Source: Ignavibacteria bacterium | GTDB lineage: Bacteria > Bacteroidota > Ignavibacteria > Kapaibacteriales > UBA2268 | Length of the DNA stretch: 64,000 bases | Assembly (NCBI GenBank): GCA_016844745.1 | Contig: JAERMQ010000009.1 | Span: forward strand, 7,184 to 71,183 | Reading direction: 5' to 3' | In this document: one piece after another, positions 1 to 64,000 of the stretch | How the letters are laid out: each line of letters starts with the position of its first letter | How positions within the stretch are numbered: the stretch's first letter is position 1 | Program-made: the position numbers and the translations under genes | Notes under the pieces: generated by a model | The model's input: only the letters and a program-made list of their open reading frames with translations | Told to the model about the DNA's origin: nothing | Database searches by the model: none

Positions 1-17
1 GTTTTGATAATCAAGAA

Positions 18-49
18 ACTTTCCGAAAGTAGGGAAACTTTCGGAAAGT
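18..49. repeat. Perfect 13-6-13 palindrome actttccgaaagt-agggaa-actttcggaaagt (copy 1 of 3)
   Basis: Read directly: the arms are exact reverse complements. The same element recurs at 1011-1042 and 19065-19096. Confidence 0.8.
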
Positions 50-56
50 TCTCATG

Positions 57-320
57 TTAAGAATAAACTACGTTCGGATTCTCGGGCATAATGGAAATGC
101 GGTAGCCAAAGTCATAATCAATATCTGCTTCGATTAATGCAGAAAAATGCAATAATTCCATTTCCCTGTCTTCGTCCATATCCGCAATAACATTAATCCA
201 GATATGGTCTGGGTCATCCGGGCTTGTAGAAAGATTTTTAAGTATTATCTCAGGATATTTATCCTTAACTTTTGCCAGAAACTCATCTATAAGTTGTTCT
301 TGTTTATGATTTATATTCAT
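57..320 (-). CDS. Small hypothetical protein (87 aa), last gene of a three-gene HEPN module
   Basis: The ORF overlaps the upstream HEPN gene by 4 bp (ATGA-type coupling). There is no NTase G-S/DxD motif, so it is not a canonical MNT. Confidence 0.4.
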   Translation of the reverse strand: MNINHKQEQLIDEFLAKVKDKYPEIILKNLSTSPDDPDHIWINVIADMDEDREMELLHFSALIEADIDYDFGYRISIMPENPNVVYS

Positions 321-682
321 GTCATTACTCCGGTTAATATTTCAATAAATTCTTTTGCTTTTTCCAAATTTTCTTTGGATTTCTTTTTATTTACTCCGCT
401 ACCATAATCTGTAAAGTTTCTTATACTCTGCATTTCGTACAAATAACTTTTATATTTAGACGGTAATATCTTTCTTCTATTGATAAATAAATCGGAAAAT
501 ATTGAATTCAATGCTTTATGGTCGATTTTCGGCTCATAACCTGATTGATAAACCGCTACCAGTGCTATATGAAATGCAGCATAATATGCCCTATTTGCAG
601 ACGCATTATATAAACCATTTTCAAATAGCATTTCTGCTGCTTTTAGATTTTCTTTTGAACGTTGATGGAAAGTTTCAATCAT
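317..682 (-). CDS. HEPN-domain protein (putative toxin/RNase component)
   Basis: 121 aa with a HEPN-like helical signature (ANRAYYAAFHIALVAV) and typical HEPN size. It is translationally coupled to the downstream small ORF. Confidence 0.55.
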   Translation of the reverse strand: MIETFHQRSKENLKAAEMLFENGLYNASANRAYYAAFHIALVAVYQSGYEPKIDHKALNSIFSDLFINRRKILPSKYKSYLYEMQSIRNFTDYGSGVNKKKSKENLEKAKEFIEILTGVMT

Positions 683-731
683 AATGATACTCCGATATTT
701 TCCAATTCTTGAATTGCCAATTATGACCAGA

Positions 732-914
732 TTATTTCAGCCATTTTCCTAGCTTTTGCTCAACTTCATCCTGAGTAAAAACCTTGCCGTTTCTAATATC
801 ATCCAATCCTTGTTCGACTTTGTCAAGAAAAATCAATCTCTCAACAATTTCATCAATTTCGAACTGCTCCGGCATCTGGTTAATTGCTTCAGTTACTTGT
901 TCTTTAAAAAGCAT
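732..914 (-). CDS. Small acidic 60-aa protein, putative antitoxin-like partner of the HEPN gene
   Basis: 60 aa, acidic, and sits 49 bp upstream of the HEPN ORF in the same orientation. The size and position are typical of a type II antitoxin. No family assignment is possible from sequence alone. Confidence 0.35.
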   Translation of the reverse strand: MLFKEQVTEAINQMPEQFEIDEIVERLIFLDKVEQGLDDIRNGKVFTQDEVEQKLGKWLK

Positions 915-1010
915 TTGTTTTCCTATTAATTATTATTTTTATTTAACGTATCGCCTAAATTTTTATTTTTTATAATAGAATTTCAAATATAAAAAAAATT
1001 AAAACTTTCA

Positions 1011-1042
1011 ACTTTCCGAAAGTAGGGAAACTTTCGGAAAGT
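1011..1042. repeat. 13-6-13 palindrome copy 2 (actttccgaaagt-agggaa-actttcggaaagt)
   Basis: Identical to copy 1. It lies in the promoter region of the minus-strand 60-aa/HEPN operon. Confidence 0.8.
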
Positions 1043-1227
1043 ACTTCTTTTCACTTTACAAACTTTATAAACTTTCAACTTTATGAACTAAACAAACTTT
1101 ATGAACTAAATTTCACATAGTCAGAAAAAATGCACATACTACCCTTACACTTTCTACTGACAAATTGTCATTCAAAAAAAATTCAAAATCTGCAAAAATT
1201 TCACGAATTATTGCCATTTTGGCAATA

Positions 1228-1262
1228 AAAAAAGCCTCACTTGCGAGAGGCTTTTCATCATT
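1228..1262. terminator. Bidirectional rho-independent terminator (gcctc-acttgcg-agaggc with A/T runs on both sides)
   Basis: A GC-rich hairpin flanked by aaaaaa on one side and tttt on the other, immediately 3' of the ECF sigma gene. Confidence 0.6.
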
Positions 1263-1333
1263 CATTTTTAAATGCTCATTTTGAATTATTAATTCAGCAT
1301 TCAGAATTCAGCATTCAGAATTATTTCGGAGTA

Positions 1334-1993
1334 TTAATTCTCGTTTATTGATTTGTATAAATCTTTCAATTTTCTTCGCAAATGAAGCACGGCGTAACGC
1401 TTGCGGGCAAGCAATGTATTGATATTGACGCCGGATTCCTCGCTCATTTCGCGGAATGAAATTCCTTCGAATTCATTGCGAACGAAAACTTCGCGCTGCT
1501 CCATAGGAAGCTCTTCCAAGCCCATCTGCACTGATTCCCAGATTGTTTTTCGCACTAATTCCGTTTCCGGCGATGTTGAGAAATCACCTAAGAAATTCTC
1601 GAAAGAATCGATACCGTCGTCAACCTGACCGGGAGTCTGCATATCGGAGAAAGTCTCCGCACGCTTCTTGCGGTAGGAATCGATAATTCGGTTGCGAACG
1701 GCTGTGAATACCCATGAGGCGATGTTTTCAATCGGCTTCTGAACGTTAGCCGAGGCTGCAAGTACGTTTGTGAACACATCCTGCAGAATGTCTTCTGCTT
1801 CTTCCTGGCTGCGAACACGTTGGCGGATAAATCCCAAAAATTTCTTCCGGTCATTGCGGAACAAATTTTCGATTTGAACGGTAAGTTCCATATTCTCGCT
1901 CCTTTTTAAAGAATTAAAATCACTTTTGCTTTCAGCTTTGTTCTTTTGACTTAGCTCGTGGATACGATGCATTATTTCTTTCTTTTTGTTCAT
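1334..1993 (-). CDS. RNA polymerase ECF-type sigma-70 factor
   Basis: Region 2 (EDILQDVFTNVL...WVFTAVRNRIIDSYRKK) and region 4 (GISFREMSEESGVNINTLLARKRYA) motifs are present. The likely true start is the internal Met (MELTVQ, about 1891), giving about 186 aa. Confidence 0.8.
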   Translation of the reverse strand: MNKKKEIMHRIHELSQKNKAESKSDFNSLKRSENMELTVQIENLFRNDRKKFLGFIRQRVRSQEEAEDILQDVFTNVLAASANVQKPIENIASWVFTAVRNRIIDSYRKKRAETFSDMQTPGQVDDGIDSFENFLGDFSTSPETELVRKTIWESVQMGLEELPMEQREVFVRNEFEGISFREMSEESGVNINTLLARKRYAVLHLRRKLKDLYKSINEN

Positions 1994-2250
1994 TTTGTGC
2001 CCTTAATTCATATTTCTAATTACTTAAATGGAGTAGAGAAACTACCATGCGCCTCCGCTTAATTAAAAACCTATTTTTTATTATCGGTACATTTTCGAAA
2101 AACTTTTTCCAAATTTGCACCGGCTTCTACTATATAGACACAGGAAAATCAAAAAAGTTTCAAAAAAAATTCAAAAAATCTATTTTTTTTTAACCGAAAC
2201 TAAATTTTCTTCTATTTCAAATCTGCCATTCTGACAGAAACGACGTTCTA

Positions 2251-3900
2251 TTATCCTAACATAGGAATTTTTATGCCAAACTTTCCGGCATTTTCTTTAG
2301 CTCTTTCATAACCGGCATCGGTATGCCTGATTATACCCATCATCGGGTCATAAGTCAATACTCTTTTCAATCTAAGTTCGGCTTCTGCACTGCCGTCAGC
2401 TACTACAACCATACCTGCATGAAGCGATAATCCCATTCCGACTCCGCCGCCGTGATGGAAGGAAATCCATGATGCGCCGCCGATGGCATTCAATGCAAAA
2501 TTGAAATACACCCAGTCGGCAATAGCATCCGAGCCGTCTGCCATACCTTCGGTCTCACGATAAGGCGAAGCAACGGAACCGCAATCCAAATGGTCTCTTC
2601 CAATAACAATCGGCGCCGATACTTTGCCGGTTGCAACGAGTTCATTGAACATCAAACCTGCTTTTGCCCGCTCGCCATAGCCAAGCCAGCAGATTCTCGC
2701 AGGCAGCGCCTGATAACGAACATGCTTTTGCGCTTGAGTTATCCAGCGATGAAGCGGCTCATTATACGGAAATAATTCCATAATAGCATCATCGGTAACA
2801 CGAATATCCTCCGGGTCGCCCGATAGAGCTACCCACCGGAAAGGACCTTTGCCGTCGCAGAATAGAGGACGAATGTATGCCGGAACGAATCCTGGAAAAT
2901 CAAATGCATTCGTAACAGAATCATAATCCTTAGCTATTCCTCGTATGTTATTTCCGTAATCGAAAACAACAGAGCCACGTTTCTGAAATTCAAGCATCGC
3001 CCGAACGTGAGCGCCAATGGATTTATATGCTTTTTCAAGATATTCCGTTGGATTTGAAATTCTCAAATTATCAGCTTCATCTTTGCTAAGTCCTGCGGGA
3101 TAATATCCGTTCAGCGGGTCGTGGGCAGCAGTTTGGTCTGTTACGACGTCGGGAATAATTCCTCTAATCAATAGTTCGGGTAGAACTTCGGAAGCATTGC
3201 CAACCAATCCAATGGATAATGCAGTTTTAGTCAACTTGTGCTGCTCGACTAATTGCAGGGCATCGTCTAAAGTCTGAATCTTAACATTGCAATAACCATC
3301 ATGGATACGTTTATCAATGCGTTTTTCATCAATTTCAACTGTAATGGATACTGCACCTGCAAAATAGGCTGCAAGAGGCTGTGCGCCTCCCATTCCGCCC
3401 ATTCCGGCAGTTAATAAGAAACGTCCGGCAAGGGAGCCTCCGAAGTGGCTTCGGGCACATTCTGCAAATGTTTCATAAGTGCCTTGCAATATGCCTTGAG
3501 TGCCTATATAAATCCAGCTTCCTGCGGTCATCTGACCATACATCATCAAACCTAAACTATCCAAACGGCGGAATTCATCCCAGGTTGCCCATTTGGGGAC
3601 TAAATTGGAATTTGCGATAATTACTCTGGGCGCGGCTGTGTATGTTGGGACAACTCCGACTGGCTTGCCGGATTGAACGAGCAGTGTTTCATCTTCGTTC
3701 ATATTGGCAAGGGTATCGAGAATAGCGTCGTAACATTCCCAATTGCGTGCGGCTTTACCCAAACCGCCGTAAACTATTAAGTCTTGAGGCTTTTCGGCAT
3801 TTTCGGGGTCTAAGTTGTGTTGGAGCATACGCCAAGCGGCTTCAATCTGCCAGTTTTTGCAGGTTAGCTTGGTTCCTCTTGGTACTTTTACTTCGCGCAT
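2251..3900 (-). CDS. hutU: Urocanate hydratase
   Basis: 549 aa. The whole sequence looks like urocanase ([21 protein letters not shown]...[11 protein letters not shown]...). Confidence 0.93.
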
Positions 3901-4024
3901 GTTTTTTCCTTCTAAACTATTACAAATATAATAAAAATTTTAAATCCGACAAAACTAATCTTATTTAATATTAAAAATAATTTTTCTTGTTCAATTTCAC
4001 CTATAAAGCCTGATATAAAAGTCA

Positions 4025-4110
4025 GGAAGAATGTCATTCTGAACGCAGTGAAGAATCCAGTCCCAATGTGGCTTCTGGATTCTTCACTGCGTTCAGAATG
4101 ACATCCTTCT
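4025..4110. repeat. Long perfect inverted repeat (about 36-bp arms, atgtcattctgaacgcagtgaagaatccag, with an 11-bp loop); family A element
   Basis: Read directly. The same arms recur at 19681-19716/19851-19890 and as the outer arms of the composite elements at about 42299, 48018 and 60441. Confidence 0.85.
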
Positions 4111-4226
4111 ATATTATCGCATTATCAAGCAATCTCAACAGGAATATCTTTTGCCATCCTATCGTTACAAGCGATGGTATGGCAGGATAAACAATATTTT
4201 TTATTAAATTCGTTTATGTTCAAACT

Positions 4227-4622
4227 ATGATGAGTTTAGAGGAACATATTGAACATTGGCTAAAGACTTCAGAGAAAGACCTTGAGTCGGCATCAAATAT
4301 GTTTTCAGCCGGAATTTATGATTGGTCTTTATTTGTTGCACATCTTGCTTTGGAAAAATTACTTAAAGCGCTTTGGATTCAAGCAAATCAGCAAGCATTT
4401 CCTCCAAAAATCCATAATTTGATGAAATTAGCCGAACAAGCCGGGATTGAATTAACTGAAGAGCAAGTTGAGTTTTTTAGGCTTGTTAATCAATTTCATT
4501 TAGAGGCAAGGTATCAGGAATATAAAGATGATTTTCAAAAAATTGCAACGAAAGAATTTTCAAATCATAATCTTATAAAAATCAAGGAAGTTTGTTTATG
4601 GTTGAAGTCCCAAATAATATAA
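4227..4622 (+). CDS. HEPN-domain toxin (HepT-like) of a HEPN/MNT toxin-antitoxin pair
   Basis: 131 aa with a HEPN helical core (VAHLALEKLLKALW). It overlaps the downstream nucleotidyltransferase gene. Confidence 0.65.
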   Translation: MMSLEEHIEHWLKTSEKDLESASNMFSAGIYDWSLFVAHLALEKLLKALWIQANQQAFPPKIHNLMKLAEQAGIELTEEQVEFFRLVNQFHLEARYQEYKDDFQKIATKEFSNHNLIKIKEVCLWLKSQII

Positions 4623-4915
4623 TCGAATCAATAAAGCGATTCGCTATCGAAGCTGAAAAAAATAATATCAATATCCAGCAGGCAATATTATTTGGTAGTT
4701 ATGCCAAAGGCAATAATACTGAATGGAGCGATATTGACGTTGCAGTTGTTTCGGAAAATTTTGAAGGAATCAGGTTTTATGATAATTTGAAACTCTCAAA
4801 GCCAGTAGTGCGAACAAATATTGATATAGAAACACACCCATTCCGTCCGGAAGATTTCACCGAAGATAATCCGTTCGTAAAGGAAATATTGGAATATGGA
4901 ATCAGGATAATTTAA
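4592..4915 (+). CDS. Minimal nucleotidyltransferase (MntA-like antitoxin)
   Basis: LFGSYAKGNNTEWSDIDVAVV is the classic pol-beta NTase G-S...DxD motif. About 105 aa. Confidence 0.8.
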   Translation: MFMVEVPNNIIESIKRFAIEAEKNNINIQQAILFGSYAKGNNTEWSDIDVAVVSENFEGIRFYDNLKLSKPVVRTNIDIETHPFRPEDFTEDNPFVKEILEYGIRII

Positions 4916-4955
4916 AAAAGCAAGACATCCAATGTTTTGCAAACATTGGATGTCT
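4847..4955. repeat. Left copy of a 109-bp direct repeat (3' end of the MNT gene plus the palindrome agacatccaatgtttgcaaacattggatgtct)
   Basis: About 90% identical to 7909-8017. Includes a 14-bp-arm hairpin that probably terminates the MNT gene. Confidence 0.8.
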
Positions 4956-6643
4956 TCTCCCTTTTGTCAAAGTTTTATTATATTAGGTCATCCAATGACC
5001 GGCAGCCACCGGAAGATTTAATAACAATAAAAGAGGGAATAAAAGAGTCTATATTTTATTATAGTGATGACGAACAGAGAATAAAAATGGAATATAAAGA
5101 AAATAATGTACTTCTTTATACTAAATACTATCTGGATGGTTACGAGCTAATCCAATATCCCGATAATACTACAAAAGAACTGACATCCTTAGGCGGGGAA
5201 GCAGTTGTAGTAAAAGATAGAAATAATGTAGTCAAAACTTATTACGTTCATACCGACCAATTAGGTTCACTTCAATGCCTGACCGATGAAAACGGCGATA
5301 TTGTGCCTAATGCGGAATTCAGCTTCGACCCTTGGGGTAAAATAAGGAAAAAGGATGACTGGACCCAGAATTATTCAAATGAATCCCAACTATCAACTTT
5401 TGATATTATTGGACGAGGATTTACCGGTCACGAGCACATGCCTCAATTCGGACTTATCAATATGAACGGGAGAGTATATGACCCAATGCTCGGACAGTTT
5501 ATTCAACCCGATAATAACATTCAATTCCCAAGCTATAGTCAAAATTACAACAGGTATAGTTATTGTCTCAACAATCCGGTTAATTTCACTGACCCATCGG
5601 GAGAGGACCTTGGTCCTGTACTCACGAGTATTCTTACTGGTGGTGGTTATAATATAAGTCATTCCGTAAGTCGAATTTACAATGCTTATCATAACTTTGG
5701 AAATGATGCCGGTAATGAAGTATTGTTTCAGACAATATTTTGGACTGGGTACTCGACAATTGCCGGTATGATGTTGGGACAAAGTTTGGATTTTCTTATC
5801 AGCTCTTTTGCGAATCCAGGTATAAGTTCGAAAGCAAATGATGTTGCATCAGCGATTTCACCAAATAACCCTCCTGGTGGTTATGTATCAACTGACCAAG
5901 GATTATTGTCAACCATTAATTTTGGTCCAGGAGCTTCCGTTTCTAACGCAGCATCTAATATTGCTCCAAGACTTGCCTTATCAACTGGAGGGAAAATTGG
6001 AGCTGCTGCAGGAGCGGTAATAGGTGCTTGGGCAGTCACAAAAAGTTGGAATGCACAATATATTGCAAGTTATCGTTCTTTTGCCTCACGAAGGGCTAAA
6101 GAGTATCAAGTAGCAGGAACACCATTTACTTGCGAAGATTTAGTTTTACAGATTTTAATTGATTTTGCTAGCCAAAATCAACTACCGGTTGTATTAAATA
6201 TAAATGGTATAACTTATAACGCTGCTGATAGTCGTTGGGGGGGTGATATTAAGGAATTTAGAGATGAACTTTTTAACATTACAGCTTCATCCCATCTTCA
6301 GAATAGCGATAATACAGTTGGGATAGGATATGATGATTTACTTCCCGGAGATATGTTACTTCAAGTACTATATCCAAATGGAGTCAGCAATCATGCTCAA
6401 GAAGTAGTAGATGTAAATAAATATTTTATTGAAATAATTCAAGGAAATACTAAGAGTTCATATTTTGGATCAGGTAAACCATCTCAAAGTAATTATATAG
6501 GAACTCCTCTAAATAATTCCTATTTCAATAGGGCAAATGGCAATTTTTTTAGTGGTCGTACTAGAACATTAGAGAAATTTAATAAACTAAAACAATTTCA
6601 AGGTAAAAGATGGAATTTTGATAAATTTAATAAATGGAGATGA
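4937..6643 (+). CDS. Orphan Rhs-family C-terminal fragment: RHS core end (…DPxGE) plus a ~340-aa variable C-terminal toxin domain, with no N-terminal YD-repeat body
   Basis: YYVHTDQLGSLQ..FDPWGK..GFTGHEHMPQFGLINMNGRVYDPMLGQFIQPDN..NRYSYCLNNPVNFTDPSGE is the canonical RHS repeat-associated core terminus. The only start is a TTG inside the upstream terminator hairpin, in frame with the MNT stop, so this is probably a silent or displaced cassette. Confidence 0.7.
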   Translation: MQTLDVFSLLSKFYYIRSSNDRQPPEDLITIKEGIKESIFYYSDDEQRIKMEYKENNVLLYTKYYLDGYELIQYPDNTTKELTSLGGEAVVVKDRNNVVKTYYVHTDQLGSLQCLTDENGDIVPNAEFSFDPWGKIRKKDDWTQNYSNESQLSTFDIIGRGFTGHEHMPQFGLINMNGRVYDPMLGQFIQPDNNIQFPSYSQNYNRYSYCLNNPVNFTDPSGEDLGPVLTSILTGGGYNISHSVSRIYNAYHNFGNDAGNEVLFQTIFWTGYSTIAGMMLGQSLDFLISSFANPGISSKANDVASAISPNNPPGGYVSTDQGLLSTINFGPGASVSNAASNIAPRLALSTGGKIGAAAGAVIGAWAVTKSWNAQYIASYRSFASRRAKEYQVAGTPFTCEDLVLQILIDFASQNQLPVVLNINGITYNAADSRWGGDIKEFRDELFNITASSHLQNSDNTVGIGYDDLLPGDMLLQVLYPNGVSNHAQEVVDVNKYFIEIIQGNTKSSYFGSGKPSQSNYIGTPLNNSYFNRANGNFFSGRTRTLEKFNKLKQFQGKRWNFDKFNKWR

Positions 6644-6990
6644 TTATGAAAAATTTGAAATATTTTTATTGCTTTAAATATGTCCCTTTTATTACTTCTT
6701 TATTATATTTATTATTCTTTTTGTTTTTATATTACGGCTCTATAAGACAATTTGGGTGGTGTATTTCAAGTGATAATCCTAATTGGTTAAACTATTTTTA
6801 TAATTATTGTTTAATTTATTCAATTGAATATCATTTTATTTTTTATTATTTACCTTTGTTTTTGTTTATCATTTTTGGATTATTGAGATTAATTAAAATA
6901 AAAATTTTTCTTTATTATATAACTTTAATTTTATTATTCATATATATATTACTTTGTAATTTTTTATGGGGTTATTGGAATCCATATTAA
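6634..6990 (+). CDS. Putative immunity protein (small, very hydrophobic, AT-rich) immediately downstream of the Rhs toxin tip
   Basis: 118 aa, rich in F/L/Y/I with several predicted TM segments. It overlaps the toxin stop by 10 nt. The DNA is about 20% GC and could be a spurious AT-rich ORF. Confidence 0.3.
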   Translation: MEMIMKNLKYFYCFKYVPFITSLLYLLFFLFLYYGSIRQFGWCISSDNPNWLNYFYNYCLIYSIEYHFIFYYLPLFLFIIFGLLRLIKIKIFLYYITLILLFIYILLCNFLWGYWNPY

Positions 6991-7260
6991 TGATATTAAC
7001 AAGAATCTAATTTTTTAAAGTTATAATGAAAAGATTGAGTAATGTAGAAAATTGATTACTTTTTTATGAAAATTTTAATTTTATGCTTTAAATAAATATT
7101 TTTGCTTGATAATCTCAAAAAAACTTGATAATGAAATAATAAAAAAAGTAAAAGATCAAAAATACAACTGGAGACATTGAATATCAAAATAAATGACATT
7201 GTCATCTAAACTGTCTGGATAAGGAAGTTGAATTAAATCTTAAATATAAAAATAAAGGCT

Positions 7261-7719
7261 TTGATTATGAAAATAAAAATGAAGATATCTTTCAAAATTC
7301 TAATAGCTTTAGGATTACTCATTAGCTTAAAGCTATTTGCATACCCTGCCGTAGTTTATAACTTCGACGAAGCAGGCAACCGCATTACAAGCAGGGTTGT
7401 CAATATGAAACAGTCGATAGAAACACCGCCCGAAGAGCAAAAGGTTGCAGGGTTCAGCATAAAGGTGTATCCGAATCCTACAGCCGACATTTTAAAAGTG
7501 GAGATAGAAGGCTTGCAAAAGGATTCCAGAGTAAAAATCGAGATGTTCGACCTCAAGGGCGCAAAGCTCTACTCAAACGAGACGAATAATAACCGGTACG
7601 ACATCGACCTTTCGCAAAGGACAACCGGTGTCTATATTTTGAATATCTATATCGACGACAAGACGACTTACTGGAAGATAGTAATCTCACCTATACCATC
7701 TCTTTCAGCGATAGCATAG
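7261..7719 (+). CDS. Small secreted protein with one YD/RHS-type repeat (YNFDEAGNRITSR) and a T9SS C-terminal sorting domain
   Basis: Signal peptide present. KVYPNPTADILKVEIEG...GVYILNIYIDDKTTYWKIV is T9SS-CTD-like. The region is locally GC-richer than its flanks. Confidence 0.5.
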   Translation: MIMKIKMKISFKILIALGLLISLKLFAYPAVVYNFDEAGNRITSRVVNMKQSIETPPEEQKVAGFSIKVYPNPTADILKVEIEGLQKDSRVKIEMFDLKGAKLYSNETNNNRYDIDLSQRTTGVYILNIYIDDKTTYWKIVISPIPSLSAIA

Positions 7720-7909
7720 GAATATTGGTCTGCCTTCCATGCGATGAAAAGTTCTCATGGCTATTATAACTTTAAGTATCCATATCCCTTAATCCTACCA
7801 ATCCTAATTCAGACATTTTCCACCTTTACCATCGCTTTCAGCGTTCGCATAAGAATTATTTGCCATCCTATCGATGAAGTCGATGGTATGGCTGTAAAAA
7901 CAATGCTGC

Positions 7910-7978
7910 CCGGAGGATTTCACGGAAAATAATCCTTTCGTTAAGGAAATATTGGAATATGGGATAAGGATAATATAA
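7910..7978 (+). pseudogene. Remnant of an MNT nucleotidyltransferase C-terminus (PEDFTENNPFVKEILEYGIRII*)
   Basis: Translates to a near-identical copy of the last 22 aa of the MNT at 4592..4915, with an in-frame stop just upstream. Part of the right-hand 109-bp direct repeat (7909-8017). Confidence 0.55.
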
Positions 7979-8037
7979 TAAAACAAGACATCCAATGTTT
8001 GGCAAACATTGGATGTCTAATTTATTGCATCATTATT

Positions 8038-11000
8038 TTATTTATTTACTACAAATTTCCTGATTATCATTTCACTTTCATTCTGCAACATAATCAAATA
8101 AATACCATTTGTTATTTTGCTAAGGTCAATTTGCTTTCTATATGTGTCTTCGGTCAGATTAATGTTTTCTTCATATATGGATTCTCCAAGCAAAGTCATT
8201 AATTTTAACTTCATTTTAGAAGGATTTATTGTATTATATTCAATATTCAGGACATTTCCAGTTGGAATCGGATATATTTTTAATTTATTCGCTGTAATTT
8301 GTGTTTCAACTACATCAGTTGTAAAATAATATGGGTCGGAAAATACCGAACAGCCGTTTAAATCCGTATATTTAACTTTGTAAAAGCCTGTTTTTTCTGA
8401 CGTATAATATTGATAAACAGCATAAGTTATTAATGAATCCTTGTAATACCATTGATTACCCGTCGAATAATTCGATGCCAAATCAGTACCGCCACGCGTT
8501 ATAATCGGTTTTTCCGGTAGTTTATTGATAATTATGCTTTGCGAAGTGGAATCTTTAAAACCACTTTGTAGTATTGTTTGAACCACTTTAATCGAACCTG
8601 TTCCTGCTAGACCCCAATTGACTATAATGGAATCTTTGGTATTCGAACCGCTAATGGAGCCTCCTGTCACCGTCCAAACATTAACAGCGCCAGACTTTTT
8701 AGTAGTTTTATAATTCTCAATATCATATTCGCAAGCCGGTGATTTACCTAATATTGTAGGCTTTAATGAATTTGTAATTGTAACGTGTTGAAAAGCAGAA
8801 TCTACACAACCTGTTGCGGTAACAATCTGCAATAAATTAATTGTACCAACTCCAACGCTTCCCCATGTTACGGTTATTGAAGAATTTGTTGTAGAACCGT
8901 TGATAATGCCTCCGACTACCGACCAATTATTGGAAATACTGATATTATTTAATGTTTCATAAGTTTTCGTGCTATTTGGTAAGATAGTGAATTCCCCGGT
9001 TATTGTGGGTGTTGGTAGTTGATTTACTGTAACGGGGATTTCGATTGAGTCCGCACATCCTGTTGATGAAATAGTTTGAATTAACTTGACATTACCTATT
9101 CCGGCATTTCCCCATTTTATTACAACAGAATTTATTGTTGATGAGCCTAAAATTGCACCATTAGTGACTCTCCATCGATTAACTGTTCCCGCTTGAGTAT
9201 CCGTCTTATATTGGGCAACACTTTTAGCACATAAAGAAGTATCTCCGGTAATTTTTGGAACTGGCAGGGGATTGATCATTACTTCAAAATTAGTGGAATC
9301 TTTGCAGCCTTCGTTACTTTTTTGAATTAGGATTACTGTCCCTGAACTGGCTGATGACCATAATATATTGACAAAAGTACCTGATGTCGAACCTTGAATT
9401 GTTCCTCCTATAACATTCCATGTACAAGAAGTAACTGTGGTTATTGTGTTAGATGTAAAAGAGGAAATACTATTCGCACAAACTTTTGTAAGTCCGGTTA
9501 TAACAGGAACAGGCAAAGGACTGATTGTAATTTGCTTAGATGTAGAATCACGGCACCCGGTTAAATTATTTGATTGAATTAAATATATTGTGCCGCTGCG
9601 GGCATTATTCCATAGAATATTTACAAAAGTTGAAGATGCACTGCCCTGTATTGTTCCCTGTATTACCGACCATAGACAGGAAACTCCTACCGATGATGTA
9701 GCGCTATATAAACTTATATTACCGGTACACACAGATGTGCTTCCCGTTATATTCGGCTTTGGTAATGGATTTATTATTATGGCTGTTTTTATTGAATCCC
9801 TGCAATTATTATAAATATTGGTTTGAGTAAGGGTAATAGTGCCGCTTGGAGAACTTCCCCAAGTAACATTAATAAAATTTGAAGAAGTGGAACCGGTGAT
9901 TGTACCGCTTGATACATACCATTGATTTAAAACATCAACAGGTGTAGAGCATGAGTAGATGTATGGATTCGTTTCGCAGACCGATGTCTGACCATTAATT
10001 GAAGGTGATGGCTTAGAAAGAATAGTAATATTACTTCCATTGTCCGAACCTGTAACAATTGGGGAGGAAGAAACAACTCGAATCCTATAACCCGAACCTA
10101 TTGGTGTATTTGTTGGTATCGCTACAGAAATAGTCCCGGAGCTGGTTCCTACAACAGAACCAATCATCACAGGACTACCGAAACTGCCGGATGAATTTGA
10201 TAATTGAACGGTGAAGGTATTGGATGAATTATATGTTCCAGTGATTGTAAATGGAATTACTAAATAATCTCCGGAACAAAAACTACTACCGCTTAAATTT
10301 CCGATATTGATGGATGATACATCCATAAGTCCTATTGTATGATTACCTCCGGACTTAATTTCAGACCATTTAGAACTATTGCCTATCCGAACAGGTGAGC
10401 TTTTACTTGTTGTTGTACCGTCGCCTAATTGTCCAATATTGTTCCAGCCAAAAGCCCACAAAGTACCATCATTTTTGATACTAAATGTACTATTAAAACC
10501 ACATGAAACATTTGCCCAATTTGTACTACTTCCGATTTGAAAAGGGGAATGTTTTTCAGTTATCGTACCATCACCTAATTGTCCATTATTATTTAATCCC
10601 CAAGACCATATAGAGCCGTCACTTTTTTTGGCAATTGAGTGGTAGCTACCGCAGGAAACCAATACCCAATTTGTATCACTACCGATTTGTATTGGGGAAT
10701 TTTTTTGTATAGTTGTTCCATCACCTAATTGACCTGAACCATTACTACCCCATGCCCATAATGTGCCATCGTTTTTAACACCAAGGGAAAAATCAAGTCC
10801 GCCGGAAACAGAGACCCAATTTGTATCGGCTTCGATTTGAACCGGGTAATTTATATCAATGGTTGTACCATCTCCTAGTTGTCCGAAACTATTTAATCCC
10901 CAAGCCCATAAAGAGCCATTACTCTTTATGGCAAGAGAATGGTCGCCACCGCAGGAAACTTTTACCCAATCAGTACTGCTTCCGATTTGCACTGGATTGG

Positions 11001-11445
11001 TTTTCGTTGTAGTAGTGCCATCTCCAAGCTGCCCATCGATATTTAATCCCCAAGCCCATAAAGTGCCATCGTTTTTAATTGCATGAGTATGTGCACTTCC
11101 ACATGATATTGATAGCCAATTTGTTCCGGAACCGATTTGTACCGGGGAAATCTTGTTTGTTGTGCTGCCATCACCTAACTGTCCGTAGTCATTAATTCCC
11201 CATGCCCACAACGAACCGTCACTTTTAATAGCAATGGTAAATTCTTCACCGCAAGAGGATTTAATCCAATTTGTGGCAGCGCCGATTTGCGTTGGCGAGT
11301 ATTTTACATCTGTTGTACCGTCGCCCAACTGTCCATAGTTATTAGCGCCCCATCCAAACAAAGCATAATTATTTTGCGAAAAAGCAAAGAAAGGGATTAG
11401 ACATAATATTATAAGAAATGAAAAGAAAGTTGTCAAGATTTTCAT
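8038..11445 (-). CDS. Large T9SS-secreted protein: N-terminal RCC1-like beta-propeller repeats, about 7 tandem ~80-aa Ig/PKD-like repeats, and a T9SS C-terminal domain
   Basis: Repeated YGQLGDGTT...S.G..H..A motifs (RCC1). Repeated NPLP.P.ITG...W.V.GG.I.GS...V.WG..G.G.I.L.Q....GC.DS modules. C-terminal KIYPIPTGNVLNIEY...GIYLIMLQ sorting domain. Signal peptide present. Confidence 0.75.
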   Translation of the reverse strand: MKILTTFFSFLIILCLIPFFAFSQNNYALFGWGANNYGQLGDGTTDVKYSPTQIGAATNWIKSSCGEEFTIAIKSDGSLWAWGINDYGQLGDGSTTNKISPVQIGSGTNWLSISCGSAHTHAIKNDGTLWAWGLNIDGQLGDGTTTTKTNPVQIGSSTDWVKVSCGGDHSLAIKSNGSLWAWGLNSFGQLGDGTTIDINYPVQIEADTNWVSVSGGLDFSLGVKNDGTLWAWGSNGSGQLGDGTTIQKNSPIQIGSDTNWVLVSCGSYHSIAKKSDGSIWSWGLNNNGQLGDGTITEKHSPFQIGSSTNWANVSCGFNSTFSIKNDGTLWAFGWNNIGQLGDGTTTSKSSPVRIGNSSKWSEIKSGGNHTIGLMDVSSINIGNLSGSSFCSGDYLVIPFTITGTYNSSNTFTVQLSNSSGSFGSPVMIGSVVGTSSGTISVAIPTNTPIGSGYRIRVVSSSPIVTGSDNGSNITILSKPSPSINGQTSVCETNPYIYSCSTPVDVLNQWYVSSGTITGSTSSNFINVTWGSSPSGTITLTQTNIYNNCRDSIKTAIIINPLPKPNITGSTSVCTGNISLYSATSSVGVSCLWSVIQGTIQGSASSTFVNILWNNARSGTIYLIQSNNLTGCRDSTSKQITISPLPVPVITGLTKVCANSISSFTSNTITTVTSCTWNVIGGTIQGSTSGTFVNILWSSASSGTVILIQKSNEGCKDSTNFEVMINPLPVPKITGDTSLCAKSVAQYKTDTQAGTVNRWRVTNGAILGSSTINSVVIKWGNAGIGNVKLIQTISSTGCADSIEIPVTVNQLPTPTITGEFTILPNSTKTYETLNNISISNNWSVVGGIINGSTTNSSITVTWGSVGVGTINLLQIVTATGCVDSAFQHVTITNSLKPTILGKSPACEYDIENYKTTKKSGAVNVWTVTGGSISGSNTKDSIIVNWGLAGTGSIKVVQTILQSGFKDSTSQSIIINKLPEKPIITRGGTDLASNYSTGNQWYYKDSLITYAVYQYYTSEKTGFYKVKYTDLNGCSVFSDPYYFTTDVVETQITANKLKIYPIPTGNVLNIEYNTINPSKMKLKLMTLLGESIYEENINLTEDTYRKQIDLSKITNGIYLIMLQNESEMIIRKFVVNK

Positions 11446-11502
11446 AAGATACTCCTGATGATATGAATTAGTATTAAGATTCCTTTATTTTAAATTAATA
11501 TT

Positions 11503-11600
11503 GTCTGAACCACTGATTAATCTGATTAAATGATTTCATTGATTATTAAATATACTTTATCTGAGTAATCCATAAATCAGTTTAATCAGTGGTTCAGACG
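11503..11600. repeat. Family C palindromic element (~98 bp, 18-bp terminal inverted repeats gtctgaaccactgattaa), copy 1
   Basis: Read directly. A second full copy lies at 12449-12546, with partial copies at 12270-12302 and 43613-43660. Confidence 0.8.
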
Positions 11601-11617
11601 ATTTGCTACAATTCAAA

Positions 11618-11827
11618 TTATAATGCTATTTTAGAAATGTAGTTATTAATCTTTCTTACATTTCTAATGATAATTTTTTTATCAGTATCCTTCTTTAATT
11701 GCTCAAGCAAATCTTCGAGCATAAACTCAATTCTGGTTTTCTCCCTTGCAAGTGCATAATAAGCCCTGAACTCAGGATTTTGCATCTGCTGTTCCAGATA
11801 TTCATCATGTTTAGTTTTTCTGTTCAT
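11618..11827 (-). CDS. HigA-like antitoxin (putative 'addiction module antidote' type small protein)
   Basis: 69 aa with a NPEFRAYYALAREKTRIEF motif that resembles the antidote-protein family. It lies immediately downstream of a Gp49/HigB-like toxin gene. Confidence 0.5.
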   Translation of the reverse strand: MNRKTKHDEYLEQQMQNPEFRAYYALAREKTRIEFMLEDLLEQLKKDTDKKIIIRNVRKINNYISKIAL

Positions 11828-11872
11828 TTCTTTTATTATTTATATAAAACTTTTTGAATTTTATTGCCTTTT

Positions 11873-12202
11873 CTAATTCACTTCTGGGTGTTTCTTCTGT
11901 TTTTTTAAAAATCCATTTGTAAATATAACCATTTTTTCTCTTTGAAAAAAGTATAATGACCTTGGTATTCTATTTGAATGCCGTACTCTTAATTCAAATA
12001 TACCCTCTTTCAAAAATTTTGATAATTTATTTGATAAATTAATATTATTACTTAGTCTATCTTTCAGTTCCTCTATAGCTGAGATAATTTCTGCTCGTTC
12101 CTGAAGGGTCAAAGAATCTAAAAATTCCTTAAAAGGAATCTTCCCACTCTCAAGTTGATAATAATCTATATCAAAATATTCTACATTAACATAAAATCTA
12201 AT
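11873..12202 (-). CDS. RelE/HigB-like toxin of the phage Gp49-like family; the frame is open to 12202 but has no canonical start codon
   Basis: GIFELRVRHSNRIPRSLYFF...VIFTNGFLKKQKKHP matches the Gp49-like toxin pattern (..ELR....R..YF....ll.GF.KKtqK.P). The annotated Met gives only 79 aa, but the in-frame upstream extension (…SGKIPFKEFLDSLTLQERAEII) is also family-like. No ATG/GTG/TTG occurs in that extension, so there may be a frameshift or a non-canonical start. Confidence 0.55.
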   Translation of the reverse strand: MRFYVNVEYFDIDYYQLESGKIPFKEFLDSLTLQERAEIISAIEELKDRLSNNINLSNKLSKFLKEGIFELRVRHSNRIPRSLYFFQREKMVIFTNGFLKKQKKHPEVN

Positions 12203-12448
12203 TTAAGGTTAATAAAAAATATACAAAACATTCAAACAAATTCAAAGTATCTTTTTCTTTCAACCATGCAATCCTTAAATTCGTTTAATCAGTGGTTCTG
12301 ATGACTTTTTAACTTCTCATCTCAAGTTGTATTTTTATCTCAAATCGCTGATTGTAAGCCACTTGTTTTAACTTCTTAAAGATATTTTAATTGAATTAAT
12401 TTTAATAGCATAAATTTAACCAAGATTTTTTAATAATCCAAATGAAAA

Positions 12449-12546
12449 TTGTCTGAACCACTGATTAATCTGATTAAATGATTTCATTGATTAGAAAAAA
12501 ACTAATCTGTGTAATCCTTTAATCCGTATAATCTGTGATTCGGACA
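12449..12546. repeat. Family C palindromic element, copy 2 (right inverted repeat degenerate)
   Basis: About 90% identical to 11503-11600 over the left ~45 bp. The two copies bracket the HigB/HigA module. Confidence 0.75.
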
Positions 12547-12695
12547 CCTAATCCACTTTTGCAGAAGTGTATTTTTTTCGTAAATTGCTTAGTTATGGTA
12601 TATTAGTAAGGATAATTTTGAAAACGAGAAAAAAGAAGAAGCAAATTTAAATTTCAATAAAAAAAAATAATGATTTATATTAAATTAGGAGAATA

Positions 12696-14126
12696 ATGAA
12701 CCCAGAAAACCCTGCACAGAAAAGCGGCTTCAGAAGCCTGCCGAAAACTTATTGGATTGCAATTATTTTTGAATTTTTCGAACGAGGCTCATACTACGGT
12801 ATGATGAGCATCCTTTCGGTTTACCTTACAGACCAATTGAATTTTTCAAAGGAAGGAGTTGGTGTAATTAAAGGTACAATCCAACCACTTCTCTACTTCT
12901 TACCGATAATCAGCGGAGCCGTTGCTGATAAGCTCGGTTATAGAAAAATGCTTATGGTGGCATTTACACTGCTTTCAGGTGGATATTTCCTTACTTTCGG
13001 TTCCGATTCTTATGTTACTGTATTCCTTGCACTTGTTGTAATGGGAATTGGTGCAGGGTCATTCAAGCCTGTCATTTCAGGTACTATTGCAAAGTTGACA
13101 GATGAAAAGACGAATACCCTGGGTTTTGGAATTTTTTACTGGTCGATTAATCTGGGTGCTTTTCTTTTCCCAATGTTTTTAGTACCTTATTTAAAGTCCT
13201 TTTCCTGGAGCTATGTTATTCTTGCATCTTCTATAACAACCGGATTAATGCTGCTCCCAACGATATTCCTTTATAAGGAACCGCCGAGAGCAGAAATTAA
13301 AAAAGAGCCACTGCTCGTTATCATCAAGGATGTTTTCTCGAAAATGCTCATGGTTATTAAAGATTGGCGTTATATTTTATTTATTTTTATTTATTCCGGC
13401 TTTTGGATTCTTTATTTCCAGATGTTCGATTCGGTGCTATGGTACGTAAATTTATTCGTTGACCCATCAGCGCTCGAAAATTTTGTATTTAATACAACCG
13501 GAATTACCTGGCGTTTCGGTGTTGAGCACGTTACAGTAATTAATGCATTAACGATAATTCTGCTGCAACTTGTCGTATCCTCAATCGTAAGCAAAACAAA
13601 ACCGCTACCGACAATAATAACAGGTATTACCTTGGGTAGCATTGGTATGGGGATTTTGGCAATAAATACTAATATCTGGATTTTCATTATTGGAATAACT
13701 ATTTTTTCAATAGGTGAAATGACCGCACATCCGAAGTATTTATCATATCTTGCACTAATAGCTCCGCCTGACAAAAAGGCGACATATACAGGCTTCGGAT
13801 TTTTATATGGCTTCTTTGGTTCTTTTGTAGGGGGTTATTTGGGAGCATTTCTGTATGTTAGGTTTGTAGATAATCCTATGATTGAATTCATACGGGAAAC
13901 ATTAATTGTCAAATCATCCAATATTGTACTTGCCCATAACGTCAAAATAGGTGAAGCGCTTCAGGCTGCATATAAAATCGGGTTAACTAAAGCCGAAGTT
14001 GCTTTACATGCAAATACATCCGAACTATGGCTGATATTTAGCGGTATAGGAGTTTTGACAATAATCGGATTATTGCTATATCAAAAATTAATTGCTGCGC
14101 CCGGGATAAGGGAGAATCGGAAATAG
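12696..14126 (+). CDS. POT/PTR2-family proton-dependent oligopeptide transporter (MFS)
   Basis: The FFERGSYYGM signature (ExxERFxYYG) is present. 476 aa, multi-TM. Confidence 0.85.
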   Translation: MNPENPAQKSGFRSLPKTYWIAIIFEFFERGSYYGMMSILSVYLTDQLNFSKEGVGVIKGTIQPLLYFLPIISGAVADKLGYRKMLMVAFTLLSGGYFLTFGSDSYVTVFLALVVMGIGAGSFKPVISGTIAKLTDEKTNTLGFGIFYWSINLGAFLFPMFLVPYLKSFSWSYVILASSITTGLMLLPTIFLYKEPPRAEIKKEPLLVIIKDVFSKMLMVIKDWRYILFIFIYSGFWILYFQMFDSVLWYVNLFVDPSALENFVFNTTGITWRFGVEHVTVINALTIILLQLVVSSIVSKTKPLPTIITGITLGSIGMGILAINTNIWIFIIGITIFSIGEMTAHPKYLSYLALIAPPDKKATYTGFGFLYGFFGSFVGGYLGAFLYVRFVDNPMIEFIRETLIVKSSNIVLAHNVKIGEALQAAYKIGLTKAEVALHANTSELWLIFSGIGVLTIIGLLLYQKLIAAPGIRENRK

Positions 14127-14141
14127 ATGAATTAAAACGAA

Positions 14142-14224
14142 CCAAGAGAAACCCCCTAACCCCCTTTAAAAAAGGGGGAAATTCTATCCCCCTTTTTTAA
14201 AGGGGGTTAGGGGGTTTCTCTTGG
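14142..14224. repeat. GC-rich nested 'core' palindrome (ccaagagaaaccccctaaccccc ... gggggttagggggtttctcttgg)
   Basis: Perfect 23-bp outer arms enclosing two ccccc-ttt/aaa-ggggg sub-hairpins. It stands out against roughly 35% GC background. Sits between the POT stop and the next gene start. Confidence 0.85.
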
Positions 14225-14263
14225 TTAAAAGGATGTGAGTATATAACAATCAATAATTTAATA

Positions 14264-17200
14264 ATGTCGGGATTGAGAATTATTAAAATAAATATTAAAT
14301 CAAAAATAAACAAAATACTTGGTATTATCTACGAGGCATTATACTTTATTATTTTCGGTATTTTGGGTATTGCCCTGATAGCATCTGCATCGATGATGGT
14401 GCTTTCGAAAACAGAAAAATTTATGGGCTGGTCGAGGGAATTTATTCTTTCGAAAGTTAATGAAAATTTACTTGGCGAGCTGAAGTTTTCGGATTTTAAA
14501 ATCGGTATGAAGGATGGCTTCCAATTTTCGGATGTCGTTCTGACGGCAGCAGGGGATACGGTGCTTTATGCAAAGAGGATTACTCTCGATGCAGAATATT
14601 TCCCATTATTGGATAGCAAAGCAATTATTAACAAAGTATCGGCAGAAAACCTGCGATTCAAATTATTACGCTCTGCTAAGGATAGTATCTGGAATGTTGA
14701 AAAAATTGCCAAACCTAAAGATGATACGGCAAAGCCTGAAATGCCTGATTGGTTGATTAGTATCGTTAAAGGGAATATAACAAACGGCGCTGTTTTTGTT
14801 ATAGACTCAACTATTAATCCCTGGCAAAAATTTGCACCGGAACGATTATTATTAGAAAATTTCAATTTAAATTTTACATCGAAAGTTTTCTTAAAGGAAT
14901 TGAAGTTTGCAACAGAGATACGTTCCATGTCATTCTTTGAGCGACATTCGGGCATCCGGCTATTGGATGGAGCATTAGCCCTCGATTTGGACCAAAAGCA
15001 TTTTAACATAAAAAAAGTATATCTGAAGACAGATGCCAGCACTATTTCAGCAAATTTACTTGTCGATTCAATCAATATTTTCGATGAAAAAATGCCTGAA
15101 AACTTCCATAAAGCTGAAATCTCCTGCTCTGTTGACAGAAGCGAGATTAGCCCTTCTGATTTGGAAAAGTTTACCGACTTACCTGTTCAGCTTAAAGGTT
15201 TATTCAAGGTAAAGTTTGAAGCCAAGGGTAAACCGGATAATATAAAAATATTACAATTAAAACTTTCGGCATATAATTCCGAATTCAATATATCATGCTA
15301 TATTAAAAATGCCCTTCATCCGGAAAAAATTCAATATAATATTGAATGCAATAAATCAAAACTTATTAAAAAGGATTTGATTGAGATTCTTCCTCAGCTC
15401 AAAAGCGATGAACTGCCCGAATTCGGGGAATTGTTAATTAAAAAAATGTCCGTAACCGGTAGTGTGGATTCAGCTTCTTTTTCAACTAACCTCGAAAGTG
15501 AATTGGGTAAGGTTGATGGAGTTTTTAACTTTGGATTTAATGGGGACAATCCTAATTATTCCGGAAATTTTGTTATTGAAAAATTTATTCCCGAAAAAAT
15601 TATTAAAATACCTCAATTATCGGGTTTTGTCAATCTGAAAGCCGAGTTCAGGGGTTCCGGGTTCGACTATAAGAATATGAATGCGAGCATTGCACTTATT
15701 GCTTACGATTCGAAAATATCGAATGTTGACTTTAAATCAGCTAACATTAAAGCCAGGATTGAAAGCAATGCAGATATAATACTTGATTCGCTCGATATAT
15801 TATTCACAAACGAACATGAGTCTGAAAGCAATAATTCCGATGAAAAATCAAGATTATTAGCCAATGGGAGACTGTCAATAGGAGATATGAATAATCCTGT
15901 TTATAATCTCAATGCGTCTTATTCAGCACTTGATTTAAAGAAAATCTCCGGGACAAGTACTGCTCCCAACTATCTATCCGGTACTACAAAAATAAAAGGT
16001 TCCGGATTTATATTAGACAGTATCCGGCTTGATTTCTCGTCTCGCATCAATTCATGTGTGTTAGGCGACCGTTCCATGATGCCATTCGGAATTGAAGTTA
16101 AAGTCCAACGCGGTACCGGTATGACAAGGAGCCTGTTGCTAAACTCAGATTTTGTCAATGCTTCACTGGTTGGAAATTTCTCTTTCGACGGATTGATTTC
16201 ACTATTAAATTCACAAGCCAGGAATTTAACGGATTTCATTCGAAAGAGATTAAAACCGGTAAATCAGGAAACCGATGACGGAAGTGATACAACTGAGATT
16301 GCTCAATCGAATCCGGCATTAGCATTCGAAAATTGTGATGCTAATGTAAATGTTGAAATTCGGGATGTATCTGTTTTGGGCGCTTTTCTTGACAATATCA
16401 CAATTAATAATAAAACCAGGTTGTCGGCAAAAATTATTTCCGGTGCAAACGAAAGCAGACTTACAATTGATTCAATGATAGTGGATGAATTAAATATCAA
16501 AACTAAGGATTTGAAACTCATCTCTGAACCCATCAAATTAAGTGGCGGATATAAAATTATTATTAAAGATTCTATTGCTAAGCCGGAGAATATCAATTTC
16601 AATTTGCAATCCCGCGGTAAAATTTTAATTAACGATTTGTCGTTATCGGCTATCTCTACAAAATTTAATTTATCCGGTAATACCGCTAATCTGCTGATTG
16701 ATTCCAAAATCAATAATATTATCGGTGTCTATACGGATGGAATAATAGACTTTGCCCAGGACAGCGTTACTCTTTTGCTTGATTCGACTAAAGTAACTTA
16801 CAATAAGACTTATGAATGGCATTCCAAAAGAAATTCAAATAAAATAAGTTACGGAAGAAACGGGCTTGCAATTTACTCGCTTGCTTTTATGCGGAATCAT
16901 TCGGAAAGCATTGCTGTTAGCGGCAGGCTGAAAAACAACGAAGCTCAAAATTTTAATCTGTGTTTAAATAATTTCAATCTGAAAACTATACTTCCATTCA
17001 TTCCCGAAGGTCAGAAGTCATTATTTGAATCACTGAAAGGTAATATTGATTCCGTAAATATTTCCGTTAACGGTCATTTGGATTCTCCTGACATTATTAC
17101 ATCTTTTAAAGGCTCGAATATCGGTTATAACGGGGTTGATTTAGGCTCGCTCAATGCGCAGATTTTACATAATAATACCCGGATTACAGGAAATATCAAG

Positions 17201-18847
17201 TTAAGTAATACCAAACGTCCTGATTTGCTTCAGGTAGCTATTGCATCATTCCCATTAGATTTATCTGCTAAACCTCAGGGTGAACGCATTCACAAACGTT
17301 GTCCTATAGATGTACATTTGTCAACAAAGAATTTACCGCTCGAAATTGCTTCGCCATTCGCAGTCGCTGTTAAGAATTTAAAAGGAACAGCCGATGCAGA
17401 TTTATTCTTGCTTTGTTCATCGCTCGAGCAACCGGACTATCACGGGAAAATCAATTTCTATAAGACATCATTTATTTTAGAACCAACTAATCTCGCTTAT
17501 TCTGCCGAAGGAGAAGTAAATATTGTAAAGGATAAAATTCTTCTGAATAATATTAAGTTCGAGAACTCGGGCGGCTCTTCCCGTAAGGGTAAAGGAAAGG
17601 TAAGCGGCAAAATTACATTTACAGATTTAGCCCTCGATAATATTGATATTGAAGTAACTGCTGATAAGTTGCTCGTACTGAGCGATGAGAGTATTAAAAC
17701 CATGCCAACGCTCTATGGAGAATTTATTGTATCCACTGGCGAGAATCCTTTACACTTATACGGTTCGCCAACAGAACCTAATTTGGAAGGCGATATAAAT
17801 ATTATTACTGCACACCTGAACATGCCGCAGTTGGGGGGGAGTCAGCAAATCCGGACAAATATGCTCTATCGGAAAAAAGGTGAACCTCTAATTATAAAAT
17901 CCGAAAAAGGTTCAGGTGATAGTTTAACAGTATCTTCCGGTACAATAACTCAACCGAAAAATATAAAACATCAATCGCAGTCGAAGAATATCGGCGAACT
18001 TTTGAATATTGATTTGAATATTAAATTCATAGGGCAATTCTTTATTAATATTGATTTGGGAACATTATCCCAGTTTAATGCCGAAATTGCAACTAAAGAT
18101 AAAACTTCCCCTGTGCGTTTTTCCAAAGAGCGTACGAATCCTGCTGCGTATCTTACGGGTAATGAACTTGTCGTTGTTAAAGGTTCGACGATAAAAATAG
18201 GCAAAACCCTTTATCCAAGCGGCAATATCTTTTTCCCTACAGGACAAATTGACAATCCGGGTTTGAATTTAACTGCCGAATATTCCGGACAAATTCAGCA
18301 AAAAAGCTTAACAAAGAACTTTACTGTTTTGGTTTATATAACGGGAACTAAGGATAAGCCCAATCTTAAATTTTCCTATATATTGGATAATAGGGAGGTT
18401 GAAGGTGACTCAACTCAAATAACACAGGATGCATTATTTCTCCTGCTTTTCAATAAAATGAAAGCGGATTTCTTCGAAAGCGGCTCCGGTGAGAACCTGA
18501 TGAGTAATGTCGGTTCGAGTTTGCAGAGTTCCGGAATGAATGTCTTGTCATCATTTGCGTCTAAATATCTGACGGATGTTCTGGGTAATTCATATTTTAT
18601 TAAAAATGCCGAAATCAGCTTCCAGGGCACCGATGCCAAATTAAAATTAGATGGACAGCTTGTCGGTGATTTACGATGGAAGGCAAGCGGCAACATTGCG
18701 GATTTAGCTAATAATAACGAATTTTCAATCGAGGTGCCGTTGGATGTATTTCTATTCCAGGTAACGCATACGACTAATCAAACCCAGACAGCAACAATTG
18801 GCAAAAAGGATTGGGAAGTGAAGATAAAAACCGGGTTTTCATGGTGA
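14264..18847 (+). CDS. TamB/AsmA-like giant inner-membrane-anchored protein (translocation and assembly module-like)
   Basis: 1527 aa with an N-terminal TM anchor and a long, mostly beta-rich body. The size and architecture are typical of TamB-like proteins. No catalytic motifs. Confidence 0.45.
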   Translation: MSGLRIIKINIKSKINKILGIIYEALYFIIFGILGIALIASASMMVLSKTEKFMGWSREFILSKVNENLLGELKFSDFKIGMKDGFQFSDVVLTAAGDTVLYAKRITLDAEYFPLLDSKAIINKVSAENLRFKLLRSAKDSIWNVEKIAKPKDDTAKPEMPDWLISIVKGNITNGAVFVIDSTINPWQKFAPERLLLENFNLNFTSKVFLKELKFATEIRSMSFFERHSGIRLLDGALALDLDQKHFNIKKVYLKTDASTISANLLVDSINIFDEKMPENFHKAEISCSVDRSEISPSDLEKFTDLPVQLKGLFKVKFEAKGKPDNIKILQLKLSAYNSEFNISCYIKNALHPEKIQYNIECNKSKLIKKDLIEILPQLKSDELPEFGELLIKKMSVTGSVDSASFSTNLESELGKVDGVFNFGFNGDNPNYSGNFVIEKFIPEKIIKIPQLSGFVNLKAEFRGSGFDYKNMNASIALIAYDSKISNVDFKSANIKARIESNADIILDSLDILFTNEHESESNNSDEKSRLLANGRLSIGDMNNPVYNLNASYSALDLKKISGTSTAPNYLSGTTKIKGSGFILDSIRLDFSSRINSCVLGDRSMMPFGIEVKVQRGTGMTRSLLLNSDFVNASLVGNFSFDGLISLLNSQARNLTDFIRKRLKPVNQETDDGSDTTEIAQSNPALAFENCDANVNVEIRDVSVLGAFLDNITINNKTRLSAKIISGANESRLTIDSMIVDELNIKTKDLKLISEPIKLSGGYKIIIKDSIAKPENINFNLQSRGKILINDLSLSAISTKFNLSGNTANLLIDSKINNIIGVYTDGIIDFAQDSVTLLLDSTKVTYNKTYEWHSKRNSNKISYGRNGLAIYSLAFMRNHSESIAVSGRLKNNEAQNFNLCLNNFNLKTILPFIPEGQKSLFESLKGNIDSVNISVNGHLDSPDIITSFKGSNIGYNGVDLGSLNAQILHNNTRITGNIKLSNTKRPDLLQVAIASFPLDLSAKPQGERIHKRCPIDVHLSTKNLPLEIASPFAVAVKNLKGTADADLFLLCSSLEQPDYHGKINFYKTSFILEPTNLAYSAEGEVNIVKDKILLNNIKFENSGGSSRKGKGKVSGKITFTDLALDNIDIEVTADKLLVLSDESIKTMPTLYGEFIVSTGENPLHLYGSPTEPNLEGDINIITAHLNMPQLGGSQQIRTNMLYRKKGEPLIIKSEKGSGDSLTVSSGTITQPKNIKHQSQSKNIGELLNIDLNIKFIGQFFINIDLGTLSQFNAEIATKDKTSPVRFSKERTNPAAYLTGNELVVVKGSTIKIGKTLYPSGNIFFPTGQIDNPGLNLTAEYSGQIQQKSLTKNFTVLVYITGTKDKPNLKFSYILDNREVEGDSTQITQDALFLLLFNKMKADFFESGSGENLMSNVGSSLQSSGMNVLSSFASKYLTDVLGNSYFIKNAEISFQGTDAKLKLDGQLVGDLRWKASGNIADLANNNEFSIEVPLDVFLFQVTHTTNQTQTATIGKKDWEVKIKTGFSW

Positions 18848-18878
18848 GGTTAGTTGAAAGTTCTTAAAGTTTGTAAAG

Positions 18879-19016
18879 TTGAGTCCACTCTAAAAAGCAT
18901 TTTTAGTGATAATTACATTCCAAAATCGGAATTTTGGAATGAGAAATATCAAGAACTTGCTAATTCCAAAGTTGTACTTTGGAATTAAATTTTTGGTTTT
19001 TAGATAGGACTCAATG
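18879..19016. repeat. Family B ~135-bp element with terminal inverted repeats (gagtccactctaaaaag…) and two internal hairpins (attccaaaa-ccgg-aatttttggaat; attccaaagt-tgt-actttggaat), copy 1
   Basis: About 90% identical to 34035-34173. Both copies start about 15-30 bp after the stop codon of a plus-strand gene. Confidence 0.8.
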
Positions 19017-19064
19017 TTCGTAAAGGGGAAAAGGGAAGAGGAAAAGGGAAAAGTATGAAGAAGT

Positions 19065-19096
19065 ACTTTCCGAAAGTTTCCCTAATTTCGGAAAGT
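19065..19096. repeat. 13-6-13 palindrome copy 3 (inverted orientation, 1-nt deletion), followed by ttttt and so terminator-like on the + strand
   Basis: actttccgaaagt-ttccctaa-tttcggaaagt-ttttt, 30 bp upstream of the thioredoxin-like gene. Confidence 0.7.
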
Positions 19097-19126
19097 TTTT
19101 ACCATCATCAGAAAGTCTAGAGAAAA

Positions 19127-19636
19127 ATGAAAAAATATAAAACAATACCATTCTACGTAATAATTTGTATTATTATGTTACAACCATCTCTTGCCTTTTG
19201 TTCCGATACAACAATCACCAAGCCTGTAATAGTTGGTAGCTTCACTTGGGAACAATGGAAGGAAGCCGCTCTCTGGAAGGATTATTCAGCTTCGGATTAC
19301 AAGATTGATTCGTTATCAATAAGCAATTTGAAAGAAAAAATCAAATCGAAAAATCCGGAATTTATCATGTTTTCCGGCTCCTGGTGCGGCGATTCGGAAT
19401 CTGAAGTCCCGAAATTCTATAAATTAATGATGATTTGCAGTTATAGCATTGAAAAAATAATACTAATTGGACTCGACCGGAATAAAGCCGAATCCGGAGG
19501 TTCACATATTCAATACAACATCACTAATGTTCCTACTTTAATCGTCATTGTTAATGGTAAAGAAGTTGGAAGAATAACAGAATTCCCCACGAAAAGCTGG
19601 GAAGAAGATATATTAAAGATATTGAGTGATAAATAA
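19127..19636 (+). CDS. Thioredoxin-fold protein (monothiol WCGDS variant), secreted
   Basis: Signal peptide present. FSGSWCGDSESEVP shows a thioredoxin-like active site with CxxS instead of CxxC. Confidence 0.6.
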   Translation: MKKYKTIPFYVIICIIMLQPSLAFCSDTTITKPVIVGSFTWEQWKEAALWKDYSASDYKIDSLSISNLKEKIKSKNPEFIMFSGSWCGDSESEVPKFYKLMMICSYSIEKIILIGLDRNKAESGGSHIQYNITNVPTLIVIVNGKEVGRITEFPTKSWEEDILKILSDK

Positions 19637-19680
19637 AATTGTATATAACCTTATTGTACATTGAAACTGTATTAGAATCC

Positions 19681-19890
19681 AAGAAGAATGTCATTCTGAA
19701 CGAAGTGAAGAATCTTCTACAACCTAAGATGGATGTCTTTGAGGTAAAGAATGAATCATGATTATTCAAGAAAAGCATCAATTCTAATTCTTATAGAAAG
19801 GATTAAATAATTTTGGAAAATCAAAAAAAACTTTTCAGATTTTGCAAGAAGATTCTTCACTGCGTTCAGAATGACATTCTTCTTTCTTTT
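19681..19890. repeat. Family A element with a 135-bp internal spacer (arms aagaagaatgtcattctgaacgaagtgaagaatcttc / agaagattcttcactgcgttcagaatgacattcttctt)
   Basis: Read directly. The arms are about 90% identical to the 4025-4110 palindrome. Confidence 0.8.
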
Positions 19891-19973
19891 AACACCAATT
19901 CGATTTCCTGAATGAATTAGAATATTAATATTTTTTTAAGACTAATTTTTTGAAATAAATACTTAGGAACAAT

Positions 19974-20795
19974 ATGACACTTCAATCAACAATCAAGCTG
20001 AACAACGGTATCGAAATTCCGGCACTTGGGTTGGGAACCTACCTCACAAATCCCGGCAAGGAAGCTCGCTATTCTGTCCTGACAGCATTGGAATTAGGCT
20101 ATCGCCATATAGATACTGCCGCATTTTATGCTAACGAAGAGGACATCGGCGCTGCAGTTCGCGAAAGCGGAGTTCCACGTAATGAAATTTTTGTGACAAC
20201 TAAATTATGGAACTCCGACCACGGCACCGATAAAGCCAGAAAGGCTTTCGATACCAGTATGAAGAAACTTAAGTTGGATTATATCGACTTGTACTTAATC
20301 CATTGGCCCCTCGAGGATAAGCGACGCGAGACCTGGCTGGCTCTCGAAAAGATTTACGAATCCGGCGCCTGCCGCTCGATTGGAGTAAGCAATTACACGA
20401 TTCGCCATATCGAAGAATTGTTAGAATATTCATCAGTTGTACCAGTTGCTAATCAGGTGGAGTTCCATGCTTATCTTTATCAGAAAGAACTGCTTGATTA
20501 TTGCAAATCCAAAGGTATCGTTCTCGAAGCCTATACTCCGCTTGTACGAGGGAAGAAATTCGGCGACCCAAAGTTGAAATCATTTGCACAGAAGTATGGT
20601 AAAACTCCTGCCCAAATGCTGATTCGCTGGACACTTCAATTGGGAATTGTTACTCTGCCTAAATCGGTTCATCGTGAAAGGATAGCAGAAAATGCTGAAG
20701 TATTCGATTTCGATATTTCCCCTGAAGATATGGCTGAGATGAACCGGCTGCACTGCGATTACAGGGTTTGCTGGGACCCGTCGAATATAAAATAA
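19974..20795 (+). CDS. Aldo/keto reductase (2,5-diketo-D-gluconate reductase-like)
   Basis: GYRHIDTAAFYANEEDIG and LDYIDLYLIHWP motifs. 273 aa. Confidence 0.9.
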   Translation: MTLQSTIKLNNGIEIPALGLGTYLTNPGKEARYSVLTALELGYRHIDTAAFYANEEDIGAAVRESGVPRNEIFVTTKLWNSDHGTDKARKAFDTSMKKLKLDYIDLYLIHWPLEDKRRETWLALEKIYESGACRSIGVSNYTIRHIEELLEYSSVVPVANQVEFHAYLYQKELLDYCKSKGIVLEAYTPLVRGKKFGDPKLKSFAQKYGKTPAQMLIRWTLQLGIVTLPKSVHRERIAENAEVFDFDISPEDMAEMNRLHCDYRVCWDPSNIK

Positions 20796-20877
20796 TGGTC
20801 AATTGTTAATGGTTAATTGTCAATGATAAATGAATAAATGATTTGGTAGGGAGCGATAATTTCCGTAATTTTGCGGC

Positions 20878-20951
20878 GCTCCCTTAGCTCAGCTGGCCAG
20901 AGCAATTGACTCTTAATCAATGGGCCGAGGGTTCGAGTCCCTCAGGGAGCA
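20878..20951 (+). tRNA. tRNA-Lys (anticodon CTT)
   Basis: Hand-folded cloverleaf: acceptor gctccct/agggagc, D arm gctcagctggccagagc, anticodon loop cTCTTaa, T arm gagggttcgagtccctc. No encoded CCA. Confidence 0.8.
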
Positions 20952-21048
20952 CAAAATTTTTTGTATCTAATATATATATCAGATAATTACATCTTTTTAA
21001 ATATAATTTGTGCTGGATCTGTACTTAATAGAGTAAAATGAATTATTA

Positions 21049-23304
21049 TTATTTTTTCCTCACAACACGAAAACCATACGCTTCAAATAGAAAAGTATCC
21101 CAGGCAATAAAGCGGAATGACGAACGACATAGAAAAGGGTTATCGCCCTTATCCCCTCCTCTTAAAACATGGTCTGGCATGTTAGGACCCTCTTTGTATG
21201 GAACAAATGTATCAGGACCTTTTGGGTCTGTAACAAGTGAATCCGTATAGTTTGTTCCACTGACCCAATCCCAACAATACTCCAAAACATTACCTAACAT
21301 ATCGTATAACCCAAAAGCATTCGGTTCTTTTTGTCCAACTTCATGAATTTTTGACCCGGAATTTCCACAATACCAGGCAATACGGTCTAAGTTTGTATCA
21401 ATCGGAGTGCATTTGGACCAAGTCGCTATACCTAAATTTCCATTATATATGTCCGTTTCAGTTCCTGCCTTGCAGGCATATTCCCATTCGGCTTCAGTCG
21501 GCAGACGGTAGCCGTTCGCATTCCAGTCGCAAACAGTACTCGTTCCACTTCCGCTGTAGCATGGCTGGAAACCTTCTTTCTCTGAGAGTTTATTGCAATA
21601 ATCAATTGCACCATACCAAGATAGGTTTACCGGTAAATTACCTCCCTTAGTCCAACTTGGATTTTTTCCCGTAATTCCTTCATATTGATTCTGAGTGATT
21701 TCATACATGCTCATGTAAAAGTCTTTACTTATTGTTACATTATGAACGATATATTCATTTTGGGTCCAATTAGAATAACCTGAATAATTTCCGGTGTTGC
21801 CCATTTTAAAAGTTCCTGCAGGAATTAGAACCATTACAACATTTGTTGGGTCTTCTTCTCTATTAACAATAAAATCAACCTCATTGCTTTTAATTCCATT
21901 AACCGTTACATAAACTTTCCCGCTTTTTGCACCTACAGGTACTTTTACCATAATTTGATAATACCCCCAACTTATATATTGTGTTGCTGTTGCACTATTG
22001 AAGGTTACGAAACCTGAACCTTGCTTTGTTCCAAATCCTGAACCGGTAAGGGTTATAATATCATTTATATATGCGGTTGGTAGATTAATTTTAATAATAA
22101 CAGGTAAATCATAAGCTAAAACTAAATCAAATTCATTACTTTTTTTCTCATTAACATTAACTGATACCTTACAGGTTTTAGCTCCAATTGGCACTTGTAC
22201 TTTTAATTGTGTTTCGCTCCAGCTTATGTATTGACTTGCTTTTAAACTATCAAACGAAACAAAGCTTGAACCTTGCAATGAACCAAATCCCGTACCGTTA
22301 ATTGTTATTATATTACCAATAGAAGCAGACGTAGGTGAAATTCTTGAAATTATTGGGGCTTTTGATTCATTACCCATAATACAACGAACAGAAAAACCAT
22401 ATTTTTTATATGCCTTACCCCTTTGGATATATGGACTGCCATAACTCAAGCTCCTATATGACGCATTTGAATCATTCCTTTCCCTTGAAGTCCACCAATA
22501 ACTAAAATAGCTAATCCCATAGTTGTAAAATATCCCATCACTTTGACGACAGCCCCCCGGCAGTGCGGTAAATCCGCTTTCATTCGTTGAAGATTCATCC
22601 GTTAGCCAATGAGTTTTACCTACTTCTTTAAGTTTGCTTCCAACATATTCACCACGCCAACCATCAACATCAGCACCATCACGTTGCAAACCTAAATATA
22701 TTTCCAATGTTTTCCACTCAGCATCGCTTGCCACATGCCAACCAGCAGGTGCTAATCCTCTTGAGTCATTAACACAGTACCAGTTGTATAATTTTCCATA
22801 AATTATTCCATTTGCCGGATTATTGTTATAATAGCACCAGGCTCCTGTTGTTAATTTTGACCATAGAGTATCATTCGTAACTTCCGGAATTGGATTTTCG
22901 TTTCGATAATAATCTAAATTAAGATTATTCAACATCCAAACCTGCGAGCCGATTGACAGAGGTTGATAAACATCAATATAAAAATAAATGCTATCTACTT
23001 CCGATAATTTATAACTTTTCGGATAACCATATACGTAAACATTTAATAATTTATTACCTTGGCTATCTTTCTCAAATTGAATTTTACTGATTACTTCTGT
23101 GGGATAATAAGCAACCTGAATAGCCTGATAAAAAATCTTCATTACGTAATTACTGTTGGATTTGATAAGATTGATGCTGTCTATATCATTGATATTGTAT
23201 ACTTTGTAGCTACCATCATCCATATAGAACTTGACGACAGGCTCCTGGGCAAATAATGAAAATGAAGAACATATCATAATCAATAAAATGATTAGCTTTT
23301 TCAT
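21049..23304 (-). CDS. Secreted multidomain protein: Fib_succ_major-like domain, two IPT/TIG domains, and a C-terminal formylglycine-generating-enzyme (SUMF1/FGE)-like domain
   Basis: FGE-like block LIPAGTFKMGN...GYRLPTEAEWEYACKAGT...GLYDMLGNVLEYCWDW...VLRGG. N-terminal GSQVWMLNNLN...GWHVASDAEW...FSVRCI resembles the Fibrobacter paralogous domain. Signal peptide present. Confidence 0.65.
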   Translation of the reverse strand: MKKLIILLIMICSSFSLFAQEPVVKFYMDDGSYKVYNINDIDSINLIKSNSNYVMKIFYQAIQVAYYPTEVISKIQFEKDSQGNKLLNVYVYGYPKSYKLSEVDSIYFYIDVYQPLSIGSQVWMLNNLNLDYYRNENPIPEVTNDTLWSKLTTGAWCYYNNNPANGIIYGKLYNWYCVNDSRGLAPAGWHVASDAEWKTLEIYLGLQRDGADVDGWRGEYVGSKLKEVGKTHWLTDESSTNESGFTALPGGCRQSDGIFYNYGISYFSYWWTSRERNDSNASYRSLSYGSPYIQRGKAYKKYGFSVRCIMGNESKAPIISRISPTSASIGNIITINGTGFGSLQGSSFVSFDSLKASQYISWSETQLKVQVPIGAKTCKVSVNVNEKKSNEFDLVLAYDLPVIIKINLPTAYINDIITLTGSGFGTKQGSGFVTFNSATATQYISWGYYQIMVKVPVGAKSGKVYVTVNGIKSNEVDFIVNREEDPTNVVMVLIPAGTFKMGNTGNYSGYSNWTQNEYIVHNVTISKDFYMSMYEITQNQYEGITGKNPSWTKGGNLPVNLSWYGAIDYCNKLSEKEGFQPCYSGSGTSTVCDWNANGYRLPTEAEWEYACKAGTETDIYNGNLGIATWSKCTPIDTNLDRIAWYCGNSGSKIHEVGQKEPNAFGLYDMLGNVLEYCWDWVSGTNYTDSLVTDPKGPDTFVPYKEGPNMPDHVLRGGDKGDNPFLCRSSFRFIAWDTFLFEAYGFRVVRKK

Positions 23305-23597
23305 AACTTATCTTATAATATTTTAAAGATATTTTATAAACGATTTGTGTTACTTTTCATTTTACAATATTTTCTGATGGCATTGTTTTTTAAATATCAA
23401 TTCCCTCTATCTTGAAATATCGAAACAATGCTTTTTAAAGGATTTCAATACAAATATCTATTCAAATATCTATTTTCAAAATATGAATTAACATTTTACT
23501 TTACAAACTTTATGAACTTTCAACTTTATAAACTTTATAACTAACTAAAAAGAATTGCAAAATCAAAATAAATTTCATAATTTTGTATTCTGTATAT

Positions 23598-23671
23598 GGC
23601 GGGCTTAGCTCAGTCGGTAGAGTACCAGATTGTGGCTCTGGGTGTCGCGGGTTCAAATCCCGTAGCTCGCC
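23598..23671 (+). tRNA. tRNA-His (anticodon GTG) with encoded G-1
   Basis: The G-1:C73 pair is diagnostic of tRNA-His. Acceptor gcgggct/agctcgc, anticodon loop ttGTGgc, T arm gcgggttcaaatcccgt. Confidence 0.75.
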
Positions 23672-23741
23672 CTAAATTTTTAAAATGTTCCTCTTTGTAG
23701 TTTCTCAGATTTCTCTTGAATTCTTACTTCTTTGTGCCCTT

Positions 23742-23850
23742 TGTGATTTTCCTTTGTGTCCTCTGTGGTAAAATATTCTTCTAATTTGAACGAGGTAATT
23801 TTACCACAAAGGGCACAAAGTGGACGACACAAAGGGCACAAAGTTAGTTT
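23742..23850. repeat. Long imperfect palindrome built from cacaaagggcacaaag units (ctttgtgccctttgtg … cacaaagggcacaaag x2), probably a bidirectional terminator between convergent genes
   Basis: Read directly. Lies between the tRNA-His 3' end and the 3' end of the minus-strand 597-aa gene. Confidence 0.6.
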
Positions 23851-23882
23851 CAAAGAATTATATTTTTACCGACCAAAAGAAT

Positions 23883-25676
23883 TTATTCCTTTATAATCTT
23901 GAAAACCTGAGTATTTTCAGGATATTTCAATTTCAAAAAATAAACACCGGTGGTGAGATTTGAAACGTCAATAATATGATTTGATGCTTGCTGAATTTTG
24001 TCTTCGGAGAACAGAAATTCACCGAGTGTGTTGAGAATACTGATTTCTAATATTCTGCTTTGTTGATAATTGATTTCAAGAAAATCTCTGACAGGATTCG
24101 GATATACATTTACGGAAATATTCCTTTCAGTTTCATTGATTCCGTTAATAACAACATTAATATTGTTAGATGTATCGGAACTGCATCCCGAAAGTGTAAC
24201 AATTACGAAATAATTACCATTCGATGTAGCAGTGTAACTTTGATTTGTCGCTCCTTTGATTAAACCATTTTGATTATACCATTGATTGCCCGAAGCTGCG
24301 TTTGAATAAAGTACATTGTTATTCTGAGAAATGTACGGTGTTTCAGGCTTTGGATTTACTGTAACCGGGATTGAAGAAGCTGCGCCTTCACCTAATGAGT
24401 TGCTTCCTTTAACCGAAATAATTCCCGATACAGCAGATGTATTATAATTTACCGTAATACTGTTTGAAGAACTTGTGCCGGTTGCTCCATTTGGCAAAGT
24501 CCATGAGTAGGAAGTTGCATTTGCTATTGCCGGTATCGAATAAATAACGGAGTTTTGACCCTGGCAAACGAGTGTAGAACCTGATATATTCCCTCCACAG
24601 GTAGGTAAATTATCTTTCAGGATTTTATAGAGCAAAAATGTAACTCCATCGATTCCCGAAGGAAAAGCATTGGAGAGTCCGCACACAACGGCGCCGGAAC
24701 ATGAATCATAAATAACTTTGCTTTTATAACCCCAGGTAGAGCCGGCATGTCCCCAATAATTAATGCCAAGTGTTTTTTCCCTCATTATACCTAATCCATA
24801 GTTTCCGGGGCTTTCGAATTTTGTCATTTCTGAAATTGAGTTTGTATTGAGAATCTTGCCACTCATCAGTAAATTGTACCACTGCACCATTTCGGTCGGT
24901 GTCGAGAAAATTGAACCGGCGCATCCACCGGCAGTATTCAAACCTACCCTCGATGTGTCATGATAATCAATCCCATTGAACCAGCGGTGAGCTGTTTCAC
25001 CCAAAATTGATTCTTTAATATCAAAGAAAGTACTGTCCAGGTTCAATTGGGTAAGAATGCTGTCGCGAATAAGTCTTGAGATATGGAATCCGGTTGCTTT
25101 TTCTGCTATCATACCGGCTAAAACGTAATTTATATTAGAATAATAATAACCAACGCCCGGAGCATACCTTGGAACTTTTTGCCAGCTAAGTACTTCTTCG
25201 GGAGTAAAAATCCGGGTTGGATTATTCATTATTGTATCCATATAAGGAGAAATGAAAATGGGGTCAGTAATTCCACTGGTGTGATTAAGAAGCTGCCTTA
25301 TCGTAATATTCGGACTTATATTCGGATATTCGGGGAGCCATTTCTTAAGTGAATCACTAAGCTTGAGAATATTATTTTCCGCCAGTTTTAAAATTACGGT
25401 AGAAACGAATAATTTTGAATTGCTTGCTATACCGAATTTCATATCTGAAGTTACCGGTTTTCCCGAATACGACACACCACTTGTTCCCGTCCAGATTCCC
25501 TGTCCCGGATAATATACACTTGCAGACATTCCTTTAATGTTTGTTATAATTGATACATAATGGTCTAAAGTATCCTGAAGCATTTTTGATAATATTGGGT
25601 TGAAAGCATTGGAATTTTGAAAGGAAGAAAAAAGAAAAATAAGAAGTATTAAATGTAGTTTGAAAAAAGATTTCAT
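23883..25676 (-). CDS. Serine hydrolase of the beta-lactamase/esterase family fused to an Ig-like domain and a T9SS C-terminal sorting domain
   Basis: N-terminal region with IASNSKLFVSTVILKL (SxxK-type) and overall class C beta-lactamase-like layout. C-terminal VNVYPNPVRDFLEINY...GVYFLKLKY T9SS CTD. Confidence 0.65.
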   Translation of the reverse strand: MKSFFKLHLILLIFLFSSFQNSNAFNPILSKMLQDTLDHYVSIITNIKGMSASVYYPGQGIWTGTSGVSYSGKPVTSDMKFGIASNSKLFVSTVILKLAENNILKLSDSLKKWLPEYPNISPNITIRQLLNHTSGITDPIFISPYMDTIMNNPTRIFTPEEVLSWQKVPRYAPGVGYYYSNINYVLAGMIAEKATGFHISRLIRDSILTQLNLDSTFFDIKESILGETAHRWFNGIDYHDTSRVGLNTAGGCAGSIFSTPTEMVQWYNLLMSGKILNTNSISEMTKFESPGNYGLGIMREKTLGINYWGHAGSTWGYKSKVIYDSCSGAVVCGLSNAFPSGIDGVTFLLYKILKDNLPTCGGNISGSTLVCQGQNSVIYSIPAIANATSYSWTLPNGATGTSSSNSITVNYNTSAVSGIISVKGSNSLGEGAASSIPVTVNPKPETPYISQNNNVLYSNAASGNQWYNQNGLIKGATNQSYTATSNGNYFVIVTLSGCSSDTSNNINVVINGINETERNISVNVYPNPVRDFLEINYQQSRILEISILNTLGEFLFSEDKIQQASNHIIDVSNLTTGVYFLKLKYPENTQVFKIIKE

Positions 25677-25917
25677 AAAATGATTCCTTGATATATTGAT
25701 TTAACCTGTTATTTATTCAATTTTACTTATCGTTCTTAATTCAACATTATTACTACGTTATAAGTAATGAATAACAAATTAGTCTGGTATTTGTTACAAT
25801 AGAATTTTTTTTTAAGTGAAGTTCTGAATAATGATGTGTTTCAAATAATATCCTTTCCTATTTGGGATAGAACAAACAAGGATGTTTATTCTACCCTTAA
25901 GTAGGTCAAACATCCCT

Positions 25918-26048
25918 GTTTGACTATATGTTGCATTTCATTTTTGATATGTTTGACTTTTGTTGCATTTCATTTAAGATATGTTTGACTATTTGTTGCA
26001 TTTCATTTTTGATATGTTTGACTATTTGTTGCATTTCAATTAAGATAT
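25918..26048. repeat. Tandem array of 4 x ~33 bp (gtttgactatttgttgcatttcatttttgatat)
   Basis: Four contiguous units, 85-100% identical, with no spacers, so not CRISPR. Preceded by a hairpin ggatgtttattctacccttaagtaggtcaaacatcc. Confidence 0.85.
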
Positions 26049-26186
26049 GATAAAGTTCATTTATAGGGTAGAATCTGACTGGCTAATTATTTTTGGATTT
26101 TGAATCAAGTTGCCAATGACAAAATTTTCTACCTTTTATTTTGAACAATTTATTGAAACAAAAATATATGCAACAATTAACACTTA

Positions 26187-26276
26187 GAGAAATCCCCCCT
26201 ACCCCTTTTTCAAAGGGGGATAAGAAAAATATTCTTCAATCCCCCTTTGAAAAAGGGGGGTAGGGGGGATTTCTCT
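26187..26276. repeat. GC-rich nested core palindrome (gagaaatcccccctacccc…ggggggtaggggggatttctc), 3' of nosY
   Basis: Near-identical to the cores inside the composite elements at 42395-42485 and 48078-48170. Confidence 0.85.
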
Positions 26277-26363
26277 TGAATTTGTCATTTTTTATTTTTA
26301 TTATGCCGAAATTTTGGAGTACAGAATAACAATTTCAAAATAAATGTGATTTATTAAGATAAT

Positions 26364-27146
26364 CTAAAAATCATTCTTGCGGAATAGCCAGCCGGCTAAT
26401 GTCAATGGCGCTAAAAGCCATACAAGAAGCATTGCAAACGACATTACCATACCCATTACATCGCCGAAAAAGCGCTCGAATACAGCACCCGTATAACCCA
26501 TTAAAGCTGCCGCATCCAATTTCAACATTACTAACAACCGTGCCAAATCGATTGGATTCAGGAAGCTAAGTATAATTAACGGCGCTTCCAATGGATAATC
26601 CTGAAATGCCGATATACCCAATAAGAGTAAACCATCAAATAGGAATGCAAAGAAAAACCATATTAAAAACGCAGCGCCTAATCCTTTTGCTTTATCCACT
26701 ATACTGGTAGATATGCAGAATGCAACCGCTGTGAACATGAAAATAAGGAGAATACCACTTGAAAGCATGATTAGGATTACCGGAATGCTTTCAGATACAT
26801 TGATTAATAAAGGCAAACCTGCGCCAACAAGGAATACCAATGATAACGGAACAGCCATACCGAAATATAATCCGAAGAATAGCTGGCTGCGTCTGATTGG
26901 CTGGGATAGTAATAGTTCGATAAATTCACGAGAATAATAGATATAAAGTGAACCGAAAACGAGGCTCAGCAATGGATTTATAAGAAGGATTATGCTTAGT
27001 ACGGAAATAATTACTTTGGAGCTGTCTCCGCTGAATTCATACAATGCTTCTACAGAAAACAGGAGGAATATTCCGTAAAGAATCACCCAGCGGCTGCGGA
27101 ATACGTCTTTAAATTCAAATTCTATTATTTTTAGTGTTGTGTTCAT
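26364..27146 (-). CDS. nosY: NosY, ABC-2 type permease of the nitrous-oxide reductase maturation system
   Basis: 260 aa, 6-TM ABC-2 permease, last gene of the nos cluster after nosD and nosF. Confidence 0.75.
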   Translation of the reverse strand: MNTTLKIIEFEFKDVFRSRWVILYGIFLLFSVEALYEFSGDSSKVIISVLSIILLINPLLSLVFGSLYIYYSREFIELLLSQPIRRSQLFFGLYFGMAVPLSLVFLVGAGLPLLINVSESIPVILIMLSSGILLIFMFTAVAFCISTSIVDKAKGLGAAFLIWFFFAFLFDGLLLLGISAFQDYPLEAPLIILSFLNPIDLARLLVMLKLDAAALMGYTGAVFERFFGDVMGMVMSFAMLLVWLLAPLTLAGWLFRKNDF

Positions 27147-27182
27147 ATATTATTATGTTCAAAAAGAGTAAATTTTTACATT

Positions 27183-27280
27183 GAGAAATCCCCCCTACCC
27201 CCCGGTTATAGAAGTAGAACATTGAAGTAGAAGTAGAAATAAATCCCCCTTTGAAAAAGGGGGGTAGGGGGGATTTCTTC
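27183..27280. repeat. Core palindrome arms with an inserted 'cggttatagaagtagaacattgaagtagaagtagaa' module, in the nosF-nosY intergenic spacer
   Basis: Read directly. Both the outer arms and the inner ccccctttgaaaaaggggg hairpin are retained. Confidence 0.85.
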
Positions 27281-27301
27281 TAAAATTATCATTTCCAATT
27301 T

Positions 27302-28027
27302 TCAATTATTCCCATTTCCATTTTTATTTGTCAGTAATTTTGAAATAAGCTGCTCTAAATTATCGTAATTCGAATTATCAATCAAGGCATCCAGCTTATC
27401 TTTTAAAATAATTTTCCCGTCGATAATATATGCAAAATTCTCGGCAAAACCTGAAATTTCACCTAATAAGTGGGTTATATAAATTATCGTTTTGCCGGAT
27501 TCTTTTTCGAGTGCCAACAGGTTCTTAAGTTTGCCGGATGAAACCGGGTCGAGTCCTGCCGTTGGTTCGTCTAAAATGTAAATTTCAGGTTGGTACATAA
27601 ATGCCATTACCAATCCTACCTTCTGGCGTGTACCGCCTGATAGATTCCTCATAAATTGTGATGTAAAAGGCTGCAAACCGAAGGTATCCAACAATTCCTC
27701 ATCATTTGCTTGGGTAGAGCTATTGCGGATTTTCTTCACCATTGAAATTACATCCGTTACCCTGAGATTTTCCGGGTACCGTGCAATTTGAGGCATGTAT
27801 CCGATTCTGCTTCGATATTCCGATTGCCGCAAAGCGCTTTTCCCTTCAATCTTAATATCACCGGAATCAATATTTACTAATCCGAGAATTGATTTAATTA
27901 ATGTAGTTTTTCCCGAACCGTTAGGACCTGCAATTGCTGTTACCGCGCCTTTCGGAAAGTAGAGATTTATATCATCCAAAGCTTTGGTTTTGCCGTAGCT
28001 TTTGGAAACCGATTCAAGTTCTATCAT
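27302..28027 (-). CDS. nosF: NosF, ABC transporter ATP-binding protein
   Basis: Walker A GPNGSGKTT, signature LSGGTRQK, Walker B IYILDEP. Overlaps nosD by 4 bp. Confidence 0.85.
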   Translation of the reverse strand: MIELESVSKSYGKTKALDDINLYFPKGAVTAIAGPNGSGKTTLIKSILGLVNIDSGDIKIEGKSALRQSEYRSRIGYMPQIARYPENLRVTDVISMVKKIRNSSTQANDEELLDTFGLQPFTSQFMRNLSGGTRQKVGLVMAFMYQPEIYILDEPTAGLDPVSSGKLKNLLALEKESGKTIIYITHLLGEISGFAENFAYIIDGKIILKDKLDALIDNSNYDNLEQLISKLLTNKNGNGNN

Positions 28028-29259
28028 TTGTTCATCCTCATTGATGGCGCTGTGTCGATGTAATATTTTGGCGTTACGGATGGAAATATTTGTTCCGCAA
28101 TATCGAGAGCCTCGACGAATAAGCTATGAAGCAGCAGCACCGAATATTGAAATTTCTCTGCTAAAAATGAAAACAGTGTTACCGGGCAATATGGAATATC
28201 ACCGGCTCCGTCCTTATTTATATCGTAACCCTTATAACGGCTCCAATAATTACCTAAGAATATATTTTTGCCGTAACCGCTCGTAGCTGCAGCATCAAAA
28301 GTATTACCGATAAAATTATTTTTTATAAAAGTATTATCAGTGCAATTAGCAAGGATTTTCAAAGCCCAGCCGTTTTTTTCAAAGGTATTATGTTCCAATT
28401 TAACTCTGTTGATTCCTTCGGAAAAAACAGCAATCGTATTTTTAGTAAAGGTATTCCTTTCAATTCTGCTATCCTTAATATCCTTCAGGAGAAGCCCAAA
28501 TGATGCGGTGCCCCAGTTGTGAACGAATTTATTCCCCGTCATATCTATATATCTCGTGTACATAACTGCAACCCCGGCTCCATTTTCTATAAATGAATTA
28601 TTAATATAATGGCAACTGTCCGAAAACATAAAATGCAATCCATACCTGATGTTATGCATACTTTCATTTCCTTCTATGCGGCTTCCACGAACGAATTCGA
28701 AATAGATGCCGTCCCTATGACCTTGTACTTTATTGTTGCGGATATGTATATTATTGCAATGCCAGAGATGAATACCATTCCCGTTTATGCTTTCGCGCTT
28801 ACCGGTGGAACTCAATTTATTTCCTGAAATGATGCAATTATTGGTATTGGCGAGGTAAATACCGAAAAAGCAATTATTTATCTTGTTGTTTTTAACAATG
28901 CAATCCGTTGACTTAATAAATTTTATCGCAGCGTTATCGGATGTATGATTATATGGGACATTCTTTAATAATAAACCATTAAATTCAACTCCGGATGCGG
29001 TAATCGAAAATAAATTACCCTTGCATGATGAAGCGTCAATCTCCGGATAATCAACACCAATTATTGATAATCTCTTATCGATTTTTATGCCGGAAGATGT
29101 ATAATTCCCTTTTGCAATAAGCAAGGTATCGCCTGCTTTAGCAAGAGCAACAGCCTTTGCAATGGAAGGAGAATCCTTGTCGATTTTTATTATTCCTGCA
29201 ATAGAGTTGCTGGAAAATAAAACCAAAAGCATTAGTGCAATAAATAGCTTTGAAAACAT
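28024..29259 (-). CDS. nosD: NosD, periplasmic right-handed beta-helix copper-binding protein
   Basis: 411 aa with a signal peptide and repeated NN.I..N..GI beta-helix (PbH1) repeats. Sits in the canonical position downstream of nosL. Confidence 0.8.
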   Translation of the reverse strand: MFSKLFIALMLLVLFSSNSIAGIIKIDKDSPSIAKAVALAKAGDTLLIAKGNYTSSGIKIDKRLSIIGVDYPEIDASSCKGNLFSITASGVEFNGLLLKNVPYNHTSDNAAIKFIKSTDCIVKNNKINNCFFGIYLANTNNCIISGNKLSSTGKRESINGNGIHLWHCNNIHIRNNKVQGHRDGIYFEFVRGSRIEGNESMHNIRYGLHFMFSDSCHYINNSFIENGAGVAVMYTRYIDMTGNKFVHNWGTASFGLLLKDIKDSRIERNTFTKNTIAVFSEGINRVKLEHNTFEKNGWALKILANCTDNTFIKNNFIGNTFDAAATSGYGKNIFLGNYWSRYKGYDINKDGAGDIPYCPVTLFSFLAEKFQYSVLLLHSLFVEALDIAEQIFPSVTPKYYIDTAPSMRMNK

Positions 29260-29308
29260 CTATATTAAGTTTTATAATCTTTAAAATTTTTGTAACTTCT
29301 ATTAAAAA

Positions 29309-29424
29309 GAGAAACCCTCTAACCCCCTTTGAAAAAGGGGGAACTCTTCTTCTTCTATTTCTACTTCTACTTCTATGTTCTACTTCTATGTTCTACTTCT
29401 ATAACCGGGGTTAGGGGGTTTCTC
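29309..29424. repeat. Core palindrome arms flanking a (tagaagtagaa)n tract, in the nosL-nosD intergenic spacer, with T-runs on both sides
   Basis: gagaaaccctctaaccccctttgaaaaaggggg…ctacttctacttctatgttctacttctat…ggggttagggggtttctc-tttttt. On the transcribed (minus) strand the hairpin is also followed by ttttt. Confidence 0.85.
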
Positions 29425-29431
29425 TTTTTTC

Positions 29432-30604
29432 TTACTCTTCCAACGCTAACTTTGAAAGTTCGCTCCAGTTCAACGTATCAAATTTCGATTCCAATTTTAA
29501 TTTGGGGATTTCTTCTTTTGATACTAACGATACGGCATTAAGTCCCATTGGGGAATGGAACTCGAGCGAACGGACGTAAGTCGCATGTTCAGCATTTATA
29601 AATACGCCGGGATTTAAGTAATTTATTGTCCACAGAGAATGAATCTTTTCATCTTTCAAATTTTTATCTTTATATGCAATCATACATTCGACAACATCAA
29701 ATTTATGAATTTTTCCTTTATCAGTAATTATTTCCGCACCCCATTTCGAATCAACAATCGTCATCTTGCAGTGAGCACAGGCATCCGAACCGAGTACTAT
29801 CGGCTGTGGCTCCTTTGCACAGCCTGTTACTCCCGATAAAATAACAATCGCTGAAATTACTAATGCTGCAGTGGTTCCGGGTTGTCCACTTTGGACTGAG
29901 GGTTTAGTATTCTTTTTTCTAAAAAGTGATATTATGAAAAGAATTAATGAGAATCCCGCACAATAGGCTCCGAGATAGGGCCACGATATAGCATTGAAAT
30001 TAAGAAGCTGTTTCGAACCAATCAGGGGTGGCTGATATGCCATTCCTGTAATTTTTATAGCTGCTTTCGGATTTAAATTATGCCCGTAATCGTATTCCCA
30101 TAAGTAGAAGTCATACAGTCCATAAATTAATCCTGCTAAAAAAATCACAATCCAAACCGTAGTGATAGCTTTTTTATCGAATATAAAAGCAATAAATCCT
30201 AAAAAGAGCATGAAGCCTATGAAATAAGGCATAATCTTGAGTTCCGGGATCGATTCAGGCTCTATACGCTTCATCCCAATATAATGATTAAGTCCGTTAA
30301 GGCTTTCCAGGTCATGCTCTTTATGACCGGTTATTTTATCTATATGAATATAGATACCCAAACCTTCGGGATACTGAGGAGCTTCCAAAGATATGCTCCA
30401 TATTGGGAGGAAATAAATCGGGATTAGTACTAATATTCCAATGAACATTAGTACTCTTGTTTTGGTTATCATGTGAGTATCAATAAAATTTATAATACTA
30501 AAAAAATAATCCTCTCCTGTCGTAAGCTTGCTTCGGACAAGAGAGGATAAGAAACTTATGACACATACCTGTATAAACCTGTTTTCATATAGGTTTATAC
30601 ACAA
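29432..30604 (-). CDS. nosL: Fused NosB-like polytopic membrane protein (N-terminal ~230 aa) plus NosL copper chaperone lipoprotein domain (C-terminal ~160 aa)
   Basis: The C-terminal part has a lipobox LSGVTGC followed by a NosL-like block (GSDACAHCKMTIVDSKWGAEIITDKGKIHKFDVVECMIAY). The N-terminal part is multi-TM and sits right after nosZ, as nosB does in clade II clusters. There is no internal Met between the two parts, so they are encoded as one ORF. Confidence 0.65.
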   Translation of the reverse strand: MCINLYENRFIQVCVISFLSSLVRSKLTTGEDYFFSIINFIDTHMITKTRVLMFIGILVLIPIYFLPIWSISLEAPQYPEGLGIYIHIDKITGHKEHDLESLNGLNHYIGMKRIEPESIPELKIMPYFIGFMLFLGFIAFIFDKKAITTVWIVIFLAGLIYGLYDFYLWEYDYGHNLNPKAAIKITGMAYQPPLIGSKQLLNFNAISWPYLGAYCAGFSLILFIISLFRKKNTKPSVQSGQPGTTAALVISAIVILSGVTGCAKEPQPIVLGSDACAHCKMTIVDSKWGAEIITDKGKIHKFDVVECMIAYKDKNLKDEKIHSLWTINYLNPGVFINAEHATYVRSLEFHSPMGLNAVSLVSKEEIPKLKLESKFDTLNWSELSKLALEE

Positions 30605-30610
30605 TAAAAT

Positions 30611-32566
30611 TTATTCTTGTTTACCCCAGGAAACTTCACCTTTTGACTTAGCAGGCGAAACACGCACATATCCTTGCATCTCCTGATGAAGCGCCGAACA
30701 GAAATCCGTACAATACATCGGAAACATACCTGCTGTCTTTGGTTCCCATTTAAGGGTTTGTGTTTCACCAGGCATGATAAGCAATTCGGCATTTTGGCAA
30801 CCTTTAATTGCAAAGCCATGGGGAATGTCCCAGTCTTGTTCCAGATTAGTAACGTGGAAATAAACTTCATCACCAACTTTAATGCCTTCAATATTATCAG
30901 GAGTAAAGTGCGAACGAATAGCAATCATATAAACATGAACAACATTTCCTTGCCTTACTACTTTAGCGTTATCAGGTGAAATGGTTTTGTACGCATGATT
31001 ATTTTCTTCCATCTTGAAGAATTTTACCTGTTTATCTTTGATTGTTGAAGCTAATATTGCCTGAGCATAATGCGGCTCGCCAATAGTCGGGAAGTCGGAG
31101 AGCAATTTCATTTTATCACCGGTAATATCAATCAACTGAGCTGATTGGCATAATTCGGGACCTGTCGGAAGATATCTGTCTTTTGTAATTTTATTCAAAG
31201 CAATAACATATTTGCCATAGGGCTTCTTTGTATCGCCGCCTGGTACCAATAAGTGACCAATTGAATAATAAGTCGGGATTCTGTCAACAACTTTGAAATC
31301 CTTTGTACTCCATTTGGTAATTTCCGATGATACGAACATTGAAGTATATCCGAATCCTTTTCCATCAAATTCGGAATGCAGCGGACCTAAACCGCAGTTC
31401 AGTACTTCACCGGCAAGAACGGATTCATAGTTTAAAACAGGAATGCCATTGACGGTTTTATCAATCTTCTTATCTTCAATTGCCTTCAACATTTTTGTAA
31501 ATGAAAAGCAGGTTATTTGTGCAGCCAGTTTACCTCCACCTACTATTAATTCACCTTCAGGGTCAACATCGCATCCGTGCGGAGATTTCGGTGTCGGCAT
31601 AAAATAAACCAAACCGGGACATTCTTCTGGAGTAAGAACCAATACTTTATCTTCAACCTTTGAGGTTGCCGTATGCGTTTTATCGTCATAAGTATTATGG
31701 TAATATGATGCAGAAACAAGCTTTCCTTTGTTTTGAGCAATGTACTCTTCAGCTTTTTTCCAGTTTACTGCTGCAATGTAATCTTTGTCGTTCTGGCTTG
31801 AATTAACTTCCTTTAATGTATTTGCTTCTTCGGAATTATAGGTTGAGAAGAACATCCAGCCGTGGGATTTCCCTTTTCCAGGGCGAGCTAAATCATAATC
31901 ATAACCCGGCATAAGTATCTGGAATGCTATACTCATTTTACCTTCTTTAGCCACTTTGATAAATGATAGTATGCCTTTGAAGTTTTGTTTGTAACTATCA
32001 ATCGGAACATCCCCATCGCCAAAGGGAATTGAAAATCTCGTACCCGCAACTACATATTCGGTATTTTCAGTTGTAAATGGAGATGAGTGGTTACCGGCGC
32101 TATTTGGGATTTCGATGATTTCCTGCGTTCTGAATGTAGTTAAATCAATTCTTGCTATTCTTGGAGTATTGTTACCGTTAATAAATATCCATCGTCCGTC
32201 GTGTTCTCCGTTAGTTTGAGATAATGTTGGGTGGTGTGCATCATCCCAGGGAATGAAACCATGAGAAGTCATAAGCATAGGCTTTGTTTCTTCGGTATAG
32301 CCCCAGCCTTTTTCGGGGTCTTGGGCGAAAACAGGAATAACGCGGAATAATCTACCGCTTGGAATACCATAAACACCTATTTGTCCACTGAAACCACCGG
32401 ACAGAAAGGCATAAAATTCGTCATACTGACCGGGTGCAACATAAACCCTGGAAGGCGCATCGCTCGATACTCTGCCGTTTTTCTTTGTGCCTGTACATCT
32501 GGACATTAAAAATATGCCTGCCACTAATATTACCGACAAAGCTGAATAAACAACATATTTTTTCAT
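30611..32566 (-). CDS. nosZ: Nitrous-oxide reductase NosZ, clade II (Sec-dependent)
   Basis: 651 aa. Sec/lipoprotein-type signal without a twin-arginine motif. Seven-bladed propeller body with His ligands. C-terminal cupredoxin CuA motif (MYCTDFCSALHQEMQGY). Confidence 0.92.
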   Translation of the reverse strand: MKKYVVYSALSVILVAGIFLMSRCTGTKKNGRVSSDAPSRVYVAPGQYDEFYAFLSGGFSGQIGVYGIPSGRLFRVIPVFAQDPEKGWGYTEETKPMLMTSHGFIPWDDAHHPTLSQTNGEHDGRWIFINGNNTPRIARIDLTTFRTQEIIEIPNSAGNHSSPFTTENTEYVVAGTRFSIPFGDGDVPIDSYKQNFKGILSFIKVAKEGKMSIAFQILMPGYDYDLARPGKGKSHGWMFFSTYNSEEANTLKEVNSSQNDKDYIAAVNWKKAEEYIAQNKGKLVSASYYHNTYDDKTHTATSKVEDKVLVLTPEECPGLVYFMPTPKSPHGCDVDPEGELIVGGGKLAAQITCFSFTKMLKAIEDKKIDKTVNGIPVLNYESVLAGEVLNCGLGPLHSEFDGKGFGYTSMFVSSEITKWSTKDFKVVDRIPTYYSIGHLLVPGGDTKKPYGKYVIALNKITKDRYLPTGPELCQSAQLIDITGDKMKLLSDFPTIGEPHYAQAILASTIKDKQVKFFKMEENNHAYKTISPDNAKVVRQGNVVHVYMIAIRSHFTPDNIEGIKVGDEVYFHVTNLEQDWDIPHGFAIKGCQNAELLIMPGETQTLKWEPKTAGMFPMYCTDFCSALHQEMQGYVRVSPAKSKGEVSWGKQE

Positions 32567-32587
32567 AAAAAACTCCCTTTTATAAAA

Positions 32588-33043
32588 TTACTTGGAACCC
32601 GAAATATCCCGCAAATGTTCATATATTGCGAGCGCTTCGTTTTGATTAACATTTTGATTTGTCATTTTTGTAAGATAAGTTTTCACAAGAGCTATAATTG
32701 TATCGTTTTTCTCCTGCATTTGTTCCGGATACATAATCATGCTGACTATATATTCAGGGGTGCGTTTTTTTGTGATTCCGCGTAGTGGAGGACCAACCAA
32801 ACGGGTATCATATTTATGGCATGCAACACATTTTATAGAGAATGCAGATTTACCCTTATCAGCTAAGGCTTGATTGAAAGCCCCGATATTTAAATCTTTT
32901 ACAACAGTGAAATCAGGTGAAGTTTCTTCGCTACAACCTGGAAATATAGCTAAAATGAATGATATCATCATAAAGGTGAAGGTTGCTTTGAGAAAAGATT
33001 CACAGCCATTTCCCGGTGTATTGAATAGGTTTAATTTTTGCAT
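32588..33043 (-). CDS. Mono-haem c-type cytochrome (nos-associated electron donor)
   Basis: CVACH haem-binding motif with a signal peptide. Sits immediately upstream of nosZ, as in clade II clusters. Confidence 0.8.
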   Translation of the reverse strand: MQKLNLFNTPGNGCESFLKATFTFMMISFILAIFPGCSEETSPDFTVVKDLNIGAFNQALADKGKSAFSIKCVACHKYDTRLVGPPLRGITKKRTPEYIVSMIMYPEQMQEKNDTIIALVKTYLTKMTNQNVNQNEALAIYEHLRDISGSK

Positions 33044-33172
33044 TTATAAAACTCCTTTTATTATAATAACTAAATAGAATTACAAATTAAATATTTTTTT
33101 TCCAATTTCAATTACTTAAATTTTCTATCAGTGTTTGTACTTGATAATGGTTTAATGAATTATATAATAAAA

Positions 33173-33364
33173 TTAATTAATTAAGGCAATTGAAGTAACG
33201 ATATTACCGCGTCTCAAATCCTGGAGGATTTTTGTGAGATAATGAAACGGAATCCGGGTTGCTTCGGAAATACGTGAAATTGGTATAAGAGTTGCTTCCG
33301 GCTGGGAGGCAAGGTAAATTGTAGCTTTTATACCGTAAATTCCGGCTTTAGAAATAATGTTCAT
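33173..33364 (-). pseudogene. Truncated Rrf2-family (NsrR/IscR-like) regulator: only the N-terminal wHTH (63 aa) is present
   Basis: AGIYGIKATIYLASQ…PISRISEATRIPFHYLTKILQDLRRGNIV matches the Rrf2 N-terminal DNA-binding domain. A stop follows after 63 aa, whereas full-length proteins are about 140 aa with C-terminal Cys ligands. Confidence 0.5.
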
Positions 33365-33545
33365 ATCTTTTAATCAGATAATAATGTCCGAAATTAAAAG
33401 ATTTTTTTTAGAAATCCAAGAAAAATTTAGCGAAAGCAGAAAAAAATTATTTTGTCAGCATATTTTTTTTTATATAAATTCTATTTTACTAAAATTTTCT
33501 TTTGTAATTTTGTATTCCATTTATGGATATTTTTAGTTAAGGAAA

Positions 33546-34022
33546 GTGAATATGTCAGCGAAAGTGTTTGAAGTAGACGACAATATCGAAGGTTATCCGC
33601 CAATTTTGATTATAGATGATGACCCATGGGTTCAGAAAATCCTGACTTCCCATTTCAAATCATGGGGATTCAAAACTTTATCGGCAGCTCATCCAACTGA
33701 TGGTATGGCTATGGCGGTGAATTTCAAACCCAGTATGATAATTTTGGATGTTATTCTTCCTGATATAAAGGGGATTTTACTCCTGAAAATGTTAAAGAAA
33801 ATCGATATAACCGCAGATGTGCCGGTTATTATCCTTTCCGGTGACTTCGATAAGCAGGTAATTGAAGAAGCCATGCGCTTAGGCGTTAATTCGATTATGA
33901 GCAAACCATTTTCCGAGAAAGTCCTGGTTGAGAAACTCCAAGCCTGCCTTGGTTATGCTGTTCTATACAAAATGAATATTGATAAGAATAATATTTCAAG
34001 TATTCCAATAGTGAAAATGTAA
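33546..34022 (+). CDS. Single-domain response regulator (CheY-like receiver only)
   Basis: ILIIDDDPW…MIILDVILPDIKG…VIILSGD…SKPF receiver motifs with no output domain. A Bacteroidetes-type promoter (ttttg…taattttg) lies upstream. Confidence 0.75.
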   Translation: MNMSAKVFEVDDNIEGYPPILIIDDDPWVQKILTSHFKSWGFKTLSAAHPTDGMAMAVNFKPSMIILDVILPDIKGILLLKMLKKIDITADVPVIILSGDFDKQVIEEAMRLGVNSIMSKPFSEKVLVEKLQACLGYAVLYKMNIDKNNISSIPIVKM

Positions 34023-34034
34023 GTTCAATTAATT

Positions 34035-34173
34035 TTGAGTCCACTCTAAAAAGCATTTTTTGTGAAAATTACATTCCAAAACCGGAATTTTTGGAATGAG
34101 AAATATCAAAGACTTACTAATTCCAAAGTTGTACTTTGGAATTTAATTTTTTACTTTTTAGAGTGAATTCAAT
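34035..34173. repeat. Family B ~135-bp element, copy 2
   Basis: About 90% identical to 18879-19016. Begins 13 bp after the response-regulator stop codon. Confidence 0.8.
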
Positions 34174-34434
34174 TTTTGAAAAATTATAATTAAAAAAAGT
34201 CTGGTGAAACTCAGGCTTTTTTTTTTACAAAATGTGAACTGCAGCCGGAATAGCATTGATTATCCATATTTAGTTAATCCTAATTATTATATTAGTAAAT
34301 ACAAAGATATTTGTATAGTACAAATAATGTAAATTATAATAAAATGAACAAAATAAATTTTGATTAATTAATTATTTTTCTTAAGTTGTTCTAACGAAAA
34401 TTTTTTGTTTGTTTTATTTTAATTAGGGATTTTT

Positions 34435-35793
34435 ATGAATAAAAAGATTATGCTAAACGAATCCGACATCCCTCGTCAATGGTACAACATTACCGCTGAC
34501 ATGCCCAACAAACCGCTGCCGCCCTTGCATCCAGGGACTAAACAACCGGTTGGACCTCAGGACCTCGCTCCGCTTTTTCCTATGGAATTAATTAAACAGG
34601 AGGTATCGACCGAAAGATATATAGAAATCCCTGATGAAATCATTGAGATTTACAAAATGTGGCGACCATCACCACTCTACCGAGCCGATAAATTTGAGAA
34701 ATTGTTGGATGCCCCAGTCAAAATTTATTATAAATACGAAGGTGTCAGCCCAAGCGGTTCACACAAGCCAAATACAGCGGTAGCCCAGGCTTATTATAAT
34801 AAAAAGGAAGGGGTAAAACGAATAGCAACTGAGACAGGTGCAGGACAATGGGGAACTGCTCTTAGTTTTGCCTGTGCACAATTTGGCTTGGAATGCGACG
34901 TTTATATGGTTCGGATTAGTTATGACCAAAAGCCTTACAGAAAAGTTATGATGAATACTTTCGGCGCTAATGTTTATGCTTCACCAAGCAATAGAACTCA
35001 AGCAGGAAGAAATATTTTAGAACAAGACCCAAATTCTCCCGGTAGCTTAGGCATCGCAATTTCGGAAGCAATAGAGATTGCGGCTCAAGACCCAGATACG
35101 AAATATTCTTTAGGTTCTGTGCTTAATCATGTATTAATGCACCAAACGATAATAGGTCAGGAAGCCGAAAAGCAAATGGAATATGCAGGCGATTTTCCCG
35201 ATATAATTATTGCTCCGCTTGGCGGTGGCTCTAATTTTGCCGGTATTTCATTCCCGTTTTTAAAGCATAAACTGACAAATGGTACTAAACTTAGATGCAT
35301 TGCCGTCGAGCCGGCGTCCTGCCCTAAGCTTACAAGAGGAAAATTTATGTATGACTTCGGCGATACTGCCGGATATACTCCGCTACTTCCGATGTATACT
35401 TTAGGGCATAATTTTAAGCCTGCCGCAATTCATGCAGGCGGACTTCGTTATCATGGCGCAAGTGTGCTATGCAGCCAGCTATTAAAGGATGGGTTGATAG
35501 AAGCACAGGCGATTCAACAATTGGAATGTTTCGAAGCCGGGGTGGCATTCACTAAAGCTGAAGGAATTATTCCTGCACCCGAAGCTACCCATGGTATTGC
35601 TCAGGTAATTCGAGAAGCAAGACGTGCAAAAGAGGAAGGCACTCAAAAGACAATTTTATTCAATCTATGCGGGCATGGCTTGGTTGATATGCAGGCTTAT
35701 CAGGATTATTTCGATGGTAAATTGCATGACCATTCATTTTCCGATGAGGAATTACAAGCAGACTTGCCGAATATAGCTGCGCTGCAACCATAA
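34435..35793 (+). CDS. TrpB2-type tryptophan synthase beta-like PLP enzyme
   Basis: 452 aa. The PLP-lysine region HKPNTAVAQA and the overall TrpB-like sequence at about 450 aa are typical of the TrpB2 subfamily. Confidence 0.75.
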   Translation: MNKKIMLNESDIPRQWYNITADMPNKPLPPLHPGTKQPVGPQDLAPLFPMELIKQEVSTERYIEIPDEIIEIYKMWRPSPLYRADKFEKLLDAPVKIYYKYEGVSPSGSHKPNTAVAQAYYNKKEGVKRIATETGAGQWGTALSFACAQFGLECDVYMVRISYDQKPYRKVMMNTFGANVYASPSNRTQAGRNILEQDPNSPGSLGIAISEAIEIAAQDPDTKYSLGSVLNHVLMHQTIIGQEAEKQMEYAGDFPDIIIAPLGGGSNFAGISFPFLKHKLTNGTKLRCIAVEPASCPKLTRGKFMYDFGDTAGYTPLLPMYTLGHNFKPAAIHAGGLRYHGASVLCSQLLKDGLIEAQAIQQLECFEAGVAFTKAEGIIPAPEATHGIAQVIREARRAKEEGTQKTILFNLCGHGLVDMQAYQDYFDGKLHDHSFSDEELQADLPNIAALQP

Positions 35794-35950
35794 ACTGTGG
35801 AATTCTATTGTGCTTCAGGGAATAATTCCAAATTTACCCTCATTCCTAACATATTCTTTAAGTAGAGAAGAGACTAAGGGGTGAGGGTATGTTCTTGATA
35901 CATAAATATGGATTAAAAGCAAAAGGATATATCATAGACCATTAAAATTC

Positions 35951-36700
35951 TTAATTCGTAATTCTTAATTTATCAATGTATTCAAGAATATCACTCCATG
36001 AATCAGCAACATAATCTGCAAGAGAGTCACCATTATTATCGACTCCATGGCGTGCTGTCGGGTCGCCGGTAAATTTTATGGCTTTCATCCCTAAATTCTT
36101 TGCGCCAATAATATCCGTTGCTTCTATATCTCCGATATGAATAGCTTCTTCAGGTGAAATGGATAATTCATTTAGAGCAGTTAGAAATGCTTTAGGATGC
36201 GGCTTGGATACACCTGTTTCATCCGAAAAACTCATAGCACTGAAATATTTAGCTATTCCGGATTGTTCTAATAATTGACGCAGCTCTGTTCCCTTCGAAA
36301 ATCCGGTATCCGATACGATTGCAAGTTCGAATTTACCGGTAATGGCTTCAATTACCTTTGGAACACTTTCCATCAAATCGGGAGGATGTACGAGAATCGC
36401 CTCTCCGAAATGGCGTGCTACTTCGCTGAGTATAGTATAATCATAAGGAACTTTCATATAATTCAGAAAAAATCCGACAGTGTCTTCGGGTGCAGGTGTA
36501 CGGCTGTCATTGAGCCAGATTTTATTGAAATATTCCCATGATGCACGCATTGCATCTTCGAACTCAATCTGGGATGGATTGCAACCTGTGGATTGAATTG
36601 CATTCTTTAGCTGTTCATGCCTGTATTCGTTTCTTTTGATTCCGTTACCGGAATTATAAAGGGTATTCCAGAAATCTATCGTTATAGCTTTTATTTTCAT
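35951..36700 (-). CDS. HAD-superfamily hydrolase
   Basis: N-terminal DxWxT-type motif I (ITIDFWNTL) and C-terminal HIGDIEATDIIGAKNLGMKAI (motif III). Confidence 0.7.
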   Translation of the reverse strand: MKIKAITIDFWNTLYNSGNGIKRNEYRHEQLKNAIQSTGCNPSQIEFEDAMRASWEYFNKIWLNDSRTPAPEDTVGFFLNYMKVPYDYTILSEVARHFGEAILVHPPDLMESVPKVIEAITGKFELAIVSDTGFSKGTELRQLLEQSGIAKYFSAMSFSDETGVSKPHPKAFLTALNELSISPEEAIHIGDIEATDIIGAKNLGMKAIKFTGDPTARHGVDNNGDSLADYVADSWSDILEYIDKLRITN

Positions 36701-36730
36701 AATTATTTAAGTTCCTATCAAAAGAAGAAA

Positions 36731-36835
36731 AACCCCCTAACCCCCGGTTTTAGAAGTAGAACATGGAAGTTGAATATAGAAGTAGAAAAAATTCCCCCTT
36801 TTTCAAAGGGGGTTAGGGGGTTTTTCTTCTTTTGA
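36731..36835. repeat. Core palindrome arms plus a tagaagtagaa module (gaagaaaaaccccctaacccccggttttagaagtagaacatggaag…ccccctttttcaaagggggttagggggtttttcttc)
   Basis: Read directly. Same architecture as 27183-27280. Confidence 0.85.
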
Positions 36836-36909
36836 TTTAAATTAACTATAAATTAGTATCATAAATAAATCTTTTCCAAATAAAATAAAATTCCTAATTA
36901 TTACGTAAT

Positions 36910-37896
36910 TTGATTTTTCAAAATACTAAGAATTTTATGAATAACATCAATAGTATAGATAAGAAGTATGGAATAAAAAAATTCCTGAACATCTTTGTAA
37001 GTTTGAGCCTCATAACATTTTCTTCAGTGATGAAATTATCAGCTCAGGAAAATATTTTTCATGATATTAATACTGGCAACGAAATCGAATATGTCGTACG
37101 GCTTACAAATGGCGATATACTGACCGGTACTGTAGTTGAAATGATTTCCAGCACGGAGAACGGCGAAGGTATGAAGTTTAAAACAAGTTTGGGAATAGCT
37201 CCGGTTTGGGGAAAACAAATAGCTGGTATTACACCATATTCAACTTACAACCGGCATAGTCATAGGATATACTTTTTACCGACTGCAGAACCGATAGGAC
37301 AGAACTATTTTGTCGGGATTTTCGAGATGCTTTTTGTATATGCCGGAGCGGGAGTTTCCGATTGGCTCTCCTTTACTGCAGGGCGTTCGTTGATACCGGG
37401 TATTCCATCGAATCATCAAATAACTGATTTTAACATAAAAACGACTTTCTATTCCCAATTTTATGAAGAATACTATGCAAGAATATCCTTTGCTGCGGGG
37501 TGCAATTATGGCTTGATTAACCACGATAATGAGCTGGTTCATTTTTATGTATGCGGAACTTATCGTGGGAATAAATCAATTATTACTGCATCTATTTTCT
37601 ACAAAGCAATGAGCAAGGATTTCTATTTGTTGAAATTCGGACCTAACATGATAGACTTACCTTACGAGAACGGCTCGATGGGTATTGGCTTTGGAATAGA
37701 TACTAAATTTACTTCATGGAACGATTTGCATTTTATCGGCGAACTATGGAACAGCAATATCGGTAAGCCGACAAATACAGGAATAATGCTTGGATTTCGA
37801 ATTGCCAATACCCAGGTAGGCGCCGATTTCGGTATCGCTTTTTTTACACAACCGCTATATATACCCTTTATGAGTTTTGTCTGGACGCCGTTTTAA
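36910..37896 (+). CDS. Hypothetical secreted/outer-membrane protein (C-terminal …VWTPF)
   Basis: Signal peptide (…SSVMKLSAQE), high aromatic/Gly content and a terminal Phe, suggesting an OM beta-barrel. No recognisable family. Confidence 0.4.
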   Translation: MIFQNTKNFMNNINSIDKKYGIKKFLNIFVSLSLITFSSVMKLSAQENIFHDINTGNEIEYVVRLTNGDILTGTVVEMISSTENGEGMKFKTSLGIAPVWGKQIAGITPYSTYNRHSHRIYFLPTAEPIGQNYFVGIFEMLFVYAGAGVSDWLSFTAGRSLIPGIPSNHQITDFNIKTTFYSQFYEEYYARISFAAGCNYGLINHDNELVHFYVCGTYRGNKSIITASIFYKAMSKDFYLLKFGPNMIDLPYENGSMGIGFGIDTKFTSWNDLHFIGELWNSNIGKPTNTGIMLGFRIANTQVGADFGIAFFTQPLYIPFMSFVWTPF

Positions 37897-37904
37897 AAAT
37901 ATTA

Positions 37905-39536
37905 TTACATTTTTACAAACTTCTTGCCATCGAAATAAAGATTGAGTATCGTGGTGTCTTTTGTAAAAAGAATAATTTCGGCTTGAGTACGGGGAATGTT
38001 ATTAATGACGGTAGTAGTAATATTAAGATGATAATCATTATTACCATAGCTTAGATTTTCATTAGTAATAAATGCCTTTGTTTTTTCTCCAATAGGCAAA
38101 AAACGGGCATTTTCCGATGTTAATAAAAATTCTCCATTAGCTTTTTGTTCGATATTGATTTTGCAATTGGCTGAAGTTTCTATTCTCAGGGGGGATTCTA
38201 CTTCAAGTTTCCTGCCTCCAATGCTGAACTCGACGGCTTGCTGAACGCCGATTTTCATTGCGTTGATTCGCTCTATTTTATCGGGTACTCCCCATAGTAC
38301 AATTTTCTTATACTTAAATAAATCAAACTGTTTAAATGATTGAAGCGCTGAATTGACAGTCTTACCAACTGATTGCCATTTCAGCATTTGGGAATTATTT
38401 ATTACGGCAAAATAGAATAGCAGCATGATTAGAGCAGGTTTGGCAATTGGGAACTTTTCGATTTTAAATAAATAAGAAAATATTACTCCGAAGAATATGA
38501 CTAATCCAACAGATGAAATAAACGTGTACCATCTCATCAACATAAGTGATGCGGGTATATTAAAGAGCAGGAACCATACTAATCCGAATTGAGCAATTAG
38601 TTTTTCTTCTTTCTGTAATTCCCGATAAACGTAAAATAAAAATGCAGTAAAACATAAAGCTAAAGTGCATAGTACAATCAACATAAAGGTAGATTTGTAA
38701 CTTAGAATCAGCAAATATTCAATTTGTTCTGCTGATAATATTGAAACCGGAATGATTGCAAAATAATTAAAAAGATAGGTTGATGGATTAACATTCTTTA
38801 TATTGGGTGAATTGAATAAATCCCATTCGAAAAATAAATACCTTAACAAAAATAAAAAAAATAAGATAGAGGTTGCTATTAAAAATGCCCTGGTAGCATT
38901 TTTAAGTGATTTCACACTATTGGAATCAAATTTTATAAGAACAAAGGGTAATAAAATACCAAGGGTGGCAGACTCTTTTGATAATGCTGCCAAAATAAAT
39001 GACAATAAACTAAGATAATAATAAAGCTTTTTTCTTCCACTAATTCCATAATTATAAAATAACACGGCAATGAGCAAAAACAAAGCAGCAAGCACATCCC
39101 CTCGGGAGGCAATCCACCCAACGGCAAGTTCGTGAGCGGGTAAAAGAGCAAAAATCAATGCAGTCATTGATGCTGTTAATTCATTTTTACTAAAAGAGAA
39201 AATCAATTTTCTAACTAAAAGAACGGATATAATATAAATAATTAAATTTTCTATTCGATAGGCAACAGGATTCATTCCAAATAAATATTTTGTCAAAGCA
39301 TGAAAAATATTCTGAATTGGTCTCCAGTAATAAACAGTAACGTCATTATTAAAAAAATTCTTGAAGCAATCCAGAAACGATTGAGGATTATGCCAACCCA
39401 GAATTTGAAAATCATCGTTGAGAAATGGAATACCGATAACAGGATGCCATGCCAGACATGTTGCGGAAATAAGAATAGAAATCCCAATGATACCCTGGAT
39501 TCTGCGTGAAGATAAATCAATTTTGGAAATAAGCAA
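37905..39536 (-). CDS. Polytopic membrane protein, GT-C-fold glycosyltransferase-like (PMT/ArnT/TMTC-like) with a C-terminal soluble domain
   Basis: At least 10 predicted TM helices with an N-terminal loop motif (FLNDDFQILGWHNP) reminiscent of GT-C family 39/TMTC enzymes. Weak assignment. Confidence 0.35.
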   Translation of the reverse strand: MLISKIDLSSRRIQGIIGISILISATCLAWHPVIGIPFLNDDFQILGWHNPQSFLDCFKNFFNNDVTVYYWRPIQNIFHALTKYLFGMNPVAYRIENLIIYIISVLLVRKLIFSFSKNELTASMTALIFALLPAHELAVGWIASRGDVLAALFLLIAVLFYNYGISGRKKLYYYLSLLSFILAALSKESATLGILLPFVLIKFDSNSVKSLKNATRAFLIATSILFFLFLLRYLFFEWDLFNSPNIKNVNPSTYLFNYFAIIPVSILSAEQIEYLLILSYKSTFMLIVLCTLALCFTAFLFYVYRELQKEEKLIAQFGLVWFLLFNIPASLMLMRWYTFISSVGLVIFFGVIFSYLFKIEKFPIAKPALIMLLFYFAVINNSQMLKWQSVGKTVNSALQSFKQFDLFKYKKIVLWGVPDKIERINAMKIGVQQAVEFSIGGRKLEVESPLRIETSANCKINIEQKANGEFLLTSENARFLPIGEKTKAFITNENLSYGNNDYHLNITTTVINNIPRTQAEIILFTKDTTILNLYFDGKKFVKM

Positions 39537-39787
39537 TTTTAACCTTTTTAGAAAATACTAATTACTTAATTTACAAAAATATGCAGAAAAATAATCTTAT
39601 TAAATTAATTTTATGTAGTAGAATATGCTACATATAAATCATAGAAACAGTTACAATTTGACAAAAATATTTATTTTAATTTGTCAAAAGTATAATTGAA
39701 TATTTCAACTTTTTCTTATGAAAAATTGAAAAAACTAAAACAATAAAATTAATTTTGGTAATAAAATAAAATTCGGTTTATTAACAA

Positions 39788-40735
39788 ATGAAAGGTGTAT
39801 TATGTTCAGCTCCCCCCCCCCATAAGAATCATGTAATCTTCTTTAATATAAGATATTTACTGGTTCTATTTGTTGTAATCGCTTTAACCCATTTCATGTC
39901 TTTAAATGAAGCAAAAGCACAGTGGTATACACTTTGCAAGTGCCAATCAGATGCGTGGGTCTACCAAAATAAAAGTCTTGAATATTATTGCCCTGGTTCA
40001 CAAACATCATGTACAATTTATTATGTCCTTGGAATTAATGAAGAATGTAATGAATATTTTATTTCAGTACGATGGTTTACTTGCTTCCCAATGTGCACTG
40101 GGTGGACTGTAAGAGATTATTACAATCTTGTAGTTCAAGAAGTTGTAGCAAGAGGACCTCTTGGTGGTAGTTCTTACGTTAATCTCACCTTTGCTTCATG
40201 TTGGTATTCAAAAGAGGAACAAGATGCAAATGGTATTAAATGGATCACTTTACATCCTTGCAGTTATTATAATTGCTGTCACACAACTTATGATGTTTCA
40301 ACTAATCCACCATCAGTAATTTATGAAAATGATGGACCATGTAACCCTCCCTTAGACCCTGAAACCAATAATTCATGTATCCATGTATGCGACCCACCTT
40401 GGACTCCCAAAATCTCAATTCAAGACCTTCCCAATGATAACCAAGGTAATGAAAAAAATTCCGAAGAGAGTGATTTCAATTATAAATTGGCGTTGTTCCC
40501 TAACAGACCTGGGGATGTGATATCACTAAGTTTAAAATCGGACTATAAGGGTAAAATTGATATTTATATTAGTGATATTGAAGGCAAAATCATATTTAAA
40601 AACCATTTTATTTCTAATAATTCAGCCGATGTTGCGTTTGGTCTTGGTTATAATTTGGAATCAGGAATTTATTTCTATCAAATAATACTGGATGATGGTA
40701 GAAAATATACTGGGAAGATTAATAATGTTAAATAG
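39788..40735 (+). CDS. Cysteine-rich secreted protein with a T9SS C-terminal sorting domain; a C10 homopolymer tract lies in codons 8-11
   Basis: At least 20 Cys in 315 aa. C-terminal GKIDIYISDIEGKIIFKNHF…GIYFYQIILDDGRKYTGKI is T9SS-CTD-like. The poly-C run is at 39812-39821. Confidence 0.5.
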   Translation: MKGVLCSAPPPHKNHVIFFNIRYLLVLFVVIALTHFMSLNEAKAQWYTLCKCQSDAWVYQNKSLEYYCPGSQTSCTIYYVLGINEECNEYFISVRWFTCFPMCTGWTVRDYYNLVVQEVVARGPLGGSSYVNLTFASCWYSKEEQDANGIKWITLHPCSYYNCCHTTYDVSTNPPSVIYENDGPCNPPLDPETNNSCIHVCDPPWTPKISIQDLPNDNQGNEKNSEESDFNYKLALFPNRPGDVISLSLKSDYKGKIDIYISDIEGKIIFKNHFISNNSADVAFGLGYNLESGIYFYQIILDDGRKYTGKINNVK

Positions 40736-42275
40736 ATTTTTGCGTAAAACAAGGCTGCTCGTTTTAGCAGCCTTGTTTTTATATTTGAATTTAGAAGCTC
40801 AAAAGGTTATTTCTGATACATGCTTACCTAAAGGATATAATAGGAACATTGATTCAACAATAACAGAATCAGGAAATGATGTAAAAATTTACAATTTTGA
40901 TTTTACCGAACAAGTCAATCAATTGTTAATTGGCGGTAATACAAGTCAATCTGAAAACGTGATTTTAACCAAAGGAAATAATAATTGGAAGGTAATATTT
41001 CGAGACAGGTCTGTTTCTAATAAGAGTGAAGGATTAATTCATAATCCAAAAATGGTTACAGATTATAAAAGAATAGGTAATTATTTTTACATTTTATGTG
41101 GAAGACATGGATACGTTATGTCGGGCATTTATGATTCAGTAACAAATAAAACTTATAATGTCGATACTGTGGCAGCCAAAGCCTATATTTTAGTTGGAAA
41201 TTTATTGGATTCTACATTTAAAAAAATAATCAAATTGGAGGAATACTATGCAAACCAATTCTTCTATTTTGAGAACTACGGATGGATAGTTGCAGGGCAG
41301 GAATATATCTATAAATTCAGCAAAGATTTCGATACTCTTTATGAGAAACTCCCTATTACTCCATCAGAATTGAAAGAGTACAGGCTTACCGATGTGAAAT
41401 ATTTTATCAATACTCAGACTTGCGCAGCAATATCCCCGGATACTATATACTTTAATTTCGTAAAAATTACCGATGCTCAGAAAATGGCTTCAATACCGGT
41501 TTATGAAGCAGCATTGTATAGAACGGTTGATGGGTGTAAATCTTTTGAAAAGCTTAATTTACCCATCAATAAATTTGGCTATATATATTTTAAAAATGCT
41601 CTTGAAGGCTATTATAGCGGTCAGTTCTATTTTTATCCTTATGCCGGATACGTTTCTATGATTTCCTTTATTTTCAGAACAAAGGATGGCTGCAAAACAT
41701 GGGATACATTAGTATATAATAACAATTACAAAATCAATATTAATTTCCCCGTTCCAGTATCATGCGATTACGGTGCTTATATGAAATTTTATAATAATGG
41801 TCGATTGGGAGTGTCAACATCGAGCAATACAGAAATATATTTATCTACGGATTATGGCTCTAATTGGAAACAATTAGTACCGTTCGACACAGTAACAAAA
41901 TGTTTTTCAGCTAGAAGCTATATAGGGTATTTTTCTAATTGTCTTTACAATGGAACGCTATACTGGGGTTCGTCTTTTGAAACAAGGTATTTTACTTATT
42001 CAAACGAAATCCTTGGCGTTGAGGATGTAGTGGAAATGCCGATAGAAATAAATTCCGGAAATAAATTTCTTATATCAGGCGACTATTTAATATTAAATGA
42101 TGAATTATTAACTGAAATCAAGTATCCGGCAGATTATATTCTTTTTTCTTCCATCGGTCAATTACTAAAAAGTTCAGTAGTAATAGATAACAGGATTGAC
42201 TTATCAGGTTTTCCCGCAGGTGTGTATACAATTATAATAAATCAAAGCACTAAAATAATGATTATTAAATATTAA
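40725..42275 (+). CDS. Hypothetical T9SS-secreted protein
   Basis: The start was chosen at MLNRFLRK… (signal peptide …YLNLEAQ), overlapping the upstream stop by 11 nt. The longest ORF starts at 40692. C-terminal DLSGFPAGVYTIIINQSTKIMIIKY is a T9SS CTD. Confidence 0.5.
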   Translation: MLNRFLRKTRLLVLAALFLYLNLEAQKVISDTCLPKGYNRNIDSTITESGNDVKIYNFDFTEQVNQLLIGGNTSQSENVILTKGNNNWKVIFRDRSVSNKSEGLIHNPKMVTDYKRIGNYFYILCGRHGYVMSGIYDSVTNKTYNVDTVAAKAYILVGNLLDSTFKKIIKLEEYYANQFFYFENYGWIVAGQEYIYKFSKDFDTLYEKLPITPSELKEYRLTDVKYFINTQTCAAISPDTIYFNFVKITDAQKMASIPVYEAALYRTVDGCKSFEKLNLPINKFGYIYFKNALEGYYSGQFYFYPYAGYVSMISFIFRTKDGCKTWDTLVYNNNYKININFPVPVSCDYGAYMKFYNNGRLGVSTSSNTEIYLSTDYGSNWKQLVPFDTVTKCFSARSYIGYFSNCLYNGTLYWGSSFETRYFTYSNEILGVEDVVEMPIEINSGNKFLISGDYLILNDELLTEIKYPADYILFSSIGQLLKSSVVIDNRIDLSGFPAGVYTIIINQSTKIMIIKY

Positions 42276-42298
42276 AGGGGTTCTAAAAATTACAAATT

Positions 42299-42598
42299 GT
42301 TCCTGCGGATGAGGCTACGTGAAAAGTCAATAAAATTGTCATCCTGAACTCCAAAATACTAAGAATAATAAAAATAAAAAATGACAAATTCAAGAGAAAT
42401 CCCCCCTACCCCCCTTTTTCAAAGGGGGATAAGAAAAATATTTATAAATCCCCCTTTGAAAAAGGGGGGTAGGGGGGATTTCTTAAACTTGAAATTATTG
42501 AACTTTTTTGAATTAAGAAAAATCTGTCATTGGTAACTTGATTCAGGATACATAAACCGCACTGGGAGGGGATTCCTGTATCCGCAGGAATGATATTC
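42299..42598. repeat. Composite ~300-bp element (outer arms, a 'gtcattctgaac'-type inner arm, GC-rich core palindrome, structured right half containing the conserved loop ccgcactgggag), copy 1
   Basis: Collinear with the elements at 48018-48290 and 60441-60736, all in the same orientation. Begins 24 bp after the stop of the upstream gene. Confidence 0.85.
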
Positions 42599-42606
42599 TT
42601 TAATTT

Positions 42607-43509
42607 TTAGAACCTCCCTTTATTGAATCCGTTCTTAATAAGAAATTGCTCCAATGTCATGCAGTTCAGGTATTTATCTTTGCAATTTTTTATGGCGGTT
42701 TCAATTTCCGGTGGATAGGGAGGACGTCCGTTTTTTTCAGATAATAGCCGCATCTTGTAGAATTCTTTTGCAAAAAGTTTCATTGCGAATGTAGGTTCTG
42801 CCTTATATTCAAAAGACTCGCCATCATTAATTTTACTCAAAAGCGCAGCTAACTCATTTCCCGAAACAAAATCTGTTATCAGGTTCATCTCAATATTATG
42901 ATAATACTTTTGGAACTGGAAGGCAATAGTTACAAACTCGCCAATATCCTTGCTTGAGATATATGGTATTTTTGCATCGCCATCGGTGGAGCCTTTGATA
43001 ATACCATCCTTGATAGGAAAGTAGGGGGCGCCTAAATTATCCATAAATGTAGCTAATTTGAAAATTGTAAAGGGTACAGTTCCTTCCCGAATATTATTTT
43101 CCAGCATTAATTTACTTTCTAAATGCGGTATTCCGGTTTCTTCCATTCCAATACTCAGGACGGAAGTAAATACAAGGTGCCTTATACCGGATTCACGGCA
43201 TGCTTCAATAATATTCCTGCCCTGTTTCATTTCTTCTTTAGTACTGACTTTTTTATAATCTTTCGACCATGGTTGAGTTAAACCGAACACACCATGTGCA
43301 TTTTTAAAAGCTGCTAATAATGAGGCTTTATCATTTAAGTCACCAAACATTACATCTGCTCCCTTTTCATATAAGGCATTAGCCGAAACATTATCCGGAT
43401 ACCGGGTTAAGGCAACAACATGAAAATCTCTTGAACGAAGCAATGCATCTACTACTGCACCACCCTGGTTTCCTGTTGCACCGCATACAACTATTGTATT
43501 TTTTGCCAT
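42607..43509 (-). CDS. NmrA-like NAD(P)-binding protein
   Basis: N-terminal Rossmann fold (IVVCGATGNQGGAVVDALL) and NmrA-like length of 300 aa. Confidence 0.75.
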   Translation of the reverse strand: MAKNTIVVCGATGNQGGAVVDALLRSRDFHVVALTRYPDNVSANALYEKGADVMFGDLNDKASLLAAFKNAHGVFGLTQPWSKDYKKVSTKEEMKQGRNIIEACRESGIRHLVFTSVLSIGMEETGIPHLESKLMLENNIREGTVPFTIFKLATFMDNLGAPYFPIKDGIIKGSTDGDAKIPYISSKDIGEFVTIAFQFQKYYHNIEMNLITDFVSGNELAALLSKINDGESFEYKAEPTFAMKLFAKEFYKMRLLSEKNGRPPYPPEIETAIKNCKDKYLNCMTLEQFLIKNGFNKGRF

Positions 43510-43515
43510 AGATTT

Positions 43516-43714
43516 TTAATTGTTAATTGTCAATTGTTAATTTGTCTGAATTAGGATTTTTAGGATTATAAGATTATAGGATAAATAATTCATAATTCAT
43601 AATTCATAATTCGTAATTTTCTGAACCTTGATTTACCTGATTAAATGATTACCATGATTATTTTTTATAATTAGTAATTAGTAATTAGTAATTAGTAATT
43701 AGTAATTAGTAATT
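43516..43714. repeat. Three heptamer microsatellite arrays (taattgt x3-4; cataatt x4; taattag x6) plus a partial family C element at 43613-43660
   Basis: Read directly. Located between the NmrA-like gene start and the 3' end of the 759-aa gene. Confidence 0.85.
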
Positions 43715-43719
43715 GTTAT

Positions 43720-45999
43720 TCACTTCCTGATAACTGCAATTTTACCAACAGATGAAGTGTTGGTGGAACTCGAAGAAGTAACAATAAGATATATTCCACT
43801 TGAAACTAAATTGCCGGAAGAGTCACGCCCATCCCAGGTTGTAATTTTACTTCTTGTGGTTATAGAACGAATGAATTCACCGTTTGATGTCAGGATGCGG
43901 ACATCCGAATCGGCTGCGAGTCCGTCAATAAATAGTTCTTTATCCAATCCCGAATAAAAAGGTTGGGGATAGCAATTGAGCGAATAAGATTCCAATGGCT
44001 GCACGGACTGTGTTGAAGCCATGTAGAGCTGATTCCTTGTGCCGATGTATAAAGTACCTGTTTGTTCGTTCAGGGCAAGGGAAAGAATCTCATTTGTAGC
44101 AAGAGGACTATTAGAAGTGTTGTAAGTAGCAATTGTATCGCTTCCATCTTCATTTAGAATCCATATTCCGGAATTTGTTGCAAACCATTTATTATTTAAT
44201 GGGTCAACTAAAATATCATTAATTTTTTGCCCTTTTAAAATAAATACTTCCTTTTGGATGATCGGTTGGAATCCGGAAATTACAAAGTCGGGATTATGTA
44301 GAACAGATACACCAAATACGGTACCTATCCAAAGCCATCCCGATTTATCGAAAGCGAGGGCTCTTTGTATATTACTGATTAATTTATTTGAAGTAGTCAG
44401 CATATCGAATTTATCATCCTTTGGATTATCGGGAGTACCCATCTCATTGAAGTAATATAATCCCAGTCCATCTTCTTCCGAACCCAACCATTTAGTACCG
44501 TACCTGTCGATAGCAAGTGTGAGGAAGGCTCGATTGCCGGGATTAAGCCTGTTTTCATAGCAATGCATATTGTTATCTTTATCTATGGAAAAAAGGACAG
44601 ACCCGGGAGAACTCTTTACTCCAAAATTTATTACCCATACTGTTCCATTATTGTCTTGTTCTGCTTTACCCATTACTACATAGGTGTCATGATCCGGTAA
44701 TGTAGGTTTAATACAGGAATTTTTAGTATCATAATTTGAAAAGATATTGCTATCAGCTTTTTCTTCAAATATTAGAACACCGGTTCCCCAGGAAGAGGCA
44801 ACAATTCTTCCATCAGTTAAGGCTTTAATCCTGAAATAACTGTTAGTTAGAATCTGCTTGTATTTATCATCTTCCACGTTAAATAATGTCCAGGTTTTTG
44901 AATCAAAACTTTCGAATCCGGCTCCGGCAGTAGATATTGCCGTCGATGCCCAAAGACGCCCTTTCGGGTCGATATCCAATTCGGTAAATTGGTTTGTTTT
45001 AGGAGTATTTATTGGAATTCGTGTAAATTTACCATTGATAAAGTAACCTGCCCCTTGATTGGAATATCCGATAGCTATTAATGGATTATCAATTGAGCCA
45101 CCAAAATCAAAACAGGAAATAAATCCCGGATGCTCAATTTTAATTAATTCATCTTTAGGGAGAATTAATAAGCTGAAAAGGTTGGAAATGAATAAATTAT
45201 TGCCATAAGATTTCATGTAGATAGAAGAAAAATCCCTATCTTTAACATATAAGCCGGAAACAATTTTTCCAAAGGAATTCTTCAAAGCGATATATACCGA
45301 ATTCTGGTAAGATGCAAAACTTAATACGGTGTTATCGGAAAGACTATCAGCAGTAGTATAATTTTTCCATGAAAATCGATTTGATATAGAATCAATATTA
45401 GCAACCGCAATGCCGGCATCTGTACCAACCCAAATAATATTATCCTGAATAAACACCTTGTTGGTATTGGTCTCCTTCTGAAAATTACCAAATTGAAAAA
45501 CCGATTCACGAAATACTTTTTTCTCAAGGTCAAAAATTGCCAAGCCAAAACTTGTTGCAACAAATAGTTTTGAATCTTTGATGAGAAAATCATTAATTCT
45601 CCGGTTGGTGATATTCCTGTCTGTTTTTATCGATAAATCATGGAACCATTTTTTATCCTCCGAATAAATATCGATTACTCCATCACCGGAGCCGATAATT
45701 ATCTGCTTACGAACGGAATCGCATATAATAGCTGTGGCATCGAGACTCTCCAAAGCATTAATATTCCTGAATTCTTTAATCTCTTTGGTTAATGTATCGA
45801 AACTGTAAACGCCCCCTGATGTAGCTACCCAAATCCTGCTTTGCCAATCGATAGCAATTGCCAGCGTTTCGTAAAACGAGCTGCTTGCCTGCCAGTTTTC
45901 CAGCCTTTTCTGATATGCAATTGATATTCCTGCCGAAAAGCAAAAAAGAGCTAAAAATAAAATTATTTTTGATATTTGAAAATATGATTTATTCTTCAT
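43720..45999 (-). CDS. Secreted beta-propeller protein (two-component-regulator-propeller/Reg_prop-like repeats) with a T9SS C-terminal domain
   Basis: Signal peptide present. Repeated W.GT..G…D motifs. C-terminal CYPQPFYSGLDKELFIDGL…GIYLIV sorting domain. Confidence 0.55.
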   Translation of the reverse strand: MKNKSYFQISKIILFLALFCFSAGISIAYQKRLENWQASSSFYETLAIAIDWQSRIWVATSGGVYSFDTLTKEIKEFRNINALESLDATAIICDSVRKQIIIGSGDGVIDIYSEDKKWFHDLSIKTDRNITNRRINDFLIKDSKLFVATSFGLAIFDLEKKVFRESVFQFGNFQKETNTNKVFIQDNIIWVGTDAGIAVANIDSISNRFSWKNYTTADSLSDNTVLSFASYQNSVYIALKNSFGKIVSGLYVKDRDFSSIYMKSYGNNLFISNLFSLLILPKDELIKIEHPGFISCFDFGGSIDNPLIAIGYSNQGAGYFINGKFTRIPINTPKTNQFTELDIDPKGRLWASTAISTAGAGFESFDSKTWTLFNVEDDKYKQILTNSYFRIKALTDGRIVASSWGTGVLIFEEKADSNIFSNYDTKNSCIKPTLPDHDTYVVMGKAEQDNNGTVWVINFGVKSSPGSVLFSIDKDNNMHCYENRLNPGNRAFLTLAIDRYGTKWLGSEEDGLGLYYFNEMGTPDNPKDDKFDMLTTSNKLISNIQRALAFDKSGWLWIGTVFGVSVLHNPDFVISGFQPIIQKEVFILKGQKINDILVDPLNNKWFATNSGIWILNEDGSDTIATYNTSNSPLATNEILSLALNEQTGTLYIGTRNQLYMASTQSVQPLESYSLNCYPQPFYSGLDKELFIDGLAADSDVRILTSNGEFIRSITTRSKITTWDGRDSSGNLVSSGIYLIVTSSSSTNTSSVGKIAVIRK

Positions 46000-46195
46000 A
46001 GATATTATTAAAAAGAAAAAAAAATTACTTTAATCAGCAGTCTCTTAGCTAAAAAACAATTGAATATCGTCATACTTAACGATTTAAAAAATATAAAAGT
46101 AACATAGCGATTGTATTCTTCACAAAGTTCTGAACACCAATCTTTATTTATCTTATAATTTTCCGGAAATCTCAATAAATTAATTAAATAATGAA

Positions 46196-46663
46196 TCAGA
46201 CAATTTTCGGAAGCAAACATGCCATTTCGATAGCGGATACTGCAGCCTCGAATCCTTTATTACCCGACTTACTCCCCGAGCGCTCTACTGCCTGCTCTAT
46301 GGTATCTGTTGTCAGGACGCCCATAATACATGGCACACCTGTCTCTAAAGATACTTTTGCAATACCTTTCGTTACTTCGGCAGCAATATAATCGAAATGG
46401 GGCGTAGAACCTCGAATTACCGCACCAAGAGCAATTACTGCATCATACTTCCCTGTTTGAGCAAATTTTCGGGTTACAAGAGGTACTTCGTAAGCACCGG
46501 GGCAATAAGCAATAGTAATTTTGTTATCATCGGCATTATGGCGCAAAAGCCCGTCTAAAGCCCCATCCAACAGCTTGCCGACAATGAATTGATTCCAGCG
46601 TGATACGACAATTGCAAAAGTTTTATCTTTTGCGTCGAAGTTTCCTTCAAGAATTACAGGCAT
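46196..46663 (-). CDS. ribH: 6,7-dimethyl-8-ribityllumazine synthase
   Basis: 155 aa. [12 protein letters not shown]…GAYEVP…[20 protein letters not shown] is the typical RibH sequence. Confidence 0.92.
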
Positions 46664-46944
46664 TTCATTTCCTTATTGATATTATCAATCAGGTTTATTT
46701 GACGAATTTATCGGAATATTGTTTTGAATAATATCTTATTGTATTTTACAGACGATTTTTCTATCAAAAATTATTTTATTTAAAGCATTTTAGAATAGAT
46801 TAAATTTGCTAAATTGTTAACTTTGTAAATACAAATTAAGATTTAAAATGAAAACAAAAAAATTTCAGGGTAGTTCTTAATTAGCTAAAAACTTGTGGAA
46901 ATGAAGGAAAATATTTCAAACAAATTCTAAAAAGGAGTTCAGAT

Positions 46945-47943
46945 ATGGCATTAAAATTAGCAGTAAACGGATTCGGACGCATTGGACGATTGGTTGTCCG
47001 TGAAATTTTCAATCGCCGGGCTGATGTTGAAGTTGTCGGTATTAACGATATTACCGATGCACGTACTCTTGCCCACATTTTCAAATATGATTCGGTTCAT
47101 AGAAAATTCCCCGGCGAGGTTGCCGTTGGCGAGGGAGCTATTATTATTAATGGTACTAAAGTACCTATATCAGCCGAACGGACAATTGAAGGTATACCAT
47201 GGAAAGATGTCGATATTATTTTGGAGTCAACCGGTATTTATACGAAACGTGAAGCTTTGGATAAGTTCCTGGCAAAAGGAGCCAAAAAAGTCCTCCTTTC
47301 GGCTCCTGCAAAGGATGAATTAGATGCAACCATAGTTTTAGGAGTAAACGAAAATACACTGACCGGCAAAGAAAGACTGCTTTCTAATGCATCATGCACG
47401 ACTAACTGCTTAGCTCCTATGGTAAAGGTATTGAATGATAATTTCGGAATCGAACGAGGCTTGATGACTACTATTCATGCTTATACCAACGACCAGAGAA
47501 TTCTCGACCTGCCACATTCCGATTTACGCCGGGCGCGTTCAGCAGCCGTAAGCGCTATTCCTACGACAACAGGCGCTGCCAAAGCAGTCGGACTTGTTAT
47601 CCCTGAAATGAAGGGGAAATTGAACGGTTATGCTGTTCGTATTCCGGTTCCGGATGGTTCACTGACAGATTTAACCGCTATTCTTACCCGCACTGCAACT
47701 AAGGATGAAATCAATGCTGCAGTTAAGAAAGCAGCCGATAATGAATTGAAGGGTATTTTAGAGTATTCAACAGAGCCATTGGTTTCTGTCGATATTATAG
47801 GCAATCCGCATTCATGTATATTTGATTCGGACCTGACTCAGGTTAACGGCAATATGATAAAGGTAGTCGGTTGGTATGATAACGAATTCGGTTATTCCTG
47901 CAGAATAGTCGATTTGATATTGCTTTTGAGAAATCAGTTGTAA
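46945..47943 (+). CDS. gap: Glyceraldehyde-3-phosphate dehydrogenase (type I)
   Basis: NGFGRIGR NAD-binding motif and ASCTTNCLAP active-site Cys. 332 aa. Confidence 0.95.
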   Translation: MALKLAVNGFGRIGRLVVREIFNRRADVEVVGINDITDARTLAHIFKYDSVHRKFPGEVAVGEGAIIINGTKVPISAERTIEGIPWKDVDIILESTGIYTKREALDKFLAKGAKKVLLSAPAKDELDATIVLGVNENTLTGKERLLSNASCTTNCLAPMVKVLNDNFGIERGLMTTIHAYTNDQRILDLPHSDLRRARSAAVSAIPTTTGAAKAVGLVIPEMKGKLNGYAVRIPVPDGSLTDLTAILTRTATKDEINAAVKKAADNELKGILEYSTEPLVSVDIIGNPHSCIFDSDLTQVNGNMIKVVGWYDNEFGYSCRIVDLILLLRNQL

Positions 47944-48017
47944 TCTTTATTGTTTTTCTCAAATCTTTCGAATTGTCATTCAAGCATTAGAGATTGTGTG
48001 AAAACTATCAATAATAG

Positions 48018-48290
48018 AAGAATGTCATTCTGAACTCCAAAATAATGGAATTAATAATAATATGCAATAACAAATTCAAGAGAAATCCCCCCTACCCTCC
48101 TTTTTCAAAGGGGGATAAGAAAAATATTCTTCAATCCCCCTTTGAAAAAGGGGGGTAGGGGGGATTTCTCTAAGTTGAAATTTTTGCTAATTTTTGAATC
48201 AAGAAAAATCTGTCATTGGTAACTTGTTTCAGAGTCCAGAAGCAGCATTGGGACTGGAATCTTCACTTCGATTACGAATGACATTCTTCT
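48018..48290. repeat. Composite ~275-bp element, copy 2 (family A arms gaagaatgtcattctgaac / gaatgacattcttc enclosing the GC core and structured right half)
   Basis: Collinear with copies 1 and 3. The core at 48078-48170 is about 98% identical to 26187-26276. Confidence 0.85.
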
Positions 48291-48480
48291 TGACTTTTTA
48301 CACAACCTCATTCACAGGAATGACTATTTATATAGTATTGCTCTTTTAAATCTGTTCAAATAACTACCGTTTCATTATTTTATTGAAACGGCAGTTTTTA
48401 TAATTTGGCATTATAAAATATTTTTTTTAATTTTGTAGTCTGTATAGTTTACAAAACTATTTGATATGAAATTATTTCAT

Positions 48481-48555
<75 letters not shown>

Positions 48556-48764
48556 CGGTTTTAGAAGATAGAACATAGAAATAGAAGTAGAAGTAGGGTA
48601 AGGTTAATTTTTATTAGTACATTTTGCAATGAATACCATCATTTCATTAAAATATAAAATGGTGGTTATATGAAGCTAATATATAACAATACCAAAATAA
48701 ATATAATAAAAATCGACCTTACTCTACTTCTATGTTTTACTTCTAAGTTCTATGTTCTAAAACC

Positions 48765-48837
48765 GGGCCTATAGCTCAATTGGGAGAGCGCCAGATTTGC
48801 ATTCTGGAGGTTAGGAGTTCGAGCCTCCTTAGGTCCA
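48765..48837 (+). tRNA. tRNA-Ala (anticodon TGC) with a G3:U70 identity pair
   Basis: Acceptor gggccta/taggtcc gives the G3·U70 wobble characteristic of tRNA-Ala. Anticodon loop ttTGCat. T arm aggagttcgagcctcct. Confidence 0.8.
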
Positions 48838-48944
48838 CGGGGTTATAGAAATAGAACATAGAAAAAGAAGTAGAAAAGGTTAATTTTTAATTAACCTTTT
48901 TTTATCATATACTTAAATTTTTGGTTGAGATACAAAAACTGAAT

Positions 48945-49487
48945 TTAACCCTCATCAATCAAATACAATAAATTATCTTCAACTATGTACAGAAGCGGAG
49001 CTACAGTTATTTTAGGATATTTTAACCTTAACCGGATTGCTTCGCTTAAAATAAAATCCATTTCATTCCCTATTTCGAACATCGGTTCATATTGTTGGAA
49101 ATGTTCTTCAGCATCAGTCCTCACCCATCCTGCTTTTTCGACCAATCCACTAATGAATTGTTCCTTCCGGGATTTTAAATTCACCATACCGCAATTGTTA
49201 TGCCCGATTAGTGCTATATGCATTATTCCACCGATTGCAATGGCATAAGATATTTTGAATTCGCTGTACCTCAAATTTGCTCCTCCCGTACGAATGATAA
49301 AAGCAAAATTATCGGGTATCCGAAGATGTTTCCTATTATCCATGCACATCCCTATTAGCATTTGCGCTTCGGTGCAGATATCGAATTGGTGGTGCAGATT
49401 GTGGTATTGAAGTAATTTACCGATTGGTGTTCCGCGGTATTTTTCAATTATATCATCATTATGTCTGATTGCTATAAGTCTATCCAT
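48945..49487 (-). CDS. Beta-class carbonic anhydrase-like protein (divergent)
   Basis: CMDNR (compare C-S-D-S-R) and GHNNCGM (compare H-x-x-C-G) zinc-ligand motifs at the expected spacing. 180 aa. Confidence 0.5.
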   Translation of the reverse strand: MDRLIAIRHNDDIIEKYRGTPIGKLLQYHNLHHQFDICTEAQMLIGMCMDNRKHLRIPDNFAFIIRTGGANLRYSEFKISYAIAIGGIMHIALIGHNNCGMVNLKSRKEQFISGLVEKAGWVRTDAEEHFQQYEPMFEIGNEMDFILSEAIRLRLKYPKITVAPLLYIVEDNLLYLIDEG

Positions 49488-49562
49488 ATCAATTTCAATT
49501 TTTAAAATAACGTATCTGTTAAAAATACTAAAATAATTAATTATTTATCCGTCATAATTTAT

Positions 49563-51728
49563 TTGTTTAACTTGTTGAAAATTGTTCTAAATTTTATAAA
49601 AAATAATATGAAAAATATTTACTTCTTTCTTATTACATTATTAATGCTTTCAGGCAGCATCAGACCGGCTTGCGCACAAAATCCCGAATGGCTATTATTC
49701 ACGACAACAAATTGCCCATTACCCTCGAATTATATTTATTCCGTTTGTGTTGATAACCAGGGAAATCGCTGGATTGGCACCGATAACGGTTTAGCGAAAT
49801 TCGACGGGAAGAATTGGACCATCTATACTAAAGAAACCGGTTCATTACCGGATAATTTTATTGAGCATATTTCTGCCGACAAAACGAATAATATCTGGGT
49901 TTCCACCGACAACGGGCTTGCAAGGTTCAACGGTACCTGGAAAATTTTCGACGAATCAAACTCCATGGTACCAAATTATTATGTTTATTGTACCGTTGCC
50001 GATAACCAAAATATTAAATGGGTTGGCACCGATACTTATGGGCTGCTCAAATACGATAATACTAATTGGTCCGTATATGATTGGCTCAATTCCGATTTGC
50101 CGGATTATACTATTTTTTCTATTGCAATTGATTCGAAAAATTCGAAATGGATAGGTACTCAAGCCGGACTTACGGTATTCGACGGTAATTCCACATGGAA
50201 TACTTATGACCAAACAAACAGTCAAATTCCAAGCGATGAAGTTAATTATGTCGCCATCGATAAATCCGACGTTAAATGGCTCGGTACGAGCAATGGCGCT
50301 GCCAGATTCGACGGAAAAGCATGGACTGTTTACAATACTACCAATTCCAATTTACCTAATGATTTTATCTGGTCAACAGCTATTGATAACACAAATAATA
50401 AATGGTTTTGTACCGATTCCGGTTTGGCTAAATTTGATGGAACTACCTGGACAGTATTTACAACAGCCAATTCCGGTATGATGGATAACGTCATTCATAA
50501 CATAGCTTTTGATTCACAGGGCAATAAATGGATAGCAACCGAAACCGGATTGGCTGTTTACCGGGAGGGAGGAGTTGTTGGTATTGATAATCCTGATATT
50601 ACAGTTCAAACACCCCAGAACCTGACTCTTACCGTTAATTCTGATAACCTGTCCCTTTCATGGAAAGCCGTTCCAACGTTAGGTATAACATACAGGGTTT
50701 ACAGGAGCCAGACATCCGGTTCGAATTATACTCTAATCCGGGATACACTCAAAGCAACGATGTACAACGATTTAATCGTTCAAAAAGGAACAACCTATTA
50801 TTATGTCGTTAAGGCTTATGATGTTTCTGTTAAAAAAGAAAGTTCAGCGTCAAATGAAGTAAGCGGGAAAATAGAACAGCCGCCAAATCCACCATTAAAT
50901 TTGCGAAAAATTACCGATTCCCTGATTATTTCATTAGCATGGGATGCAAGTTCAACACCGTCGGTTGTTTACAGGATTTACAGAAGTGAGACTAAGGGAA
51001 ATAATTACAAACGCATAAAAGATAGTATTTCTTCTTTGTTCTTTATCGACAATTCTGCAAAAGAAGGAATTACATATTATTATTTTGTAGTATCATATCT
51101 TCCTGCAAAGCAAATACAAAGCATTCCTTCTAACGAAGTATCAGCCAATTTACGCATGCCTCCTTTATCACCGGATGCACCTAAAAATTTGCGGTTAATA
51201 AACGATACAACATATATAGAACTTGCCTGGGATGAATACCAAATGCAAAATATTGTTTATAGACTTTATAGAAGCGAAACTAAAGGTTCGGGATATGTAT
51301 TAATCAAGAATGCTATTACAGCTACATCATTTACCGATAGCAGCATAAAAAAAGGAATTATATACTATTATGTCGTTAAATCCTATAATACATTAACAAA
51401 ACTCGAAAGCACTGCTTCGAATGAAGTAACAGCTTCAATAAAAACTGCCGGCATAGATGATTACTCAATTAGGGAATGTTATCAAATATATTTAAATCAG
51501 TCAAACCTAACTTTGGAATTAAAATCGTGTTTTAAACTTCATGGCAATATTACGTTAACTCTTTTTGATTTGCTTGGTAATATAGTACTCAAAAAATCGT
51601 TATTCGTAGCTCAACCGGAGAATGTTAGCTTTTCCGAAATTATTAGCTGTACATCAATTGGAATGTATTTTTATTTGATTACCGGAGGTTCGGAAATAAT
51701 TTCCGGAAATGTTTCATATCTGAATTAA
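49563..51728 (+). CDS. Secreted protein with about 8 Reg_prop beta-propeller repeats, 3 fibronectin-III-like domains and a T9SS C-terminal domain
   Basis: Repeated NxWIGTDNGLAKFDGxxWTxY units. Three ~95-aa repeats with VYRIYRSETKG…YYYVV. C-terminal CTD-like tail. The likely start is the internal Met at about 49608. Confidence 0.6.
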   Translation: MFNLLKIVLNFIKNNMKNIYFFLITLLMLSGSIRPACAQNPEWLLFTTTNCPLPSNYIYSVCVDNQGNRWIGTDNGLAKFDGKNWTIYTKETGSLPDNFIEHISADKTNNIWVSTDNGLARFNGTWKIFDESNSMVPNYYVYCTVADNQNIKWVGTDTYGLLKYDNTNWSVYDWLNSDLPDYTIFSIAIDSKNSKWIGTQAGLTVFDGNSTWNTYDQTNSQIPSDEVNYVAIDKSDVKWLGTSNGAARFDGKAWTVYNTTNSNLPNDFIWSTAIDNTNNKWFCTDSGLAKFDGTTWTVFTTANSGMMDNVIHNIAFDSQGNKWIATETGLAVYREGGVVGIDNPDITVQTPQNLTLTVNSDNLSLSWKAVPTLGITYRVYRSQTSGSNYTLIRDTLKATMYNDLIVQKGTTYYYVVKAYDVSVKKESSASNEVSGKIEQPPNPPLNLRKITDSLIISLAWDASSTPSVVYRIYRSETKGNNYKRIKDSISSLFFIDNSAKEGITYYYFVVSYLPAKQIQSIPSNEVSANLRMPPLSPDAPKNLRLINDTTYIELAWDEYQMQNIVYRLYRSETKGSGYVLIKNAITATSFTDSSIKKGIIYYYVVKSYNTLTKLESTASNEVTASIKTAGIDDYSIRECYQIYLNQSNLTLELKSCFKLHGNITLTLFDLLGNIVLKKSLFVAQPENVSFSEIISCTSIGMYFYLITGGSEIISGNVSYLN

Positions 51729-51816
51729 AGAATTTCATTGAATTTCAGTTTCATTTTGTTATATTACAATATTAAGAAAATGAAATATAAGTTCTTTATT
51801 TTGGAAAGTTAATGAT

Positions 51817-52824
51817 ATGAAGCATCGCTACCAATCTTATCAAAATGATGAAGATGTTACCGGAATTAATGAAATAGCTTATGCATTCCAAAAAAGCAAG
51901 GTGTTGCTCACTGCATGTGAGCTTGGTATATTCAATATAATAGGAGATTCAGAGAAATCCTTCAAAGAAGTTGCAAACGAAATCGAAGCTGATGAAAGGG
52001 CAACCGACCGTCTTTTGAATGCTTTATGCTCATTGTCATACCTGAACAAACAAAATAACAGATTCTCAAATACACTCATTACCAAGCGATTCTTCGTAAA
52101 AGGTTCGCAGGATTACTCCGGCGCTATGATTCACATGCTTCATCTATGGGACCGTTGGGGAACCCTTACGGAAGCAATTAAACTTGGAACCTCAGTTAAA
52201 TACGATGATATTAGCGAAAAATCCGAAGAATGGATTGATTCCTATCTAACTTCGATGCATTGGAATGCAAAACTTCACGCTGCAGAACTTATCGAATATA
52301 TTAATTTAAATGAAGTAAACAGGGCTTTGGATCTTGGCTGCGGCTCAGGAGTTTATGGGATTGAATTTGTTCGTGCAAAGCACGACATTTCCGTTACTTG
52401 CTTCGACCTGCCTGAAATCGTTCCGATTACACAAAGGTATGTTGATGAATCCGGTTTTAGTTCATCAATTAAAGTAGTTGGTGGAGATTTCTTCAAGGAT
52501 GATATCGGAAAAGAATATGACCTTGTATTCCTTTCGAATGTATTACAGAATTATACCATTTGGGAAAGCCTTGACTTGCTCAAGCATATGTATAGCAGTT
52601 TAAGAATTGGCGGGCGATTGGTTGTTCATGAAAGAGTTTCCGAAGAAGATAGAATTCATCCGACTGAAAACGCTTTATTTTCATTAAACTTGCTTGTTAA
52701 TACCAAAGCAGGCGATACTATGACAGCAACGGATATTTGGATTATCATGAAAGAATCCTGGTTTGCTGATATCGAACGCATTGATACATCCTTCAACTCT
52801 TCTGTAATTATCGGAAAGAAGTAG
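51817..52824 (+). CDS. Class I SAM-dependent O-methyltransferase (family 2, with an N-terminal dimerisation domain)
   Basis: LDLGCGSGVYGIEF motif I, acidic motif II VTCFDLPE, about 335 aa. Confidence 0.75.
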   Translation: MKHRYQSYQNDEDVTGINEIAYAFQKSKVLLTACELGIFNIIGDSEKSFKEVANEIEADERATDRLLNALCSLSYLNKQNNRFSNTLITKRFFVKGSQDYSGAMIHMLHLWDRWGTLTEAIKLGTSVKYDDISEKSEEWIDSYLTSMHWNAKLHAAELIEYINLNEVNRALDLGCGSGVYGIEFVRAKHDISVTCFDLPEIVPITQRYVDESGFSSSIKVVGGDFFKDDIGKEYDLVFLSNVLQNYTIWESLDLLKHMYSSLRIGGRLVVHERVSEEDRIHPTENALFSLNLLVNTKAGDTMTATDIWIIMKESWFADIERIDTSFNSSVIIGKK

Positions 52825-52891
52825 TATTTAATACCAAGTTGCGTTCAAACAGACATTCTTGTCTGTTTGAACGCAACTTGGTATAATACTA

Positions 52892-54148
52892 TCAAATAAC
52901 ATCAAACTTGCAGTAAGGGCGCAATACCTCCGGTACAATGACTTTACCACCGGAATAATAATTCTCTAAAATTGCCACCATAATGCGGGATGTTGCCAAA
53001 CCGCTTCCATTCAAAGTATGGACGAATTCCGGCTTTGACTGTGGATTCCTTTTAAACCTGATATTAGCTCGTCGTGCCTGAAAATCTTCGAAATTCGAGC
53101 AGCTTGATACCTCCAGCCATAATTGTTCTCCCGGAGACCATACTTCCAGATCATAAGTCTTGGCGCTTGAAAAACTTGTATCCCCACTGCATAGCAATAT
53201 AGTTCTGAATGGTAATTCAAGCATTTTTAAAATATCTTCGGCGTCCCGTGTTAATGACTCAAGCTCATCATAAGAATTTTCAGGTGTGGAAAGTTTGACC
53301 ATTTCAACTTTATTGAATTGATGAACCCGCAAGAAACCGTGAACGTCCTTGCCATGGCTTCCGGCTTCCCGCCTGAAACAAGGTGAATAGCCGCATACTT
53401 TAACCGGAAAGTCTTCAAATTTTATCATATCCCCTGCAAAGTAATTTGTCAATGGAACCTCAGCAGTTGGTATAAGATACATATCATCTTCGGGAGCATG
53501 GTACATATCTTCTTTCATTTTTGGTAATTGCCCGGTACCCCTCATTGAAGCAGCATTAACAATAAAAGGGGGCATAAGCTCGGTGTAGCCGTGTTTGCTT
53601 AAATGGGTCTCTATCATGAAATTAATTAATGCACGCTCGAGGGCGGCTCCTTTTCCAACGTAAAAGGCAAATCCTGAACCGCTAACCTTAGCTCCTCTTT
53701 CAAAATCGAGAATATTGAGCGATTTCGAAATATCAAGATGATTCAAATCAACCTTATCTTTAAGAGTTCCCCAATTCCGTACAGTTGCGTTTTCCTGCGG
53801 TCCTTTGCCTATTGGAACCGAAGAATGAACCATATTTGGTATTCTAAGCAGCAACTCGTTTTGTTCTGTTTCTATTTGCCGTAAATCTTCATCTAATAAT
53901 TTAATTTTATCGGATACCTGGCGCATGGCTTCTATTTGAGCATCTGCATTCTCTTTGGCTTTTTTCATTTTAGCAATTTCATCGGAGACGACATTGCGCT
54001 GATTTTTTAGTTGTTCTACTTCGCCGATAATGCTGCGGCGTCGTCCGTCAAATTCAAGAATAAGGTCAATCGAGCCTGATTCGTTTTTGCTGTTAATATT
54101 TTCCCTTACGGCATCGGTATTTTCGCGAATAAATTTTAGGTCAAGCAT
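52892..54148 (-). CDS. serS: Seryl-tRNA synthetase
   Basis: N-terminal coiled coil followed by class II motifs (…FRREAGS…GLATSRIMVAILENY). 418 aa. Confidence 0.93.
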   Translation of the reverse strand: MLDLKFIRENTDAVRENINSKNESGSIDLILEFDGRRRSIIGEVEQLKNQRNVVSDEIAKMKKAKENADAQIEAMRQVSDKIKLLDEDLRQIETEQNELLLRIPNMVHSSVPIGKGPQENATVRNWGTLKDKVDLNHLDISKSLNILDFERGAKVSGSGFAFYVGKGAALERALINFMIETHLSKHGYTELMPPFIVNAASMRGTGQLPKMKEDMYHAPEDDMYLIPTAEVPLTNYFAGDMIKFEDFPVKVCGYSPCFRREAGSHGKDVHGFLRVHQFNKVEMVKLSTPENSYDELESLTRDAEDILKMLELPFRTILLCSGDTSFSSAKTYDLEVWSPGEQLWLEVSSCSNFEDFQARRANIRFKRNPQSKPEFVHTLNGSGLATSRIMVAILENYYSGGKVIVPEVLRPYCKFDVI

Positions 54149-54294
54149 AAATTTTCATAGTTAATAAATAAATATTTACAAAATTAATCAATAGCTGTAA
54201 GAGCAGCAAAGAATAAGACAAAGTTTTATTCTTTGAACGACACAAAAAAGAGGGACATCTGCCCCTCTTTTAAAAGAATAAACTTTTCGATTTT

Positions 54295-55446
54295 TTATTG
54301 GAAGTCAACCAGCATTGAAAATCTCATTGTATTAGCCAATGGATGGTTTGTTTCAATAGTATTGATAAAGCTGAAGTCCAAACGGAATATACTGTAACGT
54401 ACACCTGCACCGAAATTATAATACTTCCTGCCCCCTAAAGCATCCGGTTCCGTAAAATAACCGAATCGTCCGGCAACTACTTTTTCGTACCAATATTCCA
54501 AACCGAAAGCAAATTCGGCGCCTGGATTTTCCCAGCCTGAGACTAATGATTTGGGAAGTGCGTCCGAGCTGCCGTCTATGTTTCTTTTTATAAGAAGTTT
54601 GGACATATCTCCTGCTATTTTTAAATCATTAAATTCATCTTCGAAAATCTTAAATGCCAATCCCAAACGTAACGTAGTTGGTAATGGGTCGGACATACTG
54701 CGATAAGTCATTTTGGGTCCGACATTCTGCAGGTTCAAACCAACAGAAAATATATCCCCGCATTCAACACCGAATACATCGAGTTGTTTGGGTTTCCATA
54801 GTAATCCGAGGTCGAATGAACCGCTTTGTCCTGTACCGGCTGTTGTTTGTCCCTGAGCGGCTGGAGCAAGATTCGAACGTATATATTTTAATTGAAACCC
54901 TACGCCGAAATCAGTTGCAACAATAGCACCGTAAGATATTCCTAATGCGAATTCATTGGAAATAAACTTGCCAAGCTGCCTTCCATCAACCGCTGTTCTT
55001 ATGAACTCACCAAGATGCATAAAAATAAAATTGCATGCTACGGTTCCATCTAATTCTTCAAAGTATCTGCCAACGTTTATATAACTGTAATACAGGTCTG
55101 CATTGAATTGCGGCAGCCATGGACTATAAGCAATTGACGATTGAAAATATGGTGGCGGCTCCTCATCACTGCCCGCAGTGGTCGGCAACTCGTAATATTG
55201 AAGAAATCCAAGACCACCCGGATTCCAATAAATAGCATTGATATCATCGGCAATTGCCGTACCAACTTCACCCATGCCACTTGCCCTGGCATCAGGCGAG
55301 ATTCTTAAGAAAGGTACTGCGGTACCGCCTCCCTGAGCTTTTAAATCGGGCATTACAGCTAAAAAAATACTTGTTGCAAAAGCAATAATTATTAATTTGC
55401 GGCTTATTTTCATTAGTTTCAAACTCCCAGACAAAAATTGTCTCAT
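54295..55446 (-). CDS. porV: T9SS outer-membrane beta-barrel protein of the PorV/PorQ family
   Basis: N-terminal SPDARASGMGEVGTAIADDINAIYWNPGGLGFL block characteristic of the PorV/LptO family. 383 aa. Immediately downstream of a PorU-like gene. Confidence 0.6.
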   Translation of the reverse strand: MRQFLSGSLKLMKISRKLIIIAFATSIFLAVMPDLKAQGGGTAVPFLRISPDARASGMGEVGTAIADDINAIYWNPGGLGFLQYYELPTTAGSDEEPPPYFQSSIAYSPWLPQFNADLYYSYINVGRYFEELDGTVACNFIFMHLGEFIRTAVDGRQLGKFISNEFALGISYGAIVATDFGVGFQLKYIRSNLAPAAQGQTTAGTGQSGSFDLGLLWKPKQLDVFGVECGDIFSVGLNLQNVGPKMTYRSMSDPLPTTLRLGLAFKIFEDEFNDLKIAGDMSKLLIKRNIDGSSDALPKSLVSGWENPGAEFAFGLEYWYEKVVAGRFGYFTEPDALGGRKYYNFGAGVRYSIFRLDFSFINTIETNHPLANTMRFSMLVDFQ

Positions 55447-55623
55447 AATATTATTAATTAACGTGTTATTCTTTTTTTTATTTCTTACTTTAAGCTGTTT
55501 CTACCTTATTTCATAACATTTTCATCAAATTTTCTAATTCTTAAGCAATTTTCTTACCAATTTTTTCATTTTTTTACATCTGTTCTATTCAGGTCTTCTT
55601 TTATTTTGTATTCAATCTCAATC

Positions 55624-58600
55624 TTACTTCACAATTGATAAAATTCCCGGTTTGGAACCAGAATTTCCTTTAGACCCGTAAATAGTCAGGTTGAAATAAT
55701 AGATGCCTTGAGACAAGGGAATCAATATACCTTCCGAAGAAATATCAGATTGATAAGGTGTATTTACAGTTTGCCTGATTTGCCCGACTTTATCTCCAAG
55801 AGCAGAATAAATATCGATTTGGGCATTAAAAGGAGGAGAAACATTATGCTCGAATCTGAAAGTTGTAATATCAGCAGCAGGATTCGGGAAGCAAATCAGG
55901 TTATTAATTACTATTCCGTCTTCTTCCGGCTGAATATTGAAATAAGTTGTTTCTTCTGAAAAATTATTGAACACGTCCCATGCCCTTACTTTAATTGCGT
56001 GCAATCCTGAACCCAGTCCGTAAATATAATCGACGACCGAACCGCCCTTAGGATTGACCAAAGAAGTCTCGAATTTATCTGTTAAATCAATTGACTCTGA
56101 ATTATCATCAACCCAGGCTTCTATTTTATGTCCGATGCCTCTTCCTGTAGTATTGATCCCGCTTTCATCCTCCAAATCGACTATTAATAGGGGGTTTTTA
56201 CGAACAGTCGAATAGGGCAAAAACTTTCGTGAATCTAAATATAGTGATATTTTGGGACCATTATTATCAGGATTAATCCCGGAAACCAAACCTTGAATAA
56301 CAAAATTCCGATAGCTTCCCTTAGCAAAGCGGGAATCGTCCGAATATCCGTAAGACATGAACCTGCCTGTATTGGCGCTATAAGAAATATCCTTCGGTAT
56401 GATAAACCTGGCTGAGAATTTCCCATTTTGAATCTTATAAAAGCTTCTGTTTAATGCGCTGCCAAATTTCTCAATATGTGCAAGAGTGCCGTCATAATCA
56501 TCTTTGGCTATCAATTGCACATCACCGTCAAGCATAGCAGTTATAGCAACGCCGTTAAAACTTTCGTCAACAGCTTTTCCATTTATCTTCAAAACAGCCC
56601 CCGAAATATTAATATTTTGAAGAGCTTTGAATTTGACCGTGTCGGGAAGGTCTTTCAATGCAATACCATCAATAGAATCGATGACTATTTTTTGAGTTGG
56701 TATGATAAGTCTCATCGAAGGGTCGCCGAGAAGATAGAACTTCTGGTCATTAACGCTTGAATTTTGTTGTTTGGTTTGAAATAAAGCTTCACCTATTGTA
56801 GGATATTGACCGGTGAGACTATCCTGCCTGAATAGCATTTCTATATATAGCTTGTTTATTGCAAAATTCTCTGAGGCAAATACTGAACGAGAAGCAGAAA
56901 ATACACCAATAGAGCCGCCAATTGGGCTTAGGAAGAGCTTTTCAGCACCGCTTTGAACCTCCGGTTTGTCGAATCTGCCGAAATCGCATGTAGCCGCACA
57001 TGTAAAGAATAATTTATCGTAATTAACCATTAAAGGAATTGTATTATCCCTTTCGAGAAGTTCTTCATGAGCCCAAACTCTCGGATTTCCATGACCTATC
57101 CAATTCAGGAATAATGTACCGGAGTTATTGATTTTATTCAGCATTTCTTTCTGAGCAGTTGACTTCCGTCTGCCTCCAGGTATGTTGTCGGTCTTATACT
57201 CAACAAGATATATTTTATTTTGCTGAAAATAATCGGGTAACAATCCGGCAAGGGCTTCGGATTGATTACTAAAGGTATCATTATTGTCTTGGTCTCCCCC
57301 AAAGCTGTCGTCGGCAAGAAAGGTAATACTGGTTCTCCAATTATCTTTAGATGAAGATTCTTCGTAATGCTTTATTTTTTCAAGAACGGTAGTGCCGTTA
57401 TTATTCGATGAAACGGGAATTCTTCCGATAACCATATCGGGGAGGGCATCCCAATCTCCGCCTGCCAGCCGGACAAAGTAGTCATCACAAGGATAAGAAC
57501 CCAGGTTATCAAATGAAGTCGTCTCTATAGTTTCGTAGGGAGGTATATGGTTCTTTGAATTAGTAGTAATGTTTTTATAATCATAATGACCACTACCCCA
57601 AAGGATGACAAATTCAGGTGATTTTTTCCAATGGTTTATGGTATATGATAAAAAATCACGTATTGCAGTTGGGTCTTGTATTCCACCGGCAAATTCATTA
57701 TAAATATGTTCCGTTGAAATAACATAACCCTTTAAGCCATTGTGTTTGGAACGGTAATTTTTGTAATTCTCTGCCGATTCGAGTAAATAGGGCGAAGAAA
57801 TGATAACAAAGTCGCAATCTGTCGTATCGTTTCTCAAATAACCAAAACCGGTTTTTTCAATTGAAGGTTTCAGGAAAACCGACGATACAAAAAATCTTTC
57901 GGGTTTTTCTTTTAGTAATTCTTTGCGAATAATGTACATCCCGCCTGTAGAGGCGCAATTGGTTAGAAGAATGGGATTGGACTTGTCCGTTACATCGAAT
58001 CCTAATATTTCGCTGCCGCCGAAAGAATTGATAGTAATTTCCGTTGGTCCGTTCCAAGAAGTATCCGAGAAAAATGAAATTGTATCGTTAATCGGAACCA
58101 AGCTTCTGGAATATTGGATTTCATAATAATCAAAAAAAGAAGTAGCGGCATTTCCCTTAGGATTAGTATATTCGAATCGAAGCATGCAAAGATTATCCTG
58201 CGAAATTTTTGATGCAGGCATATATGCTGTACTTTCAACACAATAAGCATCATCTGATGTGCCTGGAATACTAATTGTTGTTATCAGGAAATCCTTTTCG
58301 AAAACTTTAAATTCGCCCTGAGAATCTGACCTGTGAGCCAAGGAAAAACGGAATAATATATCGTTATTTCTATCAAGATTAGGAAGTGTAATGGTTGACA
58401 TAGTGGTTGGATTTTGTCGACCGAACCATGTTCTTCCCGAACCGATAATATAAGGATTATTTAACTCTTCCTCAAAAAATATTCGCTCAATATAATTAAC
58501 AGGCTTAATAAAAGAATTAGCGGTTGCCGGTTGTTGAGGGATTGCTCTCCTGCCATCCCGGCCACCCCAAGTAAGCAGGTAAGAATTTTTTGTGCTGTAA

Positions 58601-59658
58601 TGATTAATATAATGCTTGAAATCGTTCCCTTTTACATTGAATCCACAGGCAGCGCTGCCGTAAAAAATTATTGACTCGAGTTCACCGGAGGAGTTTTTTC
58701 TAACGATAACCGGGATTTCATTTAAGTTATTATTTTTACCATTCGTTTGATTCTCGCTAAGTTCTTTACCACCATATCCGAATACTTTAATAGTCTGTAT
58801 ATCATTCGCCGGAATATTAGCGCCTGCTTCCCTGAGGGTTCGGGCATCGAGTTTAATTATCCCTTCGTTTTCAACAGATAATTTAAACCAGTTACCAGAA
58901 CTTATTTTATCATCAGAAAGTATCTCATTCTTATTGATTTTATCTGCTTTCATTCCGGCAGGAATTGACCAATACTTTGCCATAGCAGGATTCAATACAT
59001 TCGATGCAAGGAATCCTTTGTTGATAGGTTGTGAAAGCGAACTCTTGAGTCTATTTTGAAATGTGATTTTCACAACTACTCGCTTAGGGATTTCAATTTG
59101 ATTGGTATTGGGATTATAGGTGGCAGCCCTGAATGAGAGTCTTGCCAAATGGTGTTCTCGTGACAATCCTAAGTAATTTATATAGGCTTTTTCTGAGAAA
59201 TAGTTCTTAGAATATGCTTCATTATTGATATAATAGGTTTTGATTTCATTTAAATCGGTGAGCTTGATTTTAGGTATTGGTGCTAACAAATAATTATAGG
59301 TTTGGTTACCATCGGTTAAAATACTATGAATCCGGAAACCATCGGATGAAGGAACAACGAAATTTGCTGAATAAACCAAATCGGATGGGAAACCGGGATT
59401 TGAATATTCAGGCGACGTTCCTTCAATTATAGGCAGGTATGTTTTTCTACCGTTTTCCAAAGTAATTTCTTTGAATCCGGACTGAACAGGTGTATATGCG
59501 ACAATTAGTTCCGAGGAATTGGATTGGAGAATTTCCACACCGGAAGTTTTATTATTTTCTGCATTACAAAAATTAATAATAATCAGAAATAACAAAACCT
59601 GCAATAATTTTTTATTCAATAACTGCATGTTTGGCACCTTGATGTTTTTTAAAAACAA
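55624..59658 (-). CDS. porU: PorU-like T9SS C-terminal signal peptidase (gingipain/C25-like peptidase domain) with its own CTD
   Basis: 1344 aa with a signal peptide. The central region resembles C25 peptidases. C-terminal NLICFPNPAADITTFRF…GIYYFNLTIYGSKG CTD. Conserved PorU-PorV gene order. Confidence 0.55.
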   Translation of the reverse strand: MFLKNIKVPNMQLLNKKLLQVLLFLIIINFCNAENNKTSGVEILQSNSSELIVAYTPVQSGFKEITLENGRKTYLPIIEGTSPEYSNPGFPSDLVYSANFVVPSSDGFRIHSILTDGNQTYNYLLAPIPKIKLTDLNEIKTYYINNEAYSKNYFSEKAYINYLGLSREHHLARLSFRAATYNPNTNQIEIPKRVVVKITFQNRLKSSLSQPINKGFLASNVLNPAMAKYWSIPAGMKADKINKNEILSDDKISSGNWFKLSVENEGIIKLDARTLREAGANIPANDIQTIKVFGYGGKELSENQTNGKNNNLNEIPVIVRKNSSGELESIIFYGSAACGFNVKGNDFKHYINHYSTKNSYLLTWGGRDGRRAIPQQPATANSFIKPVNYIERIFFEEELNNPYIIGSGRTWFGRQNPTTMSTITLPNLDRNNDILFRFSLAHRSDSQGEFKVFEKDFLITTISIPGTSDDAYCVESTAYMPASKISQDNLCMLRFEYTNPKGNAATSFFDYYEIQYSRSLVPINDTISFFSDTSWNGPTEITINSFGGSEILGFDVTDKSNPILLTNCASTGGMYIIRKELLKEKPERFFVSSVFLKPSIEKTGFGYLRNDTTDCDFVIISSPYLLESAENYKNYRSKHNGLKGYVISTEHIYNEFAGGIQDPTAIRDFLSYTINHWKKSPEFVILWGSGHYDYKNITTNSKNHIPPYETIETTSFDNLGSYPCDDYFVRLAGGDWDALPDMVIGRIPVSSNNNGTTVLEKIKHYEESSSKDNWRTSITFLADDSFGGDQDNNDTFSNQSEALAGLLPDYFQQNKIYLVEYKTDNIPGGRRKSTAQKEMLNKINNSGTLFLNWIGHGNPRVWAHEELLERDNTIPLMVNYDKLFFTCAATCDFGRFDKPEVQSGAEKLFLSPIGGSIGVFSASRSVFASENFAINKLYIEMLFRQDSLTGQYPTIGEALFQTKQQNSSVNDQKFYLLGDPSMRLIIPTQKIVIDSIDGIALKDLPDTVKFKALQNINISGAVLKINGKAVDESFNGVAITAMLDGDVQLIAKDDYDGTLAHIEKFGSALNRSFYKIQNGKFSARFIIPKDISYSANTGRFMSYGYSDDSRFAKGSYRNFVIQGLVSGINPDNNGPKISLYLDSRKFLPYSTVRKNPLLIVDLEDESGINTTGRGIGHKIEAWVDDNSESIDLTDKFETSLVNPKGGSVVDYIYGLGSGLHAIKVRAWDVFNNFSEETTYFNIQPEEDGIVINNLICFPNPAADITTFRFEHNVSPPFNAQIDIYSALGDKVGQIRQTVNTPYQSDISSEGILIPLSQGIYYFNLTIYGSKGNSGSKPGILSIVK

Positions 59659-59916
59659 TTTTTATTCTAACACTTTTAATCTTACAAAATAATTTGTAGA
59701 TGTTTTCCTATAGGCTGCAAGTTGATTTGTGATATGATATTTTTTTTATAATTTTGCTTTATTAATTATCAAAACATTATTATTTTAGTTTATAAGACGT
59801 TCTTTATTTTTAATATTTTAATTTTAAAATAATTTTTTCTTATATTTTCACAAATTTTATAACGTATATTTGCAAATTAAATTTTAATAGTTTAAATTTT
59901 TTACCATGAGGATGAA

Positions 59917-60411
59917 ATGATTTTACCTAAAGAGACAAAAAAGATTTTAAAAAAAATTGATTATACTTTAACCGGAAAGTGCTTTGAGCCTGATACTACA
60001 GGGAAAATAAATGAAAATATATTTTCCGGATTATCCGATAAAAATCTGGGGAAACTGGAATTTTTACTTCATAAAATTGCCCCCGAATGTACGATTCAGA
60101 AATTTGTTGCAATGCTTGCTACTGAAATTCAAATGCAAGCACAATGGGATATTCTAAATGCCGCTTCGGAAGACGATGACCTGGATAAAGAGGACGTTGA
60201 AACTGAAGAAGATGAGGATTGGGACGAAGAGGACGAAGATTGGGATGAAGACGACGAAGATTGGGATGAAGATGAAGACGAAGATTGGGATGAAGATGAA
60301 GACGAAGATTGGGAAGATGATGACGATGACGTTGATGATGACGATGACGATGACGTTGATGATGACGTTGATGAAGACGAAGATTGGGAAGATAATGAAG
60401 AAGTAGTTTAA
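59917..60411 (+). CDS. Small protein with an extremely acidic, Trp-punctuated repetitive C-terminus (EDEDWDE repeats, then D/V-rich)
   Basis: A 164-aa ORF. The last ~75 aa are at least 85% D/E, with W every 7-9 residues, encoded by 21-24-bp tandem DNA repeats. The N-terminal 90 aa are non-repetitive. Confidence 0.45.
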   Translation: MILPKETKKILKKIDYTLTGKCFEPDTTGKINENIFSGLSDKNLGKLEFLLHKIAPECTIQKFVAMLATEIQMQAQWDILNAASEDDDLDKEDVETEEDEDWDEEDEDWDEDDEDWDEDEDEDWDEDEDEDWEDDDDDVDDDDDDDVDDDVDEDEDWEDNEEVV

Positions 60412-60440
60412 ATATTTAGGTTGGTTCTTGAAACTCTTTA

Positions 60441-60736
60441 ATTGTCATTCCTGCGAATGAGCTGTGTGAAAAGTCAAAAAAATTGTCATTCTGAAATCCA
60501 AAATACGGAACTTAATAAAAATATGCAATGACAAATTCAAGAGAAACCCCCTAACCCCCTTTGAAAAAGGGGGAATTTTTTGTCCCCCCTTTTTCAAAGG
60601 GGGTTAGGGGGTTTCTCTCTGTTGAAATTGTTGCCATTATTTTAAATCAAGAAAAATCTGTCATTGGTAACTTGATTCAGAATCCATAATCCGCACTGGG
60701 AGTGGGTTCTGAATCAGTTCAGAATGACAATCTTCC
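60441..60736. repeat. Composite ~300-bp element, copy 3
   Basis: Collinear with copies 1 and 2. The core variant is gagaaaccccctaaccccctttgaaaaaggggg…ccccccctttttcaaagggggttagggggtttctc. The right-half hairpin is tgattcagaa-N25-ttctgaatca. Confidence 0.85.
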
Positions 60737-60750
60737 TTTTTTGATACGAA

Positions 60751-60790
60751 AAAAAAACACCGGATTAACTCCGGTGTTTTTTGCAAGTAG
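60751..60790. terminator. Bidirectional intrinsic terminator (aaaaaaaaacaccggattaactccggtgtttttt)
   Basis: A perfect caccgga/tccggtg hairpin flanked by an A9 run and a T6 run, directly 3' of rpmA. Confidence 0.8.
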
Positions 60791-60809
60791 TGAGTATTAT
60801 TAAAATTGA

Positions 60810-61067
60810 TTAATTAGATGAATAGACCGATACCTGAAGTCGTTCCCGGTCTTTTCTTTCGAATTTTACATTTCCATCAATTAATGAAAATATCGTGTAA
60901 TCCTTGCCTAAACCTACGTTTTGGCCCGGATGGAATTTGGTTCCGCACTGACGAATTATGATATTACCGGCTGTTACGAATTCGCCTCCGAATTTTTTTA
61001 CTCCGCGTCTTTGCGGATTGGAATCTCTTCCGTTTTTCGAAGAGCCGCCACCTTTCTTATGTGCCAT
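60810..61067 (-). CDS. rpmA: 50S ribosomal protein L27
   Basis: [28 protein letters not shown]…, 85 aa. Confidence 0.95.
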
Positions 61068-61107
61068 ATCTATCTCCTGATTTTTTTTTCTGGGTTATAA
61101 TTGAAAT

Positions 61108-61641
61108 TTATTTATCCGGTTCTTTGTCTTCGATTTCATCGTCTTCGAATCTAATTACTCCGCTCTGTTGCTCATCGGATGAGGTTTCCTCGGTAGCATC
61201 GAAAAATGTTGCCGGTGTAGCTGTTTCAATAACTGAATCTTCCATTTCGTCGGGTTCGGAATCAAAGATTTGTTCCGTAGCAATTGATGCAACGGCAGTA
61301 GCAGTAGCTTCTTTAATAAATTCGAAACCGGGGAAGAAAATTCCGGTAATTTCGATTTGGGTGTAATGCTGCTTATGTCCGTTCAATTTACTGTAGCCTT
61401 TTCTGCGTTTTTTGTGGAATACAAGGACTTTATCGCCTCTGCCGTGGGCTACAATTCTTGCATGAATACGGCTATCGCTCAAATATGGCGAGCCCACTAA
61501 TACATTGTCTTCATTTTTTGCAAGCAATACATTGGAAAATTCCAGAGTATCTCCTGGTGTTCCCTGAAGCGCAGGCACATTCAATATTTTCCTGGGTTCA
61601 ACTGAGAATTGCGAGCCTGCTATATCAACTATGGCATACAT
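61108..61641 (-). CDS. rplU: 50S ribosomal protein L21 with a ~70-aa acidic C-terminal extension
   Basis: MYAIVDIAGSQFSVEP…HGRGDKVLVFHKKRRKGYSKLNGHKQHYTQIEI is L21 (about 105 aa). It is followed by an E/D/T/S-rich tail. Confidence 0.9.
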   Translation of the reverse strand: MYAIVDIAGSQFSVEPRKILNVPALQGTPGDTLEFSNVLLAKNEDNVLVGSPYLSDSRIHARIVAHGRGDKVLVFHKKRRKGYSKLNGHKQHYTQIEITGIFFPGFEFIKEATATAVASIATEQIFDSEPDEMEDSVIETATPATFFDATEETSSDEQQSGVIRFEDDEIEDKEPDK

Positions 61642-61728
61642 TGTTTTATCCTAAAATATTATCTTTTTTCAAATCGTACTTAACATGAAAAAGCAATTTA
61701 AGGAATTTTTTTTATTTTTCCAAATTCA

Positions 61729-63009
61729 TTAAGCAGAAATAGCAGTCGGTTGCTGTATTGACATGCTGTGGTATTTATATTCAGGCTCTGCTTTATTCTC
61801 GACGGTATCTAATGTGATAACGCACTTTGAAATATTTTTATTATCCGGCAAATCGAACATAATTGAAAGCATTATTTCTTCTAAAATCGAACGCAATGCA
61901 CGGGCGCCTGTTTTCCGCAATTTAGACTTAGCTACAATTGCTTTCAATGCATCTTGTGTGATTTCCAAATCGACACCTTCAAGCATGAATAGTTTTTTAT
62001 ATTGCTTGACCAATGCATTTTTCGGCGTTTGCAAAATGCTGAGCATAGCCTCGTCATCCAAATCCTCTAAAGGAGCAAGAACGGGAAGCCGTCCAATTAA
62101 CTCGGGAATAAATCCGAATCTCAGAAGGTCTTCCGGCTCGACTTCGCGAAGTAATTTATAACCCGATTCGATGGAATCCATATTCTGGGCTGTAAAGCCG
62201 ATTGTTGACGGGCGCATGCGTCTCGCGATAATCTTTTCCAAACCTTCGAAAGCGCCTCCGCAAATAAATAAAATATTTGATGTATCGACGTAAATCAGGG
62301 ATTGTTCGGGATGCTTCCTGCCTCCTTTGGGTGGGCAGCCGGCTACGGTTCCTTCCAGTATTTTAAGTAATGCCTGCTGGACTCCTTCGCCCGATACGTC
62401 GCGTGTAATGCTGCTGGATTCGCTCTTGCGTCCGATTTTATCCAATTCGTCAATATATACGATTCCTCTTTCTGCAAGCTGTACGTTGTAATTAGCATTT
62501 TGAAGCAAATGGACAAGTACGGTTTCAACGTCATCGCCAACATAGCCTGATTCAGTTATAGTAGTTGCATCGGCAATTGCAAATGGAACTTTAAGTATTC
62601 GGGCAAGAGTTCGTGCAAGTAAAGTCTTTCCAGTACCTGTCGGACCAAGCATAAGAATATTGCTCTTTTCTATTTCGACATCGGACATTTCGCCTGTCAT
62701 AAATCTCGATTGAATCCGTTTGTAATGATTATAAACTGCAACCGACAGAACTGTTTTTGAGAAATCCTGACCAATTACATAAGAATCCAAATGACGTTTA
62801 ATTTCTGATGGTGGCATCAACCTGGGTTCGGCAAGGATATTCAAGTCCTGAGTGGCATTCTTTTTTATTAATTCGGAGGATTTCGTTACGCATATATCGC
62901 AAATGAAAATATTATCCGGTCCTTCGATAAGACCGTTTACTTCTGCGGAATTCCTCCCGCAAAACGAGCATACTAATTCCTCGCCGTTGGCTTTTCCTTT
63001 TTTCCCCAT
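61729..63009 (-). CDS. clpX: ATP-dependent Clp protease ATP-binding subunit ClpX
   Basis: N-terminal zinc-binding CSFCGR…CDIC, Walker [12 protein letters not shown]-like loop and sensor motifs. 426 aa. Confidence 0.95.
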
Positions 63010-63226
63010 TTTGCTTTCTTTAATTGTTTAATAATTCAGTCAACAATTTTATTTTACTGTTAATGACATCTTCAAAAATTTTCTTGGCGGCTTATCATCT
63101 TTGCGACTTTGCGTGATAAATTTTTCGCAAAGCCGCAAAGAGAAAAAATTTGATGTAATTTCGTTTTTTTTACTACCACATAGCGGTTGTCTTGACTTCA
63201 GAATGACAATTTTAAGCATACTGCTT

Positions 63227-63880
63227 TTATTTTGCTTCAGGTTCTGTTGACTCCGCAGGCTTCAAATCTGTTGACTCCGCAGGCTTCAAATCCGTTGAGC
63301 GGTCCATAATTTTATCGATAATACCATAGCTTAGCGCTTCTTCTGAGGTCATGTAATTATCGCGGTCGGAATCTTTACGGATTTGCTCCATATCCCTGCC
63401 GGTATGCTTGGAAATTATGCTATATAAGGTTTCGCGCATCCTGAGCATTTCGCGGGTATAGATTTCGATATCGGATGCCTGTCCCTGAGCGCCGCCTGCA
63501 GGCTGATGCATAAGAATCCTTGAATTAGGAAGTGCAAACCGCTTGCCGTGAGCGCCGGCGCAAAGAAGTACCTGAGCCATCGAAGCGCCCATACCGATGC
63601 AAATTGTGGATATATCAGGTTTGATGAATTGCATGGTATCGTATATTGCCAATCCCGATGAAACGCTTCCACCTGGTGAATTGATGTAAAGGTTAATATC
63701 TTTGTTCGGTTCTTCGCTGGCTAAAAAGAGAAGCTGAGCGATGACAAGGCTTGCCACGTGGTCGTCTATCGGGCTGCCGATAATGATTATCCTGTCTTTT
63801 AAAAGTCTCGAGTATATATCGTAGGAGCGTTCGCCGCGGCTGGTTTGCTCTACTACTATCGGAACGAGTTGGTCGTACAT
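63227..63880 (-). CDS. clpP: ATP-dependent Clp protease proteolytic subunit ClpP with a duplicated 7-aa C-terminal tail
   Basis: Catalytic Ser context [11 protein letters not shown] plus His/Asp. The C-terminal …[23 protein letters not shown] is encoded by a 21-bp tandem duplication at 63240-63300. Confidence 0.93.
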
Positions 63881-64000
63881 ATATTTCCTGAATATTAGTT
63901 AAATTTCGCTCTTGTTGACGATTGAATTGGAATTTTAATTTGAGAAAAAACAAAATTCAATTATATTAGTCTATATTTTAAAATCAAGGAATAAAATATG

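Follow-up and report, generated by a model that had tools for sequence, protein, structure and literature searches.

Correia/NEMIS elements of Neisseria and MITEs such as ERIC, RUP and BOX are inserted at gene junctions, and their transcribed hairpins are substrates of RNase III that alter the stability of the flanking mRNA. The REP/BIME elements of Enterobacteria and the REPINs of Pseudomonas, the latter mobilized by RAYTs, are short, GC-rich, imperfect palindromes that lie outside genes in many copies, with a unit of 20-40 nt, and a REP hairpin lying no more than about 15 nt from a stop codon can lower the expression of the upstream gene via ribosome stalling. The pattern that defines RAYT/REP systems is a vertically inherited, single-copy nuclease gene bracketed by the repeat units. 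Where REPs lie between the genes of one operon, they can cause both partial termination and stabilization of the upstream mRNA (see also PMC3116915, PMC3733652), and E. coli REP325 acts inside an operon as a partial terminator and a stabilizer of the upstream mRNA (bioRxiv 10.64898/2026.03.23.713779).

In this study, the GC-rich hairpins of a nitrous oxide reductase (nos) cluster were compared with these systems. The cluster lies in a 64-kb window, by which we mean the whole stretch of DNA that was analyzed, and comprises the following genes, assigned by Pfam:

32588-33043, minus strand, cytochrome c gene
30611-32566, minus strand, nosZ of the clade II type, with a nos_propeller domain
29432-30472 (listed ORF 29432-30604), minus strand, nosB-nosL fusion gene (nosBL) with a NosL domain, starting at Met45 of the listed ORF
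28024-29259, minus strand, nosD
27302-28027, minus strand, nosF, ABC ATPase
26364-27146, minus strand, nosY, ABC-2 permease

The coordinates bear out the tight packing of these genes described in the first-pass annotation, including the 4-bp overlap of nosD and nosF, as well as its two exceptions, a 172-nt spacer between nosBL and nosD (29260-29431) and a 155-nt spacer between nosF and nosY (27147-27301), each of which is mostly occupied by a GC-rich palindrome with a TAGAAG/TAGAAGTAGAACA satellite. The interval between nosZ and nosBL had been read as 6 nt and is actually 138 nt, since the true start of nosBL is ATG 30472 according to the alignments: the 390-aa ORF, of which residues 45-234 align with a separate 191-aa gene (56% identity) and residues 261-369 with NosL in the related cluster L120 described below, reads as a NosB-NosL fusion. 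Because the TTG-extended ORF call covered this DNA, one further structure had been overlooked:

30500-30548, minus strand, terminator-like hairpin 3' of nosZ and before the nosBL ATG at 30472, ATCCTCTCTTGTC-(13 nt)-GACAGGAGAGGAT, then UAUUUUUUU

The hairpins of the two long spacers, their satellites and a third copy past nosY are located as follows, T1 and T2 being the two subtypes of the repeat:

29304-29429, no strand, copy C, a T2 doublet with satellite in the nosBL/nosD spacer, whose 22-bp outer stem has one mismatch and encloses about 80 nt
29345-29405, minus strand, satellite module of copy C, which replaces one inner hairpin (GGTTATAGAAGTAGAACAT..., periods 6 and 13)
27184-27278, no strand, copy B, a T1 doublet with satellite in the nosF/nosY spacer, with a perfect 20-bp outer stem
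27203-27241, plus strand, satellite module of copy B, in the orientation opposite to that of copy C relative to nos transcription
26186-26276, no strand, copy A, a plain T1 doublet that lies 85 nt past nosY, within a composite repeat of about 330 nt (26040-26370)

As minus-strand RNA, copy C folds at -39.9 kcal/mol (z = -5.2, with 0 of 200 shuffles equally stable), copy B at -47.3 kcal/mol (z = -3.8) and copy A at -71.8 kcal/mol (z = -10.8). With such strong folds and low z-scores, the large GC hairpins first noticed in the nos spacers are real, and the third one claimed 3' of nosY was found as well (26186-26276), in the plain form without satellite. The nos hairpins have the outline of a bidirectional terminator, consisting of an A-rich run, a GC stem and a U-rich run; those in the spacers follow the upstream stop codon at 3-21 nt and precede the next start at 36-44 nt, the stem base of copy C lying 3 nt past the nosBL stop. 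The U tract on the transcribed strand is good at copy C (UUUCUCUUUUU) and weak at copies B (AUUUCUCAAUGU) and A (AUUUCUCUAAGU). The minus-strand end of copy C reads ...GGGUUUCUCUUUUUAAU (also written ...GGGUUUCUCUUUUU); the TTTTT run that had been placed directly after a hairpin at 29309-29424 is present there, but its pairing partner is an AAAAA run in the 5' half of the stem.

This arrangement might be explained by selected intra-operon attenuators or processing sites, which would divide the transcript into cytc-nosZ-nosBL, nosDF and nosY segments and so set the protein stoichiometry. The hairpins occupy otherwise tight junctions, one cluster has gathered three copies of two subtypes, copy C places a GC stem and then UUUCUCUUUUU on the transcribed strand just past the nosBL stop codon, and E. 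coli REPs can behave in this manner, all of which speaks for attenuation. Visual inspection of the 36-44 nt that precede nosD and nosY revealed nothing resembling a promoter, nor a Bacteroidota-type motif (TTG ... TAnnTTTG); on this evidence, weak as it is, read-through into both genes is probably needed, as attenuation would also imply. The satellite points in the other direction, since its orientation is opposite in copies B and C, so that transcription yields a purine-rich satellite from copy C but a pyrimidine-rich one from copy B, and a consistent role of the satellite at the RNA level is therefore not indicated.

The comparison with related clusters bears more directly on the question of whether the hairpins belong to nos. 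Relatives were found by protein search and contig look-ups, giving five clusters with NosD 50-52% identical to that of the window (the best other NosD match was 56% identical, and a NosD-based metagenome scan returned only two distant loci). Their junctions are arranged as follows:

L119 (ENA assembly), nosL and nosD overlapping, nosD/nosF and nosF/nosY overlapping
L120/L121 (Ignavibacteria RIFOXYB2_FULL_35_12 type), nosL-nosD 34 nt, nosD/nosF and nosF/nosY overlapping
L126 (JGI metagenome), nosL-nosD 46 nt, nosD/nosF and nosF/nosY overlapping
L117 (Kapabacteria), nosL-nosD with a 230-nt AT-rich spacer without GC palindrome, nosD-nosF 40 nt, nosF/nosY overlapping
L125 (ENA assembly), nosL-nosD with a 266-nt spacer that holds a different inverted-repeat element (AGGCCGTGTTGAC...GTCAACACGGCCT), nosD/nosF and nosF/nosY overlapping

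The hairpins are absent from the orthologous junctions of all five relatives (L117, L119, L120/L121, L125 and L126), nosF and nosY overlap in 5/5, and the repeat unit motif has no match in L117, L119 or L120 when two mismatches are allowed. This absence contradicts a conserved nos element and weighs against selected attenuators. When the palindromes are subtracted, about 46 and 53 nt of the two spacers are left, similar to the spacing in the relatives, which therefore suggests that the palindromes are lineage-specific insertions; the nosL|nosD junction appears to be generally tolerant of insertions.

The feature that is conserved in position among these clade II clusters is, as far as their sequences tell, the hairpin directly after nosZ. 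In the window, the 138-nt interval between nosZ and nosBL contains two hairpins, the second of which, that at 30500-30548, has a U7 tract and the shape of a textbook intrinsic terminator. At the same position L120 carries the hairpin GGGGAAC-GAAA-GTTCCCC followed by CUUUUUAUU, L117 and L126 a hairpin with a T tract, and L125 a hairpin without one, so that the structure is found in the window and in L117, L120, L125 and L126, with a T tract in 3/5 relatives. The spacer hairpins had been rationalized by the need for NosZ in excess over its maturation proteins; this need is already served by the terminator-like hairpin after nosZ, with its conserved position, which is a further point against an attenuator function of the spacer hairpins. 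It is more likely that the main step-down between NosZ and the accessory proteins is set by this predicted terminator.

The window itself argues against a design specific to nos. Searches of the window gave 8 arm matches and 24 inner-hairpin matches, each against about 0.02 expected, and a degenerate arm pattern found exactly 16 arms, forming 8 inverted doublets in 64 kb, with a chance expectation of 0.02-0.23. The doublets are positioned at about 14.2, 26.2, 27.2, 29.4, 36.8, 42.4, 48.1 and 60.6 kb, and alignment divides them into four T1 (AGAGAAATCCCCCCTACCCCCC-TTTTTCAAA-GGGGGAT...) and four T2 (AGAGAAACCCCCTAACCCCC-TTTGAAAAA-GGGGGAA...), each subtype occurring both plain and as a variant with a GGTTWTAGAAGTAGAACAT... 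satellite in place of one inner hairpin and the spacer. The repeat unit of about 34 nt consists of a small hairpin, CCCCCTTT-nnn-AAAGGGGG, followed by (G/T)TAGGGGG(G)ATTT. In the doublets the AAATCCCCC ends point outward, and either strand folds into a GC-rich stem of 20-40 bp between AGAGAAA and TTTCTCT. The five copies outside nos are the following:

14140-14226, no strand, T2 copy flanked by the genes of an MFS transporter and a DUF748-like protein in tandem on the plus strand, with arms of 40 nt that are 100% complementary
36717-36835, no strand, T2 copy with satellite between the divergent genes of a HAD hydrolase (minus) and an unknown protein (plus)
42389-42493, no strand, T1 copy between a convergent unknown gene and NmrA-like gene, in a composite repeat
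48079-48171, no strand, T1 copy downstream of the GAPDH gene, with tRNA-Ile following it, in a composite repeat
60536-60626, no strand, T2 copy between a convergent acidic-repeat ORF and the ribosomal protein L21 gene, in a composite repeat

All 8 doublets are intergenic, with 5 in tandem (tRNA-Ile counted as the downstream gene), 2 in convergent and 1 in divergent contexts. The plain copies have arms of 36-40 nt that are 97-100% complementary, copy A is 100% identical to the 48-kb copy across 73 nt, and the five copies outside nos fold at -55 to -81 kcal/mol; the composite repeat of about 330 nt, which contains GTCATT boxes, surrounds 4/8 copies. The same palindrome thus stands beside unrelated genes, and even between a divergent pair, and the clustering of 3 copies within 3.1 kb is not significant (scan statistic, P about 0.2-0.27), which likewise weakens the case for selection at nos. 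At Rfam gathering thresholds only four tRNAs were matched in the window, and at E <= 1 the matches were sub-threshold miRNA-precursor look-alikes, i.e., generic hairpins. The exact NosD was found in only one other assembly, on a contig of 2,139 bp that ends inside copies B and C, as assemblers usually break at repeats.

A second explanation takes the repeats for bidirectional intrinsic terminators copied around the genome, the nos copies being true transcript ends and nosDF and nosY having their own promoters. The order AGAGAAA, GC-rich stem, TTTCTCT is symmetric on both strands, 2/8 copies lie between convergent genes and one after the last nos gene, and the GC-rich stem between A-rich and U-rich runs, with UUUCUCUUUUU at copy C, is shared with Rho-independent terminators. 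The dimensions differ: such terminators are compact, with a stem of about 5-14 bp and a loop of 3-8 nt, whereas the repeats have stems of 36-40 bp, or of 20-22 bp closing about 55-80 nt, and a terminator consensus scan picked up only their small inner hairpins. Moreover, in the majority of copies the run of U is broken (AUUUCUCA..., AUUUCUCUAAG...), the repeats are placed regardless of the direction of transcription, with one copy between divergent genes, and the spacer copies leave only 36-44 nt, with no promoter-like motif seen by eye, before the starts of nosD and nosY.

The distribution of the unit beyond the window bears on both of these explanations. A unit scan with CCCCCTTTNNNAAAGGGGGKTAGGGGG, using one genome per species, gave at least 113 loci. 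The matches listed come from Omnitrophota, Patescibacteria, Poribacteria, Nitrospirota, Nitrospinota, Planctomycetota (Brocadiia, Jettenia), Chloroflexota, Myxococcota, Desulfobacterota, Melainabacteria, Clostridia and Spirochaetia, from Alpha-, Beta- and Gammaproteobacteria, including isolates of Acinetobacter and Lysobacter, and from Bacteroidota (Roseivirga, Bacteroidales), Ignavibacteria and Kapaibacteria, at loci of 30% to 68% GC. The arms in the window match the cross-phylum consensus CCCCCTTT-nnn-AAAGGGGG-KTAGGGGG-ATTT. Among the matches listed, TC precedes the unit, the 3-nt loop varies freely, TTAG replaces GTAG in 38/122 copies, and ATTT, which lay outside the search pattern, follows on the 3' side in about 115/122 copies. 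In viral contigs the unit is rare (12 matches in 2.9 million), on which basis carriage by phages was rejected; a satellite beside the unit as a general architecture was rejected too, short tandem repeats within 60 nt being present at 11/113 of the loci listed against a background of 6%, which is not significant.

Among the matches listed, the unit is mostly intergenic, and tandem, convergent and divergent regions (55/15/7) are represented much as in the background (316/88/58), neither orientation predominates in tandem regions (26 sense versus 23 antisense), and the unit lies as far from upstream as from downstream genes, i.e., no gene-end bias was seen. This background-like placement without orientation bias indicates the behavior of a DNA-level repeat and not that of an RNA signal or a terminator. 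Taken together with the points above, that the nos copies are true ends of transcription within a family of dispersed terminators is unlikely, and we regard selected attenuators or processing sites in the nos operon as slightly less likely still.

When ORFs in the neighborhood of the unit were clustered, a single family stood out, small DUF559 genes (PF04480, E = 1e-27 to 1e-34), which stand directly between units at 6/113 loci among the matches listed. DUF559 genes flanked by the unit are present in Desulfobacterota, Bacteroidota, Omnitrophota, Betaproteobacteria, Luteimonas (Gammaproteobacteria) and Dehalococcoidia. A 121-aa subfamily of the Desulfobacterota type gave 1,315 matches, mostly on contigs of 0.5-2 kb, and peptides encoded by the unit were present in 14/14 fetched ORFs with N- or C-terminal extensions, for example PPLKKGGRGDLK ahead of the start and NPPKSPFSKGGL beyond the end; the Bacteroidota subfamily carries the same tails, e.g., ...SIPPTPFTKGE. 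The gene is syntenic in three genomes (AhpC - AAA ATPase - DUF559 - 237-269-aa protein - response regulators), with DUF559 immediately preceded by a unit in 3/3 (with a single base changed in L124) and immediately followed by one in 2/3, the downstream unit having been lost in L122. No description of the unit, or of its link with DUF559, was found in Rfam or in the literature searched (DUF559; Vsr with flanking repeats).

The repeats can also be viewed as ordinary MITEs, that is, internally deleted derivatives of a DDE-type insertion sequence whose transposase acts in trans from elsewhere in the genome. The elements are small and intergenic, end in inverted repeats and exist in multiple near-identical copies, all of which is consistent with such an origin, as is the inclusion of four copies in the composite with GTCATT boxes. 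No target-site duplication is recognizable, however, at the four minimal copies, where the boundaries are blurred by palindrome extension, and the 64-kb window has no transposase, RAYT (IS200/IS605-type Y1) or DUF559 gene (DUF559 by HMM search). In addition, the only gene repeatedly bracketed in other phyla encodes a DUF559 nuclease and not a transposase, and the conservation of the unit across phyla is unlike that of inverted repeats specific to an insertion sequence, which together make derivation from an ordinary insertion sequence the least likely of the explanations considered. Correia/NEMIS-type elements are similar in being inverted-repeat elements inserted in the intergenic junctions of operons; the elements in the window differ in having no identified TA target duplication, IHF site, outward promoter or transposase link.

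The closest likeness is to the REP/REPIN kind. The unit of about 34 nt falls in the size range of those repeats and is present as 16 arms in 64 kb, all of them intergenic; 8/8 copies in the window are inverted doublets that fold into long hairpins, and in other phyla a syntenic, single-copy nuclease gene is bracketed by the units. Several differences set the element apart: (i) the sequence of the unit is unrelated to that of REPs; (ii) GTAG (T1) or TTAG (T2) stands 3' of the unit hairpin, whereas REPs carry GTAG or CGTC at the 5' head, and membership of the GTAG-tagged REPs was rejected on the position of the tag and on the TTAG variant; (iii) the bracketed gene encodes DUF559, a Vsr-like nuclease with a PD-(D/E)xK fold, rather than an HUH Y1 RAYT; and (iv) the unit is nearly invariant over many phyla, while REPs are lineage-specific. 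The element is best taken as a variant of the REP/REPIN kind that does not appear to have been described previously.

It is conceivable, and we put it forward tentatively, that the palindromes in the window are part of a cross-phylum repeat system in which a Vsr-like PD-(D/E)xK nuclease of the DUF559 family takes the role of RAYT. The nuclease gene would be single-copy, vertically inherited and bracketed by inverted units, gene-less singlets and doublets would spread intergenically, including in operons such as nos, and the invariant KTAGG core, which resembles the CTWGG nicked by Vsr, could be where the nuclease cuts. The repeats that flank DUF559 genes have the sequence of the unit in the window. 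The two differ in that the 64-kb window has no DUF559 gene and in that its doublets are head-to-head (AAATCCCCC outside), whereas the gene-bearing form is tail-to-tail, with GGGGGATTT beside the gene.

We consider it probable that the nos hairpins are lineage-specific copies of a dispersed REP/REPIN-like repeat and not a conserved regulatory design of nos. The identity of the repeat, its distribution and its absence from relatives with NosD 50-52% identical are matters of direct observation. Since copy C is a T2 and copies A and B are T1, at least two independent insertion events are implied, and the copies would have entered the nosBL|nosD and nosF|nosY junctions, which are tight in the relatives, and the region past nosY within this lineage of Ignavibacteria. 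Three independent insertions in one 3-kb cluster, together with the good U tract of copy C, are also what a selected attenuator would look like.

The consequences of such insertions for expression can be proposed as follows: (i) since visual inspection showed nothing promoter-like before nosD and nosY, the hairpins are probably cotranscribed with nos; (ii) GC stems of 20-40 bp would block 3'-to-5' exonucleases; (iii) double-stranded RNA of 20-40 bp would be long enough for cleavage by RNase III; and (iv) the U-rich 3' flank may terminate a fraction of transcripts, copy C (UUUCUCUUUUU) being the best candidate. By analogy with E. coli REPs, the net effect would be less nosDFY relative to nosZ-nosBL and less nosY relative to nosDF. 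Because E. coli REPs act in this way inside operons, partial termination, processing or stabilization at the hairpins is a reasonable expectation, and at copy C a reduction of nosBL of the stalling type could be added. Any such effect would be a by-product of the insertion of a selfish or neutral repeat rather than conserved control of nos. The principle, which the first-pass annotation had not seen described in this form, is that already described for REPs, in which repeat hairpins inside operons tune expression ratios.

To conclude, the case of nosBL illustrates that a TTG-extended ORF can hide a terminator, and the repeat copies explain the assembly breaks around nosD and nosF. Lineage-specific insertions of this kind may shift the expression of nosDFY and of nosY, leading to strain-level variation in the capacity for maturation of N2O reductase. 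A unit that stays near-identical at 30-68% GC in many phyla and brackets DUF559 provides a starting point for work on a large family of proteins whose function is unknown and on the origin of REP-like repeats; if the proposed link is true, it would provide a function for DUF559 and a second, nuclease-based class of REPIN-like elements with a sequence conserved across phyla.

The spacer between nosZ and nosBL contains, immediately 3' of nosZ, a hairpin of conventional terminator-like shape with a U7 tract, and four related nos clusters carry a hairpin at the same place, directly after nosZ. The true start of nosBL is the ATG at 30472 rather than the upstream TTG of the listed ORF, and the hairpin was concealed because the listed ORF begins at that TTG. 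Upstream of the cluster, the Rrf2-family ORF covers no more than the winged-helix part, at 63 aa, where its counterparts in the related clusters L125 and L126 reach 151-179 aa; since no other frame contains a continuation of it, this regulator gene has probably been truncated.

30473-30610, minus strand: nosZ/nosBL spacer
30509-30548, minus strand: terminator-like hairpin directly 3' of nosZ (T tract, 30500-30508)
30570-30601, minus strand: second hairpin in the spacer
33173-33364, minus strand: Rrf2-family ORF (63 aa), upstream of nos

NosB and NosL form a single fused gene in the window (29432-30472, minus strand) and in L125 (3697-4734), and are two distinct genes in the related clusters L117, L120 and L126. 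The nosBL/nosD junction of L125 (4733-4950) holds an element of ~215 nt with inverted repeats (AGGCCGTGTTGAC ... GTCAACACGGCCT) that is unlike the window palindromes, and L117 has an AT-rich spacer of 230 nt at the equivalent junction; the junction appears to be a repeatedly used insertion site.

Four of the palindrome copies are enclosed by a ~330-nt composite repeat (74% mean column identity over its four copies), which bears several GTCATT/AATGAC boxes and is mosaic, as is a BIME. Window positions 25917-26049 hold four tandem copies of a 33-nt repeat; the promoter-like matches listed on the plus strand (TTGACT-N16/17-TAAGAT) fall in two of these copies and are aimed at hairpin A, the palindrome downstream of nosY, and antisense to nosY. 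In three palindrome copies, a ~45-nt module (GGTTWTAGAAGTAGAACATAGAAGTAGAA...) takes the place of one inner hairpin; it also adjoins tRNA-Ile on its 3' side and tRNA-Ala on either side, where its inverted copies form a long stem that encloses the two tRNAs or lies between them, and is not present at tRNA-Lys or tRNA-His in the window. The usual site of a tRNA-Ile(GAT) and tRNA-Ala(TGC) pair is the 16S-23S spacer; here the pair is isolated, with no rRNA genes across the whole window.

42290-42620, 47960-48310, 60420-60760 and 26040-26370 (reverse complement): ~330-nt composite repeat
27203-27241, 29345-29405, 36745-36790, 48557-48600, 48716-48764 and 48839-48880: ~45-nt module
48481-48838: tRNA-Ile(GAT) and tRNA-Ala(TGC)

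The ~34-nt unit of the palindromes directly brackets genes for DUF559 (Vsr-like nuclease) proteins in several phyla, one such gene being syntenic across three Desulfobaccales-like genomes. Some DUF559 proteins (P0243-P0247, a Bacteroidota subfamily) carry a unit-encoded 7-aa insert (PPLQRGLGG) within the domain, which suggests that the unit is able to land in-frame inside the DUF559 gene itself.

L082 4691-5140, L004 778-1200, L053 3950-4400, L057 400-840, L104 3750-4400, L109 1543-2330 and L122-L124 3950-4400: unit-bracketed DUF559 genes

Further repeats are dispersed through the window, and an ORF made up mostly of D/E-rich acidic repeats with periodically spaced W has zero Pfam matches.

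4011-4103, 19681-19718 and 19847-19897: short dispersed repeat/hairpin family GAATGTCATTCTGAACGCAGTGAAGAATC
16-52, 1010-1057 and 19050-19099: short dispersed repeat/hairpin family AACTTTCCGAAAGT...
23730-23850: CACAAAGGGCACAAAG hairpin, 3' of tRNA-His
18932-19001 and 34089-34158: TTGGAAT hairpin with T tract
59917-60411: acidic-repeat ORF (GAAGATTGGGATGAAGAC... array, 60202-60414)

The repeat content of the source genome is unusually high.

Follow-up and report, generated by a model that had tools for sequence, protein, structure and literature searches.

Three collinear elements of about 300 bp lie in the window, the whole 64-kb stretch of Ignavibacteria DNA analysed here. Are they a structured RNA maintained by selection, as the pairing reported for the hairpin in their right half would imply, or are they a dispersed repeat of the MITE kind? 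The elements are probably non-coding, non-autonomous mosaic repeats of ~300-360 bp, built of nested palindromic modules, REP/BIME-like in character and mobilised in trans. On this reading, several percent of the window's intergenic DNA would be explained as REP-type mosaic repeats, and masking of these elements would be advisable for gene callers and RNA-motif finders.

Anatomy of the composite copies and their modules

The original prediction of three plus-strand copies with one module order was borne out by alignment (82% mean column identity) and by BLAST (86-92% identity between copies). All of the quoted stem strings were located in the window: GGATACA/TGTATCC at 42546-52/42577-83 in copy 1, TCCAG/CTGGA at 48235-39/48254-58 in copy 2, and TGATTCAGAA/TTCTGAATCA at 60673-82/60707-16 in copy 3. 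The loop motif GCAYTGGGA is indeed confined, within the window, to the three composite copies, and a one-mismatch variant, CCACATTGGGAC, occurs in a solo element at 4030-4106. The predicted starts lie 24, 75 and 30 bp after plus-strand stops at 42275, 47943 and 60411, as had been described; with corrected borders all copies begin 21-30 bp past the stop codon. The copies are real, but copy 2 extends over 47971-48328 rather than 48018-48290, and a fourth, truncated copy on the minus strand (~26100-26340) had been overlooked. These four copies, all from the 64-kb window, are the sample from this genome. The elements have no coding potential, and their neighbours in the window are housekeeping genes. 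The label of T9SS cargo for the 527-aa ORF found no support in Pfam, where at E <= 0.001 the only match was a sub-threshold Sortilin-Vps10 and a T9SS sorting domain did not appear.

Every copy consists of palindromes nested one inside another, with outer arms, then TGTCATTCTGAA-type inverted termini, a G5/C5 palindrome, and a right-hand module in which head-to-head TGTC-tagged REP units flank a conserved spacer. Copy 1 (42296-42598, plus strand) opens with an outer-left arm (42296-42336), followed by the left module TGTC-ATCCTGAA (42337-42348) with AATGACA at 42380-42386, the GC-core palindrome (42395-42483), the TGTCATTGGTAAC unit (42525-42552; 3' half-stem TTCAGGAT at 42542-42549), the spacer with GCACTGGGAG (42559-42568) and a right inverted REP unit of the ATTCCTG-CGGATA-CAGGAAT type (~42570-42595). 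A perfect 14-nt inverted repeat brackets this copy at 42279-42614 (GGTTCTAAAAATTA at 42279-42292, TAATTTTTAGAACC at 42601-42614), so that copy 1 is the centre of another palindrome; the right arm of the repeat overlaps the stop codon of a convergent NmrA-like gene. Copy 2 (47971-48328, plus strand) has outer arms of 34 nt that are 71% complementary (47971-48004/48295-48328) and an inner inverted repeat, AGAAGAATGTCATTC, of 15 nt that is 100% complementary (48016-48030/48276-48290). Its left module (48023-48034) is followed by AATAACA (48066-48072), the GC core (48079-48171), the TGTCATTGGTAAC unit (48211-48238), the spacer GCATTGGGAC (48245-48254) and a right arm identical in subtype to that of the solo element at 4030-4106. 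Copy 3 (60441-60736, plus strand) comprises an outer-left arm (60441-60482), inverted termini at 60479-60495 (AAAATTGTCATTCTGAA) and 60718-60734 (TTCAGAATGACAATCTT), AATGACA (60527-60533), a GC core (60540-60618) that shares its subtype with the solo element at 14140, the TGTCATTGGTAAC unit (60659-60686), hairpin arms at 60673-60686/60703-60716 and, between these, the spacer GCACTGGGAG (60693-60702). The degenerate fourth copy lies downstream of a minus-strand ABC-2 permease gene. It retains the left arm, AATGACA, the GC core and TGTCATTGGCAACTTGATTCA, and lacks the spacer motif and the right arm.

The modules are also found singly and in both orientations within the window. A solo GC-core palindrome at 14140-14226 has 40-nt arms that are 100% complementary and is 90% identical to the copy 3 core. 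The solo element at 4030-4106 is a head-to-head REP dimer of TGTCATTCTGAA that forms an almost perfect 77-nt palindrome and carries the spacer motif variant on its minus strand. Another TGTCATTCTGAA-dimer element (19681-19888) has the same 38-nt inverted termini, AAGAAGAATGTCATTCTGAACGAAGTGAAGAATC, around an unrelated, AT-rich interior of 128 nt. GC-core variants occur at 27184-27280 (CCCCCCTACCCCCC ... GGGGGGTAGGGGGG, with a different loop) and, in similar form, at 29306-29430 and 36722-36830. There are two GC-core subtypes, and the nearest match of each is a stand-alone or non-composite copy and not another composite: copy 3 shares 90% identity in its core with 14143-14221, whereas copies 1 and 2 share 94-98% with 26186-26276. 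The right arms of the three copies represent three REP subtypes, joined in hybrid head-to-head dimers.

Related sequences are widespread. A scan of a genome collection placed the motif TGTCATTGGYAACTTGNTTCA in 68 loci across Bacteroidota, and a homologous mosaic is present at least 13 times in OW818654.1, with flanks that differ immediately outside the REP-derived ends. Replichore-dependent orientation was rejected for OW818654, since orientations are mixed on both halves (17 matches, 16 loci). The exact copy 2 sequence was absent from the genome collection scanned, and the sole match in a contig search was a 1.9-kb Logan contig (SRR13434397). Metagenome scans with a composite-specific gapped pattern, and with the left arm plus the spacer motif, gave no match, as did a phage search. 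A plasmid search returned a GC-core match only, in a Pseudanabaena plasmid, and a literature search by sequence strings retrieved nothing relevant.

Base pairing, transcription and rival explanations

The compensatory covariation claimed for the right-half hairpin did not withstand alignment, in which the three stems fall in different registers and column pairs. The hairpin, said to be conserved in all copies, is more stable than shuffles in copy 3 only (RNA fold z -6.6, against +0.03 in copy 1 and -1.9 in copy 2). A covariation test on the copy 3 structure gave 0.19 vs 0.154 +/- 0.035 for shuffles, with 90 of 500 shuffles scoring as high, and pair counts showed no excess over shuffles. Among homologues in other genomes, the variable position is mismatched at the dimer level in 10 of 16 dimers. 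A structured RNA is therefore not supported by this hairpin, whose right arms are three different REP subtypes, and a false candidate for a covariation-supported RNA is removed.

A different helix does covary. Across at least 10 Bacteroidota genomes, the left half-stem ATNCTGAA forms a long-range 8-bp pairing with TTCAGN'AT beside a conserved TGTCATTGGYAA. Its variable pair in 22 copies is UA in 9, CG in 4, GC in 4 and AU in 1, and none of 500 shuffles equalled the observed covariation score. Within the window the same pair differs in compensatory fashion, being C-G in copy 1 and T-A in copy 3. The pairing looks like a REP hairpin split by an insert of 120-370 nt, and its covariation is confounded by that REP-hairpin origin. 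Together, the conserved mosaic ends and the covarying pair suggest a constraint beyond that of a decaying selfish repeat.

How else could the elements be explained? One answer is a selected structured RNA, a 3'UTR cis-element or sRNA transcribed with the upstream gene, whose hairpins are kept by selection on RNA pairing and serve, e.g., transcript stabilisation, termination or protein binding. Placement agrees with it. Downstream of copy 2, a plus-strand hairpin followed by a T-run (CCGTTTCA...TGAAACGG, then TTTTT; 48359-48399) is the likely intrinsic terminator of gap, which would put copy 2 inside the gap 3'UTR; a terminator consensus scan missed it because its loop exceeds 8 nt. Just past copy 3 lies a bidirectional intrinsic terminator (60752-60782) with an A-run, a 13-bp stem and a T-run. 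Since they are placed between stop codons and terminators, the copies are plausibly transcribed as 3'UTR. Furthermore, each of the four copies in the window points the same way as the gene upstream of it, copies 1-3 fold very strongly into closed multibranch structures (z ~ -11 to -12.6), the GC core contains terminator-like stems followed by T-runs, and the long-range helix shows four Watson-Crick pair types as well as G-U pairs on the top strand. We nevertheless consider this explanation improbable. The right-half hairpin fails it in stability in two of three copies, in covariation and in the homologous dimers, and modules are exchanged between copies. In other genomes both orientations relative to flanking genes occur (5-7 co-oriented and 4 anti-oriented in unidirectional contexts). 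Rfam 15 at the gathering score returned tRNAs only in the window and nothing in 16 related loci; its E-value mode added only generic long-hairpin (miRNA-type) sub-threshold matches on both strands. Three further candidates were rejected: a promoter in TGGYAACTTGTTTCA, of sigma-54 or Bacteroidetes type, as on inspection the -12 GC and TAnnTTTG do not fit; an integron attC-like site, whose core motifs do not fit; and a small ORF from the ATG of AATGACA to the TAA of TGGTAA, which is in frame in copy 1 only (the ATG is missing from copy 2, and the frame is not kept in copy 3). Equally unlikely in our judgement is site-specific insertion into REP hairpins, with the core as a non-autonomous mobile insert of ~120-370 nt with fixed ends. 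Such an insert would carry RATGACA ~31 nt from its start, terminate in TGTCATTGGYAA and land in a canonical REP unit so as to separate its 5' half-stem from its loop, targeting REPs as IS1397 or IS110-type elements do; the flanking halves would then be complementary automatically. The flanking half-stems do match each other and the local REP variant in the 22 copies from at least 10 genomes, where TGTCATTGGYAA is invariant, and the C-G and T-A pairs of copies 1 and 3 follow the same rule. A TGGYAA unit follows the left module in 21 of 23 cases (of the two exceptions, one is a contig end and the other a tandem rearrangement). Nesting is seen in copy 1, which lies within a palindrome, and in the OW818654 copies, which lie within a larger element that has inverted repeats at its borders. 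Against this, a search for autonomous versions, in which a gene would lie between the conserved ends, found none within 6 kb at any locus. In OW818654, the short 'empty-like' forms (L002, L033) have the TGGTAA variant rather than a canonical REP, which fits deletion between TGTCATT direct repeats, or another insertion point. The window copies are homologous well beyond the REP halves, so they spread as larger units, and concerted evolution of REP variants within a genome could also explain the matching halves. A broader claim, that the mosaic core is a phylum-wide conserved element and not a chance nest of repeats, with a CGTC-type REP hairpin split by a 120-370-nt insert, is doubtful, if a little less so. 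The core has conserved ends (YGTC-ATNCTGAR, then 30-34 nt, then RATGACA on the left; TGTCATTGGYAA-CTTGT-TTCAGN'AT on the right), and the covarying closing 8-bp helix is found in Sphingobacteriales, Bacteroidales, Chitinophagales and Kapaibacterium/Ignavibacteria, as well as in this window. If true, it would mean either an undescribed class of REP-targeting non-autonomous mobile element, and with it a possible route to the missing mobilising enzyme of CGTC REPs, or a structured ssDNA/RNA with a selected base helix.

The suggestion of a MITE held in part. The elements are multi-copy, non-coding mosaics bounded by inverted repeats, with independently recurring modules, but they do not have classical DDE-type MITE ends. 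Derivation as a DDE-type MITE from an insertion sequence with TGTCAT...ATGACA terminal inverted repeats is very unlikely, the least probable of the explanations weighed here. Inverted repeats of the expected kind are present (11 nt in copy 1; 15-17 nt, with 94-100% complementarity, in copies 2 and 3), the ends are of the TG...CA form, the elements resemble MITEs in size and in their AT-rich interior, and 19681-19888 combines the same 38-nt termini with a different interior. These termini are themselves REP units, however, with tag, stem, loop and tail. Inspection for target-site duplications found no direct repeats at any border of copies 1-3, whose flanks are inverted repeats instead, and a parent insertion sequence with these termini was found neither in the window nor in 69 loci.

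A probable REP-type mosaic and its proposed spread

The REP-mosaic explanation is preferred because the copies share junctions, modules recur singly and in either orientation, three REP subtypes are represented among the right arms, and the unit anatomy fits the published definition of CGTC REPs (PMC3733652). It draws further on the TGTCATTGGYAACTTGNTTCA loci, the distinct flanks of the OW818654.1 copies, the closed multibranch folds, the palindrome around copy 1, the lack of coding potential and the housekeeping neighbours. It is weakened by the size of the sample, four copies from this genome, and by the transposase searches, which found none among 20 ORFs scanned in the window and no ORF or transposase repeated beside the REP units in 69 loci.

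On the REP-mosaic explanation, the main blocks would be REP units that belong to the CGTC/TGTC superfamily and consist of a TGTC tag left unpaired, a ~8-bp stem starting with AT, a loop of 4-5 nt and a tail, CCA. The right half would be a REPIN-like head-to-head pair around the conserved spacer, with the stem-disabled TGTCATTGGTAAC as its left unit and a right unit whose subtype varies per copy; the middle would derive from a separate G5/C5 palindrome family. The mosaic has probably spread in one piece, entering the 3' ends of genes and the middle of palindromes already present. We infer this mobility, as no presence/absence polymorphism was observed at one orthologous site. The mobiliser would be a hairpin-recognising enzyme that acts in trans on ssDNA, by analogy a Y1/HUH REP-associated transposase. 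To our knowledge, CGTC-type REPs are a large REP superfamily without a known transposase. Modules have probably been swapped afterwards among dispersed copies by recombination or gene conversion. Hairpins in a 3'UTR may affect mRNA ends, as a by-product or secondary role of a selfish repeat, and the mosaic offers a defined 3'UTR element for testing such effects. Its conserved asymmetric form (split hairpin, invariant TGTCATTGGYAA) provides concrete substrates for tests of hairpin-specific nucleases or transposases in Bacteroidota.

Comparison with known repeat systems

The closest known relatives are the CGTC REPs, which have been reported in Bacteroidetes and Chlorobi. They are defined by a tag that is often TGTC, stems of 8-9 bp starting with AT, loops of 4-5 nt and CCA tails (PMC3733652). 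The window's units resemble the CGTC-2 type in tag, loop and tail, and some of them also in the ~8-bp AT-start stem. The unpaired TGTC stands at 42525, 48211 and 60659 and, on the minus strand, at 48283 and 60729 (TATC at 42595), and related loci carry both CGTC and TGTC tags. AT-start stems are seen in the right units (TTCTGAA/TTCAGAA in copy 3, ATTCCTG/CAGGAAT in copy 1) and in canonical OW818654 units (ATTCTGAA-CTTGT-TTCAGAAT); the loops are CTTGA, CTTGT and CTGA, and copies 2 and 3 have a CCA tail, against ACA in copy 1. The peptide RHSELVSGS, given as encoded by CGTC-2 in a supplement (Di Nocera, De Gregorio & Rocco 2013, PMC3733652), could by our own back-translation be encoded by CGTCATTCTGAACTTGTTTCAGGATCT, the canonical unit type of this window. 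CGTC REPs occur mostly as head-to-head dimers with conserved spacers near ORF 3' ends, rarely between divergent genes, with some dimers inside longer palindromes and no linked transposase (PMC3733652). The same holds here: the units are head-to-head, often heterodimers, just 3' of ORFs, lie within longer palindromes and have no linked transposase. A common spacer (CCGCACTGGGAG / CAGCATTGGGAC / CCACATTGGGAC) is found in the solo dimer at 4030-4106 as well as in the right module of each of copies 1-3, and gene contexts across loci are mostly convergent (~9) or unidirectional (~9-11), with 2 divergent. Unlike in CGTC REPs, the left dimer unit is stem-disabled. The TGTCATTGGTAAC unit alone has no AT-start self-complementary stem, its 5' half-stem being replaced (ATTGGYAA for ATYCTGAA), and the partner of its 3' half-stem is a half-stem located 170-420 nt upstream. 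The units also sit in a conserved larger mosaic with a G/C-rich palindrome, which is absent from PMC3733652.

REPINs and their RAYTs share with the mosaic two inverted REPs in one long hairpin and non-autonomous dispersal (Bertels & Rainey 2011; Quentin et al. 2018, PMC6006769). For REPINs, it is proposed that a Y1/HUH enzyme encoded in single copy mobilises them as ssDNA (Quentin et al. 2018, PMC6006769). Y1 transposase subclasses that abound in Bacteroidetes and have 'atypical secondary structures' at their flanks are on record, and 2.4 and 2.6 are among the subclasses abundant there (PMC6006769). Unlike in REPIN-RAYT systems, the tag here is TGTC/CGTC and not the GTAG/GTGG guide tetranucleotide, no RAYT gene was seen beside any copy, and the mosaic is far larger and includes unrelated palindromes.

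Insertion sequences that target REPs include IS1397/ISKpn1 and IS110/IS1111 members such as IS621 and ISPpu10, autonomous elements with a transposase or recombinase gene of their own. Should the split-REP reading hold, the mosaic would share with them an insertion point inside the REP hairpin. It differs from them in that the insert is non-coding and 120-370 nt long, and no autonomous relative was found. The BIMEs of E. coli and the mosaic clusters of Neisseria (dRS3/Correia) are also intergenic mosaics, in which REP units and further conserved motifs follow one another in a fixed order, with 3'UTR placement and modular variants. They belong to a different phylum and have unrelated sequences, and unlike them the modules described here are nested in an onion-like fashion rather than arranged in tandem.

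Composite palindromic elements in the window

Three collinear plus-strand elements had been predicted, and all are borne out by a MAFFT alignment of 42270-42640, 47950-48340 and 60415-60790, which has a mean column identity of 82% and long invariant blocks. In BLAST comparisons, copy 1 (42296-42598) is 88% identical to copy 2 across 210 nt and 86-92% identical to copy 3 (60441-60736). Every string quoted in the original prediction was found at its given position. Copy 2 is present as described, but its true span is larger (47971-48328), with outer arms of 34 nt each (47971-48004 and 48295-48328) and, inside them, a 15-nt inverted repeat without mismatches (48016-48030 and 48276-48290). A truncated minus-strand copy that had been missed (copy 4, ~26100-26340) was detected by BLAST. 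It retains the left arm, AATGACA, TGTCATTGGCAACTTGATTCA and a GC core that matches those of copies 1 and 2 at 94-98% identity; the spacer motif and the right arm are missing. Directly adjoining it, at the expected place of the right arm, a 33-nt unit (TGTTTGACTATATGTTGCATTTCATTTTTGATA) is repeated four times in tandem (25917-26059).

Every composite copy is built of nested palindromes. The outermost layer is an outer arm, TTGTCATTCCTGCGAATGAG...GAAAAGTC, whose inverted partner is present in copy 2, partial in copy 1 and missing in copy 3. Inside it lie inverted termini of the type (AGAAGAA)TGTCATTCTGAA ... TTCAGAATGACA, then a layer in which AATGACAAATT pairs with AATCTGTCATT, and then the GC core, a G5/C5-rich palindrome with arms of 34-38 nt that are 97-100% complementary. 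In the right module, TGTCATTGGTAAC-TTG[A/T]-TTCAG.. is followed by a spacer of 17 nt and then by a TGTC-tagged arm in inverted orientation. Folding of whole elements gives closed multibranch structures with energies of -125 to -130 kcal/mol (z -11.4 to -12.6).

These elements form a modular nested-palindrome repeat family with REP-type units in head-to-head heterodimers. The units appear to fit the CGTC-tagged REP superfamily (PMC3733652). In CGTC REPs, the loop measures 4-5 nt and the short tail is CCA in most cases (Di Nocera et al., 2013, PMC3733652). Head-to-head dimers predominate, often as heterodimers with conserved spacers; they lie near ORF 3' ends of convergent or unidirectional gene pairs, and certain dimers sit within longer palindromes (PMC3733652). 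The superfamily is known from Bacteroidetes and Chlorobi and has no associated transposase (PMC3733652). The canonical unit type here, CGTCATTCTGAACTTGTTTCAGGATCT, could by our own back-translation encode RHSELVSGS, the CGTC-2-encoded peptide in the supplement of PMC3733652. The element is probably a mosaic of CGTC/TGTC REPs with BIME- and REPIN-like behaviour.

Modules outside the composites and in related genomes

The composite modules also occur outside the composites. A stand-alone GC core with perfect 40-nt arms lies at 14140-14226, and GC-core variants are found at 27184-27280, 29306-29430 and 36722-36830. The solo element, a head-to-head REP dimer at 4030-4106, is a near-perfect 77-nt palindrome with the same spacer motif as the composites, and an element at 19681-19888 combines composite-type 38-nt termini with an unrelated interior. 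With at most one mismatch, the GTCATTCTGAA-type end occurs 11 times in 64 kb, nine times within these repeat elements; the related pattern TGTCATTCYTG matches the window 11 times, where chance would give 2.4. By BLAST, copy 3 has a GC core 90% identical to the solo core at 14143-14221; all that this core shares with those of copies 1 and 2 is exact blocks of 19-20 nt. The core junctions are identical among composites despite differing core sequences. Two perfectly complementary 14-nt arms (42279-92 and 42601-14) flank copy 1 and place it at the centre of an inverted repeat; the right-hand arm overlaps the convergent gene's stop codon. The palindrome nesting, hybrid dimers and swapped cores point to dispersed palindromic repeats that have repeatedly inserted, undergone gene conversion with one another, or both. 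A GC-core-type palindrome (GATCCCCCCCAGCCCCCCTTGAAAAAGGGGGGAG...TCCCCTTTTTTCAAGGGGGATTGAGGGGGATC) also lies between brxA-family and brxE genes on the Pseudanabaena galeata plasmid pPg_02 (NZ_CP112876.1 145059-145428; L070, positions ~148-228), so this palindrome type is not confined to one phylum, occurring in Cyanobacteria and Bacteroidota.

A scan with TGTCATTGGYAACTTGNTTCA of one genome per species, in a set outside which the source genome lies, yielded 68 loci. All are from Bacteroidota sensu lato (Pedobacter, Niabella, Bacteroidales, Prolixibacteraceae, Tangfeifania, Chitinophagales, Kapaibacterium and Ignavibacteria), except one Bacillota contig whose match falls within an ORF. The 4.49-Mb chromosome OW818654.1 has 17 matches in 16 loci, with the canonical unit TGTC-ATTCTGAA-CTTGT-TTCAGAAT-CCA. 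A homologous mosaic core of ~247 nt, ordered TGTCATTCTGAAG..AAAATGACA..G5/C5 hairpin..AAGATGTCATTGGTAACTTGTTTCAGAATCCA, is present there in 13 or more copies, whose flanks diverge right beyond these ends; about eight copies sit within a larger element that has the inverted repeats GGGGCTGTCTCAAAAGG and CCTTTTGAGACAGCCCC as its boundaries. One region (L030, OW818654.1 3816001-3824000, at ~1588-2178 and 3698-4045) shows partial duplications of the core in tandem, where the junction of TGTCATTGGTAA to ATATGCAAAATGACA suggests recombination between TGTCAT-containing motifs. In the Bacteroidales MAG PL25a_bin.72, 12 of 13 TGGCAAC units lie ~40-200 nt from a contig end with the upstream 60 nt identical (L014, L016, L022, L035, L044, L045, L051, L053, L054, L058, L062, L069), and the mosaic is so abundant that short-read assembly breaks there.

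Other repeats were also observed in the window. The palindromic family AACTTTCCGAAAGTAGGGAAACTTTCGGAAAGT (17-52, 1010-1045, 19064-19099) occurs in both orientations and is unrelated to the TGTC units. Another small family is a 70-nt repeat (18932-19001 and 34089-34158) that is 90% identical and has the hairpin AATTCCAAAG-TTGTA-CTTTGGAATT, and a 59-nt repeat (..TGTCTGAACCACTGATTAATCTGATTAAATGATTTCATTGATTA..) occupies three intergenic sites (11492-11550, 12440-12498, 43607-43665). Two ORFs contain HEPN domains (317-682, minus; 4227-4622, plus), the second overlapping a nucleotidyltransferase ORF (4592-4915, plus) in a pair that looks HEPN/MNT toxin-antitoxin-like; the solo dimer lies just upstream. 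A 140-nt direct repeat (4840-4979 and 7903-8042, 82% identical, 3 kb between) has its first copy partly within the 3' end of the nucleotidyltransferase ORF. The 1135-aa minus-strand ORF at 8038-11445 holds 6-7 tandem 150-nt (50-aa) coding repeats of 64-73% identity (10348-11375) and is probably a repeat-domain protein. A 164-aa ORF (59917-60411) ending in a long acidic D/E/W repeat (DEDWDE-type, period 9-24 nt) has no match in Pfam.

Covariation in the right-half hairpin and in the split unit

The original prediction held that the right-half hairpin shows compensatory covariation, and named the element a candidate structured RNA or MITE. This claim fails on register, stability, pair counts and arm subtypes. 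When the three right modules are aligned with the solo element (A2), the quoted stems fall on different column pairs: that of copy 3 spans columns 18-31 with 48-61, GGATACA/TGTATCC of copy 1 is displaced by about eight columns, and TCCAG/CTGGA of copy 2 coincides with the tip of the copy 3 stem, with one-sided differences only. Taken alone, copy 3 has the sole good hairpin of the three (-35.1 kcal/mol, z -6.6). Copy 1 behaves like shuffles (z +0.03), its quoted stem being missing from the minimum-energy fold, and the hairpin of copy 2 is of borderline stability (z -1.9). On the copy 3 structure, the covariation score is 0.19 versus 0.154 ± 0.035 in shuffles (90 of 500 as high), and 80.4% of cells are paired versus 77.6%. 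Each copy's right arm belongs to a different repeat subtype, which accounts for the differences among the arms. In minus-strand reading, the arm of copy 3 is TGTC-A-TTCTGAA-CTGA-TTCAGAA-CCCA and that of copy 1 is the self-folding TATC-ATTCCTG-CGGATA-CAGGAAT-CCC; copy 2 has the subtype of the solo element. The proposed loop motif is indeed conserved, but as the spacer of the head-to-head dimer rather than as a loop.

Real covariation lies at the level of the REP unit, including a split unit, and not in that hairpin, since the long-range half-stems covary while the dimer position is mostly mismatched. The same end architecture is shared by 22 distinct copies, which come from at least 10 genomes. 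Its left end is YGTC-ATNCTGAR followed after 30-34 nt by RATGACA, and its right end, TGTCATTGGYAA-CTTGT-TTCAGN'AT, lies 165-421 nt downstream of the left module. Across ~600 kb of sequence examined, the TGGYAA unit (the left, stem-disabled unit of the right module) lies within 520 nt of the left module in 21 of 23 cases; the other two involve a contig end and a tandem rearrangement. The left half-stem is complementary to the 3' half-stem beside TGGYAA, with N/N' being UA in 9 copies, CG in 4, GC in 4, AU in 1, GU in 1 and unpaired in 3. Covariation of the long-range structure is 0.122 versus 0.056 ± 0.008 (alignment A3; 0 of 500 shuffles as high), and slid controls are far below it in every case. 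Copy 1 pairs ATCCTGAA/TTCAGGAT, copy 3 pairs ATTCTGAA/TTCAGAAT, which is compensatory relative to copy 1, and copy 2 contains a T-G wobble. Of 16 head-to-head dimers from other genomes, 10 are mismatched at the N/N' position between the TGGYAA unit and its partner; in 13 of the 16, the stem within the partner itself is Watson-Crick. This split-hairpin mosaic, conserved with an invariant TGTCATTGGYAA, is the part deserving further study.

Alternative readings, gene context and dispersal

Unit-level covariation may reflect selection on the long-range helix, as single-stranded DNA or RNA, or a process in which REP variants evolve in concert within each genome. It would also follow if a conserved element of 120-370 nt had inserted into local REP hairpins. 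This last reading seems unlikely, as no gene lies between the conserved ends within 6 kb in any locus, and two short forms in OW818654 (L002 and L033), in which TGTCATTGGTAAC directly follows the outer inverted repeat, argue against a simple insert into a canonical REP. The short forms would fit either deletion between TGTCATT direct repeats or insertion just 5' of the TGTCATTGGTAAC unit.

The elements sit at gene 3' ends and within palindromes. Copies 2 and 3 each follow a stop codon and precede an intrinsic terminator (48359-48399 and 60752-60782, respectively), a placement from which they are probably transcribed as 3'UTR, and the GC core contains terminator-like stems followed by T-runs. 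The placement of these two copies speaks for an element primarily selected as RNA. That reading is nevertheless doubtful, given a distribution that is the usual REP type and makes no strong case for a sense-strand-specific RNA. In other genomes, convergent (9) and unidirectional contexts are favoured and divergent ones are rare (2), and both orientations occur (5-7 co-oriented, 4 anti-oriented). Selection as RNA and insertion into REPs are both compatible with a REP/BIME-like mosaic.

The neighbouring genes are ordinary (NmrA-like reductase, PorZ-like protein, ribH, gap, rplU, clpX and ABC-2 permease). No transposase was found among 20 window ORFs checked, no ORF recurs next to the units across 69 loci, and no target-site duplications, which would have supported a MITE, are present at the element borders. 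The CGTC/TGTC REP mosaic would be dispersed in trans by a hairpin- and tag-recognising enzyme acting on single-stranded DNA, its modules would be swapped by recombination, and it could possibly affect mRNA 3' ends. Bacteroidetes are rich in Y1 subclasses 2.4 and 2.6, which have atypical hairpins at their flanks (PMC6006769). IS200/IS605 TnpA and the REP-associated Y1 transposases provide models for such putative mobilisation in trans.
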